Assembly (NCBI RefSeq): GCF_001647085.1
Contig: NZ_CP015520.1
Coordinates: forward strand, 1,228,219 to 1,260,218
Source of the DNA: Thermococcus piezophilus
Lineage (GTDB): Archaea; Methanobacteriota_B; Thermococci; Thermococcales; Thermococcaceae
Length of the DNA: 32,000 nucleotides
Direction: 5' to 3'
Shown here: positions 1 to 32,000 of the stretch, piece by piece
Layout: the number at the start of each line of letters is the position of its first letter
Position numbering within the stretch: position 1 is the stretch's first letter
Position numbers and translations under genes: made by a program
The notes under the pieces: generated by a model
Seen by the model: only the letters and a program-made list of their open reading frames with translations
Database searches by the model: none
Told to the model about the DNA's origin: nothing

Positions 1-1216
1 GCAGCACGAGGAAGTAGGAACCAACCCACATGTCGAGCTCGCTGAGGTACGCTAGGGTGCTGTCAAGGGCAACCGGCAGTCCAAGCAGGGACAGGAATAT
101 GAACACTAGCCAGGTGCCGACCTTCCTCTCGATGTGAATGTCCTCCTCGAGCATGGCGACGAGGTAGTTGTAGGTGGCTATAGCTGAAGTGAATCCTGCG
201 AACCAGAGCAGGAGGAACCACATTGCACCGAATATTTGACCTGCTGGCATGTTAGCGAAGACGTTCGGAAGAGCCTTGTATGCGAGACCGACACCGCTCT
301 TGACTGCCTTCTCCGGACCGAGATAGGCGAAGGCTATCGGTATGGCAAGCGAACCACCGAGGATGACCTCTGCGAACTCGTTGAGCGAAACCGTGGCTAG
401 ACCTGAGAGGGCAACGTCGTCCTCAGGGCCGAGGTAGGAAGCGTAGTTGTGGATGATACCCATACCGAGGGATAGGGTGAAAAATATCTGTCCCGCCGCT
501 GCTAGGCTTATCTTGAAGAAGTTCTCCCTGAGTACTGTGAAGTCTGGCTTCCAGATGTACTCAAGACCTGCTATGGCGCTCCACTCTGGCTTAACCGGTG
601 AACCGAGAGTAAGGGCTCTGATAACCAGGAGTATAGCGAATACATATAGAACGGGCATCATAACCTTGACCCAGCGTTCGATACCTTTACTGACGCCCTG
701 TCCAACGGCTATTCCAAGGAAGAGCATCGTCAGTCCCCAGAAGAACAGCACTGCCTTGGTATTTGCTACATAGCTGTGGAAGAACTGAACTGTGTCCTTT
801 CCGAAGTAAGCACCAGTGAGGCTGTAGTAGGTATAAGCTGCTGACCATCCTATGATCTGGTAGTAGTATGAGCTAAGCAGGGAAGCGACAGAGAAGGCCA
901 GCATTCCACCGATTATACCGAAGACTAAAGCCGTTCTTGGCTTGAGGCTCTCCCTGGCCATGAGGTAGAACATTGGCCCGATTGTACCGTGTCCGTACTT
1001 ACCACCGTAGCGACCAGTGGTCCATTCAATCCACATTACCGGAATTCCAAGGAACACCAGCGCTATGAAGTAAGGTATCATGAAAGCGCCGCCACCGTTG
1101 CTAGCTAGCTGGTATGGAAACCTCCAGAAGTTTCCGAGACCGATGGCATTTCCAGCCATGGCTAAAATCAAACCAATCTTTGTTGCCCATTGATCCCTCT
1201 TCTCCAAGCCTTTCAC
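1..1216 (-). CDS. Sodium-dependent transporter of the neurotransmitter:sodium symporter (NSS/SNF) family. The C-terminal part lies outside the window.
   Basis: Absent from the supplied ORF track because it runs off the window edge. My translation of the minus strand from GTG 1216 (alternative TTG 1207) gives VKGLEKRDQWATKIGLILAMAGNAIGLGNFWRFPYQLASNGGGAFMIPYFIALVFLGIPVMWIEWTTGRYGG..., with the same frame also stop-free over positions 1-58 and the middle of the gene not checked codon by codon. GLGNFWRFPY is the NSS TM1 signature. A GGGGGTGA run lies just upstream. Confidence 0.85.
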   Translation of the reverse strand, partial: MKGLEKRDQWATKIGLILAMAGNAIGLGNFWRFPYQLASNGGGAFMIPYFIALVFLGIPVMWIEWTTGRYGGKYGHGTIGPMFYLMARESLKPRTALVFGIIGGMLAFSVASLLSSYYYQIIGWSAAYTYYSLTGAYFGKDTVQFFHSYVANTKAVLFFWGLTMLFLGIAVGQGVSKGIERWVKVMMPVLYVFAILLVIRALTLGSPVKPEWSAIAGLEYIWKPDFTVLRENFFKISLAAAGQIFFTLSLGMGIIHNYASYLGPEDDVALSGLATVSLNEFAEVILGGSLAIPIAFAYLGPEKAVKSGVGLAYKALPNVFANMPAGQIFGAMWFLLLWFAGFTSAIATYNYLVAMLEEDIHIERKVGTWLVFIFLSLLGLPVALDSTLAYLSELDMWVGSYFLVL

Positions 1217-1491
1217 CCCCGTTCTTAAATGGACTGATAACAAACCTCCATGCACTGTTATGGGGTATTATGTATAGCATATAACATTTAACATTCTATA
1301 AAAAGCTTTCTGCTGCCTTTTTCGACAAAAGACGATGTGCTTAACCATGAAATGGTTGAAATTCAATTCTTATATATCTTTCAGTACGTTAGTGTCTCGT
1401 AATTAGAAAATGGTCATTGTGACAATGTTCCACCGGATAGTTAAAAAGGGCGACAACATCAGGCTGACCTCCCAATGGGCATTTGCGAAGG

Positions 1492-1500
1492 GTTAATATA
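1492..1500 (+). promoter_or_regulatory. TATA-like box (ttaatatat) placed to drive the C/D-box sRNA
   Basis: An A/T-rich octamer-like element lies about 25 nt upstream of the predicted sRNA 5' end at about 1521. This is the typical archaeal TATA-to-TSS distance. Confidence 0.4.
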
Positions 1501-1520
1501 TGTTAGGAATACGACAACGA

Positions 1521-1584
1521 ATGCCCGATGATTGGAACAGAGAGTGAGCTGACGGGATGATGACCGACTTCTCGCTGAGGGCAT
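1521..1584 (+). ncRNA. C/D-box sRNA (2'-O-methylation guide)
   Basis: The layout is a 5' arm ATGCCC (1521-1526), then a C-like box ccGATGA (1525-1531). D' is either GTGA (1544-1547, 12-nt spacer) or CTGA (1549-1552). C' is ATGATGA (1557-1563), followed by an 11-nt guide CCGACTTCTCG and the D box CTGA (1575-1578). The 3' arm GGGCAT (1579-1584) is perfectly complementary to the 5' arm. The element is intergenic, has its own TATA upstream and a T-rich tract (ttttgttt) downstream. The C box deviates from RUGAUGA in its first two positions. Confidence 0.65.
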
Positions 1585-1775
1585 CCCGTTTCAATTTTGT
1601 TTCATTCGTTCTTATTCAACCGTGTCTCTTAATGTTCGTTAATGTATAAAAAATCTTGGATGTACAGCCTTGTTTTTGTCCCAAAATTTCGGCAGGTTTT
1701 TTCTTTTGGCCGAAAATTTCCATATATAACTTTTTGTTTGAAATTGGCCGTTCTCCTGCCTCCTTTAGCGAAAGA

Positions 1776-1784
1776 TTTATATAT
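1776..1784 (+). promoter_or_regulatory. Putative gdhA TATA box (tttatatat)
   Basis: The A/T-rich element lies about 50 nt upstream of the gdhA ATG at 1834. GAGGTGAT (1822-1829) is a Shine-Dalgarno-like site about 5 nt before that ATG. Confidence 0.45.
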
Positions 1785-1833
1785 GTAACCCTCGTAACCT
1801 GTATCGCAGATTACTGAAACTGAGGTGATGGAA

Positions 1834-3096
1834 ATGGTCGAAGTCGACCCGTTTGAGATTGCCGTTAGGCAGCTCGAGAGGGCTGCCCAGTACATGGACA
1901 TAAGCGAAGAGGCTCTCGAGTTCCTTAAGAGGCCTCAGAGGGTCCTTGAGGTTAGCATCCCTGTTGAGATGGATGACGGTTCTGTTAAGGTCTTCACCGG
2001 TTTTAGGGTTCAGTACAACTGGGCTCGTGGTCCAACTAAGGGTGGTATCAGGTGGCACCCTGAGGAGACCCTTGGCACCGTTAAGGCCCTCGCTGCCTGG
2101 ATGACCTGGAAGACCGCCGTTATGGACCTCCCCTACGGTGGAGGTAAGGGTGGTATCATCTGCAACCCGAAGGAGCTCTCCGACAGGGAGAAGGAGAGGC
2201 TTGCTCGTGGTTACATAAGGGCTATCTACGACATCATCAGCCCGTACACTGATGTTCCCGCTCCCGACGTTTACACCAACCCGCAGATCATGGCCTGGAT
2301 GATGGACGAGTACGAGGCCATCAGCAGGAGGAAGGTTCCGAGCTTCGGAATCATCACCGGCAAGCCGCCCGGAGTTGGAGGTATTGTCGCCAGGATGGAC
2401 GCCACCGCCAGGGGCGCTGCCTTCACCGTCCGCGAGGCTGCGAAGGCCCTCGGATGGGACACCCTCAAGGGCAAGACCATAGCCATCCAGGGCTACGGTA
2501 ACGCCGGCTACTACATGGCCAAGATAATGAGCGAGGAGTACGGTATGAAGGTCGTTGCAGTCAGCGATAGCAAGGGTGGCATTTACAATCCGGACGGCCT
2601 CAACGCCGATGAGGTCCTCAAGTGGAAGAGGGAGCACGGCTCAGTTAAGGACTTCCCAGGCACGACCAACATCACCAACGAGGAGCTCCTCGAGCTCGAG
2701 GTCGACGTCCTCGCCCCGAGCGCCATTGAGGAGGTCATCACCAAGAAGAACGCCGACAACATCAAAGCTAAGATTATCGCCGAGCTCGCCAACGGTCCGA
2801 CCACCCCTGAGGCCGACGAGATCCTCTACGAGAAGGGCATCCTCATCATACCAGACTTCCTCTGTAACGCTGGTGGTGTTACCGTCAGCTACTTTGAGTG
2901 GATTCAGAACATAACCGGCGACTACTGGACCGTCGAGGAGACCAGGGCCAAGCTCGACAAGAAGATGACCAAGGCCTTCTGGGACGTCTACAACACCCAC
3001 AAGGAGAAGAATATCAACATGCGTGACGCTGCCTACGTCGTCGCTGTCCAGAGGGTCTACGACGCCATGAAGTGGCGCGGATGGGTTAAGAAGTGA
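1834..3096 (+). CDS. gdhA: Glutamate dehydrogenase (hexameric NAD(P)-GDH)
   Basis: This is ORF 1825..3096. The product from ATG 1834 ([36 protein letters not shown]...) is near-identical in layout to Pyrococcus/Thermococcus GDH as I recall it (420 aa). It has the catalytic region KGGIRWHP...PYGGGKGG and the dinucleotide fold GYGNAGYY. The two upstream in-frame starts (GTG 1825, ATG 1828) overlap the RBS. Confidence 0.97.
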
Positions 3097-3212
3097 TTTC
3101 TTGCTCCTTTCTTCTTAATTCTTTTCTTGCCGTTTGGTTATCCTCTGTTTTGAGGTCCTGATGTAGCCTTTAGGGACAATTCTTTGGCGGAAAATTAGGA
3201 TAGAAGAGGGAT

Positions 3213-4376
3213 CTAAGCTTTCGCCCAGTAGTCCTTTTCCTCCACCATCGCCCTTATCATCTCGTCTTTGTCCTTGAACATGGTTCTACGCGACGGGTTC
3301 TGCATGCCGTAAAACTCCATAAACGGACTCGGACGCCTCTCGAAGGGATAGTAGAGGTATATGGCAGCGAGCGTTCTGTAAGCTTCGGCCATTTCGCTGA
3401 TAACCCCTGCAGAGACTTCCTCCGCATAGTGATACACCGCTATCGCTTTGCTGACATCTACCAAGTTGAAGTCCCTCTCCACGAGCTGTCTTCTTAGAAT
3501 GTCGGTAGCCTGCTCTATGTCCTCCCTGTCGAGTTCCTCAACTTCCTCGCCGTCGAGCAGGTGCTTAATTTTAATCCTCCTTATGGATGGATCTTTAGCT
3601 ACTTGGTTGTCGTACTCGGCGACCACCCACCAGTCGTCGAGGGCGCCAGGGTCGAGAACCGTGAAGTGCTCGTTCAGCTTGTCGTAGAAGTCCCTGACGC
3701 GATGGTAGTACTCCTCCTCATGACCCGTCATCGGGTAGCTGAGATAAATGAGGGGCTTCTCATTCTCCCTAAAAATCAGGTTAAGGAAGACCTCGTGTGG
3801 GTGCCTTATGCCGAACTGGAGGACGTAGCGGACTTCAAGGCCTTCCTTCTTAAGCTCGTGGACGAGGGTCTTCACGTGGTTTATGGCGTCCTCACGCCAC
3901 ATGACGAGGGTTGTTAGCTTTATGTTCTCGGGGTCTTTGCCGAAGCGCTCGAACCACTCGGGGTCGTTTATTATCCTCCGCCTGACGGAGAGCACGTCGT
4001 CCAGGACAACTACCACCCGGTTTGGTCTGAGGAGCTTAAGATTGCTCGTGGTGAACCCTAGAACGCTCCCACTTCCCCAGCGGAAGAGACTGGGAGTTGA
4101 GACAAGGTGGTACTTCTTGTCGCTTTCATCTATTTCATTTCTTATTCTATTGAATGCTTCGTCCCTTATCTCGTTCATCAAATCCTGATGGCTTATTGCG
4201 AAATCTAGAACGTTCTTGCGCGTGATTTTAACGCCGAGCTCCTTGCCGACTTCCCTTATGTAGTCAAAAACGTGATAGTATACGTGGCTCCCTCCTTCGG
4301 CGAGCTTGAGGGCCTCGGTTATATATTCGTCCCTGCCGTTGAGCGGCGGGCCAGTTAAGAGTATAACTTCCTTCAT
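3213..4376 (-). CDS. Conserved hypothetical two-domain protein: an N-terminal archaeal adenylate-kinase-like fold with a degenerate P-loop, plus a C-terminal nucleoside 2-deoxyribosyltransferase-like (NDT/Rossmann-like) domain
   Basis: 387-aa ORF with a GGGGTGGT RBS before ATG 4376. The N-terminus VILLTGPPLNGRDEY parallels AdkA VVVVTGVPGVGGTT, but the Walker-A position reads GRD rather than GK[ST]. HLVSTPSLFRWGSGSVLGF...RPNRVVVVLDDVLSVRRR parallels the AdkA core. The C-terminal half has IYLSYPMTG ... AIAVYHYAEEVSAGVISEMAEAY, which resembles the NDT-like pattern (YlaGP ... D.Gt..E.G.A). Domain calls come from motif memory only. Confidence 0.8.
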   Translation of the reverse strand: MKEVILLTGPPLNGRDEYITEALKLAEGGSHVYYHVFDYIREVGKELGVKITRKNVLDFAISHQDLMNEIRDEAFNRIRNEIDESDKKYHLVSTPSLFRWGSGSVLGFTTSNLKLLRPNRVVVVLDDVLSVRRRIINDPEWFERFGKDPENIKLTTLVMWREDAINHVKTLVHELKKEGLEVRYVLQFGIRHPHEVFLNLIFRENEKPLIYLSYPMTGHEEEYYHRVRDFYDKLNEHFTVLDPGALDDWWVVAEYDNQVAKDPSIRRIKIKHLLDGEEVEELDREDIEQATDILRRQLVERDFNLVDVSKAIAVYHYAEEVSAGVISEMAEAYRTLAAIYLYYPFERRPSPFMEFYGMQNPSRRTMFKDKDEMIRAMVEEKDYWAKA

Positions 4377-4488
4377 TCTACCACCCCACTTTTCCCTCTT
4401 TTGGGACGAAACCTTTAAATATCATTCCCCTAAACCGCACTTGTAGAGGTTCTTCTATTCTAAAAGCAGACCAACAGGGGTGTTGTAA

Positions 4489-5100
4489 TTGGATGAAAAG
4501 CTAAAAGGAACGACTACAGTCGGCATTGTATGTAAGGACGGCGTGGTGCTGGCAGCGGACAAGAGAGCGTCCCTCGGCAACATGATACTGTCCAAGGACG
4601 TCACCAAGGTATTCCAGATAGACGATCATCTTGCCCTAGCGGGTGCAGGGAACGTTGGGGATATTCTGGCTCTGGTTAGGCTTCTCCAAGCTGAGACCAG
4701 GCTTTACATGGCCAAGGTTGGAAGGGAGATGAGCGTTAAGGCACTCGCTACCCTCACTGCGAACATCCTCCACGGGAACAGATTCATGCCGTACTTTGGA
4801 TGGTTCTTAATAGCCGGCTACAATGAGGAGCCCGCGCTGTATTCTGTAGATATGGCGGGTGGTGTTACCGGGGACAAGTTCACCGCGGCTGGCTCCGGAA
4901 TGGAGCTCGCCTTTGCAGTTCTCGAGAACGAGTACAAGGATGATATGACTGTTAAAGAGGGCGTTAAGCTCGCCCTCAAGGCGATAAATATCGCCACCAG
5001 GCGCGACGTTTTCACGGGTGATGGGATAACCCTCATAACCCTAACAAAGGAGGGCTACAGAGAGCTGAGCAAAGAGGAAATAAAGACTCTTCTGAAGTGA
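4489..5100 (+). CDS. psmB: Proteasome subunit beta (20S core, Ntn-hydrolase)
   Basis: 203-aa ORF starting at TTG 4489, with an in-frame TAA immediately upstream. A short propeptide precedes the catalytic Thr run in [28 protein letters not shown]. It sits directly upstream of aCPSF1, as in other Thermococcales. Confidence 0.93.
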
Positions 5101-5101
5101 G

Positions 5102-7057
5102 GTGGTGGCTTTGATAAGGAGAGAGACCTTCGTTGATGACATTCTACGCGATATAAAAGCAGTAATTTCCCAGATGGTTCCTAAGGAGGCAAGGATTACG
5201 GACGTTGAGTTCGAGGGACCGGAGTTGGTTATTTACGTCAAGAATCCCGAGGCCATAATGCAGGACGGTGAGCTGATAAAGAACCTCGCCAAGGTGCTCA
5301 AGAAGAGGATAAGTGTGAGGCCTGATCCAGACGTTCTCCTCCCACCTGAGCGCGCGGAGGAGATGATAAAAGCTCTCGTCCTGCCTGAGGCCGAGATAAC
5401 CAACATAAGCTTTGATCCATCCGTCGGTGAGGTTCTAATAGAGGCCAAAAAGCCGGGTCTCGTCATTGGAAAGAACGGCGAGACGCTTCGTTTAATCACT
5501 CAGAAGGTTCACTGGGCGCCGCGCGTTATACGGACACCGCCCATACAGTCCCAGACGATTTACTCAATCCGGCAGATCCTTCAGACTGAGAGCAAGGACA
5601 GGAGGAAGTTCCTCAGGCAGGTGGGCAGGAACATCTACCGCAAGCCCGAGCTCAAGAGTGAGTGGATTAGAATCACGGGCCTTGGAGGCTTTCGTGAGGT
5701 TGGCAGGAGTGCGCTGCTCGTTCAGACCAACGAGAGCTACGTGCTGGTCGATTTTGGTATCAATATAGCCGCCCTCCGTGACCCAAAGAAGGCCTTCCCA
5801 CACTTCGACGCGCCCGAGTTCCGCTACGTCCTGGATGCGGGCCTTCTTGATGCCATAATCATAACCCACGCCCATCTCGACCACAGCGGTTTGCTGCCCT
5901 ACCTCTTCAGGTTCAACCTTTTCGACGGGCCGATATACACGACCCCGCCGACGAGGGACCTGATGGTGCTCCTCCAGAAGGACTTCATCGAAATCCAGCA
6001 GATGAGCGGTATGGAGCCTCTCTACAGGCCGAAGGATATCAAAGAGGTCATCAAGCACACCATAACCCTTGACTACGGTGAGGTCCGTGACATTGCCCCG
6101 GACATGAGGCTTACGCTCCACAACGCCGGCCACATTCTTGGTTCGTCCATAGTTCACCTCCACATAGGCAACGGACTGCACAACATAGCCATAACAGGCG
6201 ACTTCAAGTTCATCCCCACGAGGCTCTTCGAGCCAGCCGTGAGCAGGTTCCCCCGCCTGGAGACCCTAGTGATGGAATCGACTTACGGTGGAAGCAACGA
6301 CTACCAGATGCCGCGTGAGGAAGCCGAGAAGCGCTTGATAGAAATCATACACCAGACCATCGGGAGGAAAGGCAAGGTCTTGATTCCGTCGATGGCCGTC
6401 GGTAGAGCCCAGGAGATAATGATGGTGCTCGAGGAGTATGCGCGCGTCGGCGGCATAGACGTGCCCATTTACCTCGATGGGATGATATGGGAGGCAACCG
6501 CAATACACACGGCCTATCCGGAGTACCTCAGCAAGCACCTCCGCGAGCAGATATTCCACGAGGGCTACAACCCGTTCCTCAACCCGATATTCAAGAGCGT
6601 CGCCAACACCAGGGAGAGGCAGGACATCATAGACAGCGACGAGCCGGCGATAATTATAGCGACATCGGGCATGCTCGTTGGTGGGCCGAGCGTTGAGTAC
6701 TTCAAGCAGCTCGCTCCCGATCCGAGGAACAGCATGATATTCGTCAGCTACCAGGCAGATGGAACGCTCGGAAGGCAGGTGCAGCGCGGCCTGCGTGAGA
6801 TCCCACTGGTCGGTGAGGATGGCAGGACAGAGGTCGTTCAGGTCAACATGGAGGTTTACACCATCGATGGCTTCTCCGGTCATGCAGACAGAAGGGAGCT
6901 CATGAGCTACATTGCCCGCCTCAGGCCAAGGCCAGAGAGGGTCATCACCGTCCACGGAGAGGCACACAAGTGTCTCGACCTTTCAACGAGCATCCACAAG
7001 AAGTTCGGTCTCAGCACAAGGGCTCCGAACAACCTCGACGCGATCAGGTTGAAGTGA
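5102..7057 (+). CDS. fttA: aCPSF1/FttA: KH-domain beta-CASP metallo-beta-lactamase ribonuclease (transcription termination factor)
   Basis: 651-aa ORF. It has N-terminal KH domains (VIGKNGETLRLI), the MBL motif IITHAHLDHSG and the beta-CASP/C-terminal motifs (GFSGHADRREL, VHGE). It is near-colinear with Pyrococcus aCPSF1 as I recall it. The start lies 1 nt after the psmB stop; GTG 5102, GTG 5105 and TTG 5111 are all possible. Confidence 0.95.
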   Translation: MVALIRRETFVDDILRDIKAVISQMVPKEARITDVEFEGPELVIYVKNPEAIMQDGELIKNLAKVLKKRISVRPDPDVLLPPERAEEMIKALVLPEAEITNISFDPSVGEVLIEAKKPGLVIGKNGETLRLITQKVHWAPRVIRTPPIQSQTIYSIRQILQTESKDRRKFLRQVGRNIYRKPELKSEWIRITGLGGFREVGRSALLVQTNESYVLVDFGINIAALRDPKKAFPHFDAPEFRYVLDAGLLDAIIITHAHLDHSGLLPYLFRFNLFDGPIYTTPPTRDLMVLLQKDFIEIQQMSGMEPLYRPKDIKEVIKHTITLDYGEVRDIAPDMRLTLHNAGHILGSSIVHLHIGNGLHNIAITGDFKFIPTRLFEPAVSRFPRLETLVMESTYGGSNDYQMPREEAEKRLIEIIHQTIGRKGKVLIPSMAVGRAQEIMMVLEEYARVGGIDVPIYLDGMIWEATAIHTAYPEYLSKHLREQIFHEGYNPFLNPIFKSVANTRERQDIIDSDEPAIIIATSGMLVGGPSVEYFKQLAPDPRNSMIFVSYQADGTLGRQVQRGLREIPLVGEDGRTEVVQVNMEVYTIDGFSGHADRRELMSYIARLRPRPERVITVHGEAHKCLDLSTSIHKKFGLSTRAPNNLDAIRLK

Positions 7058-8397
7058 TGGAAATGCGGGTGAAGTGTCCCTCCTGTAGGAGGGTCTATTC
7101 CTCCCTTATTCCCCCTAAGTGCTCCTGTGGGGCGCCCTTGACCATAACCTACGACTACGAGTCCATAGACGTTTCCAAGTGGAGGAACCGTGTTAAGGGT
7201 GTCTGGCGCTATAGGGAGCTTCTTCCGGACGTCAAGGAAGTTGTGAGCCTGAGTGAAGGTGGGACTCCCCTTTTGAAGGCTAAATTGGGGGAGGAAATGG
7301 GCCTAAACGTCTTCATCAAGGACGAGACGAGGAACCCTACCGGTTCCTTTAGGGACAGGCTCGTTAGTGTGGCTGTTTCATACGGTCTGTCCTACGCTGA
7401 GAACGGTTTTGTCGTTGCCAGCAACGGAAATGCTGCAGCATCGCTTGCCGCATACGCCGCACGTGCCGGCAAGGAGGCCTATACAGTTGTCCCAAATCTT
7501 ATAGAGAAGTGCAAGCTCACTCAGATAGCGGCCTTCGGGGCAAGGATAATACGATACGGCGAGAGCGTTGACGAGGGCATAAGTTACGCCGATGGACTGG
7601 CCGAGGGCAAGGGGCTCTACAACGTCACGCCCGAGAGGAATGTAGTGGGCCTTGAGGGGCAGAAGACAATAGCCTTTGAGCTGTGGGAGGAGCTTAGCCC
7701 TACGCATGTGATAGTTCCTACGGGGAGCGGCAGCAACCTCTACAGCATCTACAAGGGCTTTAAAGAGCTCCTCACCATCAGGGCCATCGATGAAATGCCC
7801 AGGATGATAGTGGTTCAGGCTGAAAGGTGCTCGCCCATAGCGAGTGAGGTGCTTGGCATCGAGCCGAAAGCAGAGCCGACCAAAGCACTTGGGCTGTACG
7901 TAAAGAACCCGCTCACGAAGGGGCTGGCGTTGGAGGCTATACGTGAGAGCGATGGGACAGCCGTTCTCGTGGGAGATGATGAGCTCGATCTCGGTGAGAG
8001 GTTGCTCGCGAAGGAGGGCATCTTTGCGGAGTATGCATCCGCTGTTATAGTCCCAGCTCTTCTCAAGCTTGCCGAGGAGGGCTACTTTAATAGAGACGAT
8101 AGGATAGCCCTCATAGTGACGAGTTCTGGCCTTAAGGGCCATTACTCCGAGAGCAGGGAGAAATTCGCGATTGGTGGCACAAAACTGGAAATCCTTAAGC
8201 TCCTTAGCGAAAGGAGTATGTACGGCTATGAGATTTGGGAGGCCTTGGAGAAGCCCCTTAAGTATCAAGCGGTCTATCAGCATCTCAGCGAGCTGGAAAG
8301 CCTCGGTCTGATAGAGGAATCCTATCGGAAGGGGAGGCGGGTCTACTACGGCATAACCGAGAAGGGCAGGAAGTTCCTCGAGACACTCTCCGCTTAA
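7057..8397 (+). CDS. Threonine-synthase-like fold-type-II PLP-domain protein with an N-terminal zinc ribbon and a C-terminal PadR-like winged helix. Arg replaces the PLP-binding Lys.
   Basis: ATG 7057 overlaps the fttA TGA (gTGATGg). The 6970 start in the ORF track is an extension inside fttA. It has a zinc ribbon (CPSCRR...CSCG) and TS-like motifs: NPTGSFRDR (canonical NPTGSFKDR), ASNGNAAASLAAYAARAG, EGQKTIAFE and PTGSGSN. The last ~70 aa, LEILKLLSERSMYGYEIWEALEK...YQHLSELESLGLIEESYRKGRRVYYGITEKGRKFLETL, match the PadR/wHTH pattern. Confidence 0.85.
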   Translation: MEMRVKCPSCRRVYSSLIPPKCSCGAPLTITYDYESIDVSKWRNRVKGVWRYRELLPDVKEVVSLSEGGTPLLKAKLGEEMGLNVFIKDETRNPTGSFRDRLVSVAVSYGLSYAENGFVVASNGNAAASLAAYAARAGKEAYTVVPNLIEKCKLTQIAAFGARIIRYGESVDEGISYADGLAEGKGLYNVTPERNVVGLEGQKTIAFELWEELSPTHVIVPTGSGSNLYSIYKGFKELLTIRAIDEMPRMIVVQAERCSPIASEVLGIEPKAEPTKALGLYVKNPLTKGLALEAIRESDGTAVLVGDDELDLGERLLAKEGIFAEYASAVIVPALLKLAEEGYFNRDDRIALIVTSSGLKGHYSESREKFAIGGTKLEILKLLSERSMYGYEIWEALEKPLKYQAVYQHLSELESLGLIEESYRKGRRVYYGITEKGRKFLETLSA

Positions 8398-8436
8398 CGG
8401 AAAGGTTTTAAACCATCTTTTAAAAGCTAACCGTAG

Positions 8437-8790
8437 GTGAAGAACGTGGGGCTGACAGTTGAACATAAGTTTTCACTATCGGTATATCTGTGGGGACTGA
8501 TAACTGGGTTAATCAGTGGAATAGCAGCGGCAAAAGTCCAATACGGCTGGCTGCTCGGCGTTGCTCTGTACTTCGTCATCGACAAGTTCGTTCTGGCATT
8601 CATAAAGGAGCTACCGTCTGAAATTGAGGACGAAAGAATGGTGCTTAAGAGAGCCTTCTGGGGATGGTTACTATTCTGGCTCTACTTCACGATGCTCAGC
8701 TACACCGTTATGATAGACTTCCAGCCGGTGTTCTACTCGAACCAGAGCCTGCTCTATCAAATCACCCACAACGGAACGGTGACGGGGTGA
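8437..8790 (+). CDS. Small hypothetical integral membrane protein (about 3 TM segments)
   Basis: 117-aa ORF from GTG 8437 (alternative GTG 8446, possibly leaderless; TATA-like cttttaaaag at 8417-8426). Hydrophobic stretches are LWGLITGLISGIAAA, LLGVALYFVIDKFVLAFI and FWGWLLFWLYFTMLSY. Its stop lies 4 nt before the rpiA ATG. Confidence 0.65.
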   Translation: MKNVGLTVEHKFSLSVYLWGLITGLISGIAAAKVQYGWLLGVALYFVIDKFVLAFIKELPSEIEDERMVLKRAFWGWLLFWLYFTMLSYTVMIDFQPVFYSNQSLLYQITHNGTVTG

Positions 8791-8794
8791 GCAG

Positions 8795-9478
8795 ATGAAG
8801 GAGCTGAAAAGAGCGGTTGCTAAAGAGGCTTTGAAGTTCATTGAGGACGATATGATAGTGAGCCTTGGAACGGGCTCCACTACTGCCTACTTCCTCGAGT
8901 ATCTCGGCAAGCTCATAATGGAAGAGGAACTCGAAGACGTCTATGGCGTCCCGACGTCCTATCAGGCAAGACTATTGGCACTCGAGTACGGCGTTCCAGT
9001 TGTTGGCTTGGATGAAGTTGATGCCATAGACATAGCCGTTGACGGCGCCGACGAGGTTGACCTCAACCTGAATCTGATAAAGGGCCGCGGGGCAGCGCTG
9101 ACAATGGAGAAAATCGTCGAGTACCGTGCGGGAACGTTTCTCGTGCTGGTGGACGAGAGCAAGCTCGTAGAGAGGCTCGGTCAGAAGATGCCAGTGCCCA
9201 TAGAGGTCATCCCAGCCGCGTGGAGGGCCATAAAAGAGGAACTTGAGGTCTTCAACGCCACCGCCGAGCTCAGGATGGCCAGTAAGAAGGACGGACCGGT
9301 GGTCACGGAGAACGGAAACTTCCTTCTCGACGCGAGGTTCCACCGCATCGACGACCCGCTCGACCTGGAGATAGAGCTCAACAACATTCCAGGCGTGGTT
9401 GAGAACGGCATATTCGCGGATATAGCTGACATAGTCCTCGTAGGCACGAGGGAAGGCGTCAAGAGGCTCGAGCGGTGA
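8795..9478 (+). CDS. rpiA: Ribose-5-phosphate isomerase A
   Basis: 227-aa ORF with the RpiA motifs GTGSTT, DGADEVD and KGRGAALTMEK. A GGGGTGAG RBS precedes the ATG. Confidence 0.93.
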   Translation: MKELKRAVAKEALKFIEDDMIVSLGTGSTTAYFLEYLGKLIMEEELEDVYGVPTSYQARLLALEYGVPVVGLDEVDAIDIAVDGADEVDLNLNLIKGRGAALTMEKIVEYRAGTFLVLVDESKLVERLGQKMPVPIEVIPAAWRAIKEELEVFNATAELRMASKKDGPVVTENGNFLLDARFHRIDDPLDLEIELNNIPGVVENGIFADIADIVLVGTREGVKRLER

Positions 9479-9582
9479 AATCAAAAGAATAGAAATTCAG
9501 AGTAAGCTGGAAACAGAGAACAGGATTTAACCTCAAAATTTTTAACTTTCCATGCTTGTAATATTTAAGAGGTGAAATTATT

Positions 9583-9853
9583 ATGAAATTGTCTAAAAAT
9601 TCCAATTATTGATCCGATATATGTACAAGAGAAGCTTCAAGAACAAGGAAAGCTAAACAGATTCTTAACTCTGGTTGATAGGCTTTTGAAAAGAAAGCCT
9701 AAGAATATTGAGGATGAGGCAAAATATAGAACTAGGATGGAAATGGAAGAGTTGCTTTTAGGTACAATTGGATTAACTAATAAGGACATAAAAGAGTTTT
9801 ACGATGGACTTATCCAACTAGCAAAGTTCAGAACAGAAAAGACAAGAAAGTGA
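9583..9853 (+). pseudogene. Small hypothetical gene (about 89 codons) interrupted by a 1-nt frameshift near its 5' end
   Basis: A strong RBS GAGGTGA (9569-9575) lies 7 nt before ATG 9583, but that frame stops after 9 codons (TGA 9610-9612). The +1 frame is open from 9587 to TGA 9851-9853 (...PIIDPIYVQEKLQEQGKLNRFLTLVDRLLKRKPKNIEDEAKYRTRMEMEELLLGTIGLTNKDIKEFYDGLIQLAKFRTEKTRK). The shift would fall in or after the A5 run at 9595-9599. I recognise no homologue. Confidence 0.35.
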
Positions 9854-9970
9854 AATGCTAGGAGTATTTATATTTCCCTATATAGAGTTTGGACCATAAT
9901 ATTTTTAAATCTCTTAAGGACACACCTTTAGACGGGATATTAAAAGAGTTTTGGTGAGTCGTTGCTTTGT

Positions 9971-10058
9971 GCGGGGGTTGCCGAGCCTGGTCAAAGGCGG
10001 TGGACTCAAGATCCACTCCCGCAGGGGTTCCGGGGTTCAAATCCCCGCCCCCGCACCA
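9971..10058 (+). tRNA. tRNA-Leu (anticodon CAA), class II with a long variable arm and a genomically encoded CCA
   Basis: Hand-folded. Acceptor stem GCGGGGG/CCCCCGC; D arm GCC-GAGCCTGGTCAAA-GGC; anticodon stem GTGGA/TCCAC with loop CTCAAGA (anticodon CAA). The variable arm is TCCCGCAGGGGTTC and the T arm is CGGGG-TTCAAAT-CCCCG. The discriminator is A, followed by CCA. No intron. Confidence 0.93.
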
Positions 10059-10300
10059 TTCCGTCATTAGTTATAACAAAAGACTGATAATGTATCAAAC
10101 TGTATAACGAATAGTCCAATTGTATCTAGAGCAATTCTTCCATTTTATAGTTCCATACAGGATATATCATTACAGAATTCGTTAGTATAAGTATCTTCAG
10201 TTGATTTCTCTCCATTACTAAGATTCACGATAGTTTTACTGTCTTCAAATATTAAAAGTCATAAAGTTTGTTAATAACCATAGAAGATAAAGCTTCAGAA

Positions 10301-11249
10301 CTACATCTCCATTCTTTTGAACAAGTTCAATCTTGTTAATTTGTTGGTATTACTACATAATTCTGCCTCAATTTTCATTTTAAGCACTCTCAGCATAGAA
10401 TATTGGGCTATCTCATAATCTTCACAATAAATTGCATAGTTTTTTAGTTCTATTTCAAGATCTGGTTCTTTTTTCTCTGTTTTTTGACTCAACTTAAAAA
10501 CCTTGACAAGTTTAAAGGTCAAATCCTTTGTACCCTCTTTATGATTATTGTTTTTGCTTCTAACTCTTTTGTAAACTCCACATTTCTCAAAGATTAACCT
10601 AGTCGAGTCTGCATTAACACTTTTTTGAGTTTATGAACAGTTGTCTTCTTTTTGTTCCATTTCATTAGCCAAGTATCCAAATTAAAACTCGGTAAGCGTT
10701 GATCCAGAATGTAGAGTTTCTCTCCAATTTTAACACCTACAGCAACATGACCAAAAATGTAATAAAGTAAATTTCAGGATAAATATTCGGCAGAGAGATG
10801 CAGTAAATCTTGCATGGTCTCTGCATACTGCTAGTTTGTACTTCAGGACTTTGTTGATGGTAGACTTGGTCGAATGATGTCTATAAAATATCCAAATAGT
10901 TTTGCTAATTTTGATAATTTCGATTTTTCATATCTTCACAAAGGTCGATAACTAATTATTAAGTATATAATCACAAAGAAAGGCAATGTGATAAACAATA
11001 AAGCTGGAATTAAACAACCACAAGAACAACGAATAATATAATCTAGATTCCTAAAACTCATGATACTATCCATCTTTCTGTCGGGTATCTTATGTTCTTG
11101 TCTTCCCATTCTAAGATATTAACTAATGTTTCTTTCTCAGAATCTCCTTTTAGTTGATTTACTAATCTCTGTATTTTTATGTTATCTATCTCTCCCAGTG
11201 TTGGACAAAATTCTCTTTTGATCTCTGTAATTTTTGAGAGTATTGACAT
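10301..11249 (-). pseudogene. Decayed gene, possibly a transglutaminase-like cysteine peptidase with TM segment(s)
   Basis: ATG 11249 follows a GTGATGGA RBS 30 nt after the upstream gene. Frame 1 gives MSILSK...TLVNILEWEDKNIRYPTERWIVS* (63 aa). Coding-like sequence then continues in other frames with extra stops: a TM-like GCLIPALLFITLPFFVIIYLIISY, then KYKLAVCRDHARFTASL (a C-R-D-x-A transglutaminase-core-like motif). Next come GHVAVGVKIGEKLYILDQRLP... and finally ORF 10301..10522 with its start-less upstream extension. There are at least 4 frame breaks plus at least one in-frame TGA. Confidence 0.35.
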
Positions 11250-11279
11250 AATCCATCACAAATCTTAATTGTCAGATGG

Positions 11280-12171
11280 TTAACTAAGCAATATTTCCAA
11301 AATCTGTGTTTTTATATCTCTATCCTTAGAGATATTGTCTAAAGCTTTTAATTCTACATTATATCCGTGGCTTTCGAATTTTGTTTTTAGGCTTTCAAGT
11401 ATACTCTCGTACCTCTTGAGTTGCTCCTTGAAGCGTTTATGCTTATCATTGAAGCGTTTATGCTTATCATTGAAGCGTTTATGCTTATCATTGAAGCGTT
11501 TATGCTTATCATTGAAGCGTTTATGCTTACCTGATTTTACTTCGCTTATGGAGATCATAAGGTGTTTTGGAGAGAATCCGATTACCAGAATATCTAATTC
11601 AGCTTGTACTTCTTTTTCTTTTATTAATTTGGTATCTAACGCTATCAAATACCATTCAAATTTCTTCTTTGTCTATATAATGTCGTAGTATATCAAGTAG
11701 ATGATACTGCTCTGCATATTCTCCTTTTTCTAGTTTGGTTTCAGGTAAACTTTCAAACTGTTTTAAATATAAGTTCAAATACTCTGAAGTAACAAAAGAT
11801 GGAATCGGTAACGTGAAAGAAAATAATTGAAATATCAATTTCAACATCTTTAATGGAAATTTAAGTAGAGACTCACTAGATAAAGACAGAGGCCGTAATT
11901 TTTTCGTTGCACAAGTACTTCGTTACCAAATATTTTTCTAAAATGCGACTAGCAAGCTTAGACGACTCAAATAGCCCTTTTTCAAGGAATTTTCTTTTTA
12001 AGCTCATTTGTGAAAGTGTTCCATAAAAGCCTTTCCTCTTCTTTTATTAAAAATAACAAGAGGCAAGTACAAAATTTTAGATATCCTCAGTAAATAATAT
12101 ATCTTATTAAGAGGATTATCTTCTTGAATTAAGATTGGATAGATGAATATCTGATAGTCTTTACTTGCCAT
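11280..12171 (-). pseudogene. NERD-like PD-(D/E)xK nuclease-domain gene (about 297 codons) broken by three frame changes and carrying an internal 7-aa tandem repeat
   Basis: Four colinear pieces lie on the minus strand. (1) ATG 12171 MASKDYQIFIYPILIQEDNPLNKIYYLLRISKILYLPLVIFN... (2) ...KKRKGFYGTLSQMSLKRKFLEKGLFESSKLASRILEKYLVTKYLCNEKITASVFI*. (3) ...SESLLKFPLKMLKLIF...LEKGEYAEQYHLLDILRHYIDKEEI* (ORF 11656..11847). (4) WYLIALDTKLIKEKEVQAELDILVIGFSPKHLMISISEVKSGKHKRF... (ORF 11280..11648). The pattern GE..(n)..ELDILVI..(n)..ISEVKSG matches the NERD/PD-(D/E)xK layout (E-I-D-hhhh ... hhh-E-V-K-x-x-G). The frame junctions coincide with A/T homopolymer-rich spots. Confidence 0.45.
11429..11529. repeat. 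Perfect 21-bp tandem repeat, 4.8 copies (unit tgaagcgtttatgcttatcat)
   Basis: Units start at 11429, 11450, 11471 and 11492 (all identical) and at 11513 (first 17 nt identical). The repeat is in frame on the minus strand and encodes (KHKRFND)x4 + KHKRFKE immediately after the EVKSG motif of the NERD-like ORF. Confidence 0.97.
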
Positions 12172-12242
12172 ATTGTACAATATCGTTCATGGAATAATAA
12201 ATTTAACGTAGCTCCGAAGGAAAAAGGCAGAAAGGAGAGATG

Positions 12243-12911
12243 TCAGACCTTACTCGGCGCTCCGAAAGCCCTGTCGCCGGCATCCCCAAGGCCCGGCAGA
12301 ATGTAGCCCTTTTCGTTAAGCTCCCTGTCTATTGCCGCGACGAACATTTCGACGTCCGGATGGGCTTCCTTTATCCTGCTTATCCCCTCCGGAGCCGCAA
12401 GGACACCGACGATGACGTAGCGCTTGGCCTTCCCGTACTTCTTGACCTCGTCGAGAACCTTAATCAGCGTCGAGCCCGTCGCTATCATCGGGTCGGCTAT
12501 GATGACTGTGTCTTTCTCCTTTATCTGGGGCACCTTGACGTACTTCATTTCTATTTCGAACTTCGGAGCCTTGCTGCGGGAGGCCGAGACGATGCCCACG
12601 CGGGCGTGGTCGAGAACCTTGATCAGACCCTCCATCAGTGGAATCGCGGCCCTGAGAACTGTTATTATGACAACGTTGCGTCTGTCAGTGATGAGGACTC
12701 CGTCAGTCTCCTCGAGGGGCGTGTTTATCCTGATTCTCTCTGTCTCCATCGTCTTGGTTATCTCGTAGGCCAGGTATCTGCCAAGCTTGACGAGTCCCTT
12801 TCTGAAGGCTATAGGCCCCGTCCTCTCGTCCCTGAGCTCGGTTAGGATCTCCATAATAAAGGGCGAGTCCTCAAAATGGTAAACTCCAGTCCAGCGTTCG
12901 TCCCTGATCAT
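12243..12911 (-). CDS. upp: Uracil phosphoribosyltransferase
   Basis: This is ORF 12243..13019. Homologues as I recall them start at MI(K/R)DERW, which puts the start at ATG 12911, preceded by GGTGATGGA. It has the PRPP-binding loop [13 protein letters not shown] and a C-terminal YI(L/V)[12 protein letters not shown]. The upstream TTG 13019 extension is unlikely to be coding. Confidence 0.93.
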
Positions 12912-12957
12912 TCCATCACCAGGAAGGGGTTGGGAGAGGGGTTTATTAGTCTGACTC

Positions 12958-12996
12958 CTGATTTGATCTGCTGATTGTATTCTCTGATTCTGGACT
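12958..12996. promoter_or_regulatory. Three CTGATT hexamers phased exactly 13 bp apart in the upp promoter-proximal/leader region
   Basis: CTGATT occurs at 12958-12963, 12971-12976 and 12984-12989 (AATCAG on the upp strand), plus CTGAC at 12951. They lie between the upp ATG (12911) and the TATA-like elements at about 13005-13034. One of those TATA-like elements is bracketed by the 6-bp inverted repeat CCAAGA/TCTTGG (13016-13039). Confidence 0.3.
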
Positions 12997-13082
12997 CGGA
13001 TTTCGCTTAAAATTTCCAAGAGGATTTAAAAATTCTTGGTCTTTACTCAGAACAACAGAAAATGTTTCGGAAACGTCTTGAT

Positions 13083-14534
13083 TTATTCCACTCTTCCAAT
13101 GACCCTCTGCATCCAGGTGCCCTTCATGAACCAGACTAAAGCCACTCCAGCCGTTATAAAGTTGCTCATGCCCATGCCAAAGAACACTCCCTTGCTCGTG
13201 AAGTTGAAGAGCTCGGCCAGCGGAATGTGGACGCTGACTGTGTGCCCAAGCAGGACGAAGCTGAAGGCCAGCGCTGGTATATAACCAAAGGCATAGCTCA
13301 TCGGTATCCTCAGGCCCCAAAGGCGGAGTATGCTTAAGGCCATGCTCTTTTTCGTGTGACCTGCGCTCCTGAAGACGTTGGTAACTACTACGAAGATGCC
13401 GTTGAAGAATGGGACAGAAATTAGAAAGTACTTGAGAACGACTTCACTCTCGGCTATAACAGCTGGGTCATTGAGAAAGACTCGGAAAACCTCCTCTCTG
13501 AATATTCCGATCAGGAGAACCGAGAAAAAGGCTATGGCAAAGTTTACCATCATCGTCCTCTCGGCTATCCTCTTGGCCCTCTTGTACTGCTCCGCACCGA
13601 CGTTCTGGGCGACCATCGTGCCCATTCCCATACTTATTCCCCTTGATATGCTAGTGAGCACGTTCACGAGGCGGGTAGTGATTATGTAGGCAGCGTAGGC
13701 GACGTCGCCGAAGCCGAAGATTATTCTCGTCAGGATGACGAACCCGAAGTTGTTGGCAGACTGGCCGATGCTCGAGGGCAGTCCGATGCGGAATATTTTA
13801 CTGTAGAATTCCAAATCCGGTGTGAGGTTCTCCGGAGTGAGATGCACGCCAACCTTACCAGTGAAGAGCAAGTAGGCACCTATGAGTGAGCCAATGCTGT
13901 TAGCTGTTATCGTGGCTAGGGCGGCTCCAGTGACCCCCATTTCAGGAAAGCCGAACCATCCGAATATTAGGATGGGGTCGAGGGCTATGTTTACGGCCAC
14001 CGTCAGGAGGTTGAGCTTCATCGGTGTTTTGGTGTCACCGACGGCCCTTAGGAGAAAGCTGAAATCAAAGCTGGTGAAGGCAAAGGGTATGCCGAGGAAT
14101 ATTATCCTCGTGTAGCTCAAAGCATATGGGTAGACACTCTCGGAAACGTGCATGAAGCGGAGTGCATAGGGCGTCGCGAAGTAGCCGAATATCCCGACAA
14201 AGGTGGCAAAGATTAGCACGAGGGAGTAGAGTGAACCCGCAGCTCTGTTCGCTTCTCTGTACCTCCCGGCCCCTACGTACTGCCCGACGAGTGCAAAGCC
14301 TGCCGTGGCAAAGCCCATGCCGAGGGCCATAAGGGTTCCTATCATAGGCCAGGCAGTTCCTGGAGCTGAGAGTTCTGCCCTTCCAAGCTTGCCGAGCCAG
14401 AATGTGTCGGTGATGTTGTACAGAACCTGCACTAAGTTATTGATTATGAGCGGGAGCGAGAGAGACAGAAGCGTCTTCTCAATGGGCCCGTGGAGAATTT
14501 CCTCGCGCGTCCTCTGAACTTTGGAGTCCCTCAT
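13083..14534 (-). CDS. MATE family efflux transporter (MOP superfamily)
   Basis: This is ORF 13083..14540. It has 12 predicted TM-type hydrophobic segments and the MATE N-terminal pattern PIEKTLLSLSLPLIINNLVQVLYNITDTFWLGKLG. The ATG at 14534 is preferred over TTG 14540, because the TATA-like TTTTATAT (minus strand, 14561-14570) would give a nearly leaderless mRNA. Confidence 0.88.
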   Translation of the reverse strand: MRDSKVQRTREEILHGPIEKTLLSLSLPLIINNLVQVLYNITDTFWLGKLGRAELSAPGTAWPMIGTLMALGMGFATAGFALVGQYVGAGRYREANRAAGSLYSLVLIFATFVGIFGYFATPYALRFMHVSESVYPYALSYTRIIFLGIPFAFTSFDFSFLLRAVGDTKTPMKLNLLTVAVNIALDPILIFGWFGFPEMGVTGAALATITANSIGSLIGAYLLFTGKVGVHLTPENLTPDLEFYSKIFRIGLPSSIGQSANNFGFVILTRIIFGFGDVAYAAYIITTRLVNVLTSISRGISMGMGTMVAQNVGAEQYKRAKRIAERTMMVNFAIAFFSVLLIGIFREEVFRVFLNDPAVIAESEVVLKYFLISVPFFNGIFVVVTNVFRSAGHTKKSMALSILRLWGLRIPMSYAFGYIPALAFSFVLLGHTVSVHIPLAELFNFTSKGVFFGMGMSNFITAGVALVWFMKGTWMQRVIGRVE

Positions 14535-14676
14535 ATTCAATCAGACGGCAATCGAAACGCTGATATAAAAGCCTTGCTGTGGATAAAGAATCCATCCACT
14601 GTTTCAATAAACTGGAGAATACATCAAGCCAAATGATATAGAAAAGAAGGAAGCGCGGAGCGCTGCTCGAAGAGGT

Positions 14677-17028
14677 TCACTCGAAGAGCCTCTTCCTGGC
14701 GGCCTCGAGCATGAGCTTCTGCTCTTCCCTGGCAACGGTCTTCCTGACGAGCTCGACGGCATCCGGGTTGGCGCTGACGCTGTCGATACCCATTCTGACG
14801 AGGAGCTTGACCATCTTCGGGTCGCTGCCGGCCTGACCGCAGATGCTGGTCTCGACGCCGTACTTCTTGCAGACCTTGATGACATTCTCGATGAGCTTGA
14901 GAACGGCCGGGTGCTTCTCGTCGTAGAGCTTGAAGACGCGCTCGTTGTCCCTATCGATGGCGAGGGTGTACTGGGTGAGGTCGTTGGTACCGAAGCTTAC
15001 GAAGTCAAGGCCCTCCTTGATGAGGTCCTCGATGATGAGGGCGCTGGCCGGGGTCTCGATCATGACGCCCCACTCGACGTCCTTGTGCGGAATGAGGCCA
15101 ACCTCCATGGCTATCTTCTTGGCCTTCCTGATCTGCTCCGGGTGGCTGACGAGCGGGAGCATGACACCGATGTTGTCGTAGCCCTCGTCAACGAGCCTCT
15201 TGATGGCCTTGAACTCGGCCTTGAGGAGCTCCGGCTGGTCGAGACCGCGTCTGATGCCTCTCCAGCCAAGCATCGGGTTCCTCTCTTCTGGCTCGTCCTC
15301 GCCACCTGGGAGCTCGCGGAACTCGTTGGTCGGGGCGTCAAGGGTCCTGTACCAGACCCTCCTCGGGTAGAAGGCCTCGACGACCTTCCTGATACCCTCG
15401 ACGAGCTTCTCGACGAGCTCCTCTTCCCTGCCCTCCTTGATGAACTTGATCGGGTGGGCACCGATGCCGAGGATCATGTGCTCGGCCCTAAGGAGGCCAA
15501 CTCCGTCCGCGCCGGTGGCGGCGGCCCTCTCTGCGACCTCAGGCATCGAGACGTTGACCTTGACCTCGGTGGCGGTGATGAGCGGAGCACCGGTGACAAC
15601 TACCTGACTGCCAGCGGCCTTCTCCTCTTCGTCCTTAACGAGGCTCTTGACTATGCCCTCGTAGACGACACCCCTGGTACCGTCGACGGTAACGAGCATG
15701 CCGTCCTTGAGGACCTTGGTAGCATCCTTGGTACCGACAACAGCTGGAATACCGAGCTCCCTGCTGACGATGGCGGCGTGACAGGTCCTACCGCCCTCGT
15801 CGGTGACGATAGCGCTGGCCCTCTTCATGGCCGGAACCATGTCCGGGTTGGTCATGGTGGTGACGAGGACATCGCCCTCCTTGACCTTGTCTACGTCACT
15901 CGCGTCGAAGATGACGACAACCTTACCGGCACCAATACCCGGTGAGGCTCCGAGACCCTTGAGGAGAACCTTCATCTCCTCAGTCATCTCGGCGTCTTCT
16001 GTCTTAACCTCTTCCTTAAGGGTCGTAATCGGCCTGGACTGGACAATGTAGAGCTTGCCGTCGTCCTTGTCGTAGGCCCACTCGATGTCCTGTGGCCAGC
16101 CGTAGTGCTCCTCGATCCTGGCACCGATCTTGGCGACCTCGAGTATCTGCTCGTCGGTGAGGACCTGCTTCTCGACGTACTCTGGGCCGAGGTACTCGGC
16201 AGTCTTAACGGTGACGGTTCCCTTACCGGTCTCGGGGTTCCTGACGATCATTATCTCCTTCTTGGCGATGTACTTCTCCTTGATCTTCCAGGTGCCTTTC
16301 TCGACTATGTACTCGTCCGGAGAAACGGCACCGCTGACGACGGCCTCACCGAGGCCCCAGGCAGCGTTGATCATTATCTCACTCCTATCGTTGGTGACCG
16401 GGTTGGCGGTGAACATAACACCGCTGGTCTCGCTGTTGACCATCTTCTGGACGACAGCGCTGAGGTAAACCTTACTGTGGTCGAAGCCCTGTTTGGCCCT
16501 GTAGAAGGTGGCCCTAGCTGTCCAGAGGCTGGCCCAGCAACGCTTGACCTTCTCGAGAACGTCGTCCTCGCCGTGGACGTCGAGGTAGGTCTCCTGCTGG
16601 CCGGCGAAGGAAGCCTCCGGGAGGTCCTCAGCGGTGGCAGAAGAGCGGACGGCAACATAAACGGCGTCCTTGTTGAAGCGCTGGCTGAGCTTCTTGTAAG
16701 CGTCGACAATTTCTTTGGCTATATCCTCTGGCATCTCCATGGAGATTATCTTCTCTCTTATCTTGGCGGTATTCTCCTGGAGCTGCTTGCTGTCATCAAC
16801 GTTAGTCTGGGCGATTATGTCCATAATCCACTCCTGAAGGGTTCTACCGTCCTCAACGCGGATGTTCTCAACGAAGTACTTGTAGGCCTTAGCAGTAACA
16901 CAAAATCCAGGTGGAACCGGAATACCAGCGTTGTTAAGTTCACCAAGGTTTGCACCCTTTCCACCAACAAGGGCAACATCCTTCTTTCCGAGCTCTTCAA
17001 ACCATTTTATAAACTTGTATTCGCTCAT
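14677..17028 (-). CDS. ppsA: Phosphoenolpyruvate synthase (pyruvate, water dikinase)
   Basis: This is ORF 14677..17043. ATG 17028 is preceded by GGAGGGGAT. The N-terminus is MSEYKFIKWFEELGKKDVALVGGKGANLGE. It has the phospho-His swivel motif GGRTCHAAIVSRELGIPAVVG, and the PEP-utilising C-terminal motifs SFGTNDLTQY and SICGQ. Confidence 0.96.
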   Translation of the reverse strand: MSEYKFIKWFEELGKKDVALVGGKGANLGELNNAGIPVPPGFCVTAKAYKYFVENIRVEDGRTLQEWIMDIIAQTNVDDSKQLQENTAKIREKIISMEMPEDIAKEIVDAYKKLSQRFNKDAVYVAVRSSATAEDLPEASFAGQQETYLDVHGEDDVLEKVKRCWASLWTARATFYRAKQGFDHSKVYLSAVVQKMVNSETSGVMFTANPVTNDRSEIMINAAWGLGEAVVSGAVSPDEYIVEKGTWKIKEKYIAKKEIMIVRNPETGKGTVTVKTAEYLGPEYVEKQVLTDEQILEVAKIGARIEEHYGWPQDIEWAYDKDDGKLYIVQSRPITTLKEEVKTEDAEMTEEMKVLLKGLGASPGIGAGKVVVIFDASDVDKVKEGDVLVTTMTNPDMVPAMKRASAIVTDEGGRTCHAAIVSRELGIPAVVGTKDATKVLKDGMLVTVDGTRGVVYEGIVKSLVKDEEEKAAGSQVVVTGAPLITATEVKVNVSMPEVAERAAATGADGVGLLRAEHMILGIGAHPIKFIKEGREEELVEKLVEGIRKVVEAFYPRRVWYRTLDAPTNEFRELPGGEDEPEERNPMLGWRGIRRGLDQPELLKAEFKAIKRLVDEGYDNIGVMLPLVSHPEQIRKAKKIAMEVGLIPHKDVEWGVMIETPASALIIEDLIKEGLDFVSFGTNDLTQYTLAIDRDNERVFKLYDEKHPAVLKLIENVIKVCKKYGVETSICGQAGSDPKMVKLLVRMGIDSVSANPDAVELVRKTVAREEQKLMLEAARKRLFE

Positions 17029-17177
17029 CCAAATCCCCTCCAAAGTGGTTTACCGCAATTGCTTATTGCGAGTGATATATAGAGAGTTTATATTTAAAAT
17101 TAACTATCCAAGGATGTTCGCTGGAGTACAGGAATGAAAAGAGGGGGGAATGTGTCCATTTAAGTTGTAAGGCTGAC

Positions 17178-18572
17178 CTAATTCTCCCTCCTGGCGTATA
17201 TTTTGAACTTTCCTTCGTAGAACTTTTTGATTAGTAAGTAGTTTCCGCTCTCTTCGATGTTTAGGTAAGTTTTAGGTTCTTTGTATATTATTAGGTCATA
17301 GTAACCTCTTGCTATCTTTTCTCTCGTTTTGTTGCTGTACAGGATCATTTCTACACTTGCATCAGGGTAGTAGAAACCTGCCATCGTGTACAGGTACGGT
17401 GAAACTAAAAGTTTCTCAGCTTGATAATGGTCTGCAGCGTAGTTTAAAATATCTGAATCGTACTTTCCAACGACGTTCCAGGTATCCTTTAAGTCGTACG
17501 CTCTCCTGCTTATTGGCATGAGAAACAGCAATGCAAGGGCTAATATCAGCACAGTCCGGTACCTACCTAAGGTCTTTGGTCTAAAGTGTTCGACTGCATC
17601 GATGAGTATCATTACACCCTCCTCGGTGAGTATTGCCATGGCCGGTGCAAGAAATGTTATGAAACGCGTCTCCTTATGGGTAACTGTGAGTATACCCATC
17701 AACCCCATGAAGAACCAGCTTATGATGAGCCATCCCTCGTCATTCTTCTTCAGTCTGACGAAGCCAAGTGTCGTGAGCGCCGGCAGGAGATAGCCGAGGT
17801 CTTTGAGGAGCATATTGATGTAGTCCAAAACAGAGATGGGTCTGTCCAGCGTAACGACGCGCGAGGCTACACTGAAGGGTCTGAAAATTCCCCCGTAGTA
17901 GATGTGTCCCATGTAAAGCCAGGGGGCGAGTGTGAACGCCAATAATATCAACCCAATCCAGTACTCCCTTTTCTTGACCCATTTCCAGTGGTCTGTGAGG
18001 TAGAGATACACTAAAAAGACCACCACGATGGAGAGGCCGGTGTATCGGGTGAGGATCGCTAGACCTGCAGCTATGAATGAAATGTATATTCTCAGTACGT
18101 TTCTTTTTTTTCGTCCGGTGTAGAGCAAGTAGACGGCAAGGGTATAAAAGAACGTGAATTCGCTGTGAACCAGTTCACGCGTAGCCATCGTGAATGCTAG
18201 GGGATTGCTGATGAAAAATAGACTTGCAATTATGCTCCTCCTCTCGTCCCCGAATATGTCTCTTGCGAGTAGGTAAACGAGAACTGCAGTGAACGAGAAG
18301 AAGAATGCCGAAACGAGCCTCGCAACGAGGAGATGGTACTCCTCGGGAACGAAGTGGTAGAAAAGCGAAAGGGTGTATGGATATAGTGGGGGTCTATACA
18401 TCATGTAAACTTCCTGATATGTGAAGCTAGTTATGTCATTGGCCAGATTTCGGGCTATATCTAGGTAGAGCGCCCCGTCGTAGGTGAGCGTGTTCCAGGG
18501 GGGCATCGTCGCGAGGCTGACTCCCAGAGCTAGGATAAATGGAATCAACGGCATCACGCGCTCTTTCTCCAT
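17178..18572 (-). CDS. GT-C fold glycosyltransferase of the ArnT/PMT_2 type (COG1807-like)
   Basis: 464-aa polytopic membrane protein with a GGAGGTGG RBS before ATG 18572. The first-loop signature TYDGALYLDIARNL...YRPPLYPY matches the D-x-x-Y...A...(K/R)PPL motif of the ArnT/PMT_2 families. A C-terminal domain of about 110 aa is soluble. It is the last gene of a four-gene operon and overlaps the upstream gene by 19 nt. Confidence 0.8.
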   Translation of the reverse strand: MEKERVMPLIPFILALGVSLATMPPWNTLTYDGALYLDIARNLANDITSFTYQEVYMMYRPPLYPYTLSLFYHFVPEEYHLLVARLVSAFFFSFTAVLVYLLARDIFGDERRSIIASLFFISNPLAFTMATRELVHSEFTFFYTLAVYLLYTGRKKRNVLRIYISFIAAGLAILTRYTGLSIVVVFLVYLYLTDHWKWVKKREYWIGLILLAFTLAPWLYMGHIYYGGIFRPFSVASRVVTLDRPISVLDYINMLLKDLGYLLPALTTLGFVRLKKNDEGWLIISWFFMGLMGILTVTHKETRFITFLAPAMAILTEEGVMILIDAVEHFRPKTLGRYRTVLILALALLFLMPISRRAYDLKDTWNVVGKYDSDILNYAADHYQAEKLLVSPYLYTMAGFYYPDASVEMILYSNKTREKIARGYYDLIIYKEPKTYLNIEESGNYLLIKKFYEGKFKIYARREN

Positions 18573-19675
18573 CTTTCCACCTCCACCGCAAGGTATGCAA
18601 AAAATGCCATTGCAGACAGGAAAAACGTATCAAGCCCTATGGGCACTGCAAGAGTCATGAAAGTTACCGCGAGAACCTCCGTTGTTCTCCTTCTCTCCGA
18701 ATCTGCAAGTGCTATACCGAGGAAGACTGCTTCTACCAGTCCAAGAATCCCGAAATCATAAGCGGGTTGACCGAAGAGGGTGTAGGTGTACCCCACATCC
18801 CTTCTGAAAAGCGCCCCGACGTAGCCCTTCGGGTTGACTGAGAAAATTATTGCTTGCTTTCCCCAGGGCATCCCGAGCTCAAAGAGCCTCTCGTAGACTG
18901 TGTAGGTAACGCCAGGACGATATAGAAGGGTCTCAGAGAAACCAAGCTTCCATTCGGGATACGTCTGGAGAGTAGTGTAATACCTGATAATGAAGACAGC
19001 AAAGACGCTGGAAAACACGACCGCTAGAATAGCGTAGCTCCTCCAGTTCCTTTTATCCCATCTGAGTTTTCCTGTCTGGACCAGCTTCAGAAAGTATGCC
19101 AGTGCAACCGCTATCCCCACTGTTCTGAAGGTTGAAACGATGGCTATCGCTTCACCAATGAGGAACACTTTAAAATCTGGCTTTATCGCTAGTATGGCCA
19201 CTGTAAAGTATCCTGCCGTCAGATAAAGAAGTCTGAGCGATGAATAACGTGTTTCAGGCTGGAGGAGAGGGATTACACCAAAGACAAGGGGTACAATGGC
19301 CAGTATTACCACCGCTGCTATCAGGATAATGCGGAGTTTCCATCTGGCATTTTCTGAGTTATCCTCGACCTTATGCCTTTCGAAGTAGATAATCACGTGA
19401 GTTGTGACGATTATGGCCAGTGCGACAAGTAACCCCCACCAGCCCAGACACGAGGGCATAAGGAGCAATACTGCTAGGTACATTGCCGATTTGTACCGGT
19501 GTTGGATTCTCTCGCTTGCGCTATATGCAAAGGCAAGAACTCCGAGAAATGCCAGGGCATAGAGCAGGGAATCCCACTCGAGCTTAGGGAGAAGTTTAGG
19601 ATAGGCAAGCTTTGCAACTAGGGCGAGGAGAATGTAAGCAACCGCGGAAATCCAGAATATCACGTTGAGCCTCAT
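18554..19675 (-). CDS. Polytopic membrane protein, Wzy-like (oligosaccharide repeat-unit polymerase-like), paralogue 1
   Basis: 373 aa with about 10 hydrophobic segments. The C-terminal motif is GYTYTLFGQPAYDFGILGLVEAVFLGIAL. Its start ATG overlaps the upstream stop (ATGA at 19672-19675). The functional call is by resemblance to Wzy/TIGR04370-type proteins from memory. Confidence 0.7.
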   Translation of the reverse strand: MRLNVIFWISAVAYILLALVAKLAYPKLLPKLEWDSLLYALAFLGVLAFAYSASERIQHRYKSAMYLAVLLLMPSCLGWWGLLVALAIIVTTHVIIYFERHKVEDNSENARWKLRIILIAAVVILAIVPLVFGVIPLLQPETRYSSLRLLYLTAGYFTVAILAIKPDFKVFLIGEAIAIVSTFRTVGIAVALAYFLKLVQTGKLRWDKRNWRSYAILAVVFSSVFAVFIIRYYTTLQTYPEWKLGFSETLLYRPGVTYTVYERLFELGMPWGKQAIIFSVNPKGYVGALFRRDVGYTYTLFGQPAYDFGILGLVEAVFLGIALADSERRRTTEVLAVTFMTLAVPIGLDTFFLSAMAFFAYLAVEVERWRKSA

Positions 19676-20676
19676 TCCGCAACCCCACTACCTTCTCTCT
19701 TTGCTGCCTTCCACCCATGTATTACTATGTATGCCCCCATCGCAAAAAGCAGATACACAGGGAGATCAAGTATCCCTGTCTCAACACCGACTATACCGTA
19801 GGCGAGGGTGGAATAGTAGAGGGCTTTCGTAACGGGATGTATGGCTTTCTGAATCAGCCCGTAGTAAAGGCCAAGCAGGAAACCCTCAAGAATTGCAAAT
19901 ACTCCGAAGTCCAAATACATCCCGCCCAAGAGGGTGGGGGTTATTGTAACGCCGTTGTGGACGTAGAGGAACTTGGCCACAAGACCCCTGGGGGAGTAGC
20001 CCCCAATAATGTATGAGGATATCCCAGTCCACTGAAGGTAGCCATGATAAAGACCTTTCCAGCCGGCGCGCCAGACTATTATGTCGAGGACAGAGGTGGA
20101 GCTCTGAACCCTTGTCAGAAGGCCTGCAGCAGTCTCTCCACGCAGGAACGTCATTCCAAGCCCAAGAACAAGGAGTCCTACAACAAGGACCGATATGTGG
20201 AGTACCTTGAGCCTTCCGCTCTCGCGCGTTTCTTCGTAGTACGCTGCACCCACTGCAAGCAGACTAACAAGAACTGGAGTCCTGTATGCGTAGAGGGTCA
20301 CTGCTATGGGGTATATCAAGGAATATTTCTTTCCCCGCAGGAACAGATAGACGCTCGAGGGAACGCCGAGGAAGTACGTCAGCGCGGTGAGCTGGGGGTT
20401 GAGGCTAGTTCTTATGGCTGGGTTAATCAGCGGGATGCTCCGAAAGTTGAGGATCTGAATGATTATTATTGCGATGGCAGCCCAGAAGGCCAAGACTATG
20501 TATTTCTCCTCGATGTCCAGCCCCACATCCTCCCACTCAACCTTCGTTCCGCGGTGGATTCCCCATAGGATCGCAATGGAAAACACCAGACCCACGGCTA
20601 CTGTCTTCGGCTGAGCTAAGCCGAGGGCTATAAAGGCCATGAAGAGTACTGGGATGAGCAGGGGTAACCCTTTCAT
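19672..20676 (-). CDS. Polytopic membrane protein, Wzy-like, paralogue 2
   Basis: 334 aa and multi-TM. The C-terminal motif GVTITPTLLGGMYLDFGVFAILEGFLLGLYYG aligns with the neighbouring paralogue. It has an ATGA overlap with the upstream gene at 20673-20676. Confidence 0.7.
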   Translation of the reverse strand: MKGLPLLIPVLFMAFIALGLAQPKTVAVGLVFSIAILWGIHRGTKVEWEDVGLDIEEKYIVLAFWAAIAIIIIQILNFRSIPLINPAIRTSLNPQLTALTYFLGVPSSVYLFLRGKKYSLIYPIAVTLYAYRTPVLVSLLAVGAAYYEETRESGRLKVLHISVLVVGLLVLGLGMTFLRGETAAGLLTRVQSSTSVLDIIVWRAGWKGLYHGYLQWTGISSYIIGGYSPRGLVAKFLYVHNGVTITPTLLGGMYLDFGVFAILEGFLLGLYYGLIQKAIHPVTKALYYSTLAYGIVGVETGILDLPVYLLFAMGAYIVIHGWKAAKREGSGVAE

Positions 20677-21338
20677 CCAGCCCTCACCTCAAGAAGCTCC
20701 AGCGGCAGGTTTCTCTCCTCCGAGTTTACGTAGAGGATGCCGTACATGTAAACCCTGCAGTCGCCAAGGTACGCCTTAAGGTATGATATGGGCACCCTGT
20801 TGGTAGTTATCATTGCACCGTTGTAGCTAATCTGGTTTATTGTTACTGAACCGTAAGTCATATAGTCTGCCTTGTACTTGAGCATGCCCAGCTCTATCGG
20901 ACTTACATTACCCTCTATATAGATTACTCCGGTGAACCTCTCGGAGTAAGCTTCGACAGTGAGGGAATTTATGATGTCATCCATTTCCCCTAACTGGGGT
21001 GGCAGTTTATAGACGTAGACCTTCCCACTGTAGTCTACCCTTATGAGCTTGGCTTTGAGGTCCTCCTTGGTGGCGCTCGGTCCCCCCACGCTGAGGACAG
21101 TTCCATTAGAAACTATGGTTATTGTCGACCCTTGAACGTTCAGTAGGGTCCCTTGTACGGTCTTTCCATTGACGGTTTCCACGGTTACCGTCACGTTGAA
21201 GCCCTTAGTGAGCAGTCCAAAGGCGTGGTTGGCGGCCTCGTATATTTCGCCGCCTTGGTAGTGCTGGATATAGTGGTTAATGGCAACGCCGAGAAGGGAT
21301 ATGACCACAACGATGGCTGAAACTTTTCTCCAGTCCAT
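20673..21338 (-). CDS. Hypothetical N-terminally membrane-anchored, beta-rich extracytoplasmic protein. First gene of the membrane operon.
   Basis: 221 aa. GGTGAGATGAT precedes ATG 21338. A single N-terminal TM (VSAIVVVISLLGVAI) is followed by Val/Thr/Gly/Asn-rich strands (FNVTVTVETVNGKTVQGTLLNVQGSTITIVSNGTVLSVGG). I recognise no family. Confidence 0.7.
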   Translation of the reverse strand: MDWRKVSAIVVVISLLGVAINHYIQHYQGGEIYEAANHAFGLLTKGFNVTVTVETVNGKTVQGTLLNVQGSTITIVSNGTVLSVGGPSATKEDLKAKLIRVDYSGKVYVYKLPPQLGEMDDIINSLTVEAYSERFTGVIYIEGNVSPIELGMLKYKADYMTYGSVTINQISYNGAMITTNRVPISYLKAYLGDCRVYMYGILYVNSEERNLPLELLEVRAG

Positions 21339-21622
21339 ATCATCTCACCACGCTGTCCCGCTAAATCTCGTGCAGTTTCGGTCAGTTTTATATGTTTTGG
21401 TGGACTTCTTGGCCCTCCCGGTCATAATATTATCAGAATTATCGGGCATAGTATCCTGTTGTAGGAGCGTCAACAGGTCTAAAAAGGTCTGCAGTGCCTA
21501 AAAGTAGCCATCATAGGTGTTATCTGATGATCTTGGGCTTTTAAGCTACTTCACAGAACGAAATCTTTATATCTGTGTGACCTTCACATTATAGATGAAC
21601 ATCAGGATTAGGAGGTGTTAGG

Positions 21623-24600
21623 ATGAACAAAAAGGCTCTGAGCCTTTTAGTCGCGGTAGTGATGTTACTCTCTGCGATCCCAGCGACAGTATCAGTGCTA
21701 GCAGTAACGACGACTTCAGTACATCAGTCTGAGAGCCCCCAGCAGATCGAGGTGGAGAAGCCCAGCAATTTCATACCTGGGGAAGTTCTTCAGAAGGAAA
21801 TCCAGAAGGTTCTGGAAAGCAGAGGTAAGACGGTGCGCCTCATAGTGGCACCGGATAGGGATCACAGGACTGAGGTTTACAACGCCCTCAAGAGCCTTGG
21901 TAAGATTGACCCCATCAGCAAACCTGAGCTGCAGTTCATAGTTGTTGAAATGCCAGTTTCCAACGTTGAAAAGCTCGCTGAAATACCCGGAATACTCCAC
22001 GTCTGGAAGGACGAGATGGTCAAGCTCGAGGAGCCCGTCGCACCTGAGGCAGGGGCAGGAGATGTTTCTCCAGATGCCAGCTTCCCCACTCACCCGGACA
22101 TGTTCATGAGCATCTTCACGATTCACGCTTACGACACATGGGTTAATTATGGTGTCCTCGGAGACAATGTCACCGTTGCCGTTCTTGACACTGGAATTGA
22201 CGTCGGCCACCCGTTCCTCCAGGTCACCCTCGATGGAAGGCCTAAGATTGTGAACATATACGACGCCAGTGACGAGGGGCTCGCGGAGATATACTACTCC
22301 ACCAACACCACGTCTAGTGGCTACATAACAGTCGATAAGAACGTCACCCTGTTCTGGGGTGTTTATGCGCAGTACTACGGCCACGATGCATATTACACGA
22401 ACTACACCATGGGAACCTATTACATCGGCAACATAACAGGTGACATGTACTATATAGGACTCCTCCCGGAGAGGTACTTTGACTTGAACTTTGATGGTGA
22501 TAAGAACGATGTTTACCCGATTCTCGTCGTTGACAACAATGGCACTTACACCGCATACATGGATATCAACATGAACAATAACTTTACTGATGATACTGGG
22601 GTTGGCCTCTATACTGAGACAGGGGAGTACTTCACCTTCAACACCAGCCTCGTTAACGTTGCGTTTGCCGAGTTCATGGCTCCAGACTACGCAATGTTCA
22701 TGTGGGACGCTCACGGTCACGGAACTCACGTCAGCGGTACCGTTGCCGGCGTTGGCCTTCCAGACGACCCGGTTTTCAGCGGTGTGTATGGAGTTGCCCC
22801 CAACGCCCAGCTCATGGAGGTCAAGGTTCTTCCGGGTGAGTTTGGATTTGGAAGGACTAGCTGGATAATCAACGGAATGATATACGCCACCCTCAACGGT
22901 GCGGACGTCATAAGCATGTCCCTAGGTGGTGGAGGCGAGATAAACGACGGTATAGAGAGCCCGGAGAACTTCTACGTTAACCTGCTAACCGACCGGTACG
23001 GTGTTACATTTGCCATAGCCGCAGGAAACGAGGGCCCGACCACCAACACCGTCCACTCACCTGGTGACAGCGACCTCGCCATAACCGTCGGCAACTACGT
23101 AGACAACGAGAGGGAGTCATTCTGGTACGGGGTTGATATGGGCATAATCTCTGGTCCAGCTATGAGCTCCAGCAGGGGACCGAGGGACGACGGTATGCTC
23201 GACCCCGACGTCATGGCTCCGGGTACCGACATATTCTCGAGCCTGCCGATGTGGTATACTATCGTTTACAACGACTCCAACAGATACTATGGAATATGGA
23301 GCGGTACCTCAATGGCCACTCCGCATGTCAGCGGTGCCGTTGCCCTAATGATTAGCTACGCCAAGCAGCACAACCTGACCTATGATCCCATAATGATAAA
23401 GCGCGCCCTCGAACTCAGCGCCAAGCCCGTCAATGGGACCCTTATAGATCAGGGCTTCGGCCTCATACAGGTGGATAAGGCCATCGAGGAGCTTGAGAAG
23501 CTCAGCCAGGAGCCGACCACCTACATCTTCGCCGGAACCACCTACACCGGCTTCAAGAACCCGATAGGCGTTCCGATGATCCCGATATCACAGGCCTATG
23601 TGGACTTCAACGGCTACTTCCAGAACGCCTTTGGCTTCCCGTACCTTTACAGGGGAGTCTACATAAGGAACGAGTATCCGGGAAGCGTTCCGATATACTT
23701 CTCACCGCTCGTCTATGAGCCAGGTTGGGGACTCCGGTACGTCTTCGAGAACAAGACCTACAGGATAAGCACCAACGTTAATTGGATCATTCCCAACACC
23801 ACAGAGGTCACGATCAACGGCGCCAGTGCTCAGAGCATAGACGACCTCATAGGACAGTTCTCAATTAACATCGACTACTCCAAGCTCCAGAAGAGTGGAA
23901 CATACGTTGGACTCGTTTACATCGACGACCCCGACACTAGCTACATCGACGGTTACATAGCTGTCACCGTCGACATTCCTGTGAACCCAAACGGTGAAAG
24001 CTATGCCAGGCTCTTCGACACCGAGAATCCTGGAGAAGCCAAGCACTACTTCGTTAAGGTTCCGCGCGCACCAAGGAGCTCCGCGTCACCCTCCGCATCG
24101 CAACCGACGCCGAGGGCAACCCGATTGGCAGAACGACCCTTTTCATCGCTAGGCCACTCGGTGAGGTCGTTGCTGCCTATGTCCCAGACTACTACTACGT
24201 CGGAGCCAACTCTGCCGGAAACGTCTACGAGTACACCTGGGTCATTCCCAACCCGATCGAGGGCACCTGGGAGATAACTGCCTACTCTAGTATATTCACC
24301 AAGTACCTCAGCGGCTACGACACTTCCCAGTACGAGATTGAGGTCAGCCTGACCTCAGTTTCCATCGAGCCTGAGCTCATACTCAAGGACGTTGCCCAGT
24401 CCTCAAACGTCACTGTCAAGGCCACCGTGAGCAACGACTACGATGACTTCAACGCCAGTGCCGTCGGCTATGGTGTTGGCAGGCTGGACGAGGCAGACGC
24501 CATGATCAGGGAAGTCAACCAGAGCGACTGGGATATTGTAGGTGCAGTGGAGGTCACCAGCTCTGACTACTACATCAAGTTCGGAATCACCCAGCCAGAA

Positions 24601-25872
24601 GACCCGAACGCTGACCTTGATCTGTACATATTCTACTTCCCGACTTACGAGGACCTAATGAACTTCACAAACTACACCCTCTACGATGAGCAGGTAGGCC
24701 CAACCTCCGACGAGGTATTTGAGAAGTTTATGCCAGAGCCGGGCTATTACTTCATCGCGGTTTACGGCTACGACACAGTTAACTACAATCCAATCCAGTA
24801 CGTCTTCTACTACCAGATACTCGGCGATAACGGCAACATCAGCGTTGATAGTACTCCGTTTACATTCACAGAAGGCACCAGCAAGACTATAAAAGCCACT
24901 GTAGAACTCAACAACTATGGAACTTACCTCGGAGTCATGGGTCTCGTCGATTCTGACACTGGTGAGGCTCTCACCTACGCGCCTATGATATTCCAAGTGG
25001 GCAGTCCAGAGATGTTTGTGGCAGTCTATTCAGAGGCCACGCTTGGCAAGCAGTCGGTGCTTAAGATTAAGCTCCTTGACCTTGCCACTATGCAGCTGAT
25101 AAACGCTCCAGCCAAAGTCATCGTGAACGGCAGGGAGTACTACACTGACAACGGTGAAGTGGATGTTTACTTCGTCCCACTTAAGTTTGAAGAGACCTTC
25201 AATATATACGTCATCAGTGACTACTACATGGACTACTCCGGAACATTTACGGTCAAAGTGAATGAACTCGCTGGCAATGAGGTTTACGATGCTACCCATA
25301 TAAAACCATACATCGCCACGGGACTTGGCAGTGTAACCAAGATCAATGTTTCGGACAGCGGCACGATGATAGGGATTACCGCTGAAGGCCCCAGCGGTAC
25401 GATTGGATATCTCCTAGTCACCCTTCCAGGTGACACCCAGTACGTCAAGGTCGCCGGCGATCATGTGCTCGAGTACTATATCCTTGAGGGCCAGAATGCA
25501 GTCTACACTATTGTCAAGGTCAGGTACGCATCCCCAGTTACAGTCACCATCGAGTACAAGACTGCCCGCTACATCGTCAGCACCTGGAACTACGTCTGGT
25601 ACATGCTCTACTGGAGGTACGACCAGAAGTTCGACCCACTCTACCAGAAGGCCGTCGAACTCGGTGTTGACAACGAGACCCTTCAAGAGGCCATGCGCTA
25701 CAAGGAGCTCGCCGACGAGTACTACGCAGAGGCAAAGAAGTACATGAACCCGTACAGAGAGAACCTCGCCGTTGCGGCACTTCCGTACGTCAGGAAGGCC
25801 TATCTCAACATCTTCAAGGCCTACACACTGCTCGAGGAGGCAGTTAACGAGATTGAAGGTTCCGAGGGCTGA
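21623..25872 (+). pseudogene. Pyrolysin-like subtilisin-family (S8) extracellular serine protease, about 1416 codons, interrupted by a 1-nt frameshift near 24062-24069
   Basis: AGGAGGTG RBS, ATG 21623 and signal peptide MNKKALSLLVAVVMLLSAIPATVSVLA. The catalytic residues are Asp in VAVLDTGID, His in HGHGTHVSGTVAG (with a long Asp-His insert, as in pyrolysin), Asn in AAGNEGP and Ser in SGTSMATPHVSG. After ...HYFVKVP, the ORF 21623..24277 frame becomes Ser/Pro/Arg-rich nonsense. The other frame is open from 24058 and reads ...TKELRVTLRIATDAEGNPIGRTTLFIARPLGEVV..., running into ORF 24427..25872 with no start codon before 24427. Confidence 0.88.
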
Positions 25873-25947
25873 TGCCCTCTTTCTTTCCTTAGTTTTTCCT
25901 ACCCAATGCTTTTAAACTGCCGCGCTTTTCTCCAACTGGTGACGCTC

Positions 25948-26247
25948 ATGATATACATCAAAGTTTATCGCGTTCAAGGGGAGGTTTTATTGGCTGCCTG
26001 CGACAAGGAACTCCTGGGGAAAACCTTTCGAGAGGGGAAACTCAAATTAGAGGTAAAAGAGCGCTTTTACAAGGGTGAACTCGTTGAGCTCGACACCTTA
26101 GAGGAGCTCCTTGAAGAGGCAACGATAGCCAATCTCGTCGGTGAGAGGTGCGTGGAGAAGGCCATAGAGCTGGGCTACGTCGACGAAAATCGCGTTTTGC
26201 GGATTGAAGGAGTACCCCACGCTCAGATGGCGAAGATGAAGTGGTGA
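25948..26247 (+). CDS. DUF424/COG2412 family protein (conserved archaeal, function unknown)
   Basis: This is ORF 25906..26247. The start is preferred at ATG 25948 (GGTGA 6 nt upstream), giving MIYIKVYRVQGEVLLAACDKELLGK..., the typical DUF424 N-terminus. Its stop overlaps the NMD3 start. Confidence 0.8.
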   Translation: MIYIKVYRVQGEVLLAACDKELLGKTFREGKLKLEVKERFYKGELVELDTLEELLEEATIANLVGERCVEKAIELGYVDENRVLRIEGVPHAQMAKMKW

Positions 26248-27419
26248 TGGCCATGAGTGAACGCTTCTGCTACCGCTGCGGGATAAGCGAGGAGGAGGGA
26301 GGTCCCCTCATCGAGGGCCTCTGCCAGGTATGCTTCCGGAAGGAGAATCCGGTTCTCCTCATGGAAGGAGAGATAAACACAGAGCTGTGCCAGAACTGTG
26401 GAAGCTACAAGAAAAGGGGAGTCTGGGTTGATCCAAGCATCTACGAGCTTGATGAGCTTATTTTCGAAGTTGCTGAGGGTGCTCTCCTTGAAGAGCTTGG
26501 GGATTCCCTCGATGAACGCGTGAGGAGCTTTGAAGTAGTTTCAATGGAAGAGCTCGAGGAGGTTGAAGAACTCCCGGTCGAAGGAGCCCTTGTGGCTTTC
26601 CAGCCGGTGGACTGGCACATCGAGTATTTCCCTGCTATAATAACCTACGAGGTTCGCGTTAAGGCCAGAATACACGAGCTCCAGCACGAGCTCCACGAGG
26701 AGACGAAGTACGTTACTGTCTACGTCCGCCAGACCGTCTGCCCTCGATGTCAGAAGTTCCTTGGGGGCTACTTTGAGGCGATTCTGCAGGTCAGAGCGGA
26801 GGATAGGCCTCTGACTGAAGAGGAACGCAAGATCATTGGGAAGCTCGTTGAGGAGAAGGTTGACGAGATAATGCGCAAGGACAGGATGGGTTTCATTCAG
26901 GACACACTAGAGAAGGAGGAGGGCCTCGATTTCTACATGGGCTCTACCTCAAGTGCAAGAAAACTCGCCCAGGCAATAAAGGAAAGGTTCGGGGGCACAA
27001 TAAGCGAGGCCTACGAGCTCGTTGGAATGGACAGACAGACGAGCAGGGAAGTTTACCGCACGAGTGTCAGTGTGAGAATTCCGAAGTTCCAGAAGGGGGA
27101 CATAGTCGAGGATAAGCATGGCAACGTTTATGAGGTCGAGAAGGTTGACAACAGAGGAATGAGCCTCAGGAACCTTTCGACCAATGAGAGCGAGCACCTG
27201 GACTGGAAGACTGTGAAGAGGGACGGCATAGACTGGGTGGATCACGAGGAGAGGGAGGCCATGGTAACTAGCATAACTCCGAACGAGGTTCAGCTGATGG
27301 ATATGGAAACCTATGAGACGTATGAGCTTGACAAGCCAGGCATTGATCTGAGGGAAGGTGAGATATACCGCATGGTGGAGGTCAGGGGCAGGAAGTACTT
27401 CCTTAGGAAGAAGGAGTGA
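26247..27419 (+). CDS. NMD3 family protein (archaeal homologue of the 60S subunit export adaptor)
   Basis: It has N-terminal Cys clusters: CYRCG...CQVC...CQNCGSY, and CPRCQ further downstream. The C-terminal region is OB/SH3-like. ATG 26247 overlaps the DUF424 TGA (gTGATGg); ATG 26253 is also possible. Confidence 0.9.
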
Positions 27420-27478
27420 TCCGCTTTTGTCCGCCAACTTTTTTAACCGTAGGTTTTGAACCTCTTTTGGTGATTCTT

Positions 27479-28804
27479 ATGAAGAAGACAGTCGTTATCA
27501 TAGGTGGTGGAGCAGCTGGAATGAGCGCTGCATCTCGCATCAAGCGCCTGAAGCCGGAATGGGACGTTAAGGTCTTTGAAGCAACAGAATGGGTCAGCCA
27601 TGCTCCCTGTGGAGTTCCATACGTGGTAGAAGGAATCTCACCGAAGGAGAAGCTTATGCACTATCCACCGGAGGTTTTCATTAAGAAGCGTGGCATAGAC
27701 CTTCACATGAAGGCAGAGGTAATAGAGGTCGAAGAGGGTTCTGTGAGGGTTCGCGAGGAAGACGGAGAACACACCTACGAGTGGGATTACCTCGTCTTCG
27801 CCAACGGTGCCTCTCCTCAGGTCCCGCCCATAGAGGGAACCGAGCTTGGGGGGGTTTTCACCGCAGATTTGCCACTCGATGCCGTCGCCATAAGAGAGTA
27901 CCTTGAGAAGAACGACGTTAAAAACGTCGTCGTCATTGGAACTGGTTACATCGCTCTGGAGATGGCCGAGGCTTTCGTCGCCCAGGACAAGAACGTAACA
28001 CTCATCGGGCGGAGCGAGAGGATTCTGAGAAAGACCTTTGACAAGGAGATAACCAACATCGTTGAGGAGAAGCTTAAGAAGCATTTAAACCTCCGCCTCC
28101 AGGAGCTGACAATACGCATAGAAGGCGATGGAAAGGTCAAGAAAGTGGTAACTGATACCGCTGAATATCCAGCGGATCTCGTAATAATTGCCACGGGCAT
28201 AAAGCCAAACACCGAGCTCGCAAGGAAGCTGGGAGTGAAGATAGGTGAGGCTGGTGCCATATGGACGAATGAGAGAATGCAGACGAGCGTTGAGAACGTT
28301 TACGCTGCCGGGGATGTGGCAGAGACAAGGCACATAATAACTGGCAGGCACGTCTGGATTCCGCTCGCCCCGGCAGGAAACAAGATGGGCTACGTCGCTG
28401 GAAGCAACATAGCCGGAAAGGAGATAAGCTTCCCCGGCGTCCTGGGAACGAGCATAACCAAGTTCCTTGATCTCGAGATTGGAAAGACCGGCCTCACCGA
28501 GGCTGAGGCAATAAAAGAGGGCTATGATGTCAGGACAGCCGTCATAAAGGCCAGGACAAAGCCCCACTACTACCCCGGCGGAAGGGAGATCCACCTCAAG
28601 GGCGTTGTTGACAACGAAACCAATAGGCTGCTCGGCGTTCAGGCGGTGGGTGCAGAGATACTGCCAAGGATTGACGCTGCAGCGGCCATGATTCAGGCTG
28701 GCTTCACAACCAAAGATGTCTTCTTCACAGATCTGGCCTACGCTCCACCGTTCGCCCCGGTTTGGGACCCGCTGATCGTTCTCGCAAGAGTTCTTAAGTT
28801 CTGA
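27479..28804 (+). CDS. cdr: CoA-disulfide reductase / NAD(P)H sulfur oxidoreductase (pyridine nucleotide-disulfide oxidoreductase)
   Basis: This is ORF 27416..28804. The true start is ATG 27479 (GGTGAT RBS), giving [52 protein letters not shown]. The product is almost colinear with Pyrococcus CoADR (PH0572/PF1186) as I recall it. It has the single redox Cys in SHAPCG, a second dinucleotide fold [12 protein letters not shown], and AAGDVAE. Confidence 0.93.
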
Positions 28805-28810
28805 AGCTTC

Positions 28811-28828
28811 TTTTTTACAGCTCTTTTT
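28811..28828 (+). terminator. Oligo-T termination signal downstream of cdr
   Basis: A T6 run (28811-28816) and a T5 run (28824-28828) directly follow the cdr TGA (28802-28804). Oligo-T tracts are the known intrinsic archaeal termination signal. Confidence 0.5.
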
Positions 28829-30070
28829 ACCTCATTAGCAGCAGCACGCTCCCACCCAAAAGGGCCACCCCGAGGCCAAAGGTCATGTCAAAGCCGAAGG
28901 CCGAGACGACATATCCGCCAAGGGCACTCCCGGCTATGTATCCTGCTGAGCTTATCACGTTGTAGGTTCCCATGGCACTTCCATTTTCCTTTTCACCGGC
29001 CTTTTCACTAACTATGGCCGTCGATGAGACGCCTATGAAGGTCCAGGAGTAGCCAGCCAGAGCGTATGAGACGAACGCCAGGGGGAGCAGTGCTGGAGAG
29101 ACCAGCGCGCCGGCAGTGATTGCTACGAACGCCCCTGTCCTGAGAAGGAGGCCTTTTCTGAGCGTTCCTTCCTTGTTTTCACCCATGCTCATTCCGACGC
29201 GGGTGTAGTTGAGGGCTGCTATGGTTGAGTTGACGATCAGGGCAAGGTAGATGAGCTCCTTCGTGTAGCCGCTCTCCGTAAGGAGCACAGGAACCTGCGG
29301 GAAATACAGTCCTGCCGCTATCCAGAAGAGTAGGAACGAGATGTAGAACCTTTTCAGACCATTTGGAAGGCTGAAGTTGGTGTGGAGGATGAAGTTCGGG
29401 AAGTATCGGGCTTTTTCAATGACGTAGTTGCAAAAGGCCCGTATCGCCTTCCTGTTGACGTATATCGGGACCTCGCGTATCATCCTTTGGGCCATGAACA
29501 CTGAGGGCAGGCATAGGAGGGCAAAGGCCATGAACAGCTGGGGAATCGTGAGGAACCTTGAGAGGCCAAAGCCGAGAACTAGACCGAGCATCCAGCCCCA
29601 GCCGCTTATCTCGTTGAACTTCCCTATACCGTAGTCCCAGCTGTGCTTTCTGACGCTTCTTAAAACTAGGGCTATCGGCACGGAAAGCGTCGATGCAAGG
29701 AAGAATGTGTAGGCGGTGTTTATTGCTGTGAGCTGTGCAGGAGTTCTCGCCAGTGCCATCAGCGTTAGGAAGAGTGGCACGCTCGCGAAGCCGAGCAGTA
29801 TAAAGGGCTTCCTTCTCAGGGTCTTATCGCTGAGCTTTCCCCAGAATAAAGCGCCGAGCATTGAGGCTAAACTAGCAAGGGCGAAAGTTAAGCCAAGGTC
29901 GAGGCGTTCCCGCCAAGCTCAAGGAGGTAGAGGCTGACCAAGGCGGAGCCTCCACCTGTGGCTACCTTGAAGGGCACGAAGGAGTAAAACCACCGCGGCA
30001 TCCTGGGGACGTAGCGGTAGCGGTTCGAGACCATTGCGTTTCTAACCGCAACCGAAACTCTCTGACTCAT
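28827..30070 (-). pseudogene. MFS transporter interrupted by a 1-nt frameshift at about 29895-29912
   Basis: ORF 29888..30070 gives MSQRVS...GGGSALVSLYLLELGGNASTLA*. ORF 28827..29861 is in another frame, which is open back to 29918 and reads ...LDLGLTFALASLASMLGALFWGKLSDKTLRRKPFILLG (MFS motif A, G-x-L-S-D-x-x-x-R-R). Together they form one gene of about 414 codons. The TATA-like TTTTTAAA (minus strand) lies at about 30105-30115. Confidence 0.85.
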
Positions 30071-30194
30071 TTTCTCACCTTGAGGCCTTCGGGAGTCGCT
30101 TTCGGTTTAAAAAGATTTGTGACGCGGAGACGGCTATGATGTCCGGAATTGTTCATTGAATATGTGTGGAAGAAACGACAAAAGAAGAAAACCC

Positions 30195-30473
30195 TCAAGG
30201 TTCAACGACGTACTTCTTGCTCTCGTTGGAGAATCCCCTGAAGCAGCCAAGCTTCAGCTGGAGCACTGCCTTTTCGACGTTCACAACCTTCATCGAGGCT
30301 ATGTGCGTTACCCCTGTGCCCTTAAAGAACTCTAGAAGAACCTGGCCCGTTGGATGGTCAAGCAGCATGTCGATGGTTCCGTTCAGGATGCAGGTTGCAC
30401 TTGCCATTACTGCATCGACTTCTGGCAGAAGCCAGTACTTCAGCGAGTCGCTCAGTGTTTCGTTTACGGACAA
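30195..30473 (-). CDS. Small hypothetical protein (70-92 aa)
   Basis: The codon usage is protein-like and GC3-rich: ...MASATCILNGTIDMLLDHPTGQVLLEFFKGTGVTHIASMKVVNVEKAVLQLKLGCFRGFSNESKKYVVEP. The overlapping plus-strand extension of ORF 30166..31311 is Ser/Thr-rich nonsense. The start is uncertain: TTG 30473 directly follows a TAA, and ATG 30407 is the alternative. I recognise no family. Confidence 0.5.
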   Translation of the reverse strand: MSVNETLSDSLKYWLLPEVDAVMASATCILNGTIDMLLDHPTGQVLLEFFKGTGVTHIASMKVVNVEKAVLQLKLGCFRGFSNESKKYVVEP

Positions 30474-30519
30474 TTATGCCAAAAAGCTTAAATCCTCTTT
30501 CATATGTAAGATTCACTGT

Positions 30520-31311
30520 ATGGAGCGGAAACTTATCGCGGCATTCATCCTGTGCATCCTCTTTACGGCTCTGCCCTTCGTGGTTAAATGGGGAGAGGGA
30601 AGGCTCTCGAGCACCATCTCAGTTCTTCCGTCTAATTCCTCGATAATAGCATCAAACGGAGTCATCTACGCTGGATCTGCAGTTTCTCATGAGGGTTCCG
30701 ATTTGCTCTGTGTGGTTCCAGCTGAGGCCTACGTTCCTGAGCCGGGGACGGAGGTTATCCTTAATGTTACCGTGAAGTTCAAACACGCCCAGCCCTGTCC
30801 GTACTCTGATTGGGAGATAGTTACGGAGAATCCCGAAAACGTTGAGGTCATCAACGAGACTGAGACGGAGCTCCTTGATCCGTACACAGCTTTCAGGCAG
30901 TACGCCGTCAGAGTTCTCGACAACGGCACCCTTGACGTCGTATTTAAATACGGCAGTGGCTGTCCTTACGGTACTGAGGAAAGGGTAACCATCGGGTTCT
31001 ACATAGGACAGCCCCCAGAGGATATCAATCTCACCGTGACGAATCCCGAGGAACTGTTCAACATCACGACTATGAACATCACCGGCATCGTCGAGGAGAT
31101 CAACTTGGTCGATCGCTACTTCGTCGTGGATGGGAAGGCGATATGGGTGAGGGGCAGGTGGACGGGACCAAACGGGGTTGAATACACCTGGAAGGACATG
31201 CTTCTCCTTCTCCACGTTGGGGAGAGGGTCGAAGTCCTCGCGAGCTATGAAACTGGCGAGCTGAAGGCCGACGTCATAATCATAAACGGCCAGAGGTTTG
31301 TAAGGAGGTAG
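30520..31311 (+). CDS. Hypothetical secreted or membrane-anchored protein, rich in N-glycosylation sequons
   Basis: This is ORF 30166..31311. The true start is probably ATG 30520, giving MERKLIAAFILCILFTALPFVV (signal/anchor). A TATA-like element sits in aaaaagcttaaat at 30481-30493. It has at least 7 N-x-S/T sequons (NSS, NVT, NET, NGT, NLT, NIT, NIT). The C-terminal segment VDGKAIWVRGRWTGPNGVEYTW...VEVLASYETGELKADVIIINGQRF looks like a small beta-barrel/OB-like domain. Confidence 0.7.
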   Translation: MERKLIAAFILCILFTALPFVVKWGEGRLSSTISVLPSNSSIIASNGVIYAGSAVSHEGSDLLCVVPAEAYVPEPGTEVILNVTVKFKHAQPCPYSDWEIVTENPENVEVINETETELLDPYTAFRQYAVRVLDNGTLDVVFKYGSGCPYGTEERVTIGFYIGQPPEDINLTVTNPEELFNITTMNITGIVEEINLVDRYFVVDGKAIWVRGRWTGPNGVEYTWKDMLLLLHVGERVEVLASYETGELKADVIIINGQRFVRR

Positions 31312-31315
31312 TGCT

Positions 31316-31555
31316 ATGAGTTATAAACTGAGAATGTGGGTCTCGCTGACGCTCTTCGTCCTGTGGCTGATTACGGGGATAACTGGAATTATTCTGCTCA
31401 TTGGTCCTCTTGCGGCCCAGCTTGGGTTCAACCTGCCCGTTGATCTGGCGGATACGCTTCATACTTACCTTGGCTTCGCCTTCTTCGGGCTGTCTTTTGT
31501 CCACATAGCAATCAACTGGTCGGCGATGAAGGCTTACTTCAGGAAGCTCCGCTAG
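31316..31555 (+). CDS. DUF4405-like small membrane protein (2 TM)
   Basis: 79 aa. An AGGAGGT RBS lies inside the end of the upstream gene, and the ATG is 4 nt after its stop. The sequence has TM1, then HTYLGFAFFGLSFVHIAINWSAMKAYF, which fits the H-x3-G...H-x3-N-W pattern of DUF4405. Confidence 0.7.
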   Translation: MSYKLRMWVSLTLFVLWLITGITGIILLIGPLAAQLGFNLPVDLADTLHTYLGFAFFGLSFVHIAINWSAMKAYFRKLR

Positions 31556-31602
31556 TGAGCAAAGTTTATACGCTTTTAGGTTAACCTAATTCGGGTGATG
31601 AC

Positions 31603-32000
31603 ATGATAGCCTTTGGTCCTGTTCCTTCGAGACGGTTAGGAAAGAGCCTCGGAGTGAACAATATTCCAGATAAAGTCTGTTCTTATGCCTGCATCTACTG
31701 TCAGATTGGGAGAACCGTTAGGATGGAGTCGAGAGGAGGCCCTTCTACTGGCCCTCCTTCATAGTTAGAGGAGGTCCGCAAGAAGGTTGAGGCCGCCGAA
31801 GAGAGGGGCGAGAGAATCGACTATATAACCTTCGTGCCCGACGGCGAGCTGACCATCAACTCTAACCTCGGGAAGGAAATAGGGCTTTTGAAAGACCTTG
31901 GGATTCCGCTCGCGGTACTCACGAACTCGTCGCTAATATGGCGTGATGACGTAAGGGAGGAGCTGTCCCAACTCAATTTCGTTTCGTTAAAGCTCGACGC
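31603..32000 (+). pseudogene. Radical SAM protein (COG0731-like) with an in-frame TAG at 31762-31764. The 3' end lies outside the window.
   Basis: GGGTGATG RBS and ATG 31603. The product [38 protein letters not shown] carries the CxxxCxxC cluster motif. The same frame hits TAG after ...[14 protein letters not shown], then continues LEEVRKKVEAAEERGERIDYITFVPDGELTINSNLGKEIGLLKDLGIPLAVLTNSS... to the window end. Confidence 0.8.

What the first reader, a model, noticed from the sequence alone, without database searches (positions are those of the whole stretch)
7057..8397. Threonine-synthase-like protein lacking the PLP lysine (NPTGSFRDR) and fused to a C-terminal PadR-like wHTH: candidate sensor or regulator pseudoenzyme
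The body of the protein is clearly threonine-synthase-like: a zinc ribbon, ASNGNAAASLAAYAARAG, EGQKTIAFE and PTGSGSN. However, the codon at the Schiff-base lysine position is AGG (Arg) within ggt tcc ttt agg gac agg (about 7343-7360). The last ~70 residues form a PadR/ArsR-type winged helix (MYGYEIWEALEK...YQHLSELESLGLIEESYRKGRRVYYGITEKGRKFLETL). A fold-type-II PLP scaffold without its lysine, joined to a DNA-binding domain, suggests a metabolite-sensing transcription factor rather than an enzyme. This is loosely analogous to MocR/GabR regulators, which use a fold-type-I domain and an N-terminal HTH. The gene is translationally coupled to fttA. Caveat: Lys to Arg is a single A-to-G transition, and this window contains other apparent sequence lesions.
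Basis: partly seen in the sequence, partly recalled or inferred. Interest (0 to 1): 0.7.

Follow-up and report, generated by a model that had tools for sequence, protein, structure and literature searches.

The report
Lysine-less threonine-synthase-like archaeal gene regulator
A gene that databases call threonine synthase lacks the enzyme's catalytic lysine and is fused to a DNA-binding domain; it belongs to an archaea-wide family that, in other phyla, most likely senses vitamin B6 and controls B6 uptake and synthesis genes.

Summary
Window 7057-8397 encodes a 446-aa protein with three parts: a zinc ribbon, a threonine-synthase (ThrC) fold, and a C-terminal PadR-type winged helix (wHTH). Arg (AGG, 7351-7353) occupies the Schiff-base lysine position.

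Arg is found in 116 of 119 close homologues. Among 150 cluster representatives, all 73 unfused relatives keep Lys. The roughly 75 fused proteins carry R, L, I, V, T, M and others, and only 2 keep Lys. On the enzyme-domain columns alone, the fused proteins form one clade. [quoted passage not shown]

New evidence points to vitamin B6. In Bathyarchaeia, Odinarchaeia, other Asgard archaea and Desulfurococcales, 51 of 70 fused genes sit beside a membrane protein. Its only match among solved structures is the pyridoxamine transporter PdxU2/HmpT. An 18-bp palindrome (core AGTT-N2-AACT) marks that gene's promoter. In a Baldrarchaeia contig the fused gene directly precedes pdxS-pdxT.

My reading is a non-catalytic, probably B6-sensing transcription factor. 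It is functionally analogous to bacterial PdxR/MocR but built from different parts. In Thermococcales, the window's lineage, neither target nor operator was found. Databases name the family "threonine synthase", which is probably wrong.

The parts
7057..8397 (+). ThrC-like/PadR fusion gene (446 aa plus stop). It is a predicted non-catalytic, ligand-sensing transcription factor.
   Evidence: Searches cover the ORF, the Pfam PALP and PadR hits, and a full-length match to NCBIfam NF004170. One search gives the AF2 model (pLDDT 89.5).
7075..7128 (+). N-terminal four-cysteine zinc ribbon (C7, C10, C22, C24).
   Evidence: Three of the four Cys (C10, C22, C24) are invariant in alignments A1 and A2; C7 is invariant in A1 and at least 90% conserved in A2. 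The ribbon is also present in the nearest Lys-bearing unfused relatives.
7243..8121 (+). Fold-type-II PLP-enzyme domain with a threonine-synthase fold (residues 63-355).
   Evidence: Pfam PALP, E 1.5e-65. Foldseek's best matches are ThrC structures 6NMX and 1V7C, TM-score 0.84-0.85 normalised by target length.
7351..7353 (+). AGG codon for Arg99, at the position of the Schiff-base lysine (T. thermophilus ThrC Lys61).
   Evidence: Arg is present in 116 of 119 close homologues. Among the roughly 75 fused representatives only 2 have Lys, whereas 73 of 73 unfused ones do (Fisher p = 1.2e-40). Arg is encoded by both AGR and CGN codons.
8131..8175 (+). Flexible linker between the sensor domain and the DNA-binding domain (residues 359-373).
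   Evidence: This is the only segment with pLDDT below 50 in the AF2 model.
8176..8391 (+). PadR-type winged helix-turn-helix. Helices span residues 374-385, 390-397 and 403-415 (the recognition helix, AVYQHL). The wing is the hairpin 419-433 and the C-terminal helix is 435-445.
   Evidence: Pfam PadR scores above its gathering cutoff. Secondary structure comes from the AF2 model. The best PDB sequence matches are PadR regulators. A405, Q408, H409 and L413 are invariant.
5102..7057 (+). fttA (aCPSF1-type termination factor). Its stop codon overlaps the start of the fusion gene.
   Evidence: Pfam KH_TffA, Lactamase_B, Beta-Casp and RMMBL. The order psmB-fttA-fusion gene is conserved in Thermococcus and Pyrococcus loci but not in Palaeococcus.
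4489..5100 (+). psmB (proteasome beta subunit), the first gene of the apparent psmB-fttA-regulator unit.
   Evidence: Pfam Proteasome, E 9.6e-56. Synteny is shown.
8398..8436 (+). Intergenic, promoter-like region immediately after the regulator gene. It has BRE/TATA-like elements (AAAGGTTTTAAA and CTTTTAAAAG) that form an imperfect inverted repeat. It does not contain the cross-phylum operator motif.
   Evidence: The window has no AGTTNNAACT site. The inverted repeat is only partly conserved in other Thermococcus loci.
8437..8790 (+). Small membrane ORF restricted to the genus Thermococcus. It occupies the slot that the PdxU2-like gene holds in other phyla. It is a candidate target, but unproven.
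   Evidence: It is conserved downstream in loci L008-L012. All 35 homologue clusters are from Thermococcus and have no Pfam match. hhalign finds no homology to the ECF-S family.
8795..9478 (+). rpiA (ribose-5-phosphate isomerase A), 4 nt after the small ORF. Its product is a PdxS substrate; this is a lead only.
   Evidence: Pfam Rib_5-P_isom_A, E 2.1e-64. That PdxS uses ribose 5-phosphate is stated in PMC9997740.

Best explanation
The gene encodes a non-catalytic descendant of a zinc-ribbon ThrC-like PLP enzyme. It works as a ligand-sensing transcription factor, probably as a dimer, because both ThrC and PadR proteins dimerise.

The sensor domain keeps the cofactor pocket but has lost the Schiff-base lysine and ThrC's substrate-phosphate site. 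It therefore most likely binds a phosphorylated vitamin-B6 form reversibly rather than covalently. PLP is the most likely ligand; PMP or PNP are possible. A 15-residue flexible linker connects the sensor to a PadR-type wHTH.

In most lineages of the family, the wHTH is inferred to bind an 18-bp palindrome with core AGTT-N2-AACT. The palindrome lies between the TATA-like box and the start codon of a PdxU2-like B6 importer gene. In Baldrarchaeia the regulator gene directly precedes pdxS-pdxT. That position suggests the protein represses these genes when B6 is plentiful.

Shown here: the domain architecture, the loss of Lys and its coupling to the fusion, conservation of the pocket, the conserved neighbours, and the conserved palindrome. 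Inferred: DNA binding, the identity of the ligand, and the sign of regulation.

For the Thermococcales protein in this window, the regulator role is well supported. Its target genes are unknown.
For: Architecture. PALP plus PadR by Pfam. The AF2 model has two confident domains joined by a disordered linker. The fold is ThrC and the C-terminus matches PadR regulators.

Loss of lysine.
- Arg99 aligns with the Schiff-base Lys of four solved ThrCs.
- Arg is present in 116 of 119 close homologues.
- In the top 150 hits from a search of 1.84 billion cluster representatives, all 73 unfused proteins have Lys. The fused ones have L18, I17, R16, V6, T5, M4, F2, S, Y, A, N and only 2 K. Fisher p = 1.2e-40.
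- Arg is encoded by AGG, AGA, CGA, CGT and CGC.
- The 99 fused proteins form one clade in a neighbour-joining tree built from enzyme-domain columns only.

Pocket.
- N93, P94, T95, S97, D100, R101, G124, N125, G223, G225, E325, T355, G358, L359 and K360 are invariant in the fused family.
- Of 70 positions conserved in the nearest Lys-bearing relatives, only the Lys and one other column are lost.
- ThrC substrate-phosphate residues are replaced: T88 to A126, N154 to T191, S155 to E193, R160 to G198.

Regulon.
- 51 of 70 fused loci have a PF07155 membrane gene next door, with a median gap of 60 nt. By group: Bathyarchaeia and other Thermoproteota or unclassified 38 of 49, Odinarchaeia 2 of 2, other Asgard 7 of 7, Desulfurococcales 4 of 4.
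- A profile of that neighbour hits a single PDB sequence, 4HZU chain S (HmpT/PdxU2), at E 7.7e-24. The residues at its pocket positions E41, Y120, N140 and Q143 are conserved.
- The substrate of HmpT/PdxU2 is pyridoxamine (PMC4860826). PF07155 is the family of PdxU and PdxU2 (PMC9997740).
- The palindrome lies 3-48 nt before that gene's start in 28 of 53 upstream regions by a strict score, against 35 of 5000 random windows.
- It follows the importer's promoter when the importer is on the opposite strand or divergently transcribed.
- Of 120 metagenome stretches with the exact Bathyarchaeia-type palindrome, 50 carry the importer and 47 carry the regulator.
- In a Baldrarchaeia contig, the regulator gene is followed after 44 nt by PdxS and PdxT. 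Both score above the NCBIfam cutoffs.
Against: In the window's own order, Thermococcales, 0 of 5 loci have the importer. The window has no AGTTNNAACT site, no pdxST and no ECF-S gene. Downstream genes also differ between genera: a small membrane ORF plus rpiA in Thermococcus, pyrH in Pyrococcus, and a phosphoribosyltransferase in Palaeococcus.

Some family members have no B6 gene nearby (L088; the 417-aa Methanomicrobia-like type).

Some fused clades keep Lys and still have the importer and the operator. Loss of Lys is therefore not required for the regulatory role.

The importer's substrate is inferred from one distant homologue. Two of its six pocket residues differ (H84 to K, Q87 to E).

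The pdxST link rests on one locus; the tool reported two further similar places that were not shown.

No binding or expression data exist. The tree is neighbour-joining without support values.
Confidence: 0.6

Rival explanations
1. The protein senses an amino acid or related metabolite, such as threonine, O-phosphohomoserine or a sulfur amino acid. The ligand would form a stable external aldimine with non-covalently bound PLP, as GabR does with GABA. The regulator would then control amino-acid metabolism or transport rather than B6 homeostasis.
For: The pocket is almost fully conserved relative to the nearest Lys-bearing enzymes. This includes the S-x-G-N loop, which binds the substrate carboxylate in ThrC (my own knowledge of the structure). 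Some family members keep Lys. Thermococcales loci show no B6 genes nearby.
Against: The conserved neighbours across four lineages are a PdxU2-like importer and, in one case, pdxST. None is an amino-acid gene. The positions that hold ThrC's substrate phosphate have become hydrophobic in the fused family: L, M or F at 126 and L or F at 198.
Confidence: 0.15
2. The ligand belongs to the thiamine branch, for example hydroxymethylpyrimidine phosphate (HMP-P), which resembles PLP but has no aldehyde. The neighbouring transporter would import HMP, and the adjacent AIRS-family protein would be a ThiL-like kinase.
For: The 4HZU S component was first named HmpT and thought to carry HMP (PMC4860826). In 26 loci the importer is accompanied by an AIRS/AIRS_C protein with sub-threshold similarity to ThiL (94 bits against a cutoff of 184). 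A ligand without an aldehyde would explain why the Lys is dispensable.
Against: Mass spectrometry identified pyridoxamine as the HmpT substrate. The AIRS protein scores higher against HypE (134 bits) than ThiL, and below the cutoff for both. The Baldrarchaeia neighbours are PdxS and PdxT, not thiamine genes.
Confidence: 0.1
3. In Thermococcales the protein is still a DNA-binding pseudoenzyme, but it has been re-purposed. It would regulate something unrelated to B6, perhaps connected with the psmB-fttA unit it is co-transcribed with, or with the downstream small membrane ORF and rpiA.
For: The psmB-fttA-regulator order is conserved in Thermococcus and Pyrococcus, with overlaps or gaps of at most about 20 nt. 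There is no importer, no operator motif and no pdxST in the window. The first residues of the recognition helix differ: KYQ here, TRA or SLQ in Bathyarchaeia and Odinarchaeia.
Against: The pocket residues and the AVYQHL core of the recognition helix are invariant between Thermococcales and the B6-linked clades. Thermococcales sequences nest inside the R/K subclade of the family. Only 32 kb of this genome was visible, so distant targets such as pdxST could not be examined.
Confidence: 0.2
4. It is a working enzyme, either threonine synthase as annotated or another PLP-dependent activity, that happens to carry a DNA-binding tail.
For: The protein matches NCBIfam NF004170 'threonine synthase' (equivalog) at 756 bits, and sources name its homologues threonine synthase. 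The ThrC fold and most of the PLP-pocket residues are retained.
Against: The Schiff-base and catalytic lysine is absent. The position holds chemically unrelated residues across the family. ThrC's substrate-phosphate residues are replaced. The protein scores below the cutoffs of the general thrC models (TIGR00260, 140.9 against 167.1). NF004170 spans the wHTH, so it describes this fused family itself and is not evidence of activity.
Confidence: 0.04
5. The Arg codon is a sequencing or assembly error, or the gene is a decaying pseudogene.
For: Lys to Arg (AAG to AGG) is a single transition. Palaeococcus orthologues have Lys (AAA).
Against: An identical protein is on record with 3 contigs. Arg occurs in 116 of 119 homologues across several phyla, and some use CGN codons. 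Full-length orthologues at 64-89% identity occur across Thermococcales genera.
Confidence: 0.01

Closest known systems
MocR-family regulators (GabR, and especially PdxR, the PLP-responsive regulator of pdxST in Gram-positive bacteria)
   Same: Both use a PLP-enzyme-derived domain as the sensor of a transcription factor. PdxR, like this family, is encoded next to pdxST or B6 transport genes and recognises sites at their promoters (PMC5320631 abstract; PMC9997740).
   Different: MocR proteins have an N-terminal GntR-type wHTH joined to a fold-type-I aminotransferase domain, keep the PLP lysine, and are bacterial. This family has a fold-type-II ThrC domain with a zinc ribbon, a C-terminal PadR-type wHTH, usually no lysine, and is archaeal. 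The two are analogous, not homologous.
Threonine synthase (ThrC; solved structures 1UIM/1V7C, 2ZSJ, 2D1F, 6CGQ)
   Same: The fold is the same (Foldseek TM-score about 0.84 normalised by target length, 32-35% identity). So are the NPTGSF-x-DR motif, the S-x-G-N loop, the glycine-rich phosphate loop and the T-G-x-G-L-K motif.
   Different: The Schiff-base Lys is replaced. The substrate-phosphate residues T88, N154, S155 and R160 (T. thermophilus numbering) are replaced. A wHTH has been added at the C-terminus. The protein scores below the cutoffs of the general thrC models.
PadR-family transcription regulators (e.g. PDB 5DYM, 9QBC, 3L7W)
   Same: The winged HTH is followed by a C-terminal helix. 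Pfam PadR scores above its gathering cutoff. A palindromic operator is consistent with binding by a dimer.
   Different: Classical PadR proteins are small stand-alone proteins of about 110-180 aa. Here the domain is the C-terminal module of a 446-aa protein that has an enzyme-derived sensor.
Archaeal ThiR (thiamine regulator with a ThiN-derived sensor domain); from my own knowledge, not checked here
   Same: It is an archaeal vitamin regulator built by fusing a DNA-binding domain to a catalytically disabled copy of an enzyme that handles the same cofactor. It represses transporter and biosynthesis genes through palindromic operators at their promoters.
   Different: The enzyme fold (ThiN), the DNA-binding domain and the vitamin are all different. 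There is no sequence relationship.

Membership tests
Threonine synthase (ThrC, EC 4.2.3.1) | A Schiff-base and catalytic lysine in the N-P-T-G-S-F-K-D-R motif | tested here: not met
   Arg99 (AGG, 7351-7353) aligns with Lys61 of T. thermophilus ThrC and with the equivalent Lys of three other solved ThrCs.
Threonine synthase (ThrC, EC 4.2.3.1) | Residues that hold the phosphate of O-phosphohomoserine: T88, N154, S155 and R160 in T. thermophilus. Their roles are from my own recollection of the 1V7C literature; the numbering was verified. | tested here: not met
   They map to A126, T191, E193 and G198. In the fused family, position 126 is mostly L, M or F and position 198 is mostly L, F, S or T.
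Threonine synthase (ThrC, EC 4.2.3.1) | A score above the curated cutoff of the general thrC models | tested here: not met
   TIGR00260 scores 140.9 against a cutoff of 167.1, and NF006050 scores 233.9 against 303. Only NF004170, whose 442-position profile spans the wHTH and therefore models this fused family itself, is passed (756 against 421).
Threonine synthase (ThrC, EC 4.2.3.1) | A fold-type-II PLP-enzyme fold of the ThrC type | tested here: met
   Pfam PALP, E 1.5e-65. Foldseek's best hits are all ThrC structures, E about 1e-28.
PLP-binding proteins of fold type II | Non-covalent cofactor contacts: the glycine-rich phosphate loop, an Asn to O3', and a Ser or Thr to the ring nitrogen (general knowledge of the fold) | tested here: met
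   G223 and G225 of the G223-x-G225-x-x loop, N125, and T355 are conserved; G223, G225 and T355 are invariant and N125 is conserved in 65 of 75 representatives. Actual binding of PLP cannot be tested with these tools.
PadR-family transcription regulators | A PadR-type winged HTH domain | tested here: met
   Pfam PF03551 scores 40.8 bits against a cutoff of 27. The AF2 model has a wHTH topology with pLDDT about 85-93. The best PDB sequence hits are PadR regulators.
PadR-family transcription regulators | Sequence-specific binding to a palindromic operator | not testable with these tools
   There is indirect support only. A conserved 18-bp palindrome lies at the promoter of the neighbouring gene in four archaeal lineages. 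None was found in the window.
MocR/GabR/PdxR regulators | An N-terminal GntR-type wHTH joined to a fold-type-I aminotransferase-like domain that retains the PLP lysine | tested here: not met
   Here the DNA-binding domain is C-terminal and of PadR type, the sensor is fold type II, and the lysine is absent. The protein works like a MocR regulator but is not a member of that family.
Vitamin-B6 regulon transcription factor (functional class, as PdxR) | Conserved linkage to B6 uptake or synthesis genes, with a shared operator at their promoters | tested here: met
   For the family, 51 of 70 loci lie beside a PdxU2-like gene, with the palindrome at that gene's promoter, and pdxS-pdxT follow the regulator in a Baldrarchaeia contig. 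For the window's own lineage the test is not met: 0 of 5 Thermococcales loci, and no motif in the window.

The most novel reading that the evidence does not exclude
This would be the first vitamin-B6-sensing transcription factor family described in archaea. An ancestral zinc-ribbon ThrC-like enzyme fused once to a PadR wHTH and then repeatedly lost its Schiff-base lysine. The cofactor pocket thereby changed from a covalent PLP site into a reversible PLP gauge. The gauge represses a PdxU2-type importer and pdxST through an AGTT-N2-AACT palindrome. In Thermococcus and Pyrococcus the gene is co-transcribed with the proteasome beta subunit and the termination factor FttA, so B6 status there may feed into a different, still unknown regulon.
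Probability: 0.45. Interest if true: 0.8.

Novelty: new variant of a known kind. Interest (0 to 1): 0.72.

Why it matters
1. Annotation. A family found across Thermococcales, Bathyarchaeia, Desulfurococcales, Methanomicrobia-like lineages and Asgard archaea is named "threonine synthase" by NCBIfam and by sequence sources. That name is very likely wrong, and metabolic reconstructions that credit these organisms with threonine synthesis through this gene would be misled.

2. Biology. The papers searched describe B6 regulators only in bacteria (PdxR/MocR), and a 2023 survey calls B6 transport poorly studied. This family offers a concrete archaeal regulator, operator and target set that can be tested directly.

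3. Evolution. It is a clear case of an enzyme becoming a sensor. The fusion and the loss of the catalytic lysine are almost perfectly correlated, and the replacement residue is free to vary. It arrived at the same solution as bacterial MocR regulators, from a different fold and a different DNA-binding domain.

4. Application. A PLP pocket that binds its cofactor reversibly, coupled to a DNA-binding output, is a natural starting point for a B6 biosensor that would work at high temperature.

Tried and rejected
- Sequencing error or pseudogene. Rejected on the evidence.
- Homology between the small downstream ORF (8437-8790) and the ECF-S/PdxU2-like family. hhalign gave probability 0.4%. No ECF-S-like ORF exists anywhere in the window.
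- The cross-phylum operator in the window and in Thermococcales loci. AGTTNNAACT has 0 matches. A looser pattern gave 6 matches against 2.9 expected, none at a promoter. One AGT-N4-ACT match at 8464 lies inside the conserved HKFSL codons of the small ORF and is not conserved at the DNA level, so I treated it as chance.
- The inverted repeat at 8397-8434. It coincides with BRE/TATA-like elements, and its right arm is not conserved in L008 or L012. I did not accept it as an operator.
- A PdxU2-like importer in Thermococcales, searched with the A3 profile. The best 120 hits were all of Bathyarchaeia type, so this gave no information.
- Homologues of the small ORF. They occur only in Thermococcus, are all hypothetical and have no Pfam match.
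- Literature. Ten full-text searches combined threonine synthase, PadR, wHTH, archaea, B6 and pseudoenzyme terms. No paper on this fusion turned up. One paper ID was not held.
- Extra regulon members from the metagenome palindrome scan. Sites away from the regulator-importer junction lie next to unrelated genes (ClpB, KARI, peptidase M1 and others) and look like chance matches. One lies 41 nt upstream of a NagD-like HAD hydrolase in L173, whose origin is unclear.
- The AIRS/AIRS_C neighbour. It scores below the cutoffs for HypE, ThiL and SelD, so its function is unassigned.

Full report
1. THE OBSERVATION

The + strand ORF ending at 8397 is best started at the ATG at 7057. This ATG overlaps the TGA stop of the upstream gene in the sequence TGATG. 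The upstream gene is fttA, identified by Pfam KH_TffA, Beta-Casp and RMMBL.

The 446-aa product has a Pfam PALP domain at residues 63-355 (E 1.5e-65). It also has a PadR domain at 379-442 (E 2.2e-10; 40.8 bits against a cutoff of 27) and a weaker ArsR-type hit. Codon 99 is AGG at 7351-7353.

In HMMER alignments to the four closest solved structures, all of them threonine synthases, this Arg sits exactly opposite the Schiff-base lysine of the FKDR motif. That lysine is Lys61 in T. thermophilus ThrC.

An AlphaFold2 model built from a 77-sequence alignment is confident (mean pLDDT 89.5). It shows a ThrC-like body, a disordered linker at 359-373, and then helix, helix, recognition helix, beta-hairpin wing and C-terminal helix. 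Foldseek's best PDB matches are all ThrC. The last 74 residues match solved PadR regulators best.

2. NOT AN ERROR, AND NOT LOCAL

An identical protein (P0001) is on record with 3 contigs. Of the 120 best homologues, 119 cover the motif. Of these, 116 have Arg, two have Lys (both Palaeococcus) and one has Ser. The homologues come from Thermococcus, Pyrococcus, Palaeococcus, Bathyarchaeia, Odinarchaeum, Promethearchaeota and Methanomicrobia-like MAGs, and nearly all carry PALP plus PadR.

In the fetched genomic loci, the Arg is encoded by AGG (24), AGA (19), CGA (5), CGT (2) and CGC (2). A single A-to-G slip cannot explain that spread.

3. LOSS OF THE LYSINE GOES WITH THE FUSION

I searched 1.84 billion cluster representatives (50% identity) and aligned the best 150 hits. 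All 73 proteins without the C-terminal wHTH have Lys. The roughly 75 with the wHTH have Leu 18, Ile 17, Arg 16, Val 6, Thr 5, Met 4, Phe 2, and one each of Ser, Tyr, Ala and Asn. Only 2 have Lys. Fisher's exact test gives p = 1.2e-40.

I built a neighbour-joining tree from enzyme-domain columns only and rooted it on an unfused sequence. All 99 fused proteins form one clade. It has two halves. One carries R or K (with a few S, F, Y and T) and contains the Thermococcales. The other carries hydrophobic residues and is largely Asgard.

The genome scan also showed fused clades that keep Lys, in some Bathyarchaeia and in Promethearchaeia, Hermod- and Hodarchaeota. The Palaeococcus Lys forms nest inside the Arg-bearing Thermococcales.

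So the conserved feature is not arginine. The family no longer needs the lysine, and the position drifts.

4. WHAT IS KEPT AND WHAT IS LOST IN THE POCKET

Of 70 positions that are at least 80% conserved in the nearest Lys-bearing relatives, only two are lost in the fused family. One is the lysine; the other is a Thr in the T-x-A-T-A-I region.

These features are invariant or nearly so:
- the flanks of the motif (N93, P94, T95, S97, D100, R101);
- the S-x-G-N loop (G124, N125);
- the glycine-rich loop (G223, G225);
- E325;
- T355-x-x-G358-L359-K360.

From general knowledge of fold-type-II enzymes, these are the contacts to the phosphate, the O3' and the ring nitrogen of PLP.

By contrast, the residues that I recall holding the substrate phosphate in T. 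thermophilus ThrC (T88, N154, S155, R160) map to A126, T191, E193 and G198. Positions 126 and 198 are mostly hydrophobic across the fused family.

The protein also falls below the curated cutoffs of the general thrC models. It passes only NF004170, whose profile spans the wHTH and so describes this family itself.

This is a cofactor pocket without the chemistry of threonine synthase.

5. WHAT IT SITS NEXT TO

A scan of one genome per GTDB species returned 80 loci. Together with loci fetched earlier and the window, 70 carry the fused form.

In 51 of these 70, a membrane-protein gene of Pfam family PF07155 lies next to the regulator gene. It is usually directly downstream on the same strand, with a median gap of 60 nt. 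The counts by group are:

| Group | Loci with the PF07155 neighbour |
|---|---|
| Bathyarchaeia and other Thermoproteota or unclassified | 38 of 49 |
| Odinarchaeia | 2 of 2 |
| Other Asgard | 7 of 7 |
| Desulfurococcales | 4 of 4 |
| Thermococcales | 0 of 5 |
| 417-aa Methanomicrobia-like type | 0 of 3 |

Three further loci from the hydrophobic half of the family were examined. One has the same neighbour transcribed divergently. One has it abutting the regulator upstream. One has no such neighbour.

A profile of 24 of these neighbours matches exactly one sequence in the whole PDB, even at E up to 10. It is chain S of 4HZU, at E 7.7e-24. That protein is the Lactobacillus brevis S component first called HmpT and now PdxU2. 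Mass spectrometry showed that its bound substrate is pyridoxamine (PMC4860826). A 2023 survey lists PF07155 as the family of both PdxU and PdxU2 (PMC9997740).

PMC4860826 highlights six pocket residues. The archaeal proteins keep an acidic residue at E41 and keep Y120, N140 and Q143 with identical spacing. H84 and Q87 are replaced by an invariant Lys and Glu.

In a Baldrarchaeia contig, a family member with Leu at the lysine site is followed after 44 nt by two genes. They pass the NCBIfam equivalog cutoffs for PdxS (480 bits against 395) and PdxT (218 against 106). These are the two subunits of PLP synthase.

6. A CONSERVED OPERATOR

The short spacer between the regulator gene and the importer gene contains a striking palindrome just after a TATA-like element. 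Its forms are:

| Lineage | Palindrome |
|---|---|
| Bathyarchaeia | GTATAGTT-NN-AACTATAC (often two copies) |
| Promethearchaeia, Hermod- and Hodarchaeota | TATAAGTT-NN-AACTTATA |
| Desulfurococcaceae | ATAAAGTTTAAACTTTAT |
| Odinarchaeia | CAAGTATAAACTTG |

The shared core is AGTT-N2-AACT.

By a strict score, 28 of 53 importer upstream regions have such a site 3-48 nt before the start codon. Only 35 of 5000 random 150-nt windows from the same loci do. Most of the other upstream regions have a weaker version.

Where the importer is encoded on the opposite strand, tail to tail with the regulator, the palindromes lie about 655-685 nt beyond the regulator's stop codon. That places them at the importer's promoter, not at the regulator's 3' end. 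In the divergent arrangement, a related palindrome (TATAAGCTATAGCCTATA) lies in the shared intergenic region.

As an independent check, I scanned the metagenome collection for the exact Bathyarchaeia-type palindrome. The scan returned 120 stretches. Fifty carry the importer and 47 carry the regulator, and in 44 the site lies within 120 nt upstream of the importer ORF. The remaining sites are next to unrelated genes and look like chance matches in a very large database.

A site between the TATA box and the start codon is where archaeal repressors usually act. The sign of regulation is nevertheless an inference.

7. MECHANISM I COMMIT TO

The protein is a dimeric transcription factor. Its ThrC-derived domain binds a phosphorylated B6 form reversibly, because there is no lysine to form the aldimine. 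Ligand occupancy is passed through the flexible linker to the PadR wHTH pair.

In most lineages, the wHTH pair occupies the palindrome at the promoter of a PdxU2-like importer. In at least one lineage the regulator is encoded with pdxST. The protein shuts these genes down when B6 is sufficient.

This is what bacterial PdxR (MocR family) does. It is achieved here with a different enzyme fold, a different DNA-binding domain, the opposite domain order, and usually no lysine.

Shown: the architecture, the coupling of lysine loss to the fusion, the conserved pocket, the conserved neighbours and the palindrome. Inferred: DNA binding, the ligand and the direction of regulation.

8. THE WEAK POINT: THE WINDOW'S OWN LINEAGE

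In Thermococcus the gene order is psmB, fttA, regulator, a small membrane ORF, rpiA. Pyrococcus keeps psmB-fttA-regulator but has pyrH downstream. In Palaeococcus the gene follows polyamine-synthesis genes.

The small ORF (8437-8790) occurs only in Thermococcus, has no Pfam match and shows no similarity to the importer family. The window contains no importer-like ORF, no pdxST and no AGTT-N2-AACT site.

The 39-nt spacer after the regulator gene has promoter-like BRE/TATA elements in an imperfect inverted repeat, but its right arm is not conserved in related loci.

The recognition-helix core (AVYQHL) is invariant across the family, but the three residues before it differ between Thermococcales and the B6-linked clades.

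For this particular protein I am confident that it is a non-enzymatic regulator. I am only moderately confident that B6 is the signal. Its targets are unknown. One lead is that rpiA, two genes downstream, makes ribose 5-phosphate, a PdxS substrate. That could equally be coincidence.

9. RIVALS

- An amino-acid sensor working through a PLP external aldimine, in the manner of GabR, remains possible, especially for clades that keep Lys. The neighbours argue against it.
- A thiamine-precursor (HMP-P) sensor would explain why the lysine is dispensable, and would fit the weak ThiL-like similarity of the AIRS-family neighbour. The pyridoxamine result for HmpT and the pdxST linkage argue against it.
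- A working enzyme and a sequencing artefact are both effectively excluded.

10. NOVELTY

Ten full-text searches found no paper on this fusion. The B6 literature I read names only bacterial regulators. The library does not include most subscription journals, so I cannot exclude an earlier description.

The idea of a PLP-enzyme-derived sensor in a transcription factor is known from MocR. I therefore rate this as a new variant of a known kind. It also has a practical consequence: a widely propagated annotation as threonine synthase is probably wrong.

Noticed in passing
window 9600-12200 (tRNA-Leu at 9971-10058): A low-GC island (30-36% GC, against about 50% on either side) with only short ORFs, and tRNA-Leu(CAA) near its left edge. 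It looks like an integrated element or its remnant.
   Followed up: no
window 8437-8790: A small membrane ORF of 117 aa with a conserved C-terminal YSNQSLLY motif. It is found only in the genus Thermococcus and has no Pfam or NCBIfam match. It lies 4 nt upstream of rpiA and probably shares a promoter with it.
   Followed up: partly
loci L002-L005, L014, L021, L029 and others (26 loci), e.g. L002:8235-9251; also L090:3355-4368: An AIRS/AIRS_C (PurM-superfamily) protein accompanies the PdxU2-like importer in 26 loci, directly downstream in most. It scores below the cutoffs for HypE (134 bits), ThiL (94 bits) and SelD. It may be an unrecognised ATP-dependent step linked to the imported compound.
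   Followed up: partly
L173:989-1826: An exact copy of the Bathyarchaeia-type palindrome lies 41 nt upstream of a NagD-like HAD hydrolase (Pfam Hydrolase_6 plus Hydrolase_like). From my own knowledge, that group includes pyridoxal phosphatases. It is a single instance and the organism is unclear.
   Followed up: partly
window 5102-7059; L008, L009, L010, L093: The order psmB-fttA-regulator is conserved in Thermococcus and Pyrococcus, with a 1-nt overlap here and gaps of 4-20 nt elsewhere. An essential termination factor therefore appears to be co-transcribed with a metabolite-sensing regulator. Palaeococcus lacks this linkage.
   Followed up: partly
L009:8425-9447 and L010:8424-9347 (minus strand): In one Thermococci subgroup, a Lys-bearing cysteine-synthase-like gene of fold type II (motif NPTGSVKDR) lies just beyond rpiA on the opposite strand. 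It is a second PALP gene close to the regulator. L088 also has a second PALP gene nearby.
   Followed up: no
window 3213-4376 (minus strand), 24427-25872 and 30166-31311: Three long ORFs (387, 481 and 381 aa) have no Pfam hit at E <= 1e-5. The first is transcribed divergently from psmB.
   Followed up: no
P0235 and P0255 (614-622 aa): Two Lys-bearing ThrC-like representatives carry a different C-terminal extension of about 230 aa instead of the wHTH. This is another, unexamined fusion in the same enzyme neighbourhood.
   Followed up: no

Follow-up and report, generated by a model that had tools for sequence, protein, structure and literature searches.

Four membrane-associated genes of Thermococcus piezophilus form a real, tightly packed operon, and its invariable core across the archaeal loci compared is the gene pair that opens it, a g1-like gene followed by a PF01901 gene. 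The module is best explained as a machine at the outer face of the membrane that transfers or polymerises dolichol-linked glycans, with its four products (g1 to g4) in the roles proposed below, a reading to which we give slightly less than even odds (a probability of about 45%).

The initial annotation had suggested that the module could be an uncharacterised system. The same association was described by comparative genomics in 2015, when Makarova, Galperin and Koonin reported two PF01901 paralogues with arCOG03414, often accompanied by a PMT-family transferase (PMC5898192), and the module is therefore not new. The published families are arCOG03206/arCOG03207 (COG1822, pfam01901; MMP1111, MJ0420) and arCOG03414, with frequent co-localisation with two PMT-family arCOGs, arCOG00563/00566; HHpred gave 98% for Wzy and 99.5% for the TrmB sugar-binding domain, and a lipopolysaccharide-like or glycosylation role was predicted (PMC5898192). 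The gene families, the operon layout, in which a secreted protein accompanies two paralogues, and the inferred similarities to Wzy and to the TrmB domain agree with those found here; the gene content is identical and the T. piezophilus locus is an orthologous instance. However, that description stops at a general prediction and does not cover the obligate pairing of g1 with PF01901, the partial degeneration of the second paralogue, the G-x5-E motif or the conserved overlaps (PMC5898192). Our literature search returned no experimental characterisation of the module. Overall, the initial interpretation is partly supported.

The four open reading frames lie on the minus strand of the window, the 32-kb stretch of DNA that was analysed, and their coordinates, together with the two ATGA overlaps and the 19-nt overlap claimed for their junctions, could be read directly from the sequence. 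The features are as follows.

21344..21398, minus strand, putative operon promoter and leader, by sequence reading
21398-21385, minus strand, BRE/TATA-like AAAACATATAAAAC, putative promoter element ~52 nt upstream of the g1 ATG
21349-21344, minus strand, SD-like GGTGAG in the putative leader of g1
20673..21338, minus strand, g1 (221 aa)
20690-20681, minus strand, SD-like GAGGTGAGGG preceding the g1/g2 ATGA overlap
20673..20676, minus strand, g1/g2 ATGA stop/start overlap, the g1 stop TGA lying within the g2 start
19672..20676, minus strand, g2 (334 aa)
19672..19675, minus strand, g2/g3 ATGA stop/start overlap, read from the sequence
18554..19675, minus strand, g3 (373 aa)
18584-18578, minus strand, SD-like GGAGGTG, 5 nt upstream of the g4 ATG at 18572
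18554..18572, minus strand, g3/g4 overlap of 19 nt (g3 TGA 18556-18554; g4 ATG 18572-18570)
17178..18572, minus strand, g4 (464 aa)

An alternative g4 start at Met7 (ATG 18554-18552) would leave a 1-nt TGATG overlap with g3. The 19-nt overlap is favoured because of the strong SD-like GGAGGTG and because in the closest relative, locus L001, the g4 ATG is found only at +19. A single transcript for g1-g2-g3-g4 is very plausible given that gene order and overlaps are conserved across Thermococcales loci. Fixed stoichiometry of the four proteins, which had been read into the stop/start overlaps, does not follow from them.

Eleven Thermococcales loci were compared, namely that of the window, eight MAG loci, and those of Pyrococcus abyssi and Palaeococcus pacificus. 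The order g1-g2-g3-g4 is kept across all 11, and the g1/g2 ATGA overlap is present in every one, a degree of conservation beyond chance. The g2/g3 overlap (4-41 nt) recurs in 9 of the 10 loci besides the window, and overlaps of 1-41 nt are seen at the g2/g3 and g3/g4 junctions of nearly all loci. Outside the Thermococcales the pattern is reduced to the core. A g1-like gene stands directly upstream of a PF01901 gene in 11/11 Thermococcales loci and in all seven other archaeal loci, Methanococcus maripaludis among them, often with a 4-nt overlap. Two PF01901 paralogues occur in three lineages among the loci compared. Thus, the second paralogue and the GT-C gene are optional additions to g1-like plus one PF01901 gene, and the proposal that the four-gene block is a unit holds within the Thermococcales but not elsewhere, where only g1 and one PF01901 gene are conserved.

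The suggestion that the middle genes are Wzy-like was upheld at the family level. Both g2 (E 1.3e-53, 182.9 bits) and g3 (E 3.9e-17, 63 bits) are members of PF01901 in Pfam (cutoff 24.2), a family labelled 'putative O-antigen polymerase', and both show significant matches to TIGR04370 that stay under its curated cutoff of 40 (g2 1.1e-8, 34.5 bits; g3 3.8e-5, 22.9 bits). Neither protein hit PF14296 in the profile search. All of the 53 diverse PF01901 representatives hit PF01901; PF14296, a Wzy family, was matched by four of them (best 3.2e-8), and one PF01901 member gave a weak match to Wzy_C (ligase). The TIGR04370 and PF14296 scores show homology to Wzy, not membership, and the position of the TIGR04370 hits under the cutoff counts against the best explanation. 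Relatives of g2 fall into only 92 clusters at 50% identity among 1.84 billion proteins.

The two paralogues are distant from one another (BLASTP 25% identity over 254 aa, E 4e-4) and differ in what they retain. The first paralogue, g2, is of the arCOG03206 type and is modelled with ~10 TM helices (AF2 model: pLDDT 79, pTM 0.81). It carries the signature P82, R89, R132-T133, R189, R230, T246, T248, G251, D256, G258 and E299-T-G-x-x-D304, and the first paralogue keeps this full polar signature in every case compared. The conserved polar residues are predicted to lie on outward loops, an orientation given by charge distribution only. The second paralogue, g3, retains P136, R143, R184, R253, T297, T299, D307 and G309, is without the E-T-G-x-x-D motif (P345, I346 and T350 instead) and has K283 in place of R230. 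It is also the faster-evolving of the two, with orthologue identities of 30-60% as against 48-75% for g2. When the g2 model was compared with the PDB by Foldseek, nothing significant came up (best E 0.13, TM <0.2), with no match to solved Wzy, WaaL, RodA or GT-C(B) enzymes, which counts against the best explanation, as does the lack of matches to PDB sequences in profile searches with g1, g2 and g4.

The 221-aa protein had been described as belonging to no recognised family. By sequence and model, g1 is a membrane-tethered exoprotein with a TrmB-like sugar-binding barrel, the Thermococcales branch of arCOG03414 and a homologue of TrmB-effector-domain proteins. A search with g1 gave a T. piezophilus hypothetical protein at 100% identity and 58 clusters of relatives, all from Thermococcales. 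An N-terminal signal-anchor helix (aa 3-23) is followed by a helix (30-44), a small β-barrel resembling the second sugar-binding subdomain of TrmB (aa ~50-118) and an α/β domain (119-220; AF2 model, pLDDT 90.2). The match of g1 itself to Pfam PF11495 is weak (18.7 bits; cutoff 22.2), covering profile positions 182-231 of 233. Its homologues beside PF01901 in other archaea score above the cutoff (26-35 bits), and hhalign links them to the Thermococcales proteins at 98.1% (E 7e-14). In a Foldseek search the g1 model matched TrmB 2f5t_X (prob 1.00, rmsd 3.0 over 85 columns) and 3qph_A (prob 0.99); the E-values are weak (0.1-0.4), as expected of a local match.

The helix and flattened β-barrel of the second subdomain, which the model of g1 has in common with TrmB regulators (PF01978 + PF11495; PDB 2F5T, 3QPH), contains six of the seven sugar contacts of TrmB, and among paralogues only G320 and E326 are conserved (PMC4158304). 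Within the family-invariant g1 motif VGGPSATKED (G85, G86, E92), the invariant G86-x5-E92 falls in the stretch that aligns to the Pfam TrmB model and has the same spacing as G320/E326. We thus regard G86 and E92 as candidate sugar-contact residues, mapped to G320/E326 by spacing and an estimated offset. Unlike the TrmB regulators, g1 lacks both the DNA-binding domain and the first effector subdomain and has an N-terminal membrane anchor. A role as a TrmB transcription regulator was considered and rejected (no PF01978 hit, incomplete effector domain, N-terminal membrane helix); with a membrane anchor, no DNA-binding domain and a predicted extracellular location, g1 is not a regulator. In proteins of the Wzz type, a TM helix lies on either side of a periplasmic α/β base that has a long helical hairpin. 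Assignment of g1 as a Wzz/polysaccharide co-polymerase was also rejected, as it has one TM helix, a β-barrel plus α/β fold and no Wzz Pfam hit.

The last gene had been proposed to encode a GT-C glycosyltransferase of the PMT_2/PMT type, which the Pfam matches and the invariant loop-1 Asp and PP(L)YPY motif confirm. The g4 protein is a member of both PMT_2 (PF13231; E 2.5e-17, 64 bits, cutoff 26.1) and PMT (PF02366; E 1e-10, 42.1 bits, cutoff 22.7). In loop 1, after TM1, Y31-D32-x-x-L35-Y36, R41 and P61-P62-x-Y64-P65 are invariant in 8 orthologues and are found as well in the PMT_2 protein of locus L014, including D32 of YDGALY. By analogy with ArnT and PMT, D32 is presumably catalytic. Hydropathy indicates a C-terminal tail of ~109 aa. 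ArnT, PMT and AglS are GT-C enzymes dependent on Dol-P- or Und-P-sugars that act at the outer or lumenal face, and AglS is a characterised archaeal Dol-P-mannose transferase working outside the cell. With ArnT, PMT and Haloferax volcanii AglS, g4 has in common that it passes the PMT_2 and PMT models and retains the loop-1 Asp, and its family suggests a polyprenyl-phosphate-monosaccharide donor. In contrast, it falls far under the ArnT equivalog cutoff (NF009784; 28.9 bits versus 567) and was rejected as an ArnT equivalog.

The window otherwise contains housekeeping genes and one MatE-type MATE gene, which matches PF01554 only, and the other loci likewise lie among housekeeping genes. An S8 protease gene neighbours the operon at some Thermococcales loci only. 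This gene content agrees with the earlier remark that Wzx, Wzz and an initiating transferase are missing next to the operon. Genes for a flippase, initiating transferase, cytoplasmic glycosyltransferase or sugar-nucleotide synthesis are absent from the vicinity of the operon, which counts against the best explanation, and a Wzy-type glycan cluster (Wzx, initiating transferase, glycosyltransferases, Wzz) was sought and not found in the window or at the other loci. In common with the bacterial Wzx/Wzy pathway, the archaeal module has a polytopic protein homologous to the Wzy family at the profile level, conserved basic and acidic residues, which in g2 lie on loops predicted to be external, and a single-pass or bitopic accessory protein encoded alongside. 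It differs in lacking Wzx, Wzz, an initiating transferase and a glycosyltransferase cluster, in an accessory protein that resembles the TrmB barrel and not the Wzz fold, and in its proposed lipid carrier, dolichol in place of undecaprenol. Moreover, bacterial Wzy genes are hypervariable and embedded in clusters, whereas PF01901 is a small, well conserved family located among housekeeping genes, and this weakens the specific reading of g2 and g3 as repeat-unit polymerases.

From the observed gene structure, family homology, pairing conservation and residue conservation we infer a topology, donor, acceptor, polymerisation step and set of protein-protein contacts as follows. The module most likely operates on the external side of the cytoplasmic membrane, where dolichol-phosphate-linked sugars would be its substrates. 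There g2, a polytopic enzyme of the Wzy superfamily, would join or transfer lipid-linked glycan units, and g1 would hold the glycan, either acceptor or growing chain, for it, a role suggested by the single-helix tether and the exposed TrmB-like sugar-binding barrel. As obligatory partner of g2, g1 would occupy the position of an accessory subunit, like Wzz, to which it is unrelated, or a substrate-presenting subunit. The partly degenerate g3 is probably a partner of g2, in which case it would be a specialised or non-catalytic subunit; alternatively, it may perform a second transfer, for example a ligation. Finally, the same product would receive a monosaccharide through g4, with a Dol-P-sugar as the donor, in the manner of AglS, ArnT and PMT. 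Together the four would yield a conserved glycoconjugate of the cell surface, whether a glycan chain, a lipoglycan or a protein-linked glycan. We know of no polymeric glycan in Thermococcales or Methanococcales, which speaks against this explanation.

The most serious competing account, to which we assign about one chance in four, takes PF01901 to be a WaaL/PglL-type ligase of the Wzy superfamily that transfers a preassembled dolichol-linked glycan en bloc, without polymerisation, either to a membrane lipid or, as archaeal O-glycosylation, to Ser/Thr of a protein. Here g1 would recognise the glycan and g4 would be a PMT-like O-mannosyltransferase acting on the same target, consistent with the founding members of the PMT family being protein O-mannosyltransferases. 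A single fixed substrate is easier to reconcile with a conserved family in housekeeping contexts than variable repeat units are, the module has no chain-length regulator homologue, and the Wzy_C match, weak as it is, points to a ligase. However, Wzy_C is the weaker profile match of PF01901, which shows more similarity to the polymerase families PF14296 and TIGR04370; an acceptor protein conserved together with the module is lacking (the S8 protease being a neighbour at some loci only), and to our knowledge no O-glycans have been described in these lineages.

It is less probable still, and in our view unlikely, that g4 is independent of the core of g1, g2 and g3, a lineage-specific neighbour that is merely co-transcribed and serves, for example, AglS-like N-glycan decoration. 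PMT_2 does not adjoin the core in 6/7 non-Thermococcales loci, which also counts against the best explanation, and in M. maripaludis a DUF373 gene occupies the position that PMT_2 has in Thermococcales; at locus L008 the only g4 start candidate lies 38 nt past the g3 stop, leaving a gap and no overlap. On the other hand, wherever a Thermococcales locus reaches far enough, g3 is followed by g4, in three genera and usually with an overlap, and an unrelated archaeal MAG likewise has PF01901 followed by PMT_2, two genes from AglB/STT3. The co-localisation with two PMT-family arCOGs (PMC5898192) also argues for a link. A function in sugar uptake or sensing, with g1 as tethered binding protein and g2/g3 as a heterodimeric permease or signal transducer and not enzymes, is very unlikely. 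One binding protein with two paralogous polytopic proteins is reminiscent of binding-protein-dependent transporters, sugar sensing is the function of the TrmB domain, and the top Foldseek matches of g2 are transporters, although these are weak, none is significant and all have TM <0.2. Against it stand the lack of an ATPase or other energising component, the significant profile similarity of PF01901 to Wzy families, its association with GT-C transferases, and conserved Arg, Asp and Glu on predicted external loops, which are typical of Wzy/WaaL-type enzymes.

The value of the analysis lies in sharper hypotheses, namely an obligate exoprotein-enzyme pair, a degenerate second paralogue and candidate sugar contacts at G86/E92. 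Being conserved, compact and present in the genetically tractable M. maripaludis (MMP1110-1112) and P. yayanosii, the module is a good experimental entry point. We put forward, as a speculative idea that has under an even chance and may well prove wrong, that a g1-like exoprotein and a Wzy-superfamily enzyme constitute an archaea-specific two-component glycan transferase for a conserved, undiscovered envelope glycoconjugate. If so, the TrmB sensor domain and the extracellular subunit would derive from one ancestral sugar-binding module, and the transferase, which might for example be the missing machinery of archaeal O-glycosylation or lipoglycan assembly, would make its product in lineages that include Thermococcales, Methanococcales and Undinarchaeota.

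The operon comprises g1, encoding an exoprotein, the PF01901 paralogues g2 and g3, and g4, encoding a GT-C glycosyltransferase of the PMT_2/PMT type. ORF calls placed all four minus-strand genes exactly where the initial annotation had them, and the stop/start overlaps it described are borne out by the window sequence. The g1 product matches an NCBI protein of Thermococcus piezophilus at 100% identity. The upstream elements listed here as candidates were picked by eye from the sequence.

21398-21385, upstream of g1: candidate BRE/TATA-like element AAAACATATAAAAC
21349-21344, upstream of g1: candidate Shine-Dalgarno-like GGTGAG
20673-21338, minus strand: g1, ORF of 221 aa
20676-20673, minus strand: g1/g2 junction, ATGA overlap
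19672-20676, minus strand: g2, ORF of 334 aa
19675-19672, minus strand: g2/g3 junction, ATGA overlap
18554-19675, minus strand: g3, ORF of 373 aa
18572-18554, minus strand: g3/g4 junction, 19-nt overlap
17178-18572, minus strand: g4, ORF of 464 aa

Use of Met7 as the g4 start would give a TGATG overlap with g3 in place of the 19 nt; the longer g4 (ATG at 18572) is favoured because GGAGGTG lies 5 nt upstream and the closest relative has an identical +19 arrangement. Downstream of the operon, ppsA seems, judging by its sequence, to be served by an AT-rich promoter region of its own.

A contig scan for the block, which returned eight Thermococcales MAG loci, together with look-ups recovered the order g1-g2-g3-g4 in these loci, in Pyrococcus abyssi and in Palaeococcus pacificus. 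Loci with the conserved order span all three genera of Thermococcales, and such co-occurrence is more than chance. The g1/g2 ATGA overlap is kept in 11 of 11 Thermococcales loci, and overlaps of 1-41 nt occur at nearly all g2/g3 and g3/g4 junctions. The flanks vary, with ppsA on either side and an S8 protease at some loci and not at others. Since gene order and junction overlaps are conserved despite these differing flanks, co-transcription and translational coupling of g1-g4 are well supported; fixed stoichiometry, which the initial annotation had also drawn from the overlaps, is something that gene overlaps cannot demonstrate. T. kodakarensis, P. furiosus and P. horikoshii were not among the matches listed in the protein searches, and the block may be absent from them. 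In most Thermococcales loci (L001, L003, L007, L009 and L010) ppsA (14677-17043 in the window) lies directly downstream of g4 on the same strand, and in locus L004 it stands on the other side of the block, on the opposite strand.

The nearest PF01901 relatives beyond Thermococcales are in Methanococcus maripaludis, Methanothermococcus and Undinarchaeota, and a protein search with a diverse alignment gave matches almost exclusively from Thermococcales. Gene context at seven non-Thermococcales loci, taken from cluster and contig look-ups, is as follows.

M. maripaludis (L011): TrmB-like protein of 251 aa, PF01901 proteins of 357 and 391 aa, then DUF373
Undinarchaeum (L012): exoprotein and two PF01901 genes, without GT-C
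Four more archaeal contigs (L013, L015, L016, L017): exoprotein and a single PF01901 gene only
An archaeal MAG (L014): exoprotein, PF01901, PMT_2, with AglB/STT3 two genes further on

From these arrangements, the invariable unit is the pair of a TrmB-barrel exoprotein and a PF01901 protein, the second PF01901 paralogue and the GT-C being additions to it. The position that the PMT_2 GT-C has in Thermococcales is taken in M. maripaludis by a membrane protein of the DUF373 family (PF04123; L011:10265-11374). An SRP19 gene lies a few genes downstream of the pair both there (L011:12350-12619) and in an unrelated archaeal MAG (L015:7764-8051), which may be ancestral synteny or coincidence. Neighbours are housekeeping genes at all loci (ribosomal proteins, SRP19, tRNA synthetases, transketolase); those in the window are GDH, proteasome, FttA, RpiA, UPRTase, MATE, PpsA, S8 protease and NMD3. 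No flippase or glycosyltransferase cluster was found around the module. The MATE gene is unsupported as the missing Wzx flippase, as it matches PF01554 MatE only, and P. abyssi does not share its adjacency to the operon past ppsA.

Both g2 (1.3e-53) and g3 (3.9e-17) pass PF01901, the 'putative O-antigen polymerase' family, and give significant yet sub-cutoff matches to TIGR04370 (1.1e-8 and 3.8e-5, respectively); they are distant paralogues with 25% identity over 254 aa. A profile search for the family retrieved only 92 clusters at E ≤ 1e-3 from 1.84 billion representatives, and the family is therefore small. All 53 aligned representatives match PF01901; four have an additional match to PF14296, a Wzy family (best 3.2e-8), and one has a weak match to Wzy_C. 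Foldseek with the g2 AF2 model (pLDDT 79, pTM 0.81, ~10 helices) gave no match to solved structures. The Wzy-like reading of these two genes is thus upheld by profiles and not by fold.

Residues near-invariant across the PF01901 family are, in g2 numbering, P82, R89, R132-T133, R189, T193, R230, T246, T248, G251, D256, G258 and E299-T-G-x-x-D304. The AF2 helices and the Lys/Arg distribution (RGKKY, YYEETRESGRLK, QKAIHPVTK and the C-terminal KAAKRE on one side) suggest an N-in/C-in topology for g2, which would place all signature residues on external loops, the large 178-258 loop included. First paralogues and single-copy genes all have an essentially whole signature, with R89K, T248M/S, T300S and D304E as the only, isolated, substitutions. 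Second paralogues do not keep it whole: the T. piezophilus g3 carries R230K, E299P, T300I and D304T, and the M. maripaludis second paralogue R132K, R230E, E299N and D304V. Orthologues of g3 also diverge faster, with identities of 30-60% versus 48-75% for g2 at the same loci.

The g1 family consists of 58 clusters, all from Thermococcales. Its confident AF2 model (pLDDT 90) has an N-terminal helix (aa 3-23, with R4 and K5 given as preceding), a second helix (aa 30-44), a small barrel (about aa 50-118) and an alpha/beta domain. In Foldseek this model had no global structural match; locally it matched the sugar-binding domain of TrmB (2f5t_X with prob 1.00 and rmsd 3.0 over 85 columns; 3qph_A with prob 0.99). 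The Pfam match of g1 to the TrmB model PF11495 is sub-threshold and covers profile positions 182-231 of 233 only. In other archaea, the products of genes immediately upstream of PF01901 pass PF11495 at 26-35 bits, and hhalign shows their homology to g1 (98.1%, E 6.9e-14). The initial annotation recognised no family for g1; the protein has TrmB-like relatives and a barrel that locally resembles TrmB.

In TrmB, six of the seven sugar contacts come from the second effector subdomain, which is built of a strand, a helix and a flattened seven-stranded barrel; conservation among TrmB paralogues is limited to Gly320 and Glu326 (PMC4158304). The strongest g1-family motif, VGGPSATKED, lies inside the PF11495-matched profile segment and holds G86 and E92, which have the same G-x5-E spacing and are invariant in eight aligned members from within and outside Thermococcales. 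We infer that G86/E92 probably correspond to G320/E326 within about ±3 residues, an offset estimated from the shared length (233 positions) of the 2F5T construct and the Pfam model; PDB sequence searches gave no direct TrmB alignment from which residues could be mapped one-to-one. The protein is not a member of the Wzz-type chain-length regulators, from which it differs in fold and topology; an analogous role is possible. Some non-Thermococcales homologues (L011:7241-7996, L014:6124-6990) have N-termini (such as MKKIG/ILEF and KIAG/INFFD) faintly like class III (type IV pilin-like) signal peptides, which is not consistent across the family; the homologue profile weakly matches the geopilin N-terminal domain (E 0.32).

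The GT-C identity proposed for g4 is supported by Pfam PMT_2 (64 bits, E 2.5e-17), PMT (E 1e-10) and invariant motifs; its match to the ArnT equivalog model is weak (28.9 bits versus a cutoff of 567). Eight orthologues and the unrelated archaeal PMT_2 neighbour in L014 all share Y31-D32-x-x-L35-Y36 and P61-P62-x-Y64-P65 without variation. GT-C enzymes of this class use a loop-1 acidic residue, which these residues fit. HMM and phmmer searches of PDB sequences with g4, g2, g1 and wider g1 alignments found nothing relevant.

Several other features of the window were recorded. Divergent from the operon, a Peptidase_S8 (subtilisin-like) gene (21623-25872, plus strand) appears frameshifted near 24061-24070: residues 1-832 of the 1429-aa Palaeococcus orthologue align in frame 2 (21623-24061) and 836-1429 in frame 1 (24070-25863), and the 884-aa ORF seems to run out of frame towards its end. 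The break may reflect a pseudogene, an error in the sequencing or recoding. Within 9971-12200, a tRNA-Leu(CAA) at 9971-10058 precedes a ~2 kb island (GC 0.31-0.33 versus ~0.5 elsewhere) of only short ORFs without Pfam matches, which resembles the remains of an element that integrated beside the tRNA gene. Inside a 122-aa ORF (11280-11648, minus strand) without family match, 4.9 perfect tandem copies of a 21-bp unit (TTGAAGCGTTTATGCTTATCA, 11428-11529) encode KHKRFND five times. C/D-box sRNA sR58 (Rfam RF01308, 71.4 bits; 1524-1580, plus strand) lies upstream of the glutamate dehydrogenase gene, and a 475-aa ORF (6970-8397, plus strand) is an enzyme-regulator fusion of a PLP-dependent enzyme domain (PALP) and a C-terminal PadR/ArsR-type winged helix.

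The best-supported reading, to which we assign a probability of roughly 0.45, is that the operon is an outer-face machine for dolichol-linked glycans. Here g2 would be the catalytic subunit of the Wzy superfamily, g1 its dedicated glycan-binding exo-subunit and g3 a specialised or partly inactivated partner; g4, by analogy with AglS, ArnT and PMT enzymes, would be a Dol-P-sugar-dependent GT-C adding a residue to the same product. The PF01901 family is small, conserved and embedded among housekeeping genes, with both a flippase and a glycosyltransferase cluster absent nearby, which argues for a fixed and conserved substrate. Such a substrate makes en-bloc transfer by the PF01901 proteins, of the ligase or O-oligosaccharyltransferase type, a serious rival, albeit a less likely one. 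That g4 acts independently of the core genes is less likely still, and a binding-protein-dependent permease or sensor is very improbable.

The family calls of the initial annotation were largely correct; the novelty it implied was not borne out, as the same gene set and interpretation appear in Makarova, Galperin and Koonin (Biochimie 2015, section 3.7; PMC5898192). There, arCOG03206 and its paralogues (COG1822, pfam01901; MMP1111, MJ0420) are Wzy homologues (HHpred 98.1% to PF14296), of which two copies 'typically' share one predicted operon with arCOG03414, the g1 family, an 'uncharacterized secreted protein' matching the TrmB sugar-binding domain (HHpred 99.5%). The genes 'often co-localize' with PMT-family arCOG00563/00566, and a lipopolysaccharide-like or glycosylation pathway was predicted (PMC5898192). 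No experimental follow-up was found in the literature searched; the module is computationally described and experimentally uncharacterised. It is conceivable, though we would not count on it, that the exoprotein-PF01901 pair is the missing archaeal O-glycosylation or lipoglycan machinery; if so, the weight of the finding would rise.
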